DNA of 63,737 nt, filler included, from Folioceros fuciformis (Eukaryota), in the NCBI GenBank assembly GCA_049999805.1. It is 9 parts of 9 records of this genome, joined end to end, with 100 filler letters (N's around TTAATTAATTAA, not from the genome) between each part and the next. Parts side by side here need not be neighbours in the genome. Positions count along the whole stretch, not along the records: positions 15,069 to 23,727 come from JBNGIO010003360.1; 8 more parts are not named here. The stretch is one strand, 5' to 3'. This document shows positions 1 through 63,737 of this stretch, piece by piece (the first letter of the stretch is position 1; each line of letters starts with the position of its first letter). A model generated the notes under the pieces. That model did not search any database, had not been told where the DNA came from, and worked only from the letters and a program-made list of their open reading frames with translations. The translations under genes were made by a program, and so were the position numbers.

Positions 1-745
1 CGCTAGGGCGGAGGTGGCGCGCGCTGTACCGCCGATGCGAAATCGGACGGCGGGACTTCGCCGTCAAAGTAGCCGTTACAGTGTGACCGTTGGCAACGCG
101 TCGGAGTTGACGTCTCTCCCTGGCCAGCGCCAACATCGGTCGTCGCTAAATAGGAAAACTTTACTCCTCGACTATCCAGGCAAGCCGAACGTTGCGTTAA
201 TGTTTACATGATTCCTTTCAACTTTTTTATCCCACAACCGCTTTCGAATCTGTTTCTTTTTCTTTTTCTTTTATTTTCTTCAGAAAATAGAATCTGGATC
301 TGATGAGGGAACTTCAGCCAACGAGAGGTTTCAGAGTTTAGGGTTTCAATCAAGTACATGATGGGTAGTGTACTAAACACACTCCATTCAGTGAAGAGAA
401 AGTTATTTATTTGGGTGAGCTCCTACTATAATTACAGAGGTTGAGTGGGTTTATTCCGAAATCCCACTTCTTAATTTACTGCCTAGGACTACAAAAATTA
501 TGGCGGCATAAAATGGTGCTTGCCGCAAGCCAGGACGGAGACATAGCCAGACAGTCTCTTGTATATACAGCAGCAACACAAAGTGCAGCCGCAGCCATAC
601 CGAAGCCAGCAGCAGAGCCAGCAGCATGCGAGCAGGCAGCCAAGCGAAAGCAAAAGTGAAAGCAAAAAAGGGAACCGAAATGAAAAGGGCAAAAGGCAAG
701 GACGGGAGATGCTGAAGCTGCTGCGGTTGGGAAGACGAGTCTGAA

Positions 746-3700
746 TCAGCGTCGGGCAGTGAGATGCCGGCGAGATCGAGGCCCCGGTACAGCGCCAGGG
801 CCAGGACCCAGCCGGCAGTTGTGCACCTGGCGGGATCGGCCTCGGAGAAGGTGCTTTCTGGCCTCGAACAGGGCGCCAGAGTCGGGAATGCCGTTGCCGT
901 TGATGCCGTTGATGCCGGTAATGCCGTTGGCCGGGGGCAGAAGCTCCCCGAGATCCGAGTCCCGGGACACGGACATGGGCGGTCGCGGCAGGCTTGGATC
1001 GCGGATGCCCAGCCGCGCTAGCGTCCCGCCGTAGAAGTCCTTCCGGCGGTTGTGGGCGGATTTGAGCAGGTGCTGGGCCAGATCCTGATGNNNNNNNNNN
1101 NNNNNNNNNNNNNNNNNNNNNNNNNNNNNNNNNNNNNNNNNNNNNNNNNNNNNNNNNNNNNNNNNNNNNNNNNNNNNNNNNNNNNNNNNNCGTGGGGAGG
1201 AGAGACCGTGCCGGGCGCCGCCTGGGTGGGGGTGGAGGTGGCTCATGTCGCTGCTCCCGCTCAGGGAGCTAGACCAGCGATACGCCTCGTCCCGGTCCCG
1301 GGCATGGCGGTAGAAATCCCGCTCCGATTCCCGCTCCGTCGTCGTCTCCTCCTCCTCGCTGTTGTCGTCCCCGTCCATGTGAGAAGGCACGCCCTGGGCT
1401 GACACCCTCTGATACACCAGAACATCGTCCGTCTCGTCCTCGGAGAGGTTGATGCTCAGGTTCATGTCGGAGCCGTTGAAGCATTCCATGGAGTTGAGAG
1501 ACACCGTGACCGATAGGGGGCTAGCTTCGGCAAACTCCTCGAACATGGAGACGTCGATGACCTCGCACCCCCTGTCCACGGACTGTCGGCGGTGCTTGTC
1601 CTGGGGTCTGGGAGAGGCCCCGGTGGCGGAATCCGTGCCAGCCAGGCTCTCGATCTCGAAGAGATCGGAGCTGGATTCCCCGTCGTCCTCCGAGTCGTTC
1701 GCTTTCCCTGACGCTGCAGCTGCCGGTCTCCTGTAACGCTGGAGACGCTGCTGCTGCTGTTGCTGACAGCGTTGCTCCTGAGCTGCAGCGGCAGCGGCCC
1801 TGCCCTTGGGGTCGATGAAGGAGACGGTGTACCTCCCGGAGTAGGACCTGCTGGCTCCGTTTCTCTCCTTCTCCGAGCTGTAGAAGGTGGGAAGGCCGTA
1901 AGTGATGGTGCCCTGGAACGTCTTCCTCTGATCCTGCCCGGCCTTGTCACCTCCCCCGAAGACATCGCTGCGGGAGGGGGTGACGGGGTCGAGAGGGGAA
2001 CCGAAGGCAGAACCATAGCCCACCGTGCCCAGCCATTCTGGGAGCCCGTCCCCCGTGCTGCTGGTGGTGCGATTTCTGGGAAGTTGAGGTTGAGGAATTG
2101 GAGCCTCCTGTTCCACTTTCTCCGATCCATGGACATTTGACGGATTGAAGCCCATTTCGTCCATGTCTGCAATCACGAATTTCTCAACCTCTTCCTCGAT
2201 GGTGGATGACGGGCTACCCACTTCGTTGTAGGCGGTGGCGCCTGCGAGGGCGGCGGCCTTCCGGGACTCCACCAGCGAGGCCGCAGCCTCCTCCTCTCGG
2301 AAGCGGAGATCGTCCGTCATGACCGAGGACGTCCCTCGTCGAAGCTCCCAATTGTCGGGGCTGTCTGTGCCGTCGTCTGGACGTTGCTGCTGCTTCTTCA
2401 GGTGGGCTAGACTTGTGATTTGGTTCACCTTGCGCTGCACTTCTGCTTTCCTTGTGCTCTTGCTGTGGATGGGTGAGGCACCCAGAAACTGTTCGATCTC
2501 CTCCTCCATTACCCCCAAGGCTCCCAGTGCCCTCAGTCCTGATGCTGATGACTCCACCCCCATGGCCGACATTCGTCCGGAGGACAGGCTCCTCCGCAGA
2601 GTGGTGGGTTCTGACTCCGAGGAATGACTCCTGGAGCTTCGGTGGTCTGGAGAGAGTCTGTCGCAAAGAGGTGCCGTCTCCGAGCCCAGGCTCATGCCGT
2701 AACCTTCCTCTTGAATGATTCTGTCGGGGAAGGCTGCTGTGGAGGAGACACTCCACCTCTTCATCTCTTCAGACCGTCGACGCCTGGGCAACTCGGGCGG
2801 AATCCTGTCACAGTAAGGAGCAGGGTGCTCAGTGACGAGGACGTCACATAAGTCCTGTACAGACACATGCTCCGGGCTCTCCCTCCCTCTGCTGAAGCCA
2901 ACATCACGGTCTTCTCCTGATACTCCATAACCTGACTTCCGTGTTCCACGAGCCTCAGACCTGGAATGCGAGTGAGAAGCATGACCATGCCCATGATGAG
3001 GAGCTCCACCGAACACCTGATTTCTGGTCTCAACCGAGCTCATGCCTCTGCAACCGGACCTGCCGAACTGCCCTGCACAGTCAAGCATGACAGTTGGCGC
3101 ATGCCTCAACCTGTGATGACTGCCATTCACATTATGTTGTTCAGGAGCAGCCACTGGTCTGCCAGAGACTGATGACGCATCAGAGTCGTAATCCTGGACC
3201 ATGCTGAAGGCCGCCAGTGACTCGTACTTGAAAGACTCGCCGGAGTGTCTGCGGTTCTTGGCAGGGACAGGAATTTCCCTGGAAGCCGAAGGACGGTATG
3301 ACTCGCCCTTGTAGGCAGGCGGAGCTGGTCCGGGCATCCCACCGGGGAAGGTAAGAGGCACCCTCCCAGGCCTGCCAGTGGCCGGATACCAGGGTTCCTT
3401 GGAACTCGAGGGGACCGCTGCGTCACTAGCACTGGACTTCTTCAGGCATGACTTCAGATCCGAGTCTCTCACCATAACATTTGCATGTGACTCCAAGCTG
3501 TAACGACGCTTTCGGCCTACATCGTCCCCGAAAGTAAGATACCGTGGTCTGGCTTCCTCAAACGACCTGGATCTCGGCTCCCTAACAACATACCCCCAAG
3601 AAACCTTCATTGGGGGCTTGCCTGGACCACCTGGCCCTGCTTTCCTGGACTCATCCTTGAGAGTTGACAACCTGTGTGGCTCCGACTCCGAACCATTACC

Positions 3701-6421
3701 ATATCTCACTCCGGGGGAGGACAAGCTGATGGGCTGAGGATAACTGCTGGGCATCTTAGAGGAGCTGGCCTTCCAGGATTCGATAAATGCTGCCCTGTTG
3801 AATTTTCCGTCTTCTCGTTCTCTCTCAGCCTCTTCCCATATGGATTGGATTTCCTCCTTGCGCTTGTTGAAAGCCCTCTCTGTAGCCCAAACCTTCTCCT
3901 GCAGGCTTACAGGAATGCTGTCAGGCATCACAACCTTCTCCTTACCTTTTACTGCAGCCCCGTCACCCTGCTGTTTCTGTTTGCCGGGGAACAGCGAGTC
4001 CGCCACTACAGCTGCGTGCCCTTGCTGTTTGCATCTACCAGGGAACAGCAAGTCCTCAAACTCCTTGCCCTTGCCTTTCCACTTTCTGTCAGCCACCACC
4101 TCGGTCTCAGACTCTATTTCGGACCCTGCCACCTCCTTGGTTGAGGTCCTCGAGAATTCGGCTGACTTCCTCTGCAAGTTTCGGGTGATCTTCTCCCCAG
4201 CACCTGCCATGGCACCGCCAGAACCAGCACCAACATTTGCAACCTTACTTCTCAAAGCGGCATGCCGCAGCCGCAGCTGATCAGCAAACTCTTCTTTCGT
4301 CAGAGAATCCAGCAGGAAACCATGGGTATGCAGCTGTGCTTTGATGAACCGCTCTTCCATTCGGTCCATGATCTTAGACCTACGCTGCTCCTGTTCATCG
4401 CCTGCCTCAATCTCATGCACGGAGCCACCTGGTCCAGCAGACACCTTAGTGGCTGCTCCGGAGTCAGAAGCCCATGCCGAATCCTGGGCCCTGCCCGTAA
4501 ACATAACAGACTGCTGCTGAGAGACATCCTTTACCAAAGGATCTGCTCCATCCGTCGTCTTCTCAGCAGCCTGGTCAGCCGATCCTGGCACAAGGTCAGA
4601 CTCGAGGGACAGGAAGGGAACCTGCCACTGGCCCACCTCAGGGGTGCTACCACCTGCTTGCGCCTGCGTCTCGAACAACCTCGGAAAGGTGAGGGATGCA
4701 TCATTCTCCTCTCTGAAACCAAAAGCATCTCGAGCAGCAGCCATGGCTGCAGCCTCCGCATATGTCTTGGCAACATTTTCGAACTGCTGGCTGAACTCCT
4801 GCAAAGTGAGATCGTCCAGGCTACCACTCAAGGTTGTAGTAGCGGCCATCCCAGACCCCGTCAGAAAGGATGAGAAGGACACATCTCCGTACAGAACCTG
4901 ATTCAGAAGCTGCTGCCTGTTAGTGGCGCTACCGCCACTGCCACTGCTACCCCCGGAATCCGCTGGCGCTGCTGCAGAAGAGGCGGGCACATCAGGGACA
5001 CACATCCCGAAGCTGATGTTCCTCATATGGTGACCCTGATCGGTGGATAAAGCAGCTGGAGCATCATCAACTTCCAGGGAGGTATCAGCCTCAGGGGCGG
5101 ACTCCTCGACAGGAGACGATGAGAACTCCTCCTGAAGCCCTTCTGCCTGCCCATTCTCCAAGATCTGCCCCTCGGTGCTGCTCATGGAATCTTGGCCCTC
5201 CCTGCCGTCCAGCTCAAAGTCTTCTCCTCCACCAAGGGAGTGGTTGCCATCAGGAGTGGCGAGTTCCATGTCCACCTCCTCCTGGATCCCACTTCTGGCA
5301 GTAGGAGATGCAAAGGTAGAGCTCAGATTCTCATCGCCGGAAACAGTTGCAGCGGCAGCAGGAGTGGGAGAAGGGGAAGGGGCAATTTCAGGATGAGGAA
5401 GGGGAACAGCAGCAGGCTCTTCCAACACGACACTGGGAAGGGGAGTCACCAACTCGGCAGGCTGGTGCTGCTGCTTTTGCTGCATCCTGGGTTGCTGGAG
5501 GCGGGAGCGAGAGGAAGGATGTGGAGGCTTCCTCCTCATCTCAAACACCCCCGCCGTGAGCTCCAGAAACTCAACACTGGAATCCATCTCCCCCCCGGAC
5601 TGGTCCAGTCCGAATTCGCTGAACTCCTCCAACTCCTCCCGCGACTCAGTATCCGTACTGGCCCGGCCGCACTGCCCGCATGTGGTCCGCTTGAACCTGG
5701 TGCTGCAGCGGTCGCAGCTGGCGAGCATAGCGGCCCCACACACCCCGCAATTGATCTTCCCCGCCTCGATCTGCAGCGAGCTGGCTAGCCTGGTGGAACC
5801 ACACGCCCCGCAGCTGAGCGGCCTCCCAAACCTGCACTCCCCGCACCGGGGAATCCTGTTGTCACACATGGGGCAGACGGAGAGCTTGTGCGAGCCACAG
5901 TCCCGGCACTTGGCGAGCTTCCTGGACCCGCAGTCGGTGCAGCAGATGCAGTGCTTCTTACTGTGGCTGTCGCTGAATGTGAGAATGTTGGTGGCCGCCA
6001 GCCGCTGCGACGAGCTGAGCTCCGCAGAGTAGACGGTCCTCCCACTCCCAGCCCCCACCGACTGCTGCGAGCCCTTCCCAGCCCTCCCCTGCTCCTGCTC
6101 GTGATCCTGATCCGGACCCTCCACCGTGCTCGGCCCCTGCAACTGCATCCCCCGGGTCTGCCTCGACCGATTGAGCAGCGCGTTCAACGTCCCCGTATCA
6201 CCCACATCCGCAGAAAAGCGGGGCGAACCTCCCGCCAGCCTGAAATCCCCTGACGCCAGCGACACCCGCGGCGAGTCCAGCGCAATACTGGACATCCTTG
6301 GCGACTCCAGCAGAAACTGAACCCCGGTGGACGTGCCCCCAGACCTGAAGCTCGAAAGCCGCAGAATCCCGCTGTAGTAGTACTGCGGGCTCACCATGTC
6401 CGGGGTGACGTAGGCGCCGTC
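746..6421 (-). CDS. Large, mostly disordered protein with an N-terminal CxxC zinc-ribbon array and a C-terminal PKS/BIG GRAIN-type SSSDLFEIE motif; probably 5'-truncated
   Basis: Open frame of ~1890 codons. It stays open upstream of the ATG at 6397 to the scaffold edge (DGAYVTPD). Eight CxxC pairs lie at ~5667-5953 and DDGESSSDLFEIESL at ~1644-1688. The frame across the N gap at 1091-1190 is not verified. Confidence 0.75.
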   Translation of the reverse strand, partial: DGAYVTPDMVSPQYYYSGILRLSSFRSGGTSTGVQFLLESPRMSSIALDSPRVSLASGDFRLAGGSPRFSADVGDTGTLNALLNRSRQTRGMQLQGPSTVEGPDQDHEQEQGRAGKGSQQSVGAGSGRTVYSAELSSSQRLAATNILTFSDSHSKKHCICCTDCGSRKLAKCRDCGSHKLSVCPMCDNRIPRCGECRFGRPLSCGACGSTRLASSLQIEAGKINCGVCGAAMLASCDRCSTRFKRTTCGQCGRASTDTESREELEEFSEFGLDQSGGEMDSSVEFLELTAGVFEMRRKPPHPSSRSRLQQPRMQQKQQHQPAELVTPLPSVVLEEPAAVPLPHPEIAPSPSPTPAAAATVSGDENLSSTFASPTARSGIQEEVDMELATPDGNHSLGGGEDFELDGREGQDSMSSTEGQILENGQAEGLQEEFSSSPVEESAPEADTSLEVDDAPAALSTDQGHHMRNISFGMCVPDVPASSAAAPADSGGSSGSGGSATNRQQLLNQVLYGDVSFSSFLTGSGMAATTTLSGSLDDLTLQEFSQQFENVAKTYAEAAAMAAARDAFGFREENDASLTFPRLFETQAQAGGSTPEVGQWQVPFLSLESDLVPGSADQAAEKTTDGADPLVKDVSQQQSVMFTGRAQDSAWASDSGAATKVSAGPGGSVHEIEAGDEQEQRRSKIMDRMEERFIKAQLHTHGFLLDSLTKEEFADQLRLRHAALRSKVANVGAGSGGAMAGAGEKITRNLQRKSAEFSRTSTKEVAGSEIESETEVVADRKWKGKGKEFEDLLFPGRCKQQGHAAVVADSLFPGKQKQQGDGAAVKGKEKVVMPDSIPVSLQEKVWATERAFNKRKEEIQSIWEEAEREREDGKFNRAAFIESWKASSSKMPSSYPQPISLSSPGVRYGNGSESEPHRLSTLKDESRKAGPGGPGKPPMKVSWGYVVREPRSRSFEEARPRYLTFGDDVGRKRRYSLESHANVMVRDSDLKSCLKKSSASDAAVPSSSKEPWYPATGRPGRVPLTFPGGMPGPAPPAYKGESYRPSASREIPVPAKNRRHSGESFKYESLAAFSMVQDYDSDASSVSGRPVAAPEQHNVNGSHHRLRHAPTVMLDCAGQFGRSGCRGMSSVETRNQVFGGAPHHGHGHASHSHSRSEARGTRKSGYGVSGEDRDVGFSRGRESPEHVSVQDLCDVLVTEHPAPYCDRIPPELPRRRRSEEMKRWSVSSTAAFPDRIIQEEGYGMSLGSETAPLCDRLSPDHRSSRSHSSESEPTTLRRSLSSGRMSAMGVESSASGLRALGALGVMEEEIEQFLGASPIHSKSTRKAEVQRKVNQITSLAHLKKQQQRPDDGTDSPDNWELRRGTSSVMTDDLRFREEEAAASLVESRKAAALAGATAYNEVGSPSSTIEEEVEKFVIADMDEMGFNPSNVHGSEKVEQEAPIPQPQLPRNRTTSSTGDGLPEWLGTVGYGSAFGSPLDPVTPSRSDVFGGGDKAGQDQRKTFQGTITYGLPTFYSSEKERNGASRSYSGRYTVSFIDPKGRAAAAAAQEQRCQQQQQQRLQRYRRPAAAASGKANDSEDDGESSSDLFEIESLAGTDSATGASPRPQDKHRRQSVDRGCEVIDVSMFEEFAEASPLSVTVSLNSMECFNGSDMNLSINLSEDETDDVLVYQRVSAQGVPSHMDGDDNSEEEETTTERESERDFYRHARDRDEAYRWSSSLSGSSDMSHLHPHPGGARHGLSSPXXXXXXXXXXXXXXXXXXXXXXXXXXXXXXXXXXHQDLAQHLLKSAHNRRKDFYGGTLARLGIRDPSLPRPPMSVSRDSDLGELLPPANGITGINGINGNGIPDSGALFEARKHLLRGRSRQVHNCRLGPGPGAVPGPRSRRHLTARR

Positions 6422-6521
6422 NNNNNNNNNNNNNNNNNNNNNNNNNNNNNNNNNNNNNNNNNNNNTTAATTAATTAANNNNNNNNNNNNNNNNNNNNNNN
6501 NNNNNNNNNNNNNNNNNNNNN
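6422..6521. other. Artificial scaffold spacer (N44-TTAATTAATTAA-N44); identical spacers at 13099-13198, 14969-15068, 23728-23827, 33926-34025, 38533-38632, 58539-58638 and 62185-62284
   Basis: An identical 100-bp block with a palindromic all-frame stop linker occurs eight times. Confidence 0.97.
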
Positions 6522-7363
6522 GCTTCTGACAAGCTGAGGCTGGTTTTCGAGGCAGCAGCAGAGTGAGGACAGGCGGGAGGGTGCACAGCTAGCACCCAAC
6601 TTTTGTGAGCTGTTGCCTTTGAGTGGCGTATGGCATGCCAAAGAGGACAGAGACTGTCTGCACTCTTTCTTTCGCAGGAAGAATATCCTGGAAGATACCC
6701 CAGGAGAAATGAATATAATATGTGGGGGAGAGAGAGTGGTCGGTTTGGTATGCTTTAGTGGCACATTCAGCCTTCTAATACGACAGCTAACAAACTTGCT
6801 TGCTTGCTTGTGTGTGTGTGTGTGCGTGCCTTGCAAGCCTGCTTCAGCCCGCGTCTTTGCCTCGGAAACGAGGAAAGACAGAGTTCAAATTTGGGCAAAC
6901 CCAGACAGACACCCTGTAAACTTGATGCTGCCGCTGCCGGCCACTGCTGCCGGGCCACCTCAGGTGAGTGTGAGTGAGTGAGTGAGTGAGTTACGTAACG
7001 GCCGTAGTGGCGTCGGGGTAGGGATGGGATGCTGCTACGGTGCAGGCCAGGCCAGTCGAGGCCGTTAGTTCAGTGAACCTAGGTAGGTGGTTGTTGAGAG
7101 GAGGAAAGCCAGCACAAAACCATATCCGCATTTCCAGCAGTCAACTTCACAAGGAGTCAGCACAACATGATAGGGTACAGATTTTCACGCCCCGCAAAGC
7201 AGATTTTAAACCAACCGGCCGGGCCAGCCACAGCCAGCCTTACCATTACAGTACCACACTCAAGACCCTCCCTGCCAGCATGTTGTGCACTCACCATTCC
7301 TTACCTTACCTTACCAGCACCAGCACCAGGCGGAGGAAGCGTAATGTCGTGTGGGCTGGGCAT

Positions 7364-7480
7364 GAAAGAAAGAAACAAGGAAGGAAAGAAAGAAGGAAAG
7401 AAAGACAGAAGGAAGGAAAGCAAGAAAGAAAGAAATGCAAGAAAGAAAGAAACGCAAGAAAGAAAGAATGATAAAAAAGG
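7364..7480. repeat. Purine-rich GAAA/GAAG low-complexity microsatellite; (GT)n at ~6809-6825 and (GAGT)n at ~6964-6990 nearby
   Basis: Directly visible simple repeats. Confidence 0.85.
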
Positions 7481-8109
7481 CAAGCGCACCCGCACCCGCA
7501 CTCGCTTCGGCAGTTGGAAGTAAGTACTAGCAAGTCGAGAGATCCATGAGATCCAAGGCCCTCGACAACAGCAAGAAACTCATGCCCAAGCGATTAGCGC
7601 ACACCAGCCAGCCAGCTGGAGTCCACAAAACCACTATCCACGGCAGAAGCAAACCCTCGTTTACACACAACATTCACACTTTTCTTTTTTCCATGTCACA
7701 CACCTCCGACAGCAGTCACACATTGTTGAATGGCACTAGTGACCTGGTCTACTTTGATCGACACTCTGCGTAGGAGTGTGGAGGGATAGGATTGGATGGG
7801 TGTTTGACACTGCCTGCCATACCCCATCCGAGACATAGCATAAATACCAACTTACAAGGGTGCAGCAGAGTCACCAATTAACAAGTATTCACAGGAGCAA
7901 GTTCTGTTGAGAGTCCCTTATTCCTACCTAGTACCTGCGCAGGCTATCGAGGCTGATTGTTGCACTGTAACTGTACTCTAACCACTGACCAACTCAACAA
8001 TCACACCAATAGTCCCTATTATCTGCAATCCTAGCTCAACCTAGTCAAAACCACATAGCTACCGCAAACGACTCGACTATTTTACTGGAAAAACTGCGTC
8101 TATGAAAGC

Positions 8110-9423
8110 TCACCCAGCTTTTCTTGGCAAGGAAGGAGCAACAGAGCCGAAAAAATCATGGTGAGAATTCAGAGACTGTAATTCGGAAGGGAAGGAATGG
8201 AAAGGCGGCGTGCAGCTCGTCGCGTGGGCTGCAGCCATGTACTTCTGAACCTCCTTAGCAACCATGTCCTTCATCACAGCGAACAGACCTGCATGCACTG
8301 CGTCCAGGCCAGATCCTGGATTGGGCCATGGCACCTGTACTTGGGGCTGAAACATGGGCGCCAGGACATGGGCCACAGCTGTTTTGACAGCAACATTCAT
8401 GAAATCAGTGGCGGCGTCCACTACCTTGGGATAAGGGGCAGGAGCCTCAGGCTGCACAGCAGAAGCTGGTGGAGGAGGTGGCGGCGGCGAGCTGAGCATG
8501 CTCACAGGGCAGGTCGGAGGCGGCATCGACGAAGATTCACGGGGCTCTGGGATGGAGGCCGGTCCCCAGCAAGCTCCGACTCCAAAATCTTTCCTCTGCT
8601 CTGGAGGAGTTTGAACGCGCAAAGGCGGGTGTGTGGACTGCTGCGAGACTGTGGAGAGGTGAGACAACTCCCCGTCGTTCCTGCTCCTGCTGCTCCCCGG
8701 GAGCGAAAGGCTCAAAGAGGTGGGAGGATCCGTACTGGAACTGGACGTCTCGGACGCCGGCTGCTTGCCCACAGCAACACTTGGGCCGTAGGAGGTGAAG
8801 GCCGATGGGCGAGGAACCGGCCGGAAAACTTGCGGAGTCAAGACCGTGGTAGGATCACTGTGGTCGGAGGCCGTAGGGGAGCCAGGCCCAAAATTGAGCT
8901 TCTTCAATCTCCGGGAGTCCACTTCCCAACCGTTGTCTTCTTGCAAGCTACCATCATTGGACATTTCGTTGCTGCTCCTCTTCCTCCCGTCCACACTGCA
9001 AATCTCGTCATCATCCCGGGAGATTTTGCACACGTAACTGTTCTCTTCCTCAGCCCTGGACTTCTCGTACCTTCGCCGCAGCGTCGAATTCCAATGGTTC
9101 TTTATCGCATTGTCGGTCCGGCCCGGCAACAACCGCGCAATTGTGGCCCACTTATTACCGTGCCGGGCGTGAGCCTCGATGATGGCCAGGTCCTCCGAAG
9201 GCGTGAAGGGACGGTGCTGCACCTGAGGGCTGAGCTGGTTGCACCACCTGAGGCGGCACGACTTGCCGGAGCGCCCAGGGATCCCCTTACTTATGAGAGA
9301 CCAATTGCGGGGGCCATACTTATCCACCAGCTTCTGCAGAGCACTGTCTTCCTCAGGGCTCCACGGTCCTTTTATTCGGTCGTTTTCCTCTGACAGATTA
9401 GACCGTTGTGTCGCTAATGCCAT
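8110..9423 (-). CDS. R2R3-MYB transcription factor, subgroup 22 (MYB44/MYB73/MYB77-like), coding region intronless
   Basis: R2 (KGPWSPEED...[14 protein letters not shown]) and R3 ([29 protein letters not shown]) repeats, the [12 protein letters not shown] LxLxL motif and the C-terminal [19 protein letters not shown]22 motif. ATG at 9423; a CAG acceptor at 9443 suggests a 5'UTR intron. Confidence 0.95.
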
Positions 9424-11425
9424 GCTAAAGGCACTTCCCAATCTGTAGCATGCAAGTCAAAGACGGAGAAGCCCACCCTCTCTACTCAACGTTCCCTAGA
9501 CCGCTACCCACGGCGCGGTGTGCCCGTCGAAAATCATAGAACGATAGAAGCAGCACAGAAGGAAGCTGGAAGTACAACCAAGCCGCATGCACACCACGGA
9601 GGAGGCCTCCATGTGCAGACCGACCGGACACCTCCAAAGAACCGGCTCTCCCACACGGACACAATTGCCGTGCAATCGCCTTCTCACCCAACAATAGGCC
9701 AGCCAATTGCTAGACCAAGTCAATTCCCGGACGCAGACTGTAGGACAGACAATTCCAGACGCCTGCACGCAAGATGTGAGCTGCGCCAGACAAACAAGAG
9801 CAGAACGCGCGGACCAGAGTCAAAGCAAATGACTCCCTCTTTCTCCCTAACCCTCCACCTTGCCCCTCCCCTACCTCCTAACACTCACACCCTCACCGCC
9901 GCACCCACACGGAGCCAGCGCTGCGGCGGGAAGCCCTAGAGAAGAAAGATCCGAAAGCAGCCGCACACCAAGAAACGGGACACCGCACAACAAGCAGCAG
10001 CGGCGGGCAGTAGAGGATTAGCCCGCAGATCCAGATAGCGGCCACAAATTTCCCCGCTTCAACGCTTAGCAAAAGAGCGGAAGCAGAGTCGCATGCTCAA
10101 CGGCCACGGCTCTCCCCAAGAATCCGTCCTGAAGGCGCCTGCCTTGCTCAGGACACACCTTCACACAACCCTGTGTCACCCGCGAGGAAAGCCACACCAG
10201 AAGCACCACAGCAAGAGAAGCAAAACCGCAACTCCGATACTCGGAAAAATCTCCACAGACCAGCGCTCCTAAGAGCCAAAACCAAAGATCCCTGCGAGTG
10301 GGAAGGGGNNNNNNNNNNNNNNNNNNNNNNNNNNNNNNNNNNNNNNNNNNNNNNNNNNNNNNNNNNNNNNNNNNNNNNNNNNNNNNNNNNNNNNNNNNNN
10401 NNNNNNNNAGCGCGGTAGAGAGAAGATGGGGCGAAGGCCAGAGGGAGTATGGGATGCGGAGCGGCCTCGTCCTGCTCCCTGTTTGAACAGGAAGGTGTAT
10501 GACCAAAGCATGGCAAACACGTAACGGGCCGTTGTACCCGGTGATTTTGGAGGAGGGTGGGAGGTTTTTTTTTTTTTTTTGGCGGGCAACCCAGGATCCG
10601 GATGCCATACATGATGGCGGGCGTCAGAAATGATGCCCGCATGGCCCATGCGAGGGGCATGCATGACGTATGAGGTCCCACGCGGCCGTTGGAACTGATT
10701 GCCGGAATCCTGTGGTTCCTTTCGCCGAAACAGGACCCAGCTGGCAACCGGCGGTAGCGGGTGTCTGCCGGGATTCACCCGCATATGCCCCCCATCCAGC
10801 GTCTTGAAGTTTGCGAAGATGAGGCCACGGATCTTGGGTCATGCAGGTTGCAAGTGCAAGTGAAGCCATATGTTAGGTTCATTGGACCAGAATTGGGCAG
10901 TCAAGGGATTGGAATGCTGTTATGAATCTAACCCTTGGGCTGGGTGGCTTACGTCAATGCATATGGGTAGGGCTGCTTGTTTGTGGAATGTGTGGAACAT
11001 TCATCCATTTGTCTTCTTCCCTTTCTCACCCAGCCCATTTATTACAAAGCATAAAGCATATGTGGCATATGAATTGTGTACCACAAGATAACACTGAAAG
11101 GAGTTCTTTTTGGAGGAGAGGATAGGATTTCAAACTATTTATTTCCCTGTGTGGATAAGTTTCCTTTCCTTTTCTTTCCTCCATGGAATAAAATCCTTTG
11201 CTTTCCTTTCCTCCATAGAGTACAATAATTTATGGTACACAACAAGAGAAGAGACGTAACAAAGTGAAAGACAAACTTGTCATGTACAAAAACATATAAA
11301 GTAAATAATTTATGGTACACAATACGAGACATGTAACAAAGTGAAAGACAAACTTGTTATGTATTAAAACAAAACACACATAGCACTACTATTGAATTCC
11401 AACCAGCCAAGCTACGTGTGATGCA

Positions 11426-11461
11426 AGGAAGGAAGGAAGGAAGGAAGGAAGGAAGGAAGGA
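11426..11461. repeat. (GAAG)n microsatellite
   Basis: About 9 tandem copies visible. Confidence 0.9.
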
Positions 11462-13198
11462 ATGAGAAGTACAAGTGAAATGGGTTCTTGATCTCAACGA
11501 TAAGAAGTGAATAGTACAACATACATGTACACGTACATGTTGTGTGGTACTGGGCGTCGGGGAGGGATATGCTCGTGAGGATAAGCGTGTGGAATGCAGC
11601 AACTAGTGGGTTGAGCATGTTGCAGAGGATATGCTCTAGGACTACAACAGTTACGTGGTGGCAGGTGGCAGGTGTAGGTGTAGGTGCAAGTATAGGTGCA
11701 GGTGCAAGTGCGTGTCATAGGGCCGTTCCAACTGTTGTTGTACAATGCTTTCTTCCCTTCTGATCGCTTCCCTTCCAGCAACATGTGAAGCGGCAGACTT
11801 TTGCAGTGAAGTGATATACAAAGTACACATACTTTTCTGCACCAACTTCACTGCCTTTGATATTTTTCACCGACCAACCAGAAGATGTACAGCTCATGAA
11901 TGCCTCTGGCTCTCGTTGCTTGTAGTTTGGAAGGACTTGAGGTTGCCAAGTACGTTGATGTTGAATGATTGGGACCAACTTGGGGCCTCAGAATTACGTT
12001 CCATCTCCATCTCTATCTTCCTTTCTCCCTTCTACAATTGCTTGTGGCTTGGAAGGGCTTTAGCTTATCAAGACGTACATTGATATTGAATGATTGGGAG
12101 CAACTTGCAAAGGCCCTAGGAGGACAACGTACAGGGGCCCCATGAGGGAGGACTTGTAGTCAGTGCACGGTTGATTGTAGCTCGAAAGGACTTTATCTCA
12201 CACTTTCGACATATTGGGTGATTGGGACCAATTTAATGCTCTTTCTTTTAAGAGATGTTGGTAGCTTCAAGGAAGTAGTTCACTCTCTCTTAGGTTAAAT
12301 TTGTAGCTTGAAAGGGCACTAGGCTTGAACTCCAACTCATAGCATGAAGCGATGACTCTCTTGTGAGGCTCTCGTGAGGTACCTACCGAGGTAGTATAAC
12401 TTTAGATCTTCTTTGAAATTACCTACTAATTTGTTCATTCATGTTTCAATGGTGTCAAGTTCTATTTATTACATTCTTCAATGAAATATTCAGTTAATGA
12501 ATGATGATGACATAATTAACTAATCACTTATATAACTACTACATGTACTTTTGATAACATAACTATGTATGTACAAAAGCCAAGATATTGTGAAAATGTT
12601 GCTTGGTTTTAAGCCACCTAGAAAGCATGATGGGAGGTCATAAGCTTGGAAACTATTAAATCTTGCATGTAAATTAGTTAAAAAAATGAAAATCCCAATA
12701 TGTGTGCAACAACTGTGCCTTTATTAAAGTGTACGACCGATCAAGATTTAATGTTTTTATTTGAAAGCACATATTCATTGTCTGCTTTACAGAAAAGAGT
12801 GAGAGATAATATTTAAAGAAAAAGATAAAATAATTGTAAAATGCTTAGCGATTGGTGGCAACCATGTGAAAACTAAATGGATATGATATATTATTTGGAG
12901 AATTTTTCGTAGTTCGGAGCAAGGTTGTTGGCTTTTGAACATGTGCGAACATGCATGTTATGGCAGATTAGGGAGGCGTAGGGCCACTTTTTTGTGGTTG
13001 TCAGAAGGTTGGCAGAGCACTATGCCATGCATTTCCATTATTACTTTTTTTGTTTTCGGTAAGAAGAAGAAGAAGACAAGACAAATACAATAGGTATANN
13101 NNNNNNNNNNNNNNNNNNNNNNNNNNNNNNNNNNNNNNNNNNTTAATTAATTAANNNNNNNNNNNNNNNNNNNNNNNNNNNNNNNNNNNNNNNNNNNN

Positions 13199-14968
13199 TG
13201 TCTCTTGCCCCTCTACATCTAATGCACTTGGAACAGAAAGCTATGTAACGTTTTTCACTAGTTTTCTAAAGATCTTCAATGATCTTGGCTAGCTTTGCTT
13301 TGGTATTCTCGTGTAACTACTTATAGGCCTTTCACAATTCAACACTATAGCAAAGGAATTGCAAAATCTTAAGCTCTGAATCATAAGAAGCTAACATCAA
13401 GTCCTTGATGCAGCATACCTTCTAACACTATTTGCCTTCAATCATTTTATTTGTCTAACCTTTTACTTCTAGGTCCTAATATCAGACAATGGCTACCAAA
13501 AGCTCTTTCACATCTCTATTCCCTCTTTACTTCTTTGGGCGGCCTTTTTTTAAGAGTGCAATCAAAGTAGCTCCTTCACCTTCTTTATGGCTTCCTCTGG
13601 CTTTTTATCCATAGACTTGTTAGATCTAATTTCTCAAATAGTTCTAATGACGATAAAGAAACTCGCAATCCTCCGAATTTGTGTTAGTAGCCTCCTTGGT
13701 CCTCTTCAATTTGTTCCTTGTAATCTGCCTAGTAATTCTATTTTCTCCTTTGCAGCAGAAACACCTTCCTCAAACTTGGTTAGGAGAGTTGTTGACTTTA
13801 TGATTTCCTTTGGTTTGACTAAGTTTAGTGTGCCAACATTACTCGCTTTGCTACTCGAATTCTCTTATCTTATATTACTCAAAGAATCTGTTTTGTCTAT
13901 AAACTATCTATTCTCGTGACAAAGCTTTTAGCTCGTGATTGTCCATATCAAACCCTCATACACTTAGACCATTATCTTGTTCGTGACCTCCATCACTCTA
14001 AGGGTCGACCTTCTATAGAATAGGCTAGCAAGGTTTGGAGAATGCAAGGTAATAAGAGAAGCCAACACTACGTGTTGGAGCTAGTTCACCAAAGTGATGC
14101 CCATCCCTAGTAATTCCTCCAAGTCGATGCTTTTTGAGAGGGCTACTTGTCAGGAAATGATCTTGTTTGCTACTGAGAGTACTACATTTACTTGCTTGGT
14201 GGTTTGAGGGGAAGTGGTATGGCGAGAAGTTCTCTCCCCATGTCTTGTGGGGCACTCTATGGGAAAATATAAGATTGTTCCTTGCTTCCCCTAACCCCTA
14301 GGGGCTTATCATGTTCAACCCTNNNNNNNNNNNNNNNNNNNNNNNNNNNNNNNNNNNNNNNNNNNNNNNNNNNNNNNNNNNNNNNNNNNNNNNNNNNNNN
14401 NNNNNNNNNNNNNNNNNNNNNNGGTGCCTTTAGTGCAGGCCTCTTTCCCACGTAGCCATAGGGTAATTATTTTGTTGTCCTCTCCTAACAACTCTTACTA
14501 CATCGAGGTTTTTCAACCTAAGGTGGCTTTATAAGGGTGGTTGCCTTTAGTAGTCTAAATCCTCACTACTAGCCAGTCATTCAATTGGGCATGAGGGTCT
14601 ATCGATGTAAAAGGCAAAATCATAAGGGGTTGTACCTCTTTCCTAAGTGAAACAACTACCTATTTGGTTCTTAGGCACTCGGCCTCCTCCTCCTCCTCCT
14701 CCTCCTCCAATGAAAAGGCCAAGTCACTACATGCTCCTTCTTTCCCTTAAGCAATTGGTTGTAATATAGTTAAATGTGGAGTAGCAAAGACTTCTTTCCC
14801 TTAAGCAATTGGTTGTAATATAGTTAAATGTGGAGTAGCAAAGACGTGAACCTCAAGGGAGGTAGTTGCTCCTTATGCGACTCTACCTAAATCATATGAG
14901 CTATGAATGATGCAAGCCTAGTGTCTCTTGCCCCTCTACATCTAATGCACTTGGAACAGAAAGCTATG
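13199..14968. repeat. Repeat-derived scaffold with identical 47-bp ends and an internal 54-bp tandem duplication (14737-14844)
   Basis: 13199-13245 equals 14922-14968 (TGTCTCTTGCCCCTCTACATCTAATGCACTTGGAACAGAAAGCTATG). No credible intact ORF. Confidence 0.75.
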
Positions 14969-15068
14969 NNNNNNNNNNNNNNNNNNNNNNNNNNNNNNNN
15001 NNNNNNNNNNNNTTAATTAATTAANNNNNNNNNNNNNNNNNNNNNNNNNNNNNNNNNNNNNNNNNNNN

Positions 15069-15560
15069 GCTACATAATCTACTTTAAGCATTGTGTACTT
15101 GTAGCTTGTAAGTATCTCACTCAAAACTACAATGCCATGACATTTGGATCATTTAAAATGCTTTCATATGGATGTCATAAATTTTATGATAAGAGTTCAC
15201 CATTTCATCAACATGAAACAACTAAACATCAAGACATGGAGGTAAAATAAGAACTAGCATAAAAGACAAGAAGGTGAATGTAGCTCTTCAATCCTTATAA
15301 GTAAAGGGTAGATGAAGTTCTTACTTAATCCTATCTAATGAGATGCATTAATACTATGGTAGAGCCAATAAGCATAAGCTGGCATGCATATGTTTTTCCT
15401 TGTCTAGAATTTTAAGAGACTAACAATGTAAGCTTCTATGTATTGATTTGAGGTAGTAGTGGTTCTCCAACATTTGGCTCTTAAGTCATTATATCTCTTG
15501 TTAGGATCTACAATTTATTTGTAGTAATGAACATGATTGTGTTTCATCCATATACTTTCA
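15069..15560 (+). mobile_element. Possible highly decayed Ty3/gypsy RT-RNaseH remnant
   Basis: Weak resemblance to the YxVMPFGL motif (TAC AAT GCC ATG ACA TTT GGA at ~15128) in AT-rich, stop-ridden DNA. Confidence 0.25.
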
Positions 15561-18172
15561 ACTCAGGGAAGATTCTAAATGTTACTGACTATACTACCAT
15601 GGAAGGTATTATCTTGCCCCATGTAAGTGATATGTTAGCTATCGATGATTCTTTCATGTTATGCTAATACTAAACTTAAGAAAGATTCTTTGAATAATGT
15701 TGATTATACATTCACCCAAGGTATGGTGTTGTCCTTCTAATGTTTCCCTCACCCTAATACCACCTTCAACTCAAGGCACATTCTGAATATCAAATTGATA
15801 GTACATCCCTTAAGGTACTATGTAGTCTTGGTTGTCTTCTACAATGTGTTTGTAGACATCAAAATCTTGTCTCCTCCATATCATTCCAACTAAAGGAAGG
15901 TTCCCAATGCTATATACATTGATTGTACATCCTTGGGTTGTGTATTCTTATCATTTCTTTTTGACCCATGTCCCTTCAACTCTATAGTCTCTTATGCTAC
16001 TAACAAATTGGACAATTTCATCCATAAGGATACTCACATTTGGAGTCACTACACCAAAGTCATTGCATAGTTGTAGTTTATTCAAAGATGGTTTAACACG
16101 TATTAATCATATGTTGAATTTGACATACTTGTATGAACTATACTCACTATACAATGCAACAATAAGGATATGATATCATAGTATACATCATGATATCAAC
16201 CTTTCTCTAATTGTGCATCAAGCATATTAAGACACTCAAACCAAACCAAATGGCACCACAAAAGGACCCAAGTTCATAGTCCACCTCTAGAAACACATGA
16301 TCTCCATTATTTTATGCCCATGAGAACAAATCTTTTCACTTTCTTAACGATTGTTTTGCATGTGAATCATAGTTTCATGAATGTTGTGAAGAAATATTCA
16401 TAATGCAAGGTTGCATACAAAAGATCATAATGTAGGATTTGTATTTGTAAGAAGCATTCATGCTTAAGCTAACCCTAAGTATAATGATTTATATTAAGAT
16501 TTCAATCCATGAAATCCCAGCATGTAAGGTACAATGCATGATATTCATATTAGGTGTCCATGACTCCTTTTGAGATAAGAATTAGATCTTAGTAACCTAC
16601 AAAGTTAATGATATCATGAATCTACTAGATTTGAATAGGGCGATCATTTGAGTCTTCTCGCATTGAAATTGCATTCATTAGTCATAATATGGTGTATTGT
16701 TTACTACAATTTCCCTTTGGCAATAGGAATAGATATCTTCTTGAGCTATATATTAATTTGTATCTTTAATTTGTTAAAGATCACTATACACTCCCTGAAA
16801 ATAGAATATCAAAAATTTGCAAGAGACGCAAGATTAGGGAAAGCTCAGGGGATAAGTTAAAAGCTGGTGACGATAGTGCTATGATAAGTAATGAAAGAAG
16901 GGTTTTGAAAACGAATCTTCCCTTCATGGTAAGACTTATAACATGTATTGTCGTGGTGGTACGTAATATTAAAAAAAAAAAAAGGATTTTACTATGGTTT
17001 TTCAAGGATATCACAACAAACAAAGAACCAAACTTGACATAACGTACTAGTATTGGTTGGTCAAGGATCAATAACATCCATCTAAACAGTAAGATTTGTA
17101 GTGTAATATCGCTAATGCTAAAATCTAGATGTAGATCATGTAACATAGAGAAGTAACAACAAGGAACCTAAGAAACTTGAGGAATTAAAACATAAACAAT
17201 GAACATGAAGTGGTAAGCACAGGTAAGAGGTAAGAGGAGACTACAATGAATGCTAGGTCCTTTTTGGTGGTGTGCCTAATGACATAGTGTGTCATTTCGA
17301 AAGATATATGTATCTTTTCACCCTTACCTTAATATTCTTACATGAGAGGTATTGTTATGTTAATACGAAAAAAAATAATTCAAGAAATTTAGAATGCATT
17401 TCTAGATTGATGGTTTTTGAAATTCTATAGAAAAATATTGAATAGCTTATCTTCTTACTCTTGAGAGATATATTCACTTTAATCATATTACAACCCTACC
17501 ATATGTGCTAATGTGAGATCTTATCACATATAGTCATATGTAATATAGTAAATTTTGAAGAGAACTCTTTCTTACCCGTGCACATTTAAAAGTAGAAAAA
17601 ATAATTATTGGACTTAACCTACTTCAAGATATGTTTGTGTGTGAAAAGGTCCATATTTGGATGACAAATATCATTTAAAAAAAAATGAATCAGCAAGGAC
17701 ACTCTTTTGCAATGCATGCTCACATGTCAAAGTNNNNNNNNNNNNNNNNNNNNNNNNNNNNNNNNNNNNNNNNNNNNNNNNNNNNNNNNNNNNNNNNNNN
17801 NNNNNNNNNNNNNNNNNNNNNNNNNNNNNNNNNTTTGGTTTCCCTCTAACCTTTAAATTAATGAGCTTGTGAAAGTTCAAATGTGGCAGCACCTTGAAAT
17901 CTAACTTTGGCAGATTTGAGCTTGCAAATGAAAGAGACCCAACATATTGTGCTGGTAATAGTACACAATTCATAATTTTGTACGCCTAAATTATAAGATT
18001 TATTCTTATTTATTAATTGGGTTACGTTAGCTACAATAAACTCAAAAGTAGGGCATGATACACAACAAATGTTTTCAATCTATGAGGTCCGTCAATTGGG
18101 TGCTACATGATCTAATCAAAACGACTCCAACTCAAGGTTCTCAATGTAAGATAGATGAAATGTGTTCCATGG

Positions 18173-21129
18173 TTAGTCCAACCAAAGATGTGACTTGCTA
18201 GCTCCTTTCCTCTTGGTAAACCTTAAATTTAACTCCTTATTGTATTCTTTCTTCATCTTGTCAAACTTGTTCGCCGACATGTTCAACATGGAGCTTATAA
18301 CAGTTGCACATGAAGCAACTGTGTAAAAGAGCTCACATTGTCCAAGAACCTTGTTGGTGATGATTTCTATGTCTTGGTAGCGCTCAAAACGTCTCATTGT
18401 GCTGGAAATGTCATGGCAAACTGCAGCTATGGTGGAAGCTGCAAAGTGTGTAACACCCAAAGATTTAGTAAGAGCCCAAGCAATCTTTGTCAATTGAACG
18501 TTCTCTTCTCTGAGTTGGTGTACTTACGTCCTACAGTAGCCTTCACAAAAAACATTCGCTCATCTAAGTATCTTGCTAGAGAACTTTCTCCTCCATTGAT
18601 TACATTTTGTGGAATTGTCTCCTCGAAACGTGATGGCCTGGGCAACTGGGCTGGGAAAGATTTTCCTTTCCTACCATTCTTTATGTGGTGTAACAACTCT
18701 TGAATGATCTTCTTAGCAACCTTGTTATCTAAAGCATATTGATCTTTGATTGCCTCAGCCCACTCTAGTCGAGCTCTCACCAGCCCAGCAGCATAAGCAA
18801 AGTAGAGCAACATCTGCTCCACTAGCTTCAAGTAAATTCTTTTATCTAGCAATATGTTTACTAATGTGTGGGCTGAAAACATGAAGTATTGCATCAGCTG
18901 CAATACGTGCTTCACTTTAGGGCTGTCATTCTCCGTGATAGCTAAGCAGGCTATAAGGTTTTCATGTATAAAAGCATCTATATTTTCAAGTACTTCTTCC
19001 ATTGCGTCGTGATTATAATGAACCATATGGTTTCTTGTATTGCATATCTGCCTGACAAAAAATATATCGGCACAATATGTAACATTAGTATAATTTGGCA
19101 CAGTTGAGATTCATGTAACTCACACAACTCCTTTTCCTAAAACTATGCACTTTAAGATGTGAAGAAATGATTTGTAAGTGAACCATGCCATGCCTATTCC
19201 AAGCCATGACTTTAAACATGCTTTTTGTAAACACAAGTATACACACCAGCATAATGAATGAGATATCATGAATGATACATTGTCTGATTCCTTAAGGTTG
19301 GGCTTTTACACTGTCAGCTGCTGCACATAATTCTATAGCGTCTTGTAACACTTTGGGCAAAACCTCAAATTCTGATGGCCTGTGCTTGGCTGCCTTCTTC
19401 ATAACATCACTGAATTCAAGGTTTTGTTCCATCTTCCACCTCCATTTGGAGCTAGTTTGTCCTTCCTTGTAATTTCATTAAGGTGTTAGAGGTAAATCAA
19501 GGTCTATTACACTATTGATCAAAGAGGTGAAAATGCTTAACATCATGCATGGATGCATGGGTATTGATATGGAAAATATACACTCACTGCAAGTCCTATA
19601 AGCAACTAATGGGCACCCTAAACCATATGGAAAAATTTACATGTTGTTGAAGAAGATAATAATGTGCTTGTGAATCAATGATCAGTGCCTTTCTGCGTGT
19701 ACTCTATTTCTACAAGTTTGATTGTGTGACGGACTGGGTTTCATTGCACTCCATAAAGTTGAAATCTGATTGGAAAAACGTACATACCACTAGTGATTTT
19801 GAACTTGGATTATATGAGTACCAAATAATGTTGAGGAGCTCATTGATTAACATCAATCCAATATCTAGTGCAACTCTCCTTCTAGTGTATATTACAGGTC
19901 TTGCATTGGAATCAGCTGTCCATTAACAACAAGACAAGCCAATTGCAATCAAGGCAACAGGAATTGGAAAGCATGGAAGAAAGATTTCAGTTCGGTGGCA
20001 TGCCATTGGGCATAATAAGCGGGGCTTGAAGTTGAGGATTACCTTTGACGAGAGAACGGGGTCTCAGATCAAATCTGGTGAACATAAGGCGAGGCTTCAA
20101 GGATTCATTGTCGACCAGTAGGTCCTCGATGTGGATTTGATGAACAGGTTTGTTCTTAAGTTTTTTGTTGCGGTGCTGTTTCTGTCTGTGTCTGCGTTTG
20201 ATGGCAGGCTTGAGCCAACTAGCACTGGAGGAGTCGGTGTCTGATGACCCGCCACTGGCTGTGGTGCTTGTGCGACCGGCGGACGCCGCAGAGCAGCTGG
20301 CCCATGCCCCGTCCCAGTTACAGGCCAGTGCCAGAGAGTCCTTGGTGCTCCGGGGAGACTCTAGGCTGTTGTGCGGCGACCTGGAGCGCGACCTCGACGG
20401 AGATCGCGACCGGTAGCCGGACGGCGACAACGACCGCCGCCGTCCTCGCCGCTGTCTGTTGTGTCGCCGTTTCCGCCGCCGGACCAGTCGCCGGAGACGG
20501 CGATGTTGGGCAGCCTGGGTCTGGGCCCAGGCCAGATGCCGGCCCAGATTCCGGCGTCGGCGCTGGCAGTTTCGTTTCCTCTTGCGAGCCCTTGCTCTTC
20601 TGGCGGCAAGCTTCGTGCTCCTCCGGCCGCGCCGCCCCGATCCGTCCTTGCCTTGTTTGCTGGCCGCATCTTGTACACCCTTGCTCAAATCGGCGGTGTC
20701 CAGGGCCTGCTTGTTGCCCGATGAATTGGCTGAGCAGGAAGTGGCAGCGTGTACAGCAGCGGCTTGGGAGGACTGCGGGCTAGGACGCTGTGTAGGCGAG
20801 GAGGATCTGCGCTCCCTTCGAGAAGCTTCATTGTCCCCCTCGCCTCGAGCGTCTTCGTCGTCTGACTCCCCTAGCACTGGCTCTACCACGTCCTGTGGAA
20901 TTTCGCTGTATTCTGATCCAATGTGTTCTGAGGCGTACTGTAGTTTAGTAAGTCTGCGCCGCTTTCGACATCCCTGGATTTCCTGCTCTCCGTTTGTTTG
21001 AGGCCTTTCAGACCTCTCAGGTTCGCCGGATCTGCTAGAGCTGGCAAGCCCCTTGCCCCGGCTGCCTCGGTGACAGTTTCTTCTGCCGCAAATCCTGATT
21101 GAGCCAGATCTATCGTCTGCTGATTCCAT
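18173..21129 (-). CDS. Multi-exon gene of unknown function: Arg/Ser-rich N-terminus plus a helical C-terminal region with a HEPN-like RNHMVH motif
   Basis: GT-AG introns 20042-19916 (SLVK/ADSNARP) and 18527-18439 (ATVG/PSTIAA) each join flanking frames exactly. A further GTATGT donor lies at 19787. Middle exons (19100-19710) are not fully resolved. Confidence 0.6.
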
Positions 21130-22367
21130 GATGATGATGTTAAATCACCTCCATCCACCACCTCTGCTTTCAATCTAACCCTGACTTTGGAAACATTGCT
21201 CTTGTTTGCCGGTGTTGTGTCCCGGAATTGTTCAATCTGCTTTGCGAGGCACGCTGTCTGTGATTTCAAGATTTGCGCAGGGAATATTTTGCAGCATCTC
21301 ACGTCAGGAGGTTTGTTCTAGTAATTTATCCTGCAGATGGTGATGAGAGTACCTACTTAAGGCTTGCATGTAATTTGGACATAGGACAGGTATCAGGGTA
21401 TTCAACATGGATTTGAGGTCACACATCACACAGCGGGGGAATGCCAAGCCTGTTATGGTGCACAGGCCATTGGATGCAGCTTCCAATGTTTTCCTTATCA
21501 TTCTGCAAACGTGGTGTACAGACAGAGATGTGGATATTGCGAAGTTCAGTGTTTCCTGCTAGAAAATCCCAAGTACATCAATCAATTCTTGTCACTATAG
21601 AAGCAAGTATTCGTGAGTAATATGAGGTGCAAAGAAGTGATCAACTCAATGGCTGTAGAAATGACATGCCTGAACGCATCCATATGAGAGCTTTCAACTT
21701 CATACCTCTGGCTCGCCTGCATTCCCAGAACAGCAGATGCCAAGCGGCAGCAAATCCGTATATGCCGATTGGAATAGTGTAGGCCCTGTGGAGTTTGAGG
21801 TGAAAATATCGGAGTCCGTCAGATGTAAAAGTTTTCATAGACAACTAACTACTCACTTCCGGAGGCCACAGAATCATCATGTAACACCACAAACTTGTGC
21901 CCACAGGGGATTAGGATAGAGTGCCTGGCCGGGCCGGGCCGGTCCAGAGAAAATTTGAAACTAACAATACGTGCAGGTGTTGTTACATTACTTGCCCGTT
22001 GCATGTTTCTGGTTTGAAAGGTTGGCATGAGGACAGGCGGTACGAGGACCAAGAGGCGTCCTTTCACAGCTGCGAGGACTAGCGCGACCGGCGACAACCG
22101 GTCACCATATCGTGGCTCTGGCGAGGACCAGGTGGCAGGCGGTTCGGCAGTGGCGTCATGCAGCAGTCTGGCGGGATGGGAGCGCGACACACGGGGCTGA
22201 CAGTGCAGTTCAAGGTGATTGGCGTGCGGCCTGCAACTGTGATCTGGCTCAATGCTTCGTCTGTAGCAGTGTAGCACATTGCTTTTAGTTATTGCTTCTG
22301 CGAACCACTGTTCGTTCAGAGGTCCGTCTGGAAAGCTAATGCTTGTTTGTTGTCAAGGCCCGATATC

Positions 22368-23282
22368 ATGTCATTGAATGTTACCAACGATGACGCCAAG
22401 AAAGAAGAGAGGCACAAGTATCATGTGGAGCGGCGGGAAGACGGGCAGCCCTTACCGCTGCATCCCAACTTGGGAATCGAGCACGCCGTGACACAATTCT
22501 CCACCCACAAGCTTGCTGCTGGTGGCCACGGGATTCTGTTTGGCTCCAGAATTCCCTTGCACTTCTTCACAGTCCAGGGTTTCGGTGAGACTGATCAGGG
22601 AGACGGAAACGATCCCTGGGAAACGGGCTCCTACGACCTGGCACTTGAGGACGCCGGTAAGTTGTCATTTCGAATTCCTTGTGGTGGGCTTTTGATTGAT
22701 GGTTTGAATCTATCGTGAGGAATAATGTATGGAATTTCTTTGACGCCCCACAGGCATCCAGGATTTTAACGTGCAGAGCTACAGCTCGGTCATTCCGCCA
22801 GAGGCAACACCCGTGACATATGAACAAGCCAAACCGTTTTTCCGGCACGGAGCAGTCATGGAGGTGATCATGGCGGTAATGCATGGAGTGAAAGGCGATC
22901 GCATTACGGCAGGAGTTGGTCGCATGCAGGTGGTTACCCGGAGGCCACATGACACTGTCCACCAACGGATTCAATGAAAATGAAGGACTAATAATGCCTG
23001 GTTGTTATATTGATGCAGATCAGGAGAAAGTCGGACAGCCAACTCATAGGCGGATATGCAGCCGAGTACAAAGGGCACGCTAACAAGAAACGAGCACGCG
23101 ATATTTTGCAGTTGGACCTGAAGAGCATATTCGCCAGAAGGTTCGACGCAGAGCAATACGAGTACTTTGATGAGGACTACACTGTGCTCGAGCATGAAGT
23201 GGAAAAAGCATTTGGCACAATTCTGGCGTCCATTTGCTTTGTTACTTATGTGGAGCCGGTCTACACCAACGTCCAATTTTGA
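22368..23282 (+). CDS. Pyruvoyl-dependent arginine decarboxylase proenzyme (PvlArgDC, AaxB/PdaD family); exons 22368-22656, 22754-22929, 23019-23282 give 242 aa; possible extra in-frame 5' exon 22158-22214 spliced to 22320
   Basis: Spliced protein contains FGSRIP..FFTVQGFGETDQG...DPWETGSYDLALEDAGIQDFNVQSYS/SVIPPEA, FRHGAVMEVIMA, IGGYAAEY and KAFGTILASICFVTY, collinear with recalled chlamydial AaxB motifs. Both introns are GT-AG and frame-preserving. Confidence 0.88.
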
Positions 23283-24150
23283 TGTGGAGGAGGAATTTGT
23301 CACTACCACAATTTGACGTTTATTTCCCTTTTGTCCTAATTGGAGCCCTTCTACTCCAACTTGGGGTCACTTTTGATGTTTCAGGCCTCCTGGCTTGTGG
23401 ATATACAACTTGTCCATACTTGGACAAATAGTTCAATGCACCAAGTTAACTTTGGGAATATAAGCGTTGGCTATTTATGCACATCTATATATAATATTGC
23501 GTTTTCATGGCTTGGAATTCATCTCTTATTTTGGATCATATATAAATTTATAAAATAAAAAAAATACATAAAAATGTCAGAAAATAGTGTCCCTACATCA
23601 TGTTTTTATCTTTAATATATGATTTATGAAAAATCTACTTTTTTTAAAAAGTAGAATTTTTTAGATATAATTATTTTTAATAATTATAGATTTTCAAGTT
23701 TTGTCAATATTGCACACACCATTAATANNNNNNNNNNNNNNNNNNNNNNNNNNNNNNNNNNNNNNNNNNNNTTAATTAATTAANNNNNNNNNNNNNNNNN
23801 NNNNNNNNNNNNNNNNNNNNNNNNNNNCACCCGCCCTAATCTGTAACGTTGCCTGCCTGCCCTAGCTCTAGACTAGCCCAGGCAGGCAGCAAAGCACTTC
23901 TCAAGAGAGATGAGGGTCGTACGGTGTAGCAGCGTGACGTTGACACTGGTCACCGGAAGGGCCGCCGGTGACCTCTGTGTCCGCTTTGGTTGCGGGACGA
24001 GCCGGGCCGGGACGGGCCGGGCCGTGGGGTTCGAACCCGCGTGCCTCGGGATGCCCTGCACTGCCTCGCCCTACCTCCTGCTCCCTGCCGCTGCTCGTGG
24101 CCTTGTCCGGACCCGGACGCGTTTCGCCTGCGGCTTTCGCCACCGCCGCA

Positions 24151-24197
24151 GCCTTGCCTTGCCTTGCCTTGCCTGCCTTGCCTTGCCTTGCCTTGCC
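24151..24197. repeat. (CCTTG)n pentanucleotide microsatellite in a GC-rich, promoter-like region; (CA)-rich tract at ~25130-25190
   Basis: Directly visible. Confidence 0.85.
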
Positions 24198-27100
24198 CTG
24201 CCCCTGCACTGCACTGAACTGCACTTGGCTGCAGGGCGCACTGCACTTGCCCCTGTCCTGCCCTTCAAATTTTGTTTTGCGGCCCGATGCGGGCTGTGAG
24301 GCTGGGACTGCTGCTTCTGCAAACCGTTATATCCGCTTGGCGAGGCGAGGGCCCGGGCCCGAACCCCGGCTCCGGCCCGTCCCGTTGCCCTGGCCCCCGC
24401 CCCCGCCCCCGCCCCCGCGCCCGCTCCAGCTCCTGCGGCCAATTATTGGCCGCACAGCAACTCACCGCGACGCACTTCAAATTGCGAGCGAGAGTATATA
24501 TGTAACGCGACTCCAGCTATTCATCAACAGGAGCCGAGGACGGGCCGAGGCCTGGGCCGGTTCCAGGGCCAGGGCCAGCACCCGGACTCGGGCGCGGCAC
24601 AGCTGGATGCTGTCGGCTGCGCCTTCTGCGTGAAGGAGATCGGGGCCCAATAGCTTGCTGCGCCCTTGCCCTTCTTCACCTTTATGGCGCGTGCGCGCCA
24701 ACTCCCCTGCTCGCAACACGACACTTGGCATACTCAAGGGGGTCGTCACGGCGTCAGACAGGCCCGATTCGGGCCGGGCCAGGCCGGGCTCGGTTTCCGG
24801 CACTCGGCACGGCTGCCAGTGCCCCACTGCCCACTGCCACACTCCAGTGCCGCATGACTGATCAATGACGCCGCCAACCTCCCTTCCTTTACAACCAATT
24901 TTCCTCGCCACTGTGCTATCCTCTTCACTGCAGGTGCTTGTGGGTGATGGTGAAAAGCAAGGTGAGGGCCCTGGGCCCAGGACCCGGACCCGGGCCCAGT
25001 TCCCCTGCTATGCTGACCGACGGTCAACCCGTCACACGGCCTGTTTCTGGCCGCACTACCCAAAATGTTGGCTATCCACAGGCCGCCAAGTGAGCACACG
25101 CTGCAGGCACCAGGCTAGGCTGTCAGGCACACATACAATACATACACGCACAAAAACACACACCCACACCCACACCCACACACCCCCATCCACACGGACC
25201 AATACAAGGGATACGTATGTGGAGGAAATACAATAAAAACATCTACATAACATTCCCACCTCACACCACAAGCACAGATGCGTGTGGATGTACCCTTCTT
25301 CCCCTTTATAACAGAAACCATCAGAGTCTCTGCGACCCGAAACAGGCCTGCTGCACCAGGCCTGCTGTTGCCTCCTGTCCTGCCTCCGGNNNNNNNNNNN
25401 NNNNNNNNNNNNNNNNNNNNNNNNNNNNNNNNNNNNNNNNNNNNNNNNNNNNNNNNNNNNNNNNNNNNNNNNNNNNNNNNNNNNNNNNNCCCCTGTCTCC
25501 TAGATACTGCATCCTGGATCTAGTTTTTTTGGGTTTTTTACTCTTTCCCTGCCTCATCACGGCATCACGGGGGGTGGCTCATGCTCCTTGGACTCCTGCC
25601 TTGGGGCCCTTTGGCATAGCAGTTGTGCCAGGCAGCACTCTCCCTGCGCTCATGCCAGGCGCAATCACCTACCTTGGGAATCAAGCCATGCTTTCAAGCC
25701 TTGGATATTATACTATAATATTGTTGAGGGAGATGGGCACGGCGGACTTGGTTTTGCATCCCTGTACATCGAGCTGGGCTGGCGTTATAATGTGTGTGTG
25801 GCATGAGGTCGGAGCGATGGCCACTACCTGCCCGCCCTCTGGCCTGTCACTGGCCGTGTGCCTGCGACCAAGCAAGCACGACCATTTGAAGCGTGTTAGC
25901 ATCATTACCGCCTGGGGAAAGCAACCCTCCGCGGGCTGCACCCTTTGCTCCCTCCTTTTTTTTATTAATCACCTCACATTACCCGCTTCTTCAACTGGTG
26001 ACTTCAGCAGTTGCAACTCAACGGGATGCACTGGAATTGGTGCCCGCAGCATCTGCCAGTTTGCATGCCATTTTCGGCAAAACCATGCAACTCAACTGCC
26101 CAGCCCCAGCTAAACCCAAACCGCCTGCGCCGCGCTGCGCCCCCTCTCTCGCTCGCTTGTGTTACTCTCTTTATCGCGCACGGCCCCAGCGCACCCATTT
26201 CGGGTATGGCCAATGGCTCACCTCCCCAGTGCCCCACCCAGTGCACCCACACGCTTGCCTGCGTATTTCCACCATTACATTTCTGTGGCGCCATGTGCGG
26301 GCAACTGAGTTAATTCTGACACAGGCTAGCAACAAGGTGGAAGGAAACAGTGCCCCCACCAACGAAAGGGAAGGCAACCAGGATTGATGCCCTACCCGTG
26401 AGGTAAGTAGGTAGGTAGGTACTGTACATAGGTAGGCCTCTTCAAATGAAGACATGATAACAACCAATGTCACTCCTTCTTCTCTCCTTGTCCAGGGATG
26501 CCACATCCTTTGCGGTGCCTTGCCAACATATCTACATGTCACTGACTTATCAGGGTTGCAACAACATAGGAGTCTCTGAAAGGGATTCAACTTTCTTAGG
26601 GCAGGGGTACTTTCATCATCAGAGTTGTTCAACTACCTCCAAACATGTAGACGTCACCTTGTCTGTGTTACCAACAGATGTTGGGGTTGCCGGCTTGACG
26701 ACAAAACGTTGAGGTGACAACGAGAGTGCTTCCTTCAGTGCCGCCATTAGGATACCCATGTTACATGTAGCGTAGGTGATACACATGAACATCTAAAGCT
26801 TCTGCCGACTCCTCAGTGCCGTCAGGATACAGGTTTCAACCAAAAATTTCAAAACTGTCTTCGATCTTTGGTCCACCGTCAAGCCGGGAGGAGGCATCTG
26901 CCGTCAAAGTTCCTGCTGCATTATTGTTTCCAGTTCCGAGTCTGACATTGACATAAACAGCTGCCGTTCCCGGCTTTCCTCCCATCTTGTGGTAATCCCC
27001 ATGCCTGCTGGAACGGGTGTTCGGCATAGCCGTTCTGTAGCCTCGCCAGTAGTTTCAAGTCAACCATCCATGAAAACCTGGAGATAGCCTGTAACCCTCG

Positions 27101-28539
27101 TTTCCTTGGATACCTGTTGCAAGCGAAAATGCCTTGCACGCACCCATAACTCTCTTCCCGGACCGAGGCACGGGGCTCACTCTCCTGCAGCGGTTATAGA
27201 TCAACCTTAACCGGGTCTGAGGTTGGTGCGTCTGCGGCAGGTGCAATACTGCTGGTTTTCTACAGCTGTGTAGCTGCTATCTTGCAGCACCAGGCTCAGA
27301 GCTTTTTCCTCCTCTTCTCTCTTTGATGAGGCTCAGCTGGTCAGAATACGCATAAGGTAAAAGGCATATTAGTGTCTCATGTGCAGGGTCACCGGGGTCC
27401 AGACGAACTGTGCCACACAAGGTATACAATTTCACGGAGGTTGAGGACCTGGGTTTCACAGTGGTAGCTTTCATGGCCGCCGACAAGTTCATCCAGGCAG
27501 GCACGGGACAATCTGGTGGCCAAGTGTCCCACCTGGGCCTGGTCCCTGCCTCACGACTGCTTCACAATTCCTCTTCTCTCTGTGCTTGAGGCCTAGCAAA
27601 TACTCTTTTTCTGGGTGTGCAAAAGCCTAGCACTAGTTCACTGGAGCCCCCCTCCTCCTCCTCCTCCTTCCTGTGCTTCTCTGTTCCCTTGCTATACTCT
27701 TCCACCGGTCTCTTTCTTCTTCCTCTCCTCCTCTCCTCTCCTTCCCATCTCCCTTGTAACGTGGTGTGTAGAGTAGTAGCTATGTGCATCGTCCAGCTTT
27801 AAGAACTAACAGCGCAAATTCACTACTCATCGTCGTTGCACTCAACCTAGCGTTCGTTGCCAGAGAGCAACTTCCGGGTAAAAGTAAGACAAAACGAACA
27901 CGGAAACCAGCATACCGGAAATGTTCTCAGCAGGCATTCCAGTCGCTGCATGCTAAACTTCAGAGCATGCTACGATAATTGCACGACCGTGTCCATTTCA
28001 ACAATATGGATCGTACAGGCATCCCTCCACAGCAATCGCCAGGAGCTGCAACGAACACACGTTGACAATGCAAAAACGTCAAACATGCATCGAGGCAGAT
28101 GGGCTGGCCATCACGACAAAGCTGGATCCAACACCAACGTTTACCATCATACAGAGCAACATTCACAGCCACCGACAAGGCCAAGCCTCCCATAGTCCGC
28201 TCTAGAATGCCATGGACCATGCAACAAGCACGTCCAAGTAGCTGATCTCAATGTGCTTGATCTTTGCTGTACAGAAGACCTTGGAGCGTAAGGCACTCAG
28301 CTGTGACAAATCTGCCTGACAAGCTGGGTCCAAAATTGGCTCTTAAAAAAAAAATGCAGTCCGCCTAGCACGAAGTTGGCAAGTGCCATATGCCAACGAC
28401 GATGGCGAAATTGCAAGGCCTGTCCGGGGACACCGGCTGCTCCATCAAATAGCTGCACAATTGGTATACGGAGAGATCCGATGCCAGATCACAAAGTCGG
28501 AGAGCGCTGCTGGACGTGCTGAGCAGTACAAGTGCCGGA

Positions 28540-28929
28540 CTAGTAACCCTTGTTTCCTCGGATGCGTGAGCTCATATTCAGCTGCAAACAGGATGCTACA
28601 GCATTAGCCTTGACTAAACCCGTCAGGACAGAGTACAGCTGGGGAACAAGGATCCAGAAACAAATCCCTCAACCTGCATACGCTTGCAATCGTAGTACGT
28701 CTCTCGCAGCCCAGCACACTTGCTAGGAACGGAAGGCTCATGCTCTCCCACGCAGTCTCGCATGGACCTCCCCTCTACCTGCAGTCAAATTCACCATACC
28801 ATGAAAACCTAGCAAACATGTGAGCGTCTCGAAACCAGAGAGGATCCGTCCCCCGCTTACCTTAACACAGTCGGATTCGCTCAGGCACTTCACAAGCTCT
28901 TGCGCCAAACCCTTGCACGACTTCGTCAT
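28540..28929 (-). CDS. COA5: Cytochrome c oxidase assembly factor 5 (PET191 family); exons 28929-28861, 28778-28674, 28581-28540; 71 aa
   Basis: MTKSCKGLAQELVKCLSESDCVK/VEGRSMRDCVGEHEPSVPSKCAGLRETYYDCKRMQ/LNMSSRIRGNKGY*. Cx9C cysteine pattern and the family RxRGNKGY C-terminus; canonical phase-0 introns. Confidence 0.92.
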
Positions 28930-29244
28930 GTTCACAGAGAGAGCGACACCAAACGTCGAGTCCCCTGCAGAATGAAAACCACAACGACTCCTCGTGCTTG
29001 ACTCTTGACAGACGGTTCAGGTTGTAGTAATTCACCTTTGCAGGCCAGGCTGTTGTATTTCCGCGTCCCGTGATTTTCGTGAACGCGTGTATACACAGAA
29101 AGGTTGTTGCTCGTCCATGCAGAAAGGTTGCTCCTTCCGGAAGCTGGTCCATGCTTTGAAGGTGAACAGGAGGTCAAGCTCCTGGTTACCATAAGAAGCA
29201 AGAGATGGCCATGTCAACGTGTTCAGAGCAATATAACTGCGACG

Positions 29245-29269
29245 TGCGGTGAGCGTGGATCGAACACGC

Positions 29270-29312
<43 letters not shown>

Positions 29313-29317
29313 CCCGC
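29245..29317 (-). tRNA. tRNA-Phe(GAA), cytosolic plant type
   Basis: GCGGGGATAGCTCAGTTGGGAGAGCGTCAGACTGAAGATCTGAAGGTCGCGTGTTCGATCCACGCTCACCGCA: 73 nt, cloverleaf, A and B boxes, anticodon GAA, no encoded CCA. Confidence 0.97.
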
Positions 29318-29896
29318 ATTTCCAATGTTCAAGCGTAATCAAACTAGTTTAAAACAAAATGTAAATACTGTGACGTCACTTTCAGTAGATGCATTCCGCT
29401 TTGTAACTTGTACGTGCAGGCATGGCCCTCTGCCCGTGGTGGACACATTCTACGATCTCTTCTTTCCATTCAACTTGGCTGACAACATGAAGATACTGTA
29501 ATGTAATAAGAAATTTAGAAGAGTGTTGCAAGAAATGTCCCTTGCAGGAATTCTTGGTATTTTTGCTCTTCCTGTGATTCTCTCCCATGCATACTTCCAA
29601 ACAGGTAGCATAAGGCTAGACATCAGCAGCTTTTTTTTATTTGGCTTGGACGCTGCTGTGGTTAATCAACGATGCTGCCAAATCTCTCAATTTGGCTATC
29701 AAAATCGATTTGCTCGGCAGCTAGAAATTGTGAGCAATCTTCCTTACATGCTCGGGAGACCCACTTAGTGATTAACTGCAACTCAGTGGTCCAGTGGACC
29801 GGGATATGAATCAAGTTCTACTTGCTCTAACTAACTAACTAGTCGAGAAAGAGGAACAAGATGTCATTGACATGGTCACACCGGACATTGGGAGAG

Positions 29897-30115
29897 TGTT
29901 AGAAAAACAGTGAATCCCAAGATAAGCCCTGAGATAAGCCTCACCTCAATACTTCTAGATTAATAGTCCATGCGTACATATATAGCCTTCAAGCATGACT
30001 ATAACTCGATAAAGGGTAAACATTACCTCAATCGTGGTTCTATTCTCTATACCTTGGGGTATAATCTCTAGACTCTAATGTACATATGTTGCACAAACCC
30101 CATGGGCTTCTAACA
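29897..30115 (-). repeat. Putative 3' LTR of the copia element (219 bp)
   Basis: Termini TGTTAGAA...TTCTAACA form an 8-bp inverted repeat (TG...CA). It is preceded on the minus strand by the purine tract TGAGTGGGAG just after the RNase H stop. Confidence 0.7.
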
Positions 30116-33100
30116 CTCCCACTCAACACATCTACGGTCTATCCAAGACTTACTCGATTAACCCTAGCATTTTGCTAAACTTCATATACTTCTCTGAAGC
30201 TAAGCCTTTTGTAAGAACTTCAGCGGGCATGTCCTCAGTAGAACAATAAACTAAAGGTATTTCCTTGGACTGGACTTTCTCCCTAATGAAGTGATGCCTA
30301 ACTTCGATGTGCTTAGTCCTTGCGTGGAAAATAGTGATCTTAGCCAAATAAATACAGCCCTGATTGTCGATGAAGATGGGCGTTGCACCTTGTTGCTTGA
30401 ACCATATTTCTTCGAGCAATCGCCTGAGCCATATAGATTCCACAGTTGCGGCTAAGGCTGCCATATACTCAGCCTCTGTAGAGGATAGTGCCACTGTAGG
30501 CTGGCACCGACTACTCCATGAAATGGCTCCCCCAAATAGCATGAAGGCATACCCTGTCGTAGACCTGCAAGTGTCAACATTTCCAGCCCAATTTGCGTCG
30601 CAAAATCCCATAATACGGGCTTCTTCGTCCTCCTCCTTCCGATAGTTCAATGTTCAATGTTTTGTGCCTTGCAAATATCTGAGTATTCTCTTGATGGCTT
30701 GATCATGTTGAGGTTGGGGGTTGACTAAGAATTAGCTCACAACTCCCACTGCCATTGCAATGTCTGGCGTGGTGCTTGTCGCCTAGTAAGTAAGGCAGCC
30801 AACAACACATTGGTAGAGATTCTTATCTACCTATTTCTTCACATTAGATTCCACCTCCTATGATAACTTCTCATTGCGGATCATTGGCGTTTGCGTTGGT
30901 TTGCAATCCTGCATCCCAAAACGCTCTAATATAGTCTGCATATATGTCTGCTGACTTAGAGAGATTGCCTTGTTGGTCCTATCTTTGTCGACCTTTATTC
31001 CTAGGAAATAATTAAGCTCCCCAAGGTCTTGTACAACGAAGCTTTCACTAAGGCCTCGCTTTGCTAAGGTCAGAAGCTCCTGATCATTGCTAACGATGAT
31101 TAAATCATCCACATATACGGCAATGATGGCAACAAAAGCTCCCACTCGATTCACGTAAATATTCCAATCAGCATTGGTCTTCTTGAAACCTCTAGACTGT
31201 AAATGATCAAGTTTACAATACCAAGTAAGGGCAGATTGCTTAAGATTGTAAATGGCCTTTTTTAGCTTACATACCTCGCTCTCACATCTGGGTACCATGT
31301 AGCCTTCGGGTTGCTCCATGTAGATCTCTTAGTTCAAATCTCCATTTAGAAAAGCAGTTTGGACATCCATATGATGTATCTCCATATCCAAAGTAGCGGA
31401 GAGAGGAAGGAGTGTTCGGATAGAGGCTATCTTCGCAATAGGAGAGAAGGTATCTGTGTAGTCCACACATGGAATCTGCGTATACCTTTCCCCACTAGCC
31501 TTGTCTTATAGCGCTCTATGCTGCCGTCAGCCTTTCGCTTGATCTTGAAAGTCCACTTTGATCGTTCTGGGAGGTAGAGGAGTAATAATCCACGTTTTGT
31601 TGGCAATGAGAGAGTTATACTCATTGTTCACAACTTCTCTCCATTCTTTTGCCTTTGGGCTTTCGAATGCCTCCGTCAAGCTGCGGGGTTCTCTGACATC
31701 TGCAAAATACACCTCCTCACTGACACATCCATTAAGAGATTCTATGAGCTTCTCTGACGGCTTTCGCAACCTGGTAGATCTGTGTAACGTCGGTTGCGGT
31801 TCTGTAACTCGATAGTCTTCTTCTACTTCTTCAGTAACATCAAGAGTTTCTCTCGCTCCCCCCTTGATGTCGCATTTTGCACCTGCAGCTGGGGGTAAGA
31901 CTCCAACTACGTCTTCAACCACTGTGACATGAGGAGTGTCTCTCCCTCCCCCCCTATGTCACAAGGTTGAGAAGAGTCGACAGGCATCGGAGCGGAAATC
32001 ACACCGTAGTCTTCGGTAGACCTGGAGGGATCCAACAAGGGAGGAGATGAAGCTCCCACTCCATTTGTAGCCTTGGCAACCTCTTGAAAAACAACATCCT
32101 TACTAAAAGTGACCTTCTTCGTAGTAAGATTGTGTAACCGATAACCTTTCACTGCATTGGAATAGCCAAGCATGAGACACTTCGTACCATTAGGATCCCA
32201 TTTGGTTCGGCTCGCCTTCGAAACTCGAGCTTAGACCACGGAACCAAAAGCCCTAAAATGTCGGACATCGGGTTTGATACCAGACCATGCTTTCTTTAGC
32301 GTCATACCGGCTACGGCCTTCGTCGGAACTCTATTCAACACGGAGGTTGCTGTCACAACAACCTCTTCCCAAAAATTGACCTGCAAGCCACTTTGAAACA
32401 ACATGCACTTGGCTACTTCCACAAGGCTCCGTATCGTCCGCTTTGCAGCTCCATTTTGTTGCGGAGTGTGCGGAATCGTGAGTTGCTGTTGAATGTTGTT
32501 CTCCTTACAAAAAACTGGGAACTGAGAATAAACATATTCCCCTCTATTATCACTTCTAAGCATCTTAAGGCGTTCACCATGTTCGATCTCGACTGAAGTC
32601 TTTCAGTCCTTGAAAGTCTGGAGCACCTGAGATTTCTCCTTCAAAAGGTAAGTCCACGTCTTCCACGTAAAATCGTCGACAAAGATGAGCATGTAGCGTT
32701 TCCCACCCTGAGTAGGATTCCTCATGGGCCCGTTGATGTCAATGTGGACTAATTCCAATGCTTCTTGTGTGCAATGTGCCACGATTTTAGGGAACCTCAT
32801 GCGATATAGCTTCCCCATCTAACATCCTGGACATAACCGTGTCACATTGATCTCCTTCAAATCCAAGCCGGTCACCATGTTGCGAGTCTTCATCAACTTG
32901 AGTTTGTCTGCTCCGATGCGGCCCAAACGCTGATGCCATAAGTCGACAGACCCAATGTTGTCGTGTGAACTAGTTAGGAACGTGCAAGCTTGCTGTTCCA
33001 GGGAAGCACAAAGTTTGTGCACATTGCCCACACGAACACCCCAAGCGGCCATGTGTGACAGCTCAGGCTGTACAGGTTGGATGCGTCGGCTTGTAGAGTT

Positions 33101-33440
33101 GAACACAACTTCATGACCTGCATCTGCAATCCGCGCGACAGAAAGAAGATTCCTCGCAAGATTAGGTACATGCTACACATCCTCAATACATGCAGAGGTT
33201 TTACCCTACAACTGAACTCGTAAGATTCCTTTCCCCTTGATATCATGTGACGTATTCTCATCGAGTGCCACCGTATCGCCCTTTGGGAGTCGTGTGTAGC
33301 CGGTGAACGAGGGAAGGTGGTAGCTGAAATGTTGAGATGCACCAAAGTCAAGATAAAGACTCTCATCCTTCTGTGATAAAGTAGCTCGATCCCTATCCAT
33401 GGAACACACAAAAGTTTGTTCCTGTTGAGTCGGTTCACTC
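29897..33440 (-). mobile_element. Degenerate Ty1/copia LTR retrotransposon (protease-integrase-RT-RNase H) with many stops and frameshifts
   Basis: Protease-like LYLDFGASQHF (~33330-33362), LWHQRLG, integrase LELVHIDINGP/LRSDNRGEY/TPQQNGAA, RT MEQPEGY/AVYVDDLI, RNase H FCDANWAG/STEAEYMA/RTKHIEVRHHFIRE. Integrase precedes RT, the copia order. No gag or matching 5' LTR recognised. Confidence 0.95.
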
Positions 33441-34025
33441 ACTTGATTGGTGTGGAGGCAAAACCCCGGGCACTGATTGCCAACGGGTTCCACCTTTAGT
33501 GGCCACACTTATCCCACTGTCGTTGAGACATTGGGTTTCGTTCCCACGAAAGAGCGATGGGGTTCCTTGCTGCTGTGGATGGAGGGTCAGACTTGATCGA
33601 TTCGATGATGGATTCGAGGGCTCCCCTCCAGCTCCGATTAGGCATAGGACAGGCCTCGCTGTCCGGCGGTCAGGTGCACCTCTCTCGGTGCCCACAAACT
33701 CACTCGAGTCACTACAACGACCCTAACCTGTTAGATCTGCGACTTCCCTCACTCACTTCACTCACTCTCTCACCCCAGCACCAACGCCAGCAACTAACAA
33801 TGACACCACTACCTTCTACACTTCCCTACTGACTCCTCCTACCCGGCAAGAGTCACTAGACTAACCCCAAAGAAAAGAAAGAAGGGAACACACTCCCCTC
33901 TTGGGTATCTCCTCCCCACAACCTTNNNNNNNNNNNNNNNNNNNNNNNNNNNNNNNNNNNNNNNNNNNNTTAATTAATTAANNNNNNNNNNNNNNNNNNN
34001 NNNNNNNNNNNNNNNNNNNNNNNNN

Positions 34026-37000
34026 CTCCCAAGGTATACAAAACCACACCACCACCGACTTGGGTACCGTACTGTACTTGCAAATGTATTGTACTGACCA
34101 AAACAGTACAGATAGGTGAGTTTGTGGACTGTACCGTTACCGGGTATCTAATGGGTAAGCTTGCAATCATTTACACGTAATTTTGATTTTATCTGTTATG
34201 TTGTATTATTGGCAAAGTATATAATATACATATTTAATACTTGTTTATATTAAATAATTAACATATAAATATTCATAAACATATTCCATCCATATGATAA
34301 TAGTTATATATACATATAATAAATTGATATGTTTAGATACTTTATTTGGAATATGTTTATTTAATATTCAATGTGGACTATATTCATAAAAAGAGGCTTT
34401 ACAATCTTTGGCTCATGGTCTTTGTGATTCTAAATTTTTGACATAATCGGCTTAGGCTAGGTCATACACATGAAGCATCTCTTCCTATCTTGCCACACTG
34501 AACACGGCATTACCATTCTGCTAGCCCACAAACCCCACCACATCGGCAATGTGCGCCCTTTGCCCACAAACCCCACCACATCGGCAATGTGCGCCCTTTG
34601 AGGTATCTTGATTCGGCCATTACCAATTTAGCATGTTTTACACATGCTATTATCTAACACTTGATTGTGTTGCGCGTTCTTTTTGACTCAACCCATGAAC
34701 CACCTTGTGTCATGTTATGATTTTTTAAGGTTTAAGGCTACGGTTTTCCACAATACCAACATGTTAATGGCAGCAGTTATTACTACCCGAGGTGCAAGGG
34801 ACTAAGTGACCACAGCAACGAACTAAGTGACCAACTTTTGCCACGCGAGGTGCAAGGGACTAAATGACCAACTTTTGCGTCCATGTAAAGATTGCAAGGA
34901 CGTTTTCCTAGAGAGAACAATCGAGGGGAACACCTAATGTAGGAGTTGCCTTGGAGGGAATGAAATATGTAGGTTTCATTCTAAAGCCCTTGAAGGCTTG
35001 ATAGAGGTGAAAAGACATTCACACTATACACACACCTTGTGAGGCCTTTAGGAAAGAACCCATGCTATTGGAGGGATTAGAGAAGGCAGGTGTCAGTCCA
35101 CACTCATTGAGTGGCCTCCTCTATTCATGGCTACAGGTACATCTCAAATGGCTCCAATCCTACTCCTACACTTCGTACACAATGCCATCAAGGCCAGATA
35201 AAGCCAATACATGTTAAGAAGGAAGTTCACTGCCTCCAAGCCCTTCATATACACATTGTTGTGAGCAACTTGTAGTGCCTACAAGACACACACAGGGATG
35301 TGTAAGTGATTGTCCACAACTGCAATATGCAAGACAATATGCAACTAGAATAGACAAGGCCATATGGAAAGTAATATCAAAGTCATTATGCAAGGCAATG
35401 TGCAAAACACCTCTTCCTATGAAGGGTGGGCATAGACAAATATCCTTGAACCCATTTTTCCATTATGCTCTTGCAAGCATCATCTGCGTTTAAAGGTTTT
35501 AGCATGTTCATAACTATGTTCCTACTATTTTTTGGTGGAGCCTTCTATCAACATTCCCCCTTACACCACACAAGTGCAGCAAATCCAACGGGGAGGGTGC
35601 TAATGACACAGTAGTGCCCTCCCTACTAGCTCCGCTATACTTAACAATGTGTGGTGCTGGTTAGCTCCTGTGTTTGCGATTTCCTTGAGGTATGTTCATG
35701 CACATAGAGTACTAGGTTAGTACGGATAAAAAACACGTGCATAATTTATCTTTCAAATTTACAAACAATTTATGAAGGCCATACCTACTCAAGGGCCCAA
35801 TATGCTATCGTGTAAAACATCGATGTCTTAAGCTCACATTGGTACCCATTCCATGCGACCATCAATAGGAAAGGAAACCCTTATGTGTCTCTCTTGACAT
35901 ATTTAACTTTTCTTATCAGGTTTTTTGGACTGCTATTGTTTTTCTATTTGGTGGACACTAGATGCTATTGTTTTTCTATTTGGTGGACACTAGATGCAAT
36001 TTTTTTCACAAAATGCTTTTAAAGAACGATTCTTTTGTAAAAGTATACAAAAATGAATAGTTTCAATTAGCTATTTAAGTATAGTGCTTAAAATGAAAGG
36101 TGAACAAAGTTTGATCAAATAGCTCTGCATATTTGCCACCACTTCAAAAAGTATCGTGAAATTTTGGAGATTAGGTCTACGTATTACTTGCGCCAAAATA
36201 TTCTCTTCTTGTACCTTATGATATCAAAAGGGCGCCAACATGCCACCGCCCTCAGATCTTCCTTAGTTTGCCCATCCAGACGTTAGCATGCCATGGTGGA
36301 CGTGAGGACACCAAGCTGTTGTCATGCCAACACTCCTACTCCTATTCTTGCAAGGAGGCTACGGCGCCATCATAGAAGCGCCCTTCTGCATGCCCCTGCA
36401 AGAAAGCCTAGGCACTGGCATGCCCATAATTGGGCATTTTGGTTGGCAAAAGTGCTTTGGATGAATCTTAGCACCCTCAATCCATTCTTGCTATTGCATT
36501 GGTGNNNNNNNNNNGCTTCCATGAAATCTTCTTCCTTCTTTTGTTTACTACTCATAACCCCGTACGACCACCAATTGTGCGGCCGACCAAACGGATCAAA
36601 ATGCGAGGCCGGCATGGGCCATGCATGCTCTATCGCAATCGGCATGATTACATTGGCGGGCCGCGCTGGTCGTAACTAACTCGTTGCCCCTAGCCTACGA
36701 CCGCTTTCTCTTACGCAGGGCCCTGGCTGCCCGCGATCGCACCCTCCGAGGCACGCCGGGGTTCGCTAGCGCCCTCCTCTTCATTCGGTGTGCCATCATG
36801 ATGGGATGCAACTGCTCAAACAAATTGTACAGCGGTGGAATGGTGCTTTCTCCTGCAGCGATGTGGAGGCAATGTCTTTGTGGACTACTACATCGCAAAA
36901 TACATGGTGCGCAGAGTCGAGAGTATGGAGAGATTGTTTGAAGGGAGAGAAGGGAAACATTGAAAGCCTCTTACATATAAAAGTTATATGTCAACTTCTA

Positions 37001-38532
37001 TATGTTTGGGGAGAAAGCATTTTGGTTAAAAGCTTGTAACCAAAAAAAAAGTGAAAGACAAACTGCCGCGTTTCCAATTGAGAATTCCATAAGCTATGGA
37101 CAGCGATGATGGCGAGGAGGAGAACGACCCTTCAACAGGTACCAACAATGATATTGACTCCGACGAGAAGCATGTTGTAAAGGAGTAGCACTCATGCACA
37201 ATAGAGGAGAAGTGGAGAGAGAATGGGTTGGTGGAATCATACATGCAATATGGAGAAGCGGAAATAGGAGGGTCTGCTATGCTCTCCAAGACCATGTGCA
37301 TGGAGTGAGGAGACTATTCGGCACTCTTAACCCTAGTCATTGTGATCTTCTTTCCAACATTAACAGAAGAGGCATGTAGCTTAGAAGGGCTGATAAGTTG
37401 CAGCACTAGACACCCCTGATGATTATGTGAAAGTGGTGGCCACACCCCCAATTTTACCCTAAACCAAACAAATAAAGTTGCCAACAACGGAAGGTCTCCT
37501 TCTTGTGAAGTGGGTGGAAGGTTTAGTTGGGCCAAAAGTAGGAATCTGCAAGCAAGACGCACCAACAGTGCATGCTTATTAGCCTTGTGAAGGTGTCCTC
37601 CTTCACTTCTTGTTGGCAAGAACTGCAAGCAAGCTCAGCAAACCGTACTTACATGTTGTTGCCACGGTAGCAATCCTTTTTGCGAGAATCATGCTTTGTG
37701 TTGAACTTTAAATGGTGGAGTTTAGTCTATGCCTTTAATTTTTCCACTATGCTGGCCTTGAGTCTTTGTTTGTTCAAAGCTTTTACCTTTTTGTCTAGTT
37801 TGCCATGCACATGGGCATCATATGAATGATTCCAACAGGTGCCACTAAGGTGGACACCCTGTTTGTGACCATGCTAGTTGCTCGCACCTCATGTCTTGTT
37901 AGTGGGTACTATTATTTTGATCCTAAATTTATGAAAACACCTCTAAACAACCCAATGGGTGCCCAAGTTCTACAACCCTTGTGCGTATAACATTAGCAAA
38001 ATACCGTCCAAGTGTGCTTAAACCCTTCAAATGAATTGGTATTGCAACTACAATTTGCAAGATCATATGCAAGGCAATTTGCAACCATAATGTATAAGGC
38101 AACCAACAACTACAATATGCAAGACCATCTGTCAGGCAATTTGTAGCTGTCATCTTCAACTACAATATATAATTGCTTTCTCAAAGCAATTTGCAGCTAC
38201 AATAGACAATCACACTTAACAACTGTAGACTCTAAGGCCATATGCAAGGCCAATTACAATGCACTTAGAAATGACTATAGCAAAAAACTCCAAGTAATGC
38301 TTGCATTTGCTGAATTAAACCTTCCACTTGCACTCTCTCCACTCATTCCCTCAGCTCCGATAGTAGCTTGTTAGTAATTTGGTTTGCATGAGGTGAGAAA
38401 AAATTGTCTAAACCTTAGTGTGGAGTCCACATGACGAACAGATTCCCTGGAAAATGGTAGTGTTTGTTTTTTTTTGGGTTTTCTCATTGAATTTCGTAGA
38501 GAAGTGGTTAGGAGATTAGGCTAGATTAGAGG
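34026..38532. repeat. AT-rich, probably TE-derived scaffold with short tandem duplications (~34524-34600, ~34788-34878, ~35930-35998)
   Basis: Adjacent direct duplications of ~25-38 bp visible; no recognisable intact gene. Confidence 0.5.
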
Positions 38533-39049
38533 NNNNNNNNNNNNNNNNNNNNNNNNNNNNNNNNNNNNNNNNNNNNTTAATTAATTAANNNNNNNNNNNN
38601 NNNNNNNNNNNNNNNNNNNNNNNNNNNNNNNNCAATTTTCCTCCTCTGTCCCCCCCACCCCTTCTCTTTTGCCCCTTTTTTTTCAACAACTGGTATCCCT
38701 ATTTTTGGGGTGTGACAACATGTCCTAGATACCCCCCTTCGGTGGACCTCTCTGTCACTTCGTTTCCTCCATGCCTTCACCCTTCTCTTTTCTTCCCATT
38801 CGTTTTTTTTTTCTATTTTATTTTATATTCGAAAGATCCTTCAAGTATTACCTGTCTTCTTGTCAGTTTATTAAAAAAATAAAATATATTTAAAGGTAAA
38901 AAAAAGATAAATTTGAAAGGTGAAATGAAAGACATGAAGTAGATGAAGTGGATGTATGTATTGTATACTAAGTGGAGTGAATAACTAAATACAGTGTCTC
39001 GTTTCTGGAATACCAAGTGGAACATGGTTATATATTGATGTTTTTTTTT

Positions 39050-39760
39050 AATACGTATTTTCTATGCAAATATATAGTAGCATCTAGGGAATATTCCTAT
39101 ACTCAACCTAGCCACCTCATTGAACTTCTATAGAATATATAGTAGCATCTATGAAATATTCCTATACTCAACCTAGCCACCTCATTGAACTTCGTATGTG
39201 GACCAAAAGGGACACATCCTTTGTTCTTTATTTCGATTCATACACACAGTGTTTTAAGATTCATCCTAATGGACACAGACAGTGTTTTAAGATTGGTTTC
39301 GATTGACATGGCTGTGAGGGTCCCGATTAATACTGCCGTGAGTGAGGGCTCCCGATTGCTGCCTCCCACTCTTGCATGCTACCTTGCCTCCGTTGCTGCC
39401 TCTTGCTCATGCACTTTGCCCTTGTTCTGCCGTGGGTGGGACCTCGCTCCTGTCCAAATCAATCGTAGTAGGACACAAAATAGATGTCCAGATAAGGACA
39501 CCTACTTTATGCGCTATGATCGAAGCGGGCACATTTGTTATGTCCAAAAGCTCTTGCGCGTTGCCCTGTTCTGCCGCAGGTGGCACCTCGCTCCTGTCCA
39601 AATCAGTCGTAGTAGGACACAAAGTAGATGTCCGGATAGGTACACCTACTTTATGCGCTACGATCGAAGCGGGCACATCTGTTATGTCCAAAATGTTTGG
39701 ACCGTATATCGTTGCCCTAAAGTTTGTGTGAAAGAGCCCTGACCGTATTGGTATTCCATA
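39050..39760. mobile_element. Non-autonomous repeat related to 46413-46915, with internal tandem duplications (~63 bp at 39070-39193; ~145 bp at 39415-39693)
   Basis: Shares the AATACGTATT..GCATCTA.GGAATATTCCT.TACTC and GTGAAAGA.CCC..CCGTATTGGTATTCCATA blocks with the 46.4-kb element. Confidence 0.6.
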
Positions 39761-40620
39761 CTCGTCTGGCCTTATATGGATGTACCAATGTACTTGGGCG
39801 AAACCTTGTTCTTTGCATAAGCCTTCCTTTGTTCGGTTAAATAATGTATGTTCAGTAAGTTGGAAGACGAGGAAGGAGGAGGAGGAAACGGGGAAGAATT
39901 TTATTAAAGTACAGGACCAAGGCATGAAATTATCACCTTGTCTAGGCTAGCTACACAGGCAACGCACCCACAAACGATAACGATTGTAACGTCCCGCGGG
40001 TCGTGAGAAAAATAATAGGTGACAGGGCAGGGATACGCTGTCCCGTCCCGCACGGAACAGGGAGCACAGGCTGGCAATGGCATGCATGTCCTGTATGTAT
40101 TTGGGGAACGATTGGATGCGCGACGGGCGCGCGCCATTACGCGCCACACTTGCTTTTGTGCAACACGGTAAGTCAACGAATGCCTCTCCGTGCGTTTCCT
40201 GTGTGAATGTGGAATTAAAGAAATCCGGTTTTTCTGTCCACGCGCGCCATGCTACGGGACGGGACTCGCCTCCGCCGGCTGCCGAGACTGGGCGCGGGCG
40301 GGGCGAGGGCGACAAGCGACAACGTGATGCGCGAGCGGCCCGCGGGGACATCCGGTTTTGGGAAGCCCGTGGCAGTGGCGTGGTACAGCGCGCGGGAGAG
40401 CGGCAGCGAAGTAGGGGAGCTTCCATCAGATGTCAGATGCAAGCCCCAAGGACGCTCTCTGACTCCGCCTGTGCGCTAGAGCTCTTTCTTTACTTGCATT
40501 TGCGTCGGGCTGCCCTGTCCACCTCCTCCTCCTGTCCTGGCGTGTCCTTCGATGAGAATGTCACGCATCCGCCAATCCCGATGCCGGGCCCGATCCCGGC
40601 CGTTCTCGCCTCGCTACGCC

Positions 40621-41477
40621 ATGTTAGGCTTGGCTAGGATGTGCCGCTGCACGGCAGCTGCATGTGGCGCTCATCAGTCTCTGCAGCATGCGGAATTGAT
40701 GGCCCAGCAAAGATCTGATGGAAACCTGCTCAACAGGTGGCACGTTGGGTTTGCTTCTATTTGCTGGCCGGGATGAAAAATCTCGGTGTGTAGCACGGCT
40801 TCTTGGATCTGACATGCTTCAAGCCTTCCAGGGATGCACTCATGTGGAGTTTCAACATCATGCCAGGACAGATCGGATGGCGTGATATCAGCGCACTGAC
40901 GCTCTTTGTCTGCAACCTCGTGAGAAGCCAGAGAGAGGACGGGTCGTGTGTGGAGAAGCCCTCCACAAGTGCAGAGCGGCCACAGTCTGTCACGGCGTTT
41001 GCCTGTGGACTGCGCTTTAGTGCAGAGGCTAGCATCACTCAGGAGAAAGTATGTATGTACGCTCGAATCACAGTAGGAACCTTGAGACCGCCGGAGAGGG
41101 CAGGAAGAGGACATGCAGGATGTCCTTGAGGTGAGGCTGATGTGAACTCCAGTGGTGAGGGAGCTGCATAGACAGCTCACGCCGGGGACACTGTGTGTGG
41201 ATTATGTACATCCATGCTCACTCAAAAGTACGTGATGCTGAATCATCCTGATTTAACAGACCAGCCACTTGTGATCATCACTGTTTCTGCTTCCCGATCA
41301 CATGGAAACAGGAATGACACTGACCAGTTGCACACAGACTCTGTGCTGATCTCAGTCCAAGCAATTGAACTAGAGAACGGACACTATGAAAACAACGTGT
41401 GTCTCGTTGTCCATTCTCAGCAAAGTTGCATACCACCGGAGACCAGCAGAACGATCTGGAACTGTGGAGGCCAATAA
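40621..41477 (+). pseudogene. Possible small spliced gene or pseudogene of unknown family
   Basis: GT-AG-bounded blocks can be joined in frame (..SITQEK/DVLEVRLM*TPVV..CSLK/IQAIELENG..), but the join includes an internal TGA at ~41143 and no family is recognised. Confidence 0.25.
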
Positions 41478-41961
41478 TGCTTTCGAGACAGTGACTTGCA
41501 AAGGCTCTTCGCCCATGTTCTTGGATCATTTTACAGGTCAGCTTATCTTCGTATCCGTCTTCGGTGGTGGTAGCTGTCTCCAGCACCAAATTGGATAGGG
41601 ATTGTTTGACGGGCTGTGGGATATGGTCTGTGACAACGATGCACAAAGAATGGACAGACCTACTCATGTTCCTTTCCCTTTACTGTAGTTGCAAATGTAT
41701 CCTTGGGAAGGAATGATGTGTGTATCTCTTTTCTTTGACTTCAGCTGTGCCACCTGCTATCAACCTGCATAGGTGGCATCTGATGTGATCCTACCTACAG
41801 TCTCAATTGTGACATCCACCTGCCTCTAGAAGGGAATAGTGTTTTACCTCTACTACTCCGAATGGATTCTCAGGAAAAATAGTGCAAAGTTTCACTACAT
41901 GTTCCTCTGATCTTACACGTGCCACGGACCTGGATTGAGATTTGAGTCCCACCACCTAAAT

Positions 41962-44900
41962 CTAAACAGGCTTCCAGCAACTAAGCTTAGAATGGTCTAT
42001 TATACGTTCACCCTTCTTGTTCATCAAAATCAGATCCTCAAACTCCGCATTCCATTTCACATCGTCATCAGCCACACAGTAGTGTTGCACATGAAAGATA
42101 GACTGCATGGTCGATCGTTCAATTCCAACCTGAAAACGGATGCGGATGACCAGTTCAGTTTCCCCCCAAACTCAGGCAATGACTTTTCACACTTTCAAGT
42201 CACCAAAAATAATAATAAGGCAGGGGACCCGAAAGAATAACCCTCTTACCACACTGAGCACAAAAATGGCGTCCTCCTTATCCAGCATGGCGGGCGATCG
42301 TCCATAGAGCGGACTGGACTCATCGATCACATGACGCACCGTCATGCCGAAATGCAAGTACGAAATCTCTGGTCGTATCTGAGTTGCCCCATTATACATC
42401 TATCAAAGGCGGCTTCAGTGTCTGCATAAGCCAAAGCACTGAAGCCGTATCTATGGAAATGTACACCAGTCCCTTATTTGGAGATGGACCTACCAGTTTC
42501 AGAGACTGCATGGATCGGAAATAGCTTCCGCTTCGCGTCACCGTGTTGTATCTGTAAGAGAGATCGACCTTCACATCTACAAGTTCACATGGTTGTGGTC
42601 CAGCTAGCACGTATCTGGCCATCAGCACACTGAAAATGCAACGTGTGAGTGTCACTGGTAACGCATTTGGATGCCATTCATCACCTTCACAACGGACGAG
42701 ACGGGAGCACTCACTTGTACAGCTGCGATTTCTGCCTCTTTTTCTGTTGTACTGCAGGGCAGACGAGAGCCACAGTCGAGCATTTCACCGGCTGGGATGG
42801 CTGCGATAGGCGCGCAAATACTGCACGCAAGAAAGGACGACATCTGAGGAAGGTTTAGGGCTTAGGGTTTGGGGTCACCATCGCAAGCATGGTGAAATCA
42901 GAGCTGAGGTGATGCGTACCTGCACCACTCAAGAAGACGAACACAAGTTGGCCCACCAACGCATTGATGTTGGCAACCACGAGGGTGTACGGTGACAGAG
43001 GCGCTAACTCAGGCTGCAGCCCAGTTGATAGGGAGAGGCTGAACATGAATACTTGAAACAGAGTTTCCCATGAGACCTGGAGTGAGATAGAGTCTTCCGA
43101 AAGGTGCAGAAACTGCCTTGCCGTTTCATCCACTGCCAAGCCTCCGAATTCGGGCAGATATAGGACGGTGAAGATCATACTGACAAAAATGGGTGCAGTG
43201 AACATGCCAACCGCAAATTCTAAAGGCGGCCATCTTAACATGGATACATAAAAGTCGTGCATCATGGTCAGNNNNNNNNNNNNNNNNNNNNNNNNNNNNN
43301 NNNNNNNNNNNNNNNNNNNNNNNNNNNNNNNNNNNNNNNNNNNNNNNNNNNNNNNNNNNNNNNNNNNNNNNATGGTCAGGAGCCCATGATCCTGTTGCAG
43401 GACCTGAAAGTTCTGAAAGCCTCGCAGGCCACGATATTCTGGGTCATCCGCCCTTGTGAAAGCCGTGAACTCGTCATCACTGTCACTACTCTCGTTGTCC
43501 AGCGTCAAGAAGTCGGTAACTTTGCTCGTCACCTGTGCAGCAGCGACTGTCACCTGCCCAGCAGTGGAGCTAACTTGGTCGACCACCTGGCCAGCCTGCT
43601 CAACCACAGCATCAGGTAGAACTTCAGCAACTTGGTCCACCACCTGTTGCCCAGTCTTTACAACCTTGTCTGCAACGACAGCTATTATTTGAGGGAGAAA
43701 GGGGGTGGCCACTGCCACAGCCTCATCAGTATCATCTGAAAGTACCTGATCGCCTCTGGCCTCGCCGACTTGTTGCGGGATAGGAACTGTTGTCCCCATT
43801 CCACCATGCAGTTCATCCTCTGGACTATGCTCCGTGCATGATCCCATACTGCCGTTCAGAGGCTGACTGGTTGAAGCAGAATCGGGATGTCGATGACTAT
43901 GAACCATCACCTCTTCCGTGAGTGGCAACGTTGATGCTGATGCAACTTCCTGCGCTACCCCATCCATGTCCTTTGCTGCACCATTATCAGTAGAATTGGC
44001 TGGTCGCTCGGCGTCATAAGGAGGCAGCCGGATTTCTGAATTGACCGGTGTGGCTTCCCTCGAACTTCCTGCTGATGCCTCACCATTAGCTGCACGTACT
44101 ATGGCCCCCACCCCGTGCAAGGGTTCACCAGCTCCCACAGCAGTATCATCTGGAGTGCCCTCATTTTCCACCACAGACTCCGAGGTATGTTCCTCGGTTG
44201 ACGCGTTCAGATGCAGCCTTTTCAGACTCTTCCTACGTTTTGATTTGAAGGACTGCCTGCGCTGCTGCATTTGCGTTTGCTGCAACGCAACCTTGTCTGC
44301 CCGCAGAACTTCATCCTTTGAACTTTCATCTGCACGTGCATAACTCGGATCGGCATCTCCTTTCTTTGTATCATCTTCCTGGGAAACATTGCTGACATCT
44401 CCTTCACCTTGCCAGGACTTACCATTTCTCCCAGTCACACCAAGACCCGCGGTTCCTGAACATGGAGCATCCCCAGTCACTTCACCCGCAGGACGACGTC
44501 CGGTGATTTCCTCGAACTGCTCAATATGCCCATCGTGACAGTTCTCATCAACACACTCGTCTTCGATCTCCTCAGTCCCATCGCCATCCTGTCGTCCAGA
44601 CAAGCAACCACAGGACACCCAAATCAGCCTTCTCCTTCACATTTCAAATCCTTACCCCTCACCAACCCCAAGAAACCAGGCTTTAAACAGACCCCATCAA
44701 CCTTAGCACTGTCCCCCTCGCCTTCATTGTCCCGTCGTGGCGGCGTTCGAGTCCTCCTTGACTTCCTTGATGCATTAGCACCGTGCACCGCTCCTGCAGT
44801 CCTGCCCAATCCCGCTTGAGCCACAACCACAACCTGGCCCAGACATGTGTTCGTCGAAGGAAGGACACACCATCTCCCTTGTCCTCTCCACTTCAGCACA

Positions 44901-44974
44901 CCATTGTCAGATCCCACCTTACAAACCCAACACCCTGCCTTCCCCAGCCCCGGCACAGCAACCACTGCAGACAT
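41962..44974 (-). CDS. Inward-rectifier (Kir/KirBac-like) channel with non-canonical pore; exons ~44974-44663, 44588-42920, 42820-42715, 42629-42494, 42378-42250, 42129-41962
   Basis: Slide helix HDFYVSMLRWP, two TM helices, VFARLSQP, MTVRHVIDESSPLYG, VGIERSTMQSIFHVQHY and VKWNAEFEDL..IDHSKL. All introns are GT-AG and frame-preserving; the first exon is less certain. Confidence 0.85.
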
Positions 44975-46412
44975 GGAATAGCCCCCTCCCACACGAGTTT
45001 TCAGCCAATCGTCCGCTCTTGATTGCCACCCAGCGTCTGACCATAGACAGTGAGCATCAATTCCTCATAACTGTGCAGAATGCAGAGACTTGGACGTTTC
45101 CACCTGTGCTCAATCCAGGCCATGAGGCCACAGAAAATCCCGTTCTGCCCACAGCACAACGGTCAGAAATGGCGGGCACCCCATGCCCTTGGAGAGAATT
45201 CGAACTGGAGTGCGGACTCCGTTGGGTTCTGCCGAGTTGGCATCTGGCGCTCCGATCCTTCTCGTATGTGATTCCATTGAAGCACGATCACCATTTTCAT
45301 GTGTCCTGCTCCAAGTTCACGGTCTGCGTGGCCACATTTGTCAACAATGGAGGCATCCACGACACCTCCAGTCAGTCCAGTCCGGCGTCTGGTCAAGACG
45401 ACTCATCAGTTTTTAAGGGAAATGGACACGCGGGCTGGACTGTAGCGATGCCTTGTCCACCTGCGTGTACATGCATGTATGTATGGTGCGCACTCGCCAA
45501 ACCCAAAAATAAAAAATGAAACACCTATTACTCCGTTGATGGAACTACTGTACTGTACTAGTATAACGAGGGACTCGCTCGCGTAGAAGCTGGTTAGTGC
45601 GGGAATGGGGAGGCTGTTCGTACCACTGTCATGGAATTCTCTTTCACAAATTCTTAAACAATTATTCATTTTAATTCCTTTTATAAATTAAGCTTTTTTA
45701 AGGTAGAATAAGAAATCTTTGTCGGCTAGCACGCGTAAAACTTCTTTGTATGACATCCACTCAAGTAGATTCCATTCATTGCTAGGCCTTCCTTTCCAAC
45801 CCTTAGCCACCAAACCAGCCATTAAATGCGATACAAACACGAGTCTAACTAATGCTGGTATCTCAAATAACAATGTATTTGTATCACAAAGACTCACTAT
45901 AGTACGCCACTACTTGGAGCTTCTACAGCCACTGTTTGGAGCTTCTACAGCCACTGCTTGGAGCTTCTACAAGAAGTGTTGTGCCTTCCTCTTTGCAGGA
46001 TGAGTCATTGCTTATGGAGCTAAGTGTAGTGGGCATGGGGCTATGTGAGGTTAGTAAGTGTCTTGGAAGTTGCACATCTTAGAATTGTAAGATACGTCCC
46101 CAAATTTCTGCAAACAAGGACTTCTCATATTCAGCCCATGTTCTTAGGTTTGAACACTCATTTTTGCAAACAAGAACTTCTCACTATTTGGGACAATCCC
46201 CATAAGTTTGAACCCTCATTTCAATGGATGTTGTATTGATAACTAAGTCTTGCACACTTGACCTTCTTAGTTTGAAACCTCATTTCCTTGGATGCTCTTC
46301 TATGCAAGATGCTACTACTTATAACCAAGCCTTGTACGTTGATGAGATGGCTTTGAAGAGGTGTTGCTTATGGAATATTGATGCGGACTATAGACTCATG
46401 TTCTTTTGTTGG

Positions 46413-46915
46413 AATACGTATTAAATACTCGAATATTCCATGGCATCTAAGGAATATTCCTTTACTCTACTTAGCCTATCCTAAAATTTTTGTGAAAGAA
46501 CCCCTATCCGTATTGGTATTCCATAGTTGCTCCCTCCCTACTAGACTTGAACTCCCTTAGAGTTGTTGTTGATGAACTACCTTTGAATGATACTAACACG
46601 TGTTGCTCCCTACTACCTTATCTTTCGCAAGGTTTGTCCATCGCTATGTTTTGCCCTCATTGTATGGATACGAACAGGGTTCTTTCAGAGATCGATTCTT
46701 TAAAGACACTCTATATGAAGTGAAATGAAGTCCGTTTCGGTCCACAAAGAGGTTAGAGATATGTAAATTGTTTTTTTCTATACGGTGTATACTAGAGTTA
46801 GATATGTAAATTGTTTTTTTCTATACGGTGTATACTAGAGTTAGATGACGCTTGAGGTAAAGTAGAGGAATATTCTTTAAATGCTATGGAATATTTGAGT
46901 AGAAAATACGTATTA
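46413..46915. mobile_element. MITE-like element with imperfect ~55-bp terminal inverted repeats and an internal ~44-bp tandem duplication
   Basis: Left end AATACGTATTAAATACTCGAATATTCCATGGCATCTAAGGAATATTCCTTTACT versus the reverse complement of the right end AATACGTATTTTCTACTCAAATATTCCATAGCATTTAAAGAATATTCCTCTACT. Confidence 0.6.
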
Positions 46916-48113
46916 AAAAAAAGAAAGTGAATCTGTAGTGCCTGTATTCGGTATTCCATAATGCACTACCACGACTTGCTGCAAAAATGGAGTCAGTGTT
47001 GAAAATCTAATCTAAAATAATTTGCCGAGGTAAGGGACTCATTGAATTGAATTGCATTGCATTGCGATTCAGACTTGTCCCGACCACGACTACCTAAGCA
47101 CAACACAACAGCAACATCGCAAGCGGAAAGAAACCCTACGCCTCATCCCAAAATGTTACTCTGACGCTCACGCTCACGCTCACGCTCGCCCTAATCAGGG
47201 CCGTCCTCCAAGGAGGAGATCACGGTTTCTAGAAACTCTACATCTGAAGGACACATCCGAAACCGACAACTCATGCCACCGATCCGGCAGCGTTGGAATT
47301 TGGAAATACATACATACCACGCGTCAGAAATTTCAGTGTGTGCGGAGAGGCAGCAAATCCAATGTCCAATGAATGGCTTGAAATGAACGCTGTCAGAGAG
47401 GAGGCTCCAGCTGTTTAGCAGGATTGTGCGAACTGGAAGTGTCTGCCAGCGAAAAGTGGGAAGTAAGTACTGCACAGTAATAAGTGTGTTGTACAAGGAT
47501 ATTTTGTTCAAGGCCTGGCCTCTGTTCTGGGGAAGATCCAGGCCGCCAGGACTGCCAGTGTCTGCGTGGTATGTGTATGTACACACATTGCCAAGGTCTG
47601 TAGGAATACCACCGACCGTATGGCCGGCCCGCCGTGATTTGTTCTTGATGACTTAATTCATTGTGGGCCCCACCTGAATACTCAGGCTTCCCATTCCCAT
47701 CCCCTTCCCCAGACCTTGGTGCCTGGAGGCAGCCCGCGCTCCATCTTGGTCGGGCCTGGCGCGTGGAAATCCTTAAGAATTCGTTTTGGGATAGGATACC
47801 CCGCCACACCGGCCCAGGGAGGGGATCGTATCTCCAATCTCTTTTGGGATCGGTGGATGGAGGTTCAGCTGGGCGGAGGCGGAGGTCTGTGAATGAGTCC
47901 GCGCAGTAGCAGTCTTGACTGGCTCACAGACTGGGGGGCGAGTTTTGTGTTAGTGTCGGATGTGCAGGCAGCTGCTATCTCGCCACCGCTGAGATTTCTT
48001 GGACATGAATAAAAGGTGCAAGATTCCAATGGTTTGGGTGGGTGAGAGATTTGCCTAGGCCGGATAACCTTCTCCCGCCCGGAAGGGCAACAATAATACC
48101 GCGCTTTTCTCTC

Positions 48114-50321
48114 ATGCCTGGATCTCCACGTCCTCGTCGAAGAAATCTTGCCAAGTTGACCACGAGTTGGACTTTTGGAGGTACCAGGTGGTGCGCGGCA
48201 TGACGTTTTTAGCATCATTTTCAAGTTCCCACTCTTCTTCTGCTGCATGTGTACAGAGATGGAGTACGGTGTGTCAAGACCCAGATCCCAGCTGGTGGTG
48301 AAGGTCGTTGTGGGCGCCTCTCTCTTTGCTTTATTCCTGGTGCTCTTCCGGAAGTCTCCCACTTATAGCATTCCGGAAGCGGTATGTGTTGCTTGTGTGG
48401 TATCTGACTGCATGACGCGTGATGTGATGCCGGATGTGACGTTGTTTCTTTTTCTGTCGAGACGTGGTTTTGAGACGAGGCTGCGCGCAGAAGTTCAGAC
48501 AGCAGAGTGGAATGGAACTACAACATGTGTTGGTGACTGGAGGAGCTGGGTACATAGGGTCACACGCTGCGCTACGGTTGTTGGAGGATGGGTATCGCGT
48601 CACGGTGGTGGTGTGTTTCTGTTTCCGTGCTTCGCTTCTCAAGTTTGTGTCTTTCTGTGGTGCTGTTTGTCGTCGGTGGAAGTGTCAGTGTAAGTGTGAG
48701 TTGCGCATTTGTGTGCGAATTGCACAGGACAATTTGTCTCGGGGCAACCTGGGTGCAGTAGAGGTTTTGCAGAGGCTTTTTCCAGAGCCAGGAAGGCTGC
48801 AGTTTATCGTGGCAGATCTTGGGGACAGTGCTGCTGTATCCTTTTTTGTGCTCATGGCATGCTCTGCATGTCATTCTACTGTGAGCTAGAAGCGGAAACT
48901 TGCGCCTGGTTGGTTGCCTGAGCACCAGTGAGACAGATAAATGCTATGTTCGATCAGAATACATTCGACATGGTCTTCCACTTTGCAGCCGTGGCCTATG
49001 TGGGAGAAAGTGTAGCTGAGCCCCTCCGGTGCGCCTTCCAAAGTTTTCTTCAAGTTATTAGGGTTTTGTGTCAGGAATGTTGCTGAGAAGGTTCAGGTTA
49101 CGGTTACGGGGTCTAGCAGGTGATGTCCGTGTGTAAATTCTAACAGGTATTACCACAACATCACAACCAACACTTTGTTGTTGTTAGAGGCTATGAAGGC
49201 GCACCAAGTGACTAATTTAATTTATTCTAGTACCTGTGCAACCTACGGGGAGCCTAGTGAAATGCCTATTACAGAAGACACCCCACAGGTTACTCACCTA
49301 CGAAGAGCCATTTCTCCACAGACCATCTGATTTGGTGCAGGTGTTGGTGATGCTGTTGGTGTTGGTGTTGTTGTTGCTGTCGGTGTTGATGGGTTGACGT
49401 TAGCCCCTATGACCTTGTTTGCAGGTTCCCATCAACCCTTATGGAAAGGCGAAGAAGATGGCAGAAGATATCATTAAAGACTACGCAAGGAATGGACACC
49501 TAGCAGTAACTATACTCAGGTTAGGGCAGAGGTGGGGGATATTAGCCCACAGGTTCAATCTTCTGCTCTCTTGTCTCTGCAGATTTGAGTTTTTCCAAAC
49601 CACGCCTCGTTCCACATGTGCAGATATTTCAATGTCATTGGCTCAGACCCGAAAGGAAGGCTTGGAGAAGCACCAAGGCCTGAACTGCGTGCTCATGGTC
49701 GCATCTCTGGGGCTTGCTTTGATGCTGCCATGGGCTTGATTCCAGGGCTGACGGTAACATACAGCCTCATGTTTTTCTTTTCGTTACAATCATGTGGTAG
49801 CTTCTTACAACTCTCATTCCCGGTGCACCAGGTGAAGGGAACTAACTATACCACCAAGGATGGTTCCTGCATACGCGACTATATACACGTCACAGATTTG
49901 GTTGACGCCCATGTGAAAGCCATGTCAAGGGTAACTACGGAAGAAGTACAGGTATACAACGTGGGCACTGGCAAAGGTACTGCTTCTGCACATTGGTCCC
50001 TGGTTTCTACAGGTCCTGTAAGCTTGCTTCGGTGTTACGCACTTTCCTGGACAAATGAGACTTGTTCTCTTGGTGTCGGCAGGAAGTTCCGTGAAGGAGT
50101 TTGTTGAGGCGTGTAAGGCTGCAACTGGTAAAAACATCGCAGTTTTTTATGAAGAAAGGCGACCTGGAGATTATGCCGAAGTATATAGTAATCCTTCAAA
50201 AATTATGACGGAGCTTGGATGGTCCGCACAGCATACCGACCTTCAGGACAGTTTGAGGATGGCGTGGAAGTGGAGAAGGGCTCACCCTGGTGGATATTCC
50301 GATTCCGGTCTACATGGTTGA
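48114..50321 (+). CDS. MUR4: UDP-arabinose (UDP-xylose) 4-epimerase, Golgi type II membrane SDR, multi-exon
   Basis: N-terminal TM helix, [61 protein letters not shown] (YxxxK) and [21 protein letters not shown]. Exon 1 (48114-48180) splices in frame to 48257. Confidence 0.93.
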
Positions 50322-50884
50322 CATCGTCGTGTCTTGGAGCATAATTTCAAAACTTATATCTTAGCTGTGGCGTATTCTGGGGACATACGGTCTCCACGTG
50401 GGGGCTTCTCGACTTGCTGTACACAAATGGCACCTGTAATGTATTGTTATTATATAATATAACAGGATATTGCCTAATACAAACAAGTAACTACGGGTTT
50501 GCAGGTTTGCAGATTTGCAGAAAAGGAAGTAATCAATACCCCCATCAAAATGTTGTTAACAGAACGGCGATTCATCGACGATGGATGCTGGGCGAAACAT
50601 ACCCTCACAGAGATGAAGCAAAACATCATTCAGTTTTGCCACTCACAGTGTAGATGGCATCTATAATCCAGATGGCCGCCAGACTTCCCTCGTAAGCCCA
50701 CTGGTTACAGAGTCGTATTGATCACCGGAACGTGTACATACAGCAACATGCTTCACTCACAACCTTCCGCAGAGTGGTCTACCGTGAAAGACGGGAGAAG
50801 GAGACTGAGCTGTCCCTAGAGGCGGAACGCCTGGCGACGACATGCATCCCAATTTGATGTTACACATATGGACGGGCATCCCCA

Positions 50885-55910
<5,026 letters not shown>

Positions 55911-57085
55911 CGCGCTCCCTCTCCTCTGCAAGCAAGCAGCTAGGTGAAGGCGAAATCCATCACTTTCCTAACTCTCACGCCGCGTACACTTCCTGCGGTA
56001 TGCACAAGCACACTTTCCTCCACTGCTTGCAGACTCATCGCTTCACGACCATGCATCCCGAGGCAGGCAAGTCGACGTCTTGTGAAATTTTGCAGCACAC
56101 TGTGCTTGACTCTTGCTGGAGACCCGCATTCTGTGCCCGATTCCACTCACGAATATGCATCAAATTCGACCAGTCAATCGAATCCACACCCCGGCCGCTC
56201 CCGCTCCCGTTCAGGCTTCCAGCAGCCAATCGTGCTTCAAACTCCGCAGTTCACAATTCCAGGAAGCGAGGCAGGCTCCTCGCTGCCAGGCGCAGTGCCC
56301 GAAAACCATCAAAATTTGCTGCACCATGGGCTGACCTCACGCTGCACGCAGCGGTGCGTCGCGATGCAGCAGGCTGCAGGCTCCCCCCTCGACGTTCGCG
56401 TGCGACGCGTGTGCCCCGCGCAGCAACGCAAGAGGGGATGTCGGGGATAGGAATCTGTGACCAAATGCGTGGGCTGATTGGAGCTGCAGGCGATGACGCA
56501 ATAACTACAGCACAGCTCTCAGGCACAAAAGATGCAGTCCGGGCGGACCGGGCGCGGGCGGGCCATGAGATGGCGGACCGTGGCAGTCGCCCGCTCGGGC
56601 CTGGACCAGGTATGAGCTATGGGACCCAGATCCTCGCTTTTGGCCATCTCGATGCCTGGGATGCTTGCAAAACACGCCCCAGGTGATGATTGGGGCTGGC
56701 CCAGCTCCCTTGGCGTGCTCCCAGTCGACCGACACACGTGCCTTCCTTCTGCTGGCTGCCAAGTAAAAATCCCACCAAATCCGCCAACACCGTCGGGCTT
56801 TCACTACCACGTGCGGCGCGAGGAGCCAGGTTGCGTACTTTGACGGCGCACCTGGTCCACAACAAGATTCCATGCAGTGTGACGTATGCAAATTACATCA
56901 AGTGTTTCAGTACTGTGTGTAAATACATGGCATGGCATCTGGGGCCTGTGGCCTCCAGGCTACCGGGTTACCTGGTAGGCTGGGTACACCGGGTACCCGT
57001 ACAGCGCCAATCAGCCCACGCTTTCGGCCACAAATAAATGTAGGGGAGACTAAAGTGATCGGGACGAAGGCACCTAGAGAGAGAG

Positions 57086-58459
<1,374 letters not shown>

Positions 58460-58638
58460 CTGCTCCAAGGCAACAAAAAACAATGTTAAATAATAAGCAG
58501 CACCCACGAGCAACCATGCAGTCTCACCTAGACACACCNNNNNNNNNNNNNNNNNNNNNNNNNNNNNNNNNNNNNNNNNNNNTTAATTAATTAANNNNNN
58601 NNNNNNNNNNNNNNNNNNNNNNNNNNNNNNNNNNNNNN

Positions 58639-58820
58639 TATATATGTACGCATGGACTTCAAGGCTATATATGTACGCATGGACTTCAAGGCTATATATG
58701 TACGCATGGACTTCAAGGCTATATATGTACGCATGGACTTCAAGGCTATATATGTACGCATGGACTTCAAGGCTATATATGTACGCATGGACTTCAAGGC
58801 TATATATGTACGCATGGACT
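58639..58820. repeat. 27-bp perfect minisatellite (TATATGTACGCATGGACTTCAAGGCTA)n, about 6.7 copies, running off the scaffold edge
   Basis: Directly visible head-to-tail identical units. Confidence 0.95.
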
Positions 58821-59207
58821 ATCAATCTAGATGTACTGAGCTGAGGCTTTATCTTGGGGCTTCTGAGGCTTATCTTGGGGCTTCTCTTGGGATTCACCGT
58901 GTTTCTAACAGTGTTGTCATGCTAGCTGAGCATGAGTTGGTCGACAAGGAAGGCACTCCGCAACAGCATTGGACAAACGTTCCCATGGGAGACCCCAGAC
59001 TTGCTTCAGGGCATGAGAATTCCAAGCATTGGGTGTTAAAGGAAGAATTGCTTCTCGGCAGCCCGTTTCGGGCTGTCCTTGAAGCGATGCGGCCCTTGAA
59101 CCGAGTACGGATCCTGCAGTTGTGCGGCGCCGCCTGAGGCCTGAGGAGTACATACCTCGGTGCTCCTGCCCTAACCCGTGCTGTGTTTGCTACGGTGGGA
59201 CTCTGTC

Positions 59208-59418
59208 TTGCTAGTGGCGCCGCTCTGAAGTGGGATCTCGTCGATTTGTGTAGGGGGGCTTTTCATATCTGGGGCATCCTGTTTCGTGACGAGGAGAAGC
59301 AACAGTTTTCGGAGAGATGTTGCTAGGGGCGCTGCTCTGAAGTGGGATCTCGTGGATTTTTGTAGGGGTGTTTTTCAGAACTGAGGCATCCCATTTCGTG
59401 ATGAGGAGAAGCAACAGT
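59208..59418. repeat. Diverged ~112-bp tandem duplication upstream of the LRR gene
   Basis: Two copies of TTGCTAG.GGCGC.GCTCTGAAGTGGGATCTCGT...GAGGAGAAGCAACAGT. Confidence 0.8.
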
Positions 59419-59438
59419 CCTCTCTGCGCTCCTGGCTA

Positions 59439-61055
59439 GTGTACCGTCTGGACCAGGCCTGGAGATTAACCAGCGCAGGCGTGAGGGGCAGGCAATTCTG
59501 GAGCTGCGTCATCCCGATCTTGGTGCTGTTGGTGCTGGTTTGTGAAGTGATTGTCTGGTCACCGAGTTGTGACGACGGAGTGGTGCTTCTCCAGTTCAAG
59601 AACCAGCTTACGCCCGACGACTCCGGGCCGGCTGGTGCCAATGGCTCTGTGGTGCTGAGCAGCTGGAAGGAGTCGGAAAGCGTTTGCTCAGGGTCATGGC
59701 AGAGGGTTACTTGCGATCACTCCAAGGCGAGGGTGGAAAAGCTTGAGCTCAATTCTCTGGGACTGAGAGGACAGTTGCTGGAGTCGTTGGGGGAGTTGCA
59801 GGGTCTGGTCACCCTCGACCTGTCCAACAACACATTTTTCGGGAGCATTCCTGCGGGTCTCAGCAATGCCAAGCTCTTGTCTTCGCTTCTCCTTTCGCGG
59901 AACAACTTCACAGGGCCTGTTCCGGAGGATCTCGGAAAGCTTCAGAGCCTCACTGTTGTGGATTTGTCCGAGAACCGACTTACAGGTCCTATACCTGCGT
60001 GGATTAGTCGTGTCCCGAACCTCCAGTGGCTCAATCTCAGCTCAAACGGTTTCGACGGCGTTCTTCCGGATAATCTATGCAATAGCAGCACGGTGACCTC
60101 GTGGATAGACATGTCTCACAACCATTTAGAGGGCCCGCTCCCGATGAGTATAGGCTTTTGCCGCCAGCTCAAAATGCTGGACTTGAGTTTCAACTCGTTC
60201 AATGAAAGCCTGCCGACTGCCCTCGGCAATTTGAGGGCATTGGAGCATCTGGCGCTTGAGGAGAGTGGTTTCGAAGGGCGTATTCCCAAGGAGTTGGGCA
60301 GCTGCAGGAATCTGTCGACGCTCGTTTTAGGGGGCAACAAGTTTAGCAGCACCATTCCTGAAGAGTTGGGGATCCTCGTGCATTTGAGGAAATTGAACAT
60401 GTCAGGCAACAACCTGAGTGGCCCGATTCCGTCTCACATCTTTCTTGGTTATGAGCAGCTGCTAGTTCTTGACCTTAGTTTCAATCAACTGACGGGTATC
60501 ATCCCATCGAGCGTGAGTAGTATGGCCAGGTTGAATGTCTTGAACCTGAATGACAACCAGTTGGCAGGGGAGATACCAGAGGCGATAGGGAACCTTTCCA
60601 GCCTATTCGGAGCAAATCTGGATAACAACTTCCTGAACGGAAGCATTCCCGACGGCATTGGGAGATTGTTTGATCTCCAAATTCTGCTTAGTCTCAAGTT
60701 CAACAAGTTGACAGGAAAGATTCCGGCCTCTATGGGACGGCTAACCAAGTTGACAAACCTCAGCATCGCTCATAATGAGTTGTCGGGTGATATCCCTTCC
60801 GCTTTGCTTGGCATGTCCAGTCTGGTAGCTCTGGACCTTTCCAACAACGGGCTTACTGGCCAGCTGCCTTGGTTTTCGCAGAGTCTTCTGGATAAAAGCG
60901 ACTTTTCCAATAACCCGGGCCTGTGTAGCCCAGCTCCCTTGAACGTTACAGGTCTCGTTTCTTGTGACCAAGCTAACGGAGGAGGGCGACATTCTACAGG
61001 ACATCATCACCTCCAGTATGGAATCATAGGACTTCTTTTCCTCTTTCTTAGCTAA
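59439..61055 (+). CDS. LRR receptor-like protein (signal-like hydrophobic segment, LRRNT, ~16 plant-specific LRRs, hydrophobic C-terminal tail, no kinase); start codon uncertain
   Basis: LLQFK..LSSW..C..W..VTC cap, LxxLxLSxNxLxGxIP repeats, FSNNPGLC C-cap and terminal GIIGLLFLFLS*. Confidence 0.88.
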   Translation: MYRLDQAWRLTSAGVRGRQFWSCVIPILVLLVLVCEVIVWSPSCDDGVVLLQFKNQLTPDDSGPAGANGSVVLSSWKESESVCSGSWQRVTCDHSKARVEKLELNSLGLRGQLLESLGELQGLVTLDLSNNTFFGSIPAGLSNAKLLSSLLLSRNNFTGPVPEDLGKLQSLTVVDLSENRLTGPIPAWISRVPNLQWLNLSSNGFDGVLPDNLCNSSTVTSWIDMSHNHLEGPLPMSIGFCRQLKMLDLSFNSFNESLPTALGNLRALEHLALEESGFEGRIPKELGSCRNLSTLVLGGNKFSSTIPEELGILVHLRKLNMSGNNLSGPIPSHIFLGYEQLLVLDLSFNQLTGIIPSSVSSMARLNVLNLNDNQLAGEIPEAIGNLSSLFGANLDNNFLNGSIPDGIGRLFDLQILLSLKFNKLTGKIPASMGRLTKLTNLSIAHNELSGDIPSALLGMSSLVALDLSNNGLTGQLPWFSQSLLDKSDFSNNPGLCSPAPLNVTGLVSCDQANGGGRHSTGHHHLQYGIIGLLFLFLS

Positions 61056-61125
61056 TACGAGGTTGGACTCGATTTTCGCAATTGAAGCTGGCGCTTGTTC
61101 ACCGGAAGCCTCAACCATGAATGGG

Positions 61126-61273
61126 ATTGAGTGAAGTGCTTGACAACCTAGAAAAGCTTCCATTGAGTAAAGTGCTTGACAACCTAGAAAAGCTTCCATT
61201 GAGTGAAGTGCTTGACNNNNNNNNNNTGAGTGAAGTGCTTGACAACCTAGAAAAGCTTCCATTGAGTGAAGTG
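61126..61273. repeat. 36-bp tandem repeat (ATTGAGTGAAGTGCTTGACAACCTAGAAAAGCTTCC)n interrupted by a 10-N gap
   Basis: About 4 visible copies. Confidence 0.9.
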
Positions 61274-61759
61274 TTACATTAGGATCCGGCACGTGATGCA
61301 CATTCCGGATGGCACTTATCGAAACTTTTCAGCTTGATCTCGGGTGACCTATCATCTCCAGGCGCCACCTATGCCTCCTAGCAGTTTTTCATGGCGCCAC
61401 TTATACCTCCTAGCAGTTTTTCATAGCTTGAGATCCAAAGACAGCTGGAAGTGTAGCTGGAGCGCTCTTGTAGAGTCCAGGTATAAACTTGATGAGCCCA
61501 GGTGTAAACTTGGTAAGCCCTCTTCTAGAGTCCTTGATTAGTGCTCTTGAAGACTTGTATTTATAGTTGAAACTTGATGAACGCACTTGTATCTATAGTT
61601 AGAACAGTGATCTTGTATTTTCTTTACAGTTGAATTATCAATCTTGTACTCCTTTCACAGGTTGAACTGCATTATAGCATTGTTCCTACCCAAACGCTTT
61701 CTTCTTACTCATAAACTTGATTGAAACAATGCTTTTCTACTCACATACTCGATTAAAAC

Positions 61760-61995
61760 CGAGACCTTCTATCTCACAAAAGCTTTTCGGAGACCTTCTA
61801 CCTCATAAACTTGATTGACTTGTAGCTTTTCTGAGACCTTCTACCTCACAAACTTGATTGACTTGTAGTTTTTCATGTACTCCATTGAAATCGAGACCTT
61901 CTACCTCACAAACTTGATTGACTTGTAGCTTTTCACATACTCCATTGAAATCGAGACCTTCTACCTCACAAACTTGATTGACTTGTAGCTTTTAG
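61760..61995. repeat. Tandem ~43-60-bp repeats (GAGACCTTCTACCTCACAAACTTGATTGACTTGTAGCTTTT), likely TE-internal
   Basis: Four to five visible copies. Confidence 0.8.
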
Positions 61996-62284
61996 TTGAA
62001 AGAGCATCCTCCCTCTTCACTGATTCTATTGACTTACAATTATTTCCATAGTCGTTGGCGAGTACCTCACGTCGTTTACATGAGGGCCTGGTATGCTCGT
62101 TGCGGATTCCATGCTCCGGTCTCTTTCTTGCACGATTGCGTGTCCACTACATGACTTGCGCCTTTATCCTGGACAACGCCTATGNNNNNNNNNNNNNNNN
62201 NNNNNNNNNNNNNNNNNNNNNNNNNNNNTTAATTAATTAANNNNNNNNNNNNNNNNNNNNNNNNNNNNNNNNNNNNNNNNNNNN

Positions 62285-63737
62285 GGCCAGCAGTAGGCTG
62301 CCAGGAGGGTGGGCTGGCAGATCTAGCCGGCTAGGAGGCCAGATCGACGGACAGTNNNNNNNNNNNNNNNNNNNNNNNNNNNNNNNNNNNNNNNNNNNNN
62401 NNNNNNNNNNNNNNNNNNNNNNNNNNNNNNNNNNNNNNNNNNNNNNNNNNNNNNNAGATCGACGGACAGTCCTATGTGGATCAACGGGGCGGCTTGGCGA
62501 CGGATCCGAACTGGCAGACTAGGTAGTCGGTGGGCTAGGCTGCTTGGATCCAGGCTAGCCGGCTGCAGCAGCAGACCAGCCAGATGCAAGCAGGCAGCTG
62601 CTACAAGCGGCAGCCCCGACCAGCGGTTGAATCCAGCGGGCAGCCAGGTCGAGCAGGTTGGCTGCCTGGTTGGATCTGGAGGCTAGAGGTCGGCTAGTGG
62701 CCTCTAGCCAGTCAGCCAAGCTGTAGGCGAGGAAAGCGGGCTGGGTCGCGGTCAGGGGCAGGGCACTTCGGCGGGCTGTGGCAGTGCCAGAGCCATGCAG
62801 CCAAGCGGCTGGCGAGTCGACATCCAGGTGGGAGGGTGCCGAACCAGATTGGTAGCGGTAGCCGGATTCGGGATGTGGTCAGGCTTGGCAGGCGGGAGGC
62901 CGGGGTGGATCTAAGCCAGGCCGATGCCTAGAGGAGGGCCGGGCCAGCAGCGGCCGGGCTACGGAGAGCAGGGGTTGCAGAGGAGCACTTGCAAGGGCTG
63001 GGCAAGCAGCACGGACACCCGGCTACGGGGAGGCAGCCTAGCCTGGCTGCAGGCAGGCAACCTGGTAGCTGGCGGGTGGGTGACCTAGCAGGCACGGCGT
63101 CGGGATCCAGGCAGCCAGGCCTGGCTGGCCAGGATCGCGAGGGGGCTAGCTAGGGGCTACAGCAAGCGGCCCCGTGAGCGGGCTGCTTGGCCAGATCCAA
63201 GAGGGCACGCCGGCCTGGCAGGCGGCCTGGAGGATGGCTGGGCCAGTGGCGACCCGGCTGTGCGACCAGCGGGGCTGGCCGGACTGGCCGTGACTGGAGG
63301 CACGCACACCAGCAGGCAGCCTAGTAGCGGCTTGGCTGGTCAGTAGCAGGCTGGCTGGCAAGAGGCTGGCAGGCGATCCTGTAGGCAGATCCGACCAGGC
63401 AGCCGCCTAGTGCAGGCTGGCTGGCTGGAGGAGATCCTGGCTGGCAAGGCGAGGAGCAGGGGGTGCTGCCAAAGCAGGTACCCGCTTGGCGGGTGGCTTA
63501 GCGGGATCTTGGGCCAGCCAGGCGGGCTGCAGGCAAGTAGCCGGGTAGGCCAAACGGGTGGCTGCCCTGCAAGGGTCGAAGACATGGCACCCCAGGCCCG
63601 ATGGGTGGCCTACGATGGAGACTAGACTAGCGGGACTGCCAGGTGACGGCAGCTAGCAGCAGTGGCTGAGGTGGCTAGCCAGTAGGCTCAGGTGGCCCCT
63701 GGCTGGATCAGGTGGCAGGCGGCCGGTAGCAGGCAGG
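62285..63737. repeat. GC-rich degenerate low-complexity repeat (GGCAG/GGCTG/CCAG-type motifs)
   Basis: Motif-saturated sequence with frequent CTAG and no coherent ORF. Confidence 0.6.

Follow-up and report, generated by a model that had tools for sequence, protein, structure and literature searches.

An expressed, intron-containing gene of the pyruvoyl-dependent arginine decarboxylase family in the non-seed land plant Folioceros fuciformis, with a probable role in converting arginine to agmatine

A four-exon nuclear gene of the pyruvoyl-dependent arginine decarboxylase (PvlArgDC) family, consisting of one leader exon and three coding exons, is present in the non-seed land plant Folioceros fuciformis (GenBank assembly GCA_049999805.1). 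The gene lies in a stretch of 63,737 nucleotides, filler included (hereafter, the window), that joins nine parts of the assembly end to end, on the part derived from JBNGIO010003360.1 (positions 15,069 to 23,727). That this is a real, expressed gene of the family is close to certain. The fuller reading, in which it encodes a proenzyme that probably converts arginine to agmatine and has descended from an old gene of the green lineage, is a likely one.

The exon structure follows from a public contig (X1; 1249 nt) that matches the window with 0 differences in four pieces, the bounds of which are those of exons 0–3 (Table 1), and the exon model adds up to 1249 nt, equal to the length of the contig. 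All three of the parts skipped by X1 begin with GT and end with AG, and the two introns within the coding region, both predicted in the initial annotation, are skipped exactly as predicted (junctions G/GTAAGT...CACAG/GC for intron 1 and CAG/GTGGTT...TGCAG/AT for intron 2). Contigs X2 and X3, which originate from separate studies of two other, related organisms and carry the spliced gene at ~90–95% likeness, lack the same two introns of 97 and 89 nt. A fourth source, X4, contributed no contig at the locus. The source runs of the three contigs are marked ‘RNA?’, with none recorded as RNA, and the contigs are taken as RNA-derived because the introns are absent from them.

Table 1. Features of the PvlArgDC-family gene, in window coordinates.
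Feature	Position	Strand	Details
Exon 0, non-coding 5′ leader	22012..22214	+	First piece of the X1 contig; 3 upstream ATGs
Upstream ORF, 57 codons	22027..22200	+	In the CDS frame across intron 0; TGA 22198-22200; no Pfam match
Intron 0, 143 nt, GT..AG, 5′ UTR	22215..22357	+	X1 contig joint 22209>22353, ‘cut +5’
Exon 1	22358..22656	+	Start codon 22368-22370; residues 1-96 and base 1 of codon 97; plant-specific N-terminal stretch, then the first part of the PvlArgDC domain with Asp90 (22635-22637)
Intron 1, 97 nt, GT..AG, phase 1	22657..22753	+	Skipped in the X1, X2 and X3 contigs
Exon 2, domain core	22754..22929	+	Asn102 (22768-22770), Ser107-Ser108 (22783-22788)
Intron 2, 89 nt, GT..AG, phase 0	22930..23018	+	Skipped in the X1, X2 and X3 contigs
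Exon 3	23019..23589	+	Residues 156-242; Glu171 (23064-23066); stop 23280-23282; 3′ UTR ~307 nt

Splicing joins the three reading-frame pieces recognized at annotation into a coding sequence of 729 nt (242 amino acids plus the stop codon), as had been proposed, though the 5′ end required revision. The start placed at 22158 is an ATG within the 5′ UTR exon that is out of frame once spliced and opens an ORF of only 30 codons, with the coding sequence instead beginning at the ATG at 22368, and the leader contains an intron (intron 0) that the annotation had lacked. The N-terminal extension, previously estimated at ~55–90 residues, amounts to 61 aa before the Pfam domain. An in-frame extension of the N-terminus from exon 0 was considered and rejected, being closed by the TGA of the upstream ORF, which is also present in the X1 contig. 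The transcript of the gene may start upstream of 22012. Antisense ORFs at 21849–22352, 22567–23004, and 22971–23366 were likewise set aside, as they matched no Pfam family at E ≤ 0.01. The same window includes R2R3 MYB, LRRNT_2/LRR, and Ty1-copia RVT_2 genes; with spliceosomal introns, transcription, and plant-type genes around it, the gene is therefore not bacterial contamination, in agreement with the initial annotation.

The assignment to PvlArgDC was borne out for each of the coding exons, the translations of which matched PF01862 as their sole Pfam family and in collinear order (exon 1: profile positions 1–28, 13.7 bits, E = 0.06; exon 2: positions 30–86, 47.3 bits, E = 2.8e-12, cut-off 22.7 bits; exon 3: positions 92–161, 17.6 bits, E = 0.0038). 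When the whole window was scanned in six frames for matches to a profile of plant-type homologues, the three coding pieces alone were recovered (E = 1.6e-33 to 1.6e-40); the remaining nine listed pieces had E-values of at least 1.8. The spliced protein scored 387.7 bits against the homologue profile. Alignment of the profile to PDB 1n2m (E = 9.3e-8) and 2qqd (E = 2.5e-7) placed Ser107-Ser108, encoded exactly where the annotation had located the cleavage site, at Ser52/Ser53 of the Methanocaldococcus jannaschii enzyme, and placed Asp90, Asn102, and Glu171 at Asp35, Asn47, and Glu109, respectively. The self-cleavage site and the catalytic residues are intact, as first described, and among 50 aligned homologues the Asn, the cleavage Ser, and the Glu are invariant, with the Asp column at least 90% conserved. 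The relatives represented by X2 and X3 possess Thr-Ser at the cleavage site, presumably as does AaxB of Chlamydia. In the M. jannaschii enzyme, Asp35 reportedly provides the one side chain that binds the guanidinium group. The roles of Ser53, the self-cleavage site of AaxB, and of Glu109 in pyruvoyl-dependent arginine decarboxylase (ADC) are described in PMC2720952.

Structural comparison used a predicted model (pLDDT, 89.7) of P0008, an orthologue from Selaginella with 64% identity to the window protein. All 12 PDB matches of this model at E ≤ 0.001 were chains of M. jannaschii PvlArgDC, the first nine (ranks 1–9) with target-normalised TM-scores of 0.81–0.86 over 169 columns. The fold of M. 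jannaschii PdaD is a four-layer alpha-beta-beta-alpha arrangement, and it is predicted for this member of the gene family by a model of P0008, as opposed to the window protein itself. A search of the ESM Atlas returned bacterial PvlArgDC clusters only.

If it behaves like M. jannaschii PdaD, the 242-aa proenzyme would cut itself between Ser107 and Ser108, yielding a beta chain (residues 1–107) and an alpha chain (residues 108–242), with Ser108, the N-terminal residue of the alpha chain, converted to the pyruvoyl cofactor. Asn102 and Glu171 are predicted to aid both cleavage and catalysis, and Asp90 to bind the guanidinium group. The most likely reaction would be a PLP-independent conversion of L-arginine to agmatine and CO2, operating alongside the ordinary PLP-dependent ADC of the plant. 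An active pyruvoyl decarboxylase is predicted with good confidence, while arginine as the main substrate is judged only more likely than not. No enzymology for members of the plant-type subfamily was found in the literature searched.

The window gene falls within a plant-type subfamily of PvlArgDC whose members are divergent and longer. None of six plant-type proteins reached either NCBIfam equivalog cut-off (TIGR00286: 42–60 bits, cut-off 106.95; NF009064: 39–56 bits, cut-off 207), exon 2 of the window gene alone scored 18.9 and 18.7 bits, respectively, and the subfamily is only 24–25% identical to canonical bacterial PvlArgDC. Another ADC occurred alongside the plant-type gene in all of the prokaryote genomes checked (n = 5), specifically SpeA in three Methanothrix-type genomes and Sorangium, and a canonical PvlArgDC, adjoining an arginase-family gene, in Dethiosulfatarculus. 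No polyamine genes were present among ten ORFs neighbouring the plant-type gene at three prokaryote loci (L015, L001, and L029), and fusions of PvlArgDC with agmatinase (n = 4) were all in the canonical group and none in the plant-type group. Because another ADC was present in each of the five genomes, the job of the plant-type enzyme may differ from ordinary agmatine supply; the co-occurring ADC and the sub-cut-off equivalog scores together leave arginine a likely rather than an established substrate, and make the putative role in agmatine synthesis or acid tolerance somewhat less certain.

These scores, the low identity to canonical proteins, the second ADC, and the absence of polyamine genes in the neighbouring ORFs all speak for an active pyruvoyl enzyme with a changed job, which would act on another substrate (another basic or guanidino amino acid) or in a specialised role such as proton-consuming stress tolerance instead of in a parallel supply of agmatine. 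Such a change is nevertheless unlikely, as the equivalent of Asp35 is retained in the window protein and in at least 90% of the 50 homologues, the remaining catalytic residues are invariant, and two ADCs in one organism are common (e.g., SpeA and AdiA in E. coli). Pyruvoyl decarboxylases are able to switch substrate, with SpeD homologues having become ornithine or arginine decarboxylases according to PMC10407285, which lends the idea some credibility. A more elaborate version, in which plant-type PvlArgDC is a distinct pyruvoyl decarboxylase always found beside an ordinary ADC, has another substrate or a stress or regulatory role, is gated by upstream ORFs in this plant, and was lost from seed plants, is doubtful; as part of it, the upstream ORFs of the leader may gate translation in F. 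fuciformis.

It is far less probable that the gene, though expressed, is degenerating into a pseudogene, or that it is a contaminant of the assembly. Though the three upstream ATGs, including that of the 57-codon ORF, could lower translation, and the absence of seed-plant names among the homologue matches listed implies that some lineages can do without the gene, the reading frame of 242 codons is unbroken and retains all of its catalytic residues, the introns are spliced out in the contigs, and the gene is flanked by plant genes on its own contig. Furthermore, the coding exons of X2 differ from the window at 10, 13, and 20 positions over pieces of 302, 171, and 308 letters, compared to 25 differences and 12 gap letters over 254 letters of the leader.

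The preferred reading, a functional PvlArgDC-family proenzyme probably acting on arginine, includes an old origin in the green lineage. Homologues occur in liverworts, Sphagnum, a lycophyte, ferns, a zygnematophyte, and trebouxiophyte green algae; the named sources are, besides Chlorella, those of two database orthologues (Marchantia polymorpha ‘arginine decarboxylase’, P0011; Selaginella LOC112341617, P0008) and of further database homologues from Riccia, Sphagnum, Calypogeia, Adiantum, Pteridium, Spirogloea, and Coccomyxa. In the phylogenetic tree, a land-plant clade that includes the window protein was recovered with support of 100/100, and all 19 of the rows taken as eukaryotic formed one clade with moderate support (81/80), nested among prokaryote sequences of what is mainly a prokaryotic family. 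The sister branches of the eukaryote clade were weakly supported (P0137, 76/7; a clade containing Sorangium, 53/90), the four full-length canonical rows lay on a branch of length 4.2, and the chosen outgroup did not form one side of any branch; the tree is not read at its deep root. A sister relationship between the window protein and the fern Adiantum (98/88) was lost once Pteridium was added, and in the resulting tree the window protein was unplaced with respect to Selaginella, the ferns, and the liverwort/Sphagnum clade. Three homologue gene models (P0002, P0009, and P0013) diverge exactly at both coding junctions, which fits intron positions held in common with the window gene. The broad green distribution and the single eukaryote clade point to mostly vertical inheritance of a plant-type gene of long standing among green organisms, from algae through to ferns.

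The initial annotation had described the protein as Chlamydia AaxB-like and the gene as domesticated and prokaryote-derived; neither the chlamydial likeness nor a notable or recent domestication is borne out here. It had also allowed that a broad presence in green plants would count against recent horizontal transfer but leave the enzyme assignment in place, which is the outcome obtained. The nearest named prokaryotes among the matches listed were Sorangium, Desulfarculaceae, Omnitrophota, and Methanothrix. Chlamydial loci were absent from the 31 prokaryote loci with plant-type motifs, as were chlamydial names from the best 120 profile matches listed and, with the canonical Dethiosulfatarculus protein as query, from the best 120 of 8000 matches. 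Recent horizontal gain from Chlamydia-like bacteria with domestication in a single plant lineage, for which the prokaryotic character of the family and the nesting of the eukaryote clade could be cited, can be dismissed as extremely improbable given these results, the apparently shared exon junctions of homologues from green algae to ferns, the fully supported land-plant clade, and the spliced gene in the contigs of two related organisms.

In textbook accounts, plant polyamine synthesis is entered through PLP-dependent ADC or ornithine decarboxylase (ODC). The presence in non-seed plants and green algae of an expressed pyruvoyl-type homologue that is, by its residues, catalytically intact suggests either a new activity or a second route that is cofactor-independent, in each case one that seed plants appear to lack. 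No paper describing a plant PvlArgDC was found in the full-text searches made; lists of transferred genes accompanying papers on horizontal gene transfer in land plants may already cover the family. Relatives are already labelled ‘arginine decarboxylase’ in sequence databases, and the plant-type gene did not arrive recently from chlamydiae or other bacteria.

Amongst known systems, PdaD of M. jannaschii (MJ0316; PDB 1mt1, 1n2m, 2qqc, and 2qqd) shares the Pfam family and the fold, with an rmsd of ~2.4–2.6 Å to the P0008 model at the TM-scores given above and ~22–24% identity in the structural alignment. The plant protein differs in being ~20 residues longer within the domain and in possessing the 61-aa N-terminal stretch, the plant-type proteins score far below the TIGR00286 cut-off, and the window gene is spliced and eukaryotic. 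AaxB of Chlamydia pneumoniae, part of the aaxABC system for arginine:agmatine exchange, belongs to the same family and is a pyruvoyl enzyme, cleaving itself at Ser53 (PMC2720952). A specific kinship between AaxB and the window protein was not found, as judged by the names among the matches listed. Neither an aaxA porin nor an aaxC antiporter was noticed among the window ORFs of at least 130 aa and the ten scanned, and such linkage would be unexpected in a eukaryote. The canonical plant ADC (PLP-dependent, SpeA-type) presumably catalyses the same reaction, arginine to agmatine, but is unrelated to PvlArgDC in fold and cofactor. The ‘prokaryotic ADC’ of duckweed is, according to PMC8545783, a PLP-dependent enzyme of the PF01276 type and is not a member of the PvlArgDC family. 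Further counterparts are the plant and algal orthologues, which are 55–64% identical to the window protein and share its domain, its conserved N-terminal stretch, and apparently its intron positions; in liverworts, Sphagnum, and ferns the protein has a further, poorly conserved presequence at its N-terminus, which is missing from the window and Selaginella proteins.

The PvlArgDC-family gene (PF01862) on the plus strand is real and expressed. A search returned five public sequencing runs, none recorded as RNA, and four of these (X1–X4) were aligned to 21800–23700. One X1 contig (record 2, 1249 nt) has no differences from the window and skips three stretches (143, 97, and 89 nt), all GT..AG, with the exon model totaling exactly the contig size of 1249 nt. 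The 97-nt and 89-nt introns are likewise skipped in contigs from X2 and X3, which represent two other, related organisms and other studies (likeness 85% to <95%). As the contigs of X1, X2, and X3 are without introns, they were derived from spliced RNA; X4 had no contig matching 21800–23700. Both coding introns proposed in the initial annotation were thus placed correctly, skipped exactly in all three sets of contigs, and the splicing of three frame pieces into a 242-aa protein was confirmed when counted from the ATG at 22368, as was the position of the Ser-Ser codons by sequence reading. The count of two introns held for the coding sequence but overlooked a third in the leader, and the start at 22158 did not stand, with its ATG opening just a 30-codon ORF in another frame after splicing. 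An extension from the ATG at 22027 was rejected, as this 57-codon ORF, though in the CDS frame, is closed by a TGA (22198–22200) also present in the RNA contig. With one ATG out of frame and the other ORF closed, the CDS therefore starts at 22368.

The spliced leader (213 nt, within 22012–22367) contains three upstream ATGs. The 57-codon upstream ORF (22027–22200), rich in Arg, Ser, Thr, and Ala, might be a decayed presequence exon, while the ORFs of 30 and 24 codons are in a frame other than that of the CDS and overlap the main ATG. Regulation through upstream ORFs is known among plant polyamine genes (SAMDC). A second X1 contig (1548 nt, different depth) spans 21800–22039, continues upstream, and shares 28 nt with the contig of the gene. 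This second contig may represent a longer isoform of the leader or, alternatively, a transcript from the neighboring minus-strand ORF at 19987–21144, in which case the two genes would be arranged head to head.

Features of the PvlArgDC-family gene and its surroundings, in positions of the window
Feature	Coordinates	Strand	Details
Stop-to-stop frame piece 1	22275-22718	+	Sequence reading, ORF frames
Stop-to-stop frame piece 2	22744-22977	+	Sequence reading, ORF frames
Stop-to-stop frame piece 3	22995-23282	+	Sequence reading, ORF frames
Leader intron	between 22214 and 22358	+	143 nt, GT..AG, skipped by X1 contig
Intron 1	22657-22753	+	97 nt, phase 1, junction G/GTAAGT...CACAG/GC
Intron 2	22930-23018	+	89 nt, phase 0, junction CAG/GTGGTT...TGCAG/AT
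CDS (spliced)	ATG 22368 to TGA 23280-23282	+	729 nt, 242 aa + stop
Ser-Ser codons	22783-22788	+	
Parts covered by 1249-nt X1 contig	22012-22214, 22358-22656, 22754-22929, 23019-23589		
R2R3 MYB ORF	8110-9456	-	448 aa, intron-less, two Myb DNA-binding repeats; domain match
Ty1-copia RVT_2 fragment	30858-31328		Domain match
Response-regulator receiver domain	50885-51337	-	Domain match
LRRNT_2/LRR protein	59385-61055		Domain match
Epimerase piece	elsewhere in window		Domain match

The MYB, LRRNT_2/LRR, Ty1-copia, and other pieces indicate plant-type nuclear DNA and not a bacterial contaminant, and together with the spliced introns bear out the earlier view on contamination. Several minus-strand frame pieces at 50885–55967, in which the receiver domain was the only match among the pieces scanned at the threshold used, look like one multi-exon hybrid histidine kinase gene. 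A single minus-strand frame (746–6469) stays open for 1907 aa, with masked N runs as its sole interruptions; it is rich in Ser, Ala, and Glu and contains a Cys-rich block. At 58640–58830 (plus strand), adjoining a masked stretch, the translation holds approximately seven tandem copies of a 9-residue unit, implying a 27-nt minisatellite, and a related repeat occurs near 61150–61250 in a minus-strand frame.

The assignment to PvlArgDC is sound. PF01862 was the sole Pfam match for each exon translation, in successive profile segments (exon 1, 1–28, 13.7 bits, E = 0.06; exon 2, 30–86, 47.3 bits, E = 2.8e-12; exon 3, 92–161, 17.6 bits, E = 0.0038). When all six frames of the window were scanned, a profile built from plant-type homologues, the longer, divergent subfamily that includes the window protein, matched only the three exon pieces (E = 1.6e-33 to 1.6e-40; remaining nine listed pieces, E ≥ 1.8), and there is therefore one copy in the window, far beyond chance. 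A 13-homologue profile aligned with Methanocaldococcus jannaschii PvlArgDC chains 1n2m (S53A mutant; E = 9.3e-8) and 2qqd (N47A mutant; E = 2.5e-7), with plant columns matching Asp35, Asn47, Ser52/Ser53, and Glu109, equivalent to Asp90, Asn102, Ser107/Ser108, and Glu171 in the window protein. Among the 50 homologues aligned, the columns of Asn, the cleavage Ser, and Glu show no variation, and conservation in the Asp column is 90% or higher. According to Tolbert et al. (2003), Asp35 reportedly binds the guanidinium group and Asn47 acts in cleavage/catalysis. The proenzyme is predicted to undergo serinolysis between Ser107 and Ser108, yielding a beta chain (1–107) and an alpha chain (108–242) with an N-terminal pyruvoyl group; decarboxylation would proceed via a Schiff base, with arginine the most likely substrate and agmatine the product. 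PMC2720952 places self-cleavage of the chlamydial enzyme AaxB at Ser53 and describes Glu109 as facilitating cleavage in the M. jannaschii enzyme. Immediately before the cleavage serine, codon 22783–22785 encodes Thr in X2 and X3 and Ser in the window (22784 G>C, with or without 22785 C>G), matching Thr/Ser variation at that column of the family consensus; no change was listed in the cleavage Ser codon itself.

The fold was assessed on the Selaginella orthologue P0008 (64.2% identical to the window protein over 226 aligned columns), for which the AlphaFold model has a mean pLDDT of 89.7 and a pTM of 0.83, with lower confidence over the first ~40 residues (10-residue block means, 53–76). All 12 PDB matches at E ≤ 0.001 were M. 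jannaschii PvlArgDC chains, with nine full proenzyme chains at target-normalized TM-scores of 0.81–0.86; the next meaningful match was pyruvoyl histidine decarboxylase (1pya_B; probability, 0.98). The 61 residues preceding the Pfam domain of the window protein are not a typical transit peptide: residues 1–16 include four acidic residues, and residues ~17–60 align with a stretch conserved in land-plant homologues and absent from the Sorangium proteins. Liverwort, Sphagnum, and fern homologues possess a further Ser/Ala/Thr-rich, poorly conserved presequence, which the window and Selaginella proteins lack. A cytosolic location is therefore probable for the window protein, and some relatives may be organelle-targeted.

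With exon 2 as query, 17 of 23 candidates matched at E ≤ 0.001, all carrying PF01862, including Sphagnum compactum, Calypogeia fissa, Riccia fluitans, Selaginella moellendorffii, Sorangium, and Marchantia polymorpha, the last labeled ‘arginine decarboxylase’. Spirogloea muscicola was gained from a profile search (175 matches among 8000 scored candidates), in which the best 120 of the 175 included no name from seed plants or Chlamydiae; no Physcomitrium name occurred among the matches listed. Cluster look-ups added Adiantum nelumboides, Pteridium aquilinum, Coccomyxa subellipsoidea, and Chlorella sp. A99, and an exhaustive profile search returned 725 representatives (E ≤ 0.001). The Chlorella protein (P0199; 579 aa), a partial PvlArgDC with a serine carboxypeptidase S10 domain, is probably two neighboring genes merged by the annotator. 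A scan for two plant-type motifs, covering a single genome from each prokaryote species, identified 31 loci, from Methanothrix/Methanotrichaceae-type archaea (n = 16), Sorangium (n = 6), Desulfarculaceae (n = 2), Omnitrophota (n = 2), and other MAGs (n = 5), and none from Chlamydiota.

A FastTree phylogeny of 238 rows (243 domain-covering of 304 profile matches, minus five duplicate loci; the partial match L032, a canonical outgroup candidate, left out) placed the window protein in a 13-row land-plant clade (support 100) nested in a 20-row clade with Spirogloea and the Coccomyxa cluster (support 99). With IQ-TREE (77 hand-chosen rows), land plants (12 rows) received 100/100 and the 19 rows taken as eukaryotic (eight named, the window protein, and ten judged so by tree position only) formed one clade (81/80), with weakly supported sister branches (P0137, 76/7; a Sorangium-containing clade, 53/90). 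A sister relationship to Adiantum (98/88, 77-row tree) was lost on adding Pteridium; in that 30-row tree the two ferns pair (97/92), liverwort/Sphagnum rows form a clade (96/87), and the window protein has no firm placement beside Selaginella. The points at which gene models P0002, P0009, and P0013 diverge from the family sequence are exactly the two exon junctions, a pattern that fits shared intron positions. Phyletic spread from green algae to ferns, the trees, and the shared junctions point to an old entry into the green lineage, mostly vertical inheritance, and loss in some lines. Going by the 31 motif loci and the best 120 profile matches, the gene is not specifically chlamydial, contrary to the AaxB-like label, and its phyletic spread speaks against a recent transfer.

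The conserved catalytic set with Asp90, the fold of P0008, matching PdaD (the M. jannaschii enzyme), and the family name given to relatives in public databases support arginine decarboxylation. That the plant-type subfamily has changed function is a live alternative. Six plant-type proteins score well below equivalog cut-offs (TIGR00286, 42–60 bits against 106.95; NF009064, 39–56 bits against 207), and the window protein is only 24–25% identical to canonical bacterial enzymes. The plant-type gene was never the sole arginine decarboxylase in the five prokaryote genomes examined (G001–G005): three Methanothrix-type genomes and Sorangium have SpeA above its cut-off, and Dethiosulfatarculus, without SpeA, has a canonical PvlArgDC adjoining an arginase-family gene (G003 contig C4 94490–96165, L032) and a separate plant-type paralogue. 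None of ten ORFs neighboring the plant-type gene at three prokaryote loci was a polyamine gene, and PvlArgDC-agmatinase fusions account for four of ten long representatives, yet all four are in the canonical group. Weighing the low scores, low identity, co-occurring decarboxylases, and neighborhoods against the retained residues and fold, arginine is somewhat favored as the main substrate. The four fusions are metagenome proteins (P0189, P0220, P0243, and P0254; 443–469 aa) with an N-terminal PvlArgDC joined to an arginase/agmatinase domain, so that a single chain would take arginine to putrescine in two steps.

Relatives are already labeled in sequence databases, though no published study of them was found; full-text searches turned up none that deals with PvlArgDC in plants or algae, supplementary lists of transferred genes may include the family, and passages of PMC2720952 on AaxB do not mention plants. 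The main interest lies in whether the plant-type subfamily differs in function from the ordinary arginine decarboxylase, for which a biochemical test would be cheap. Among known systems, the duckweed ‘prokaryotic ADC’ is a PLP-dependent PF01276 enzyme (PMC8545783), and SpeD-derived arginine decarboxylases in viruses are the subject of PMC9992855.
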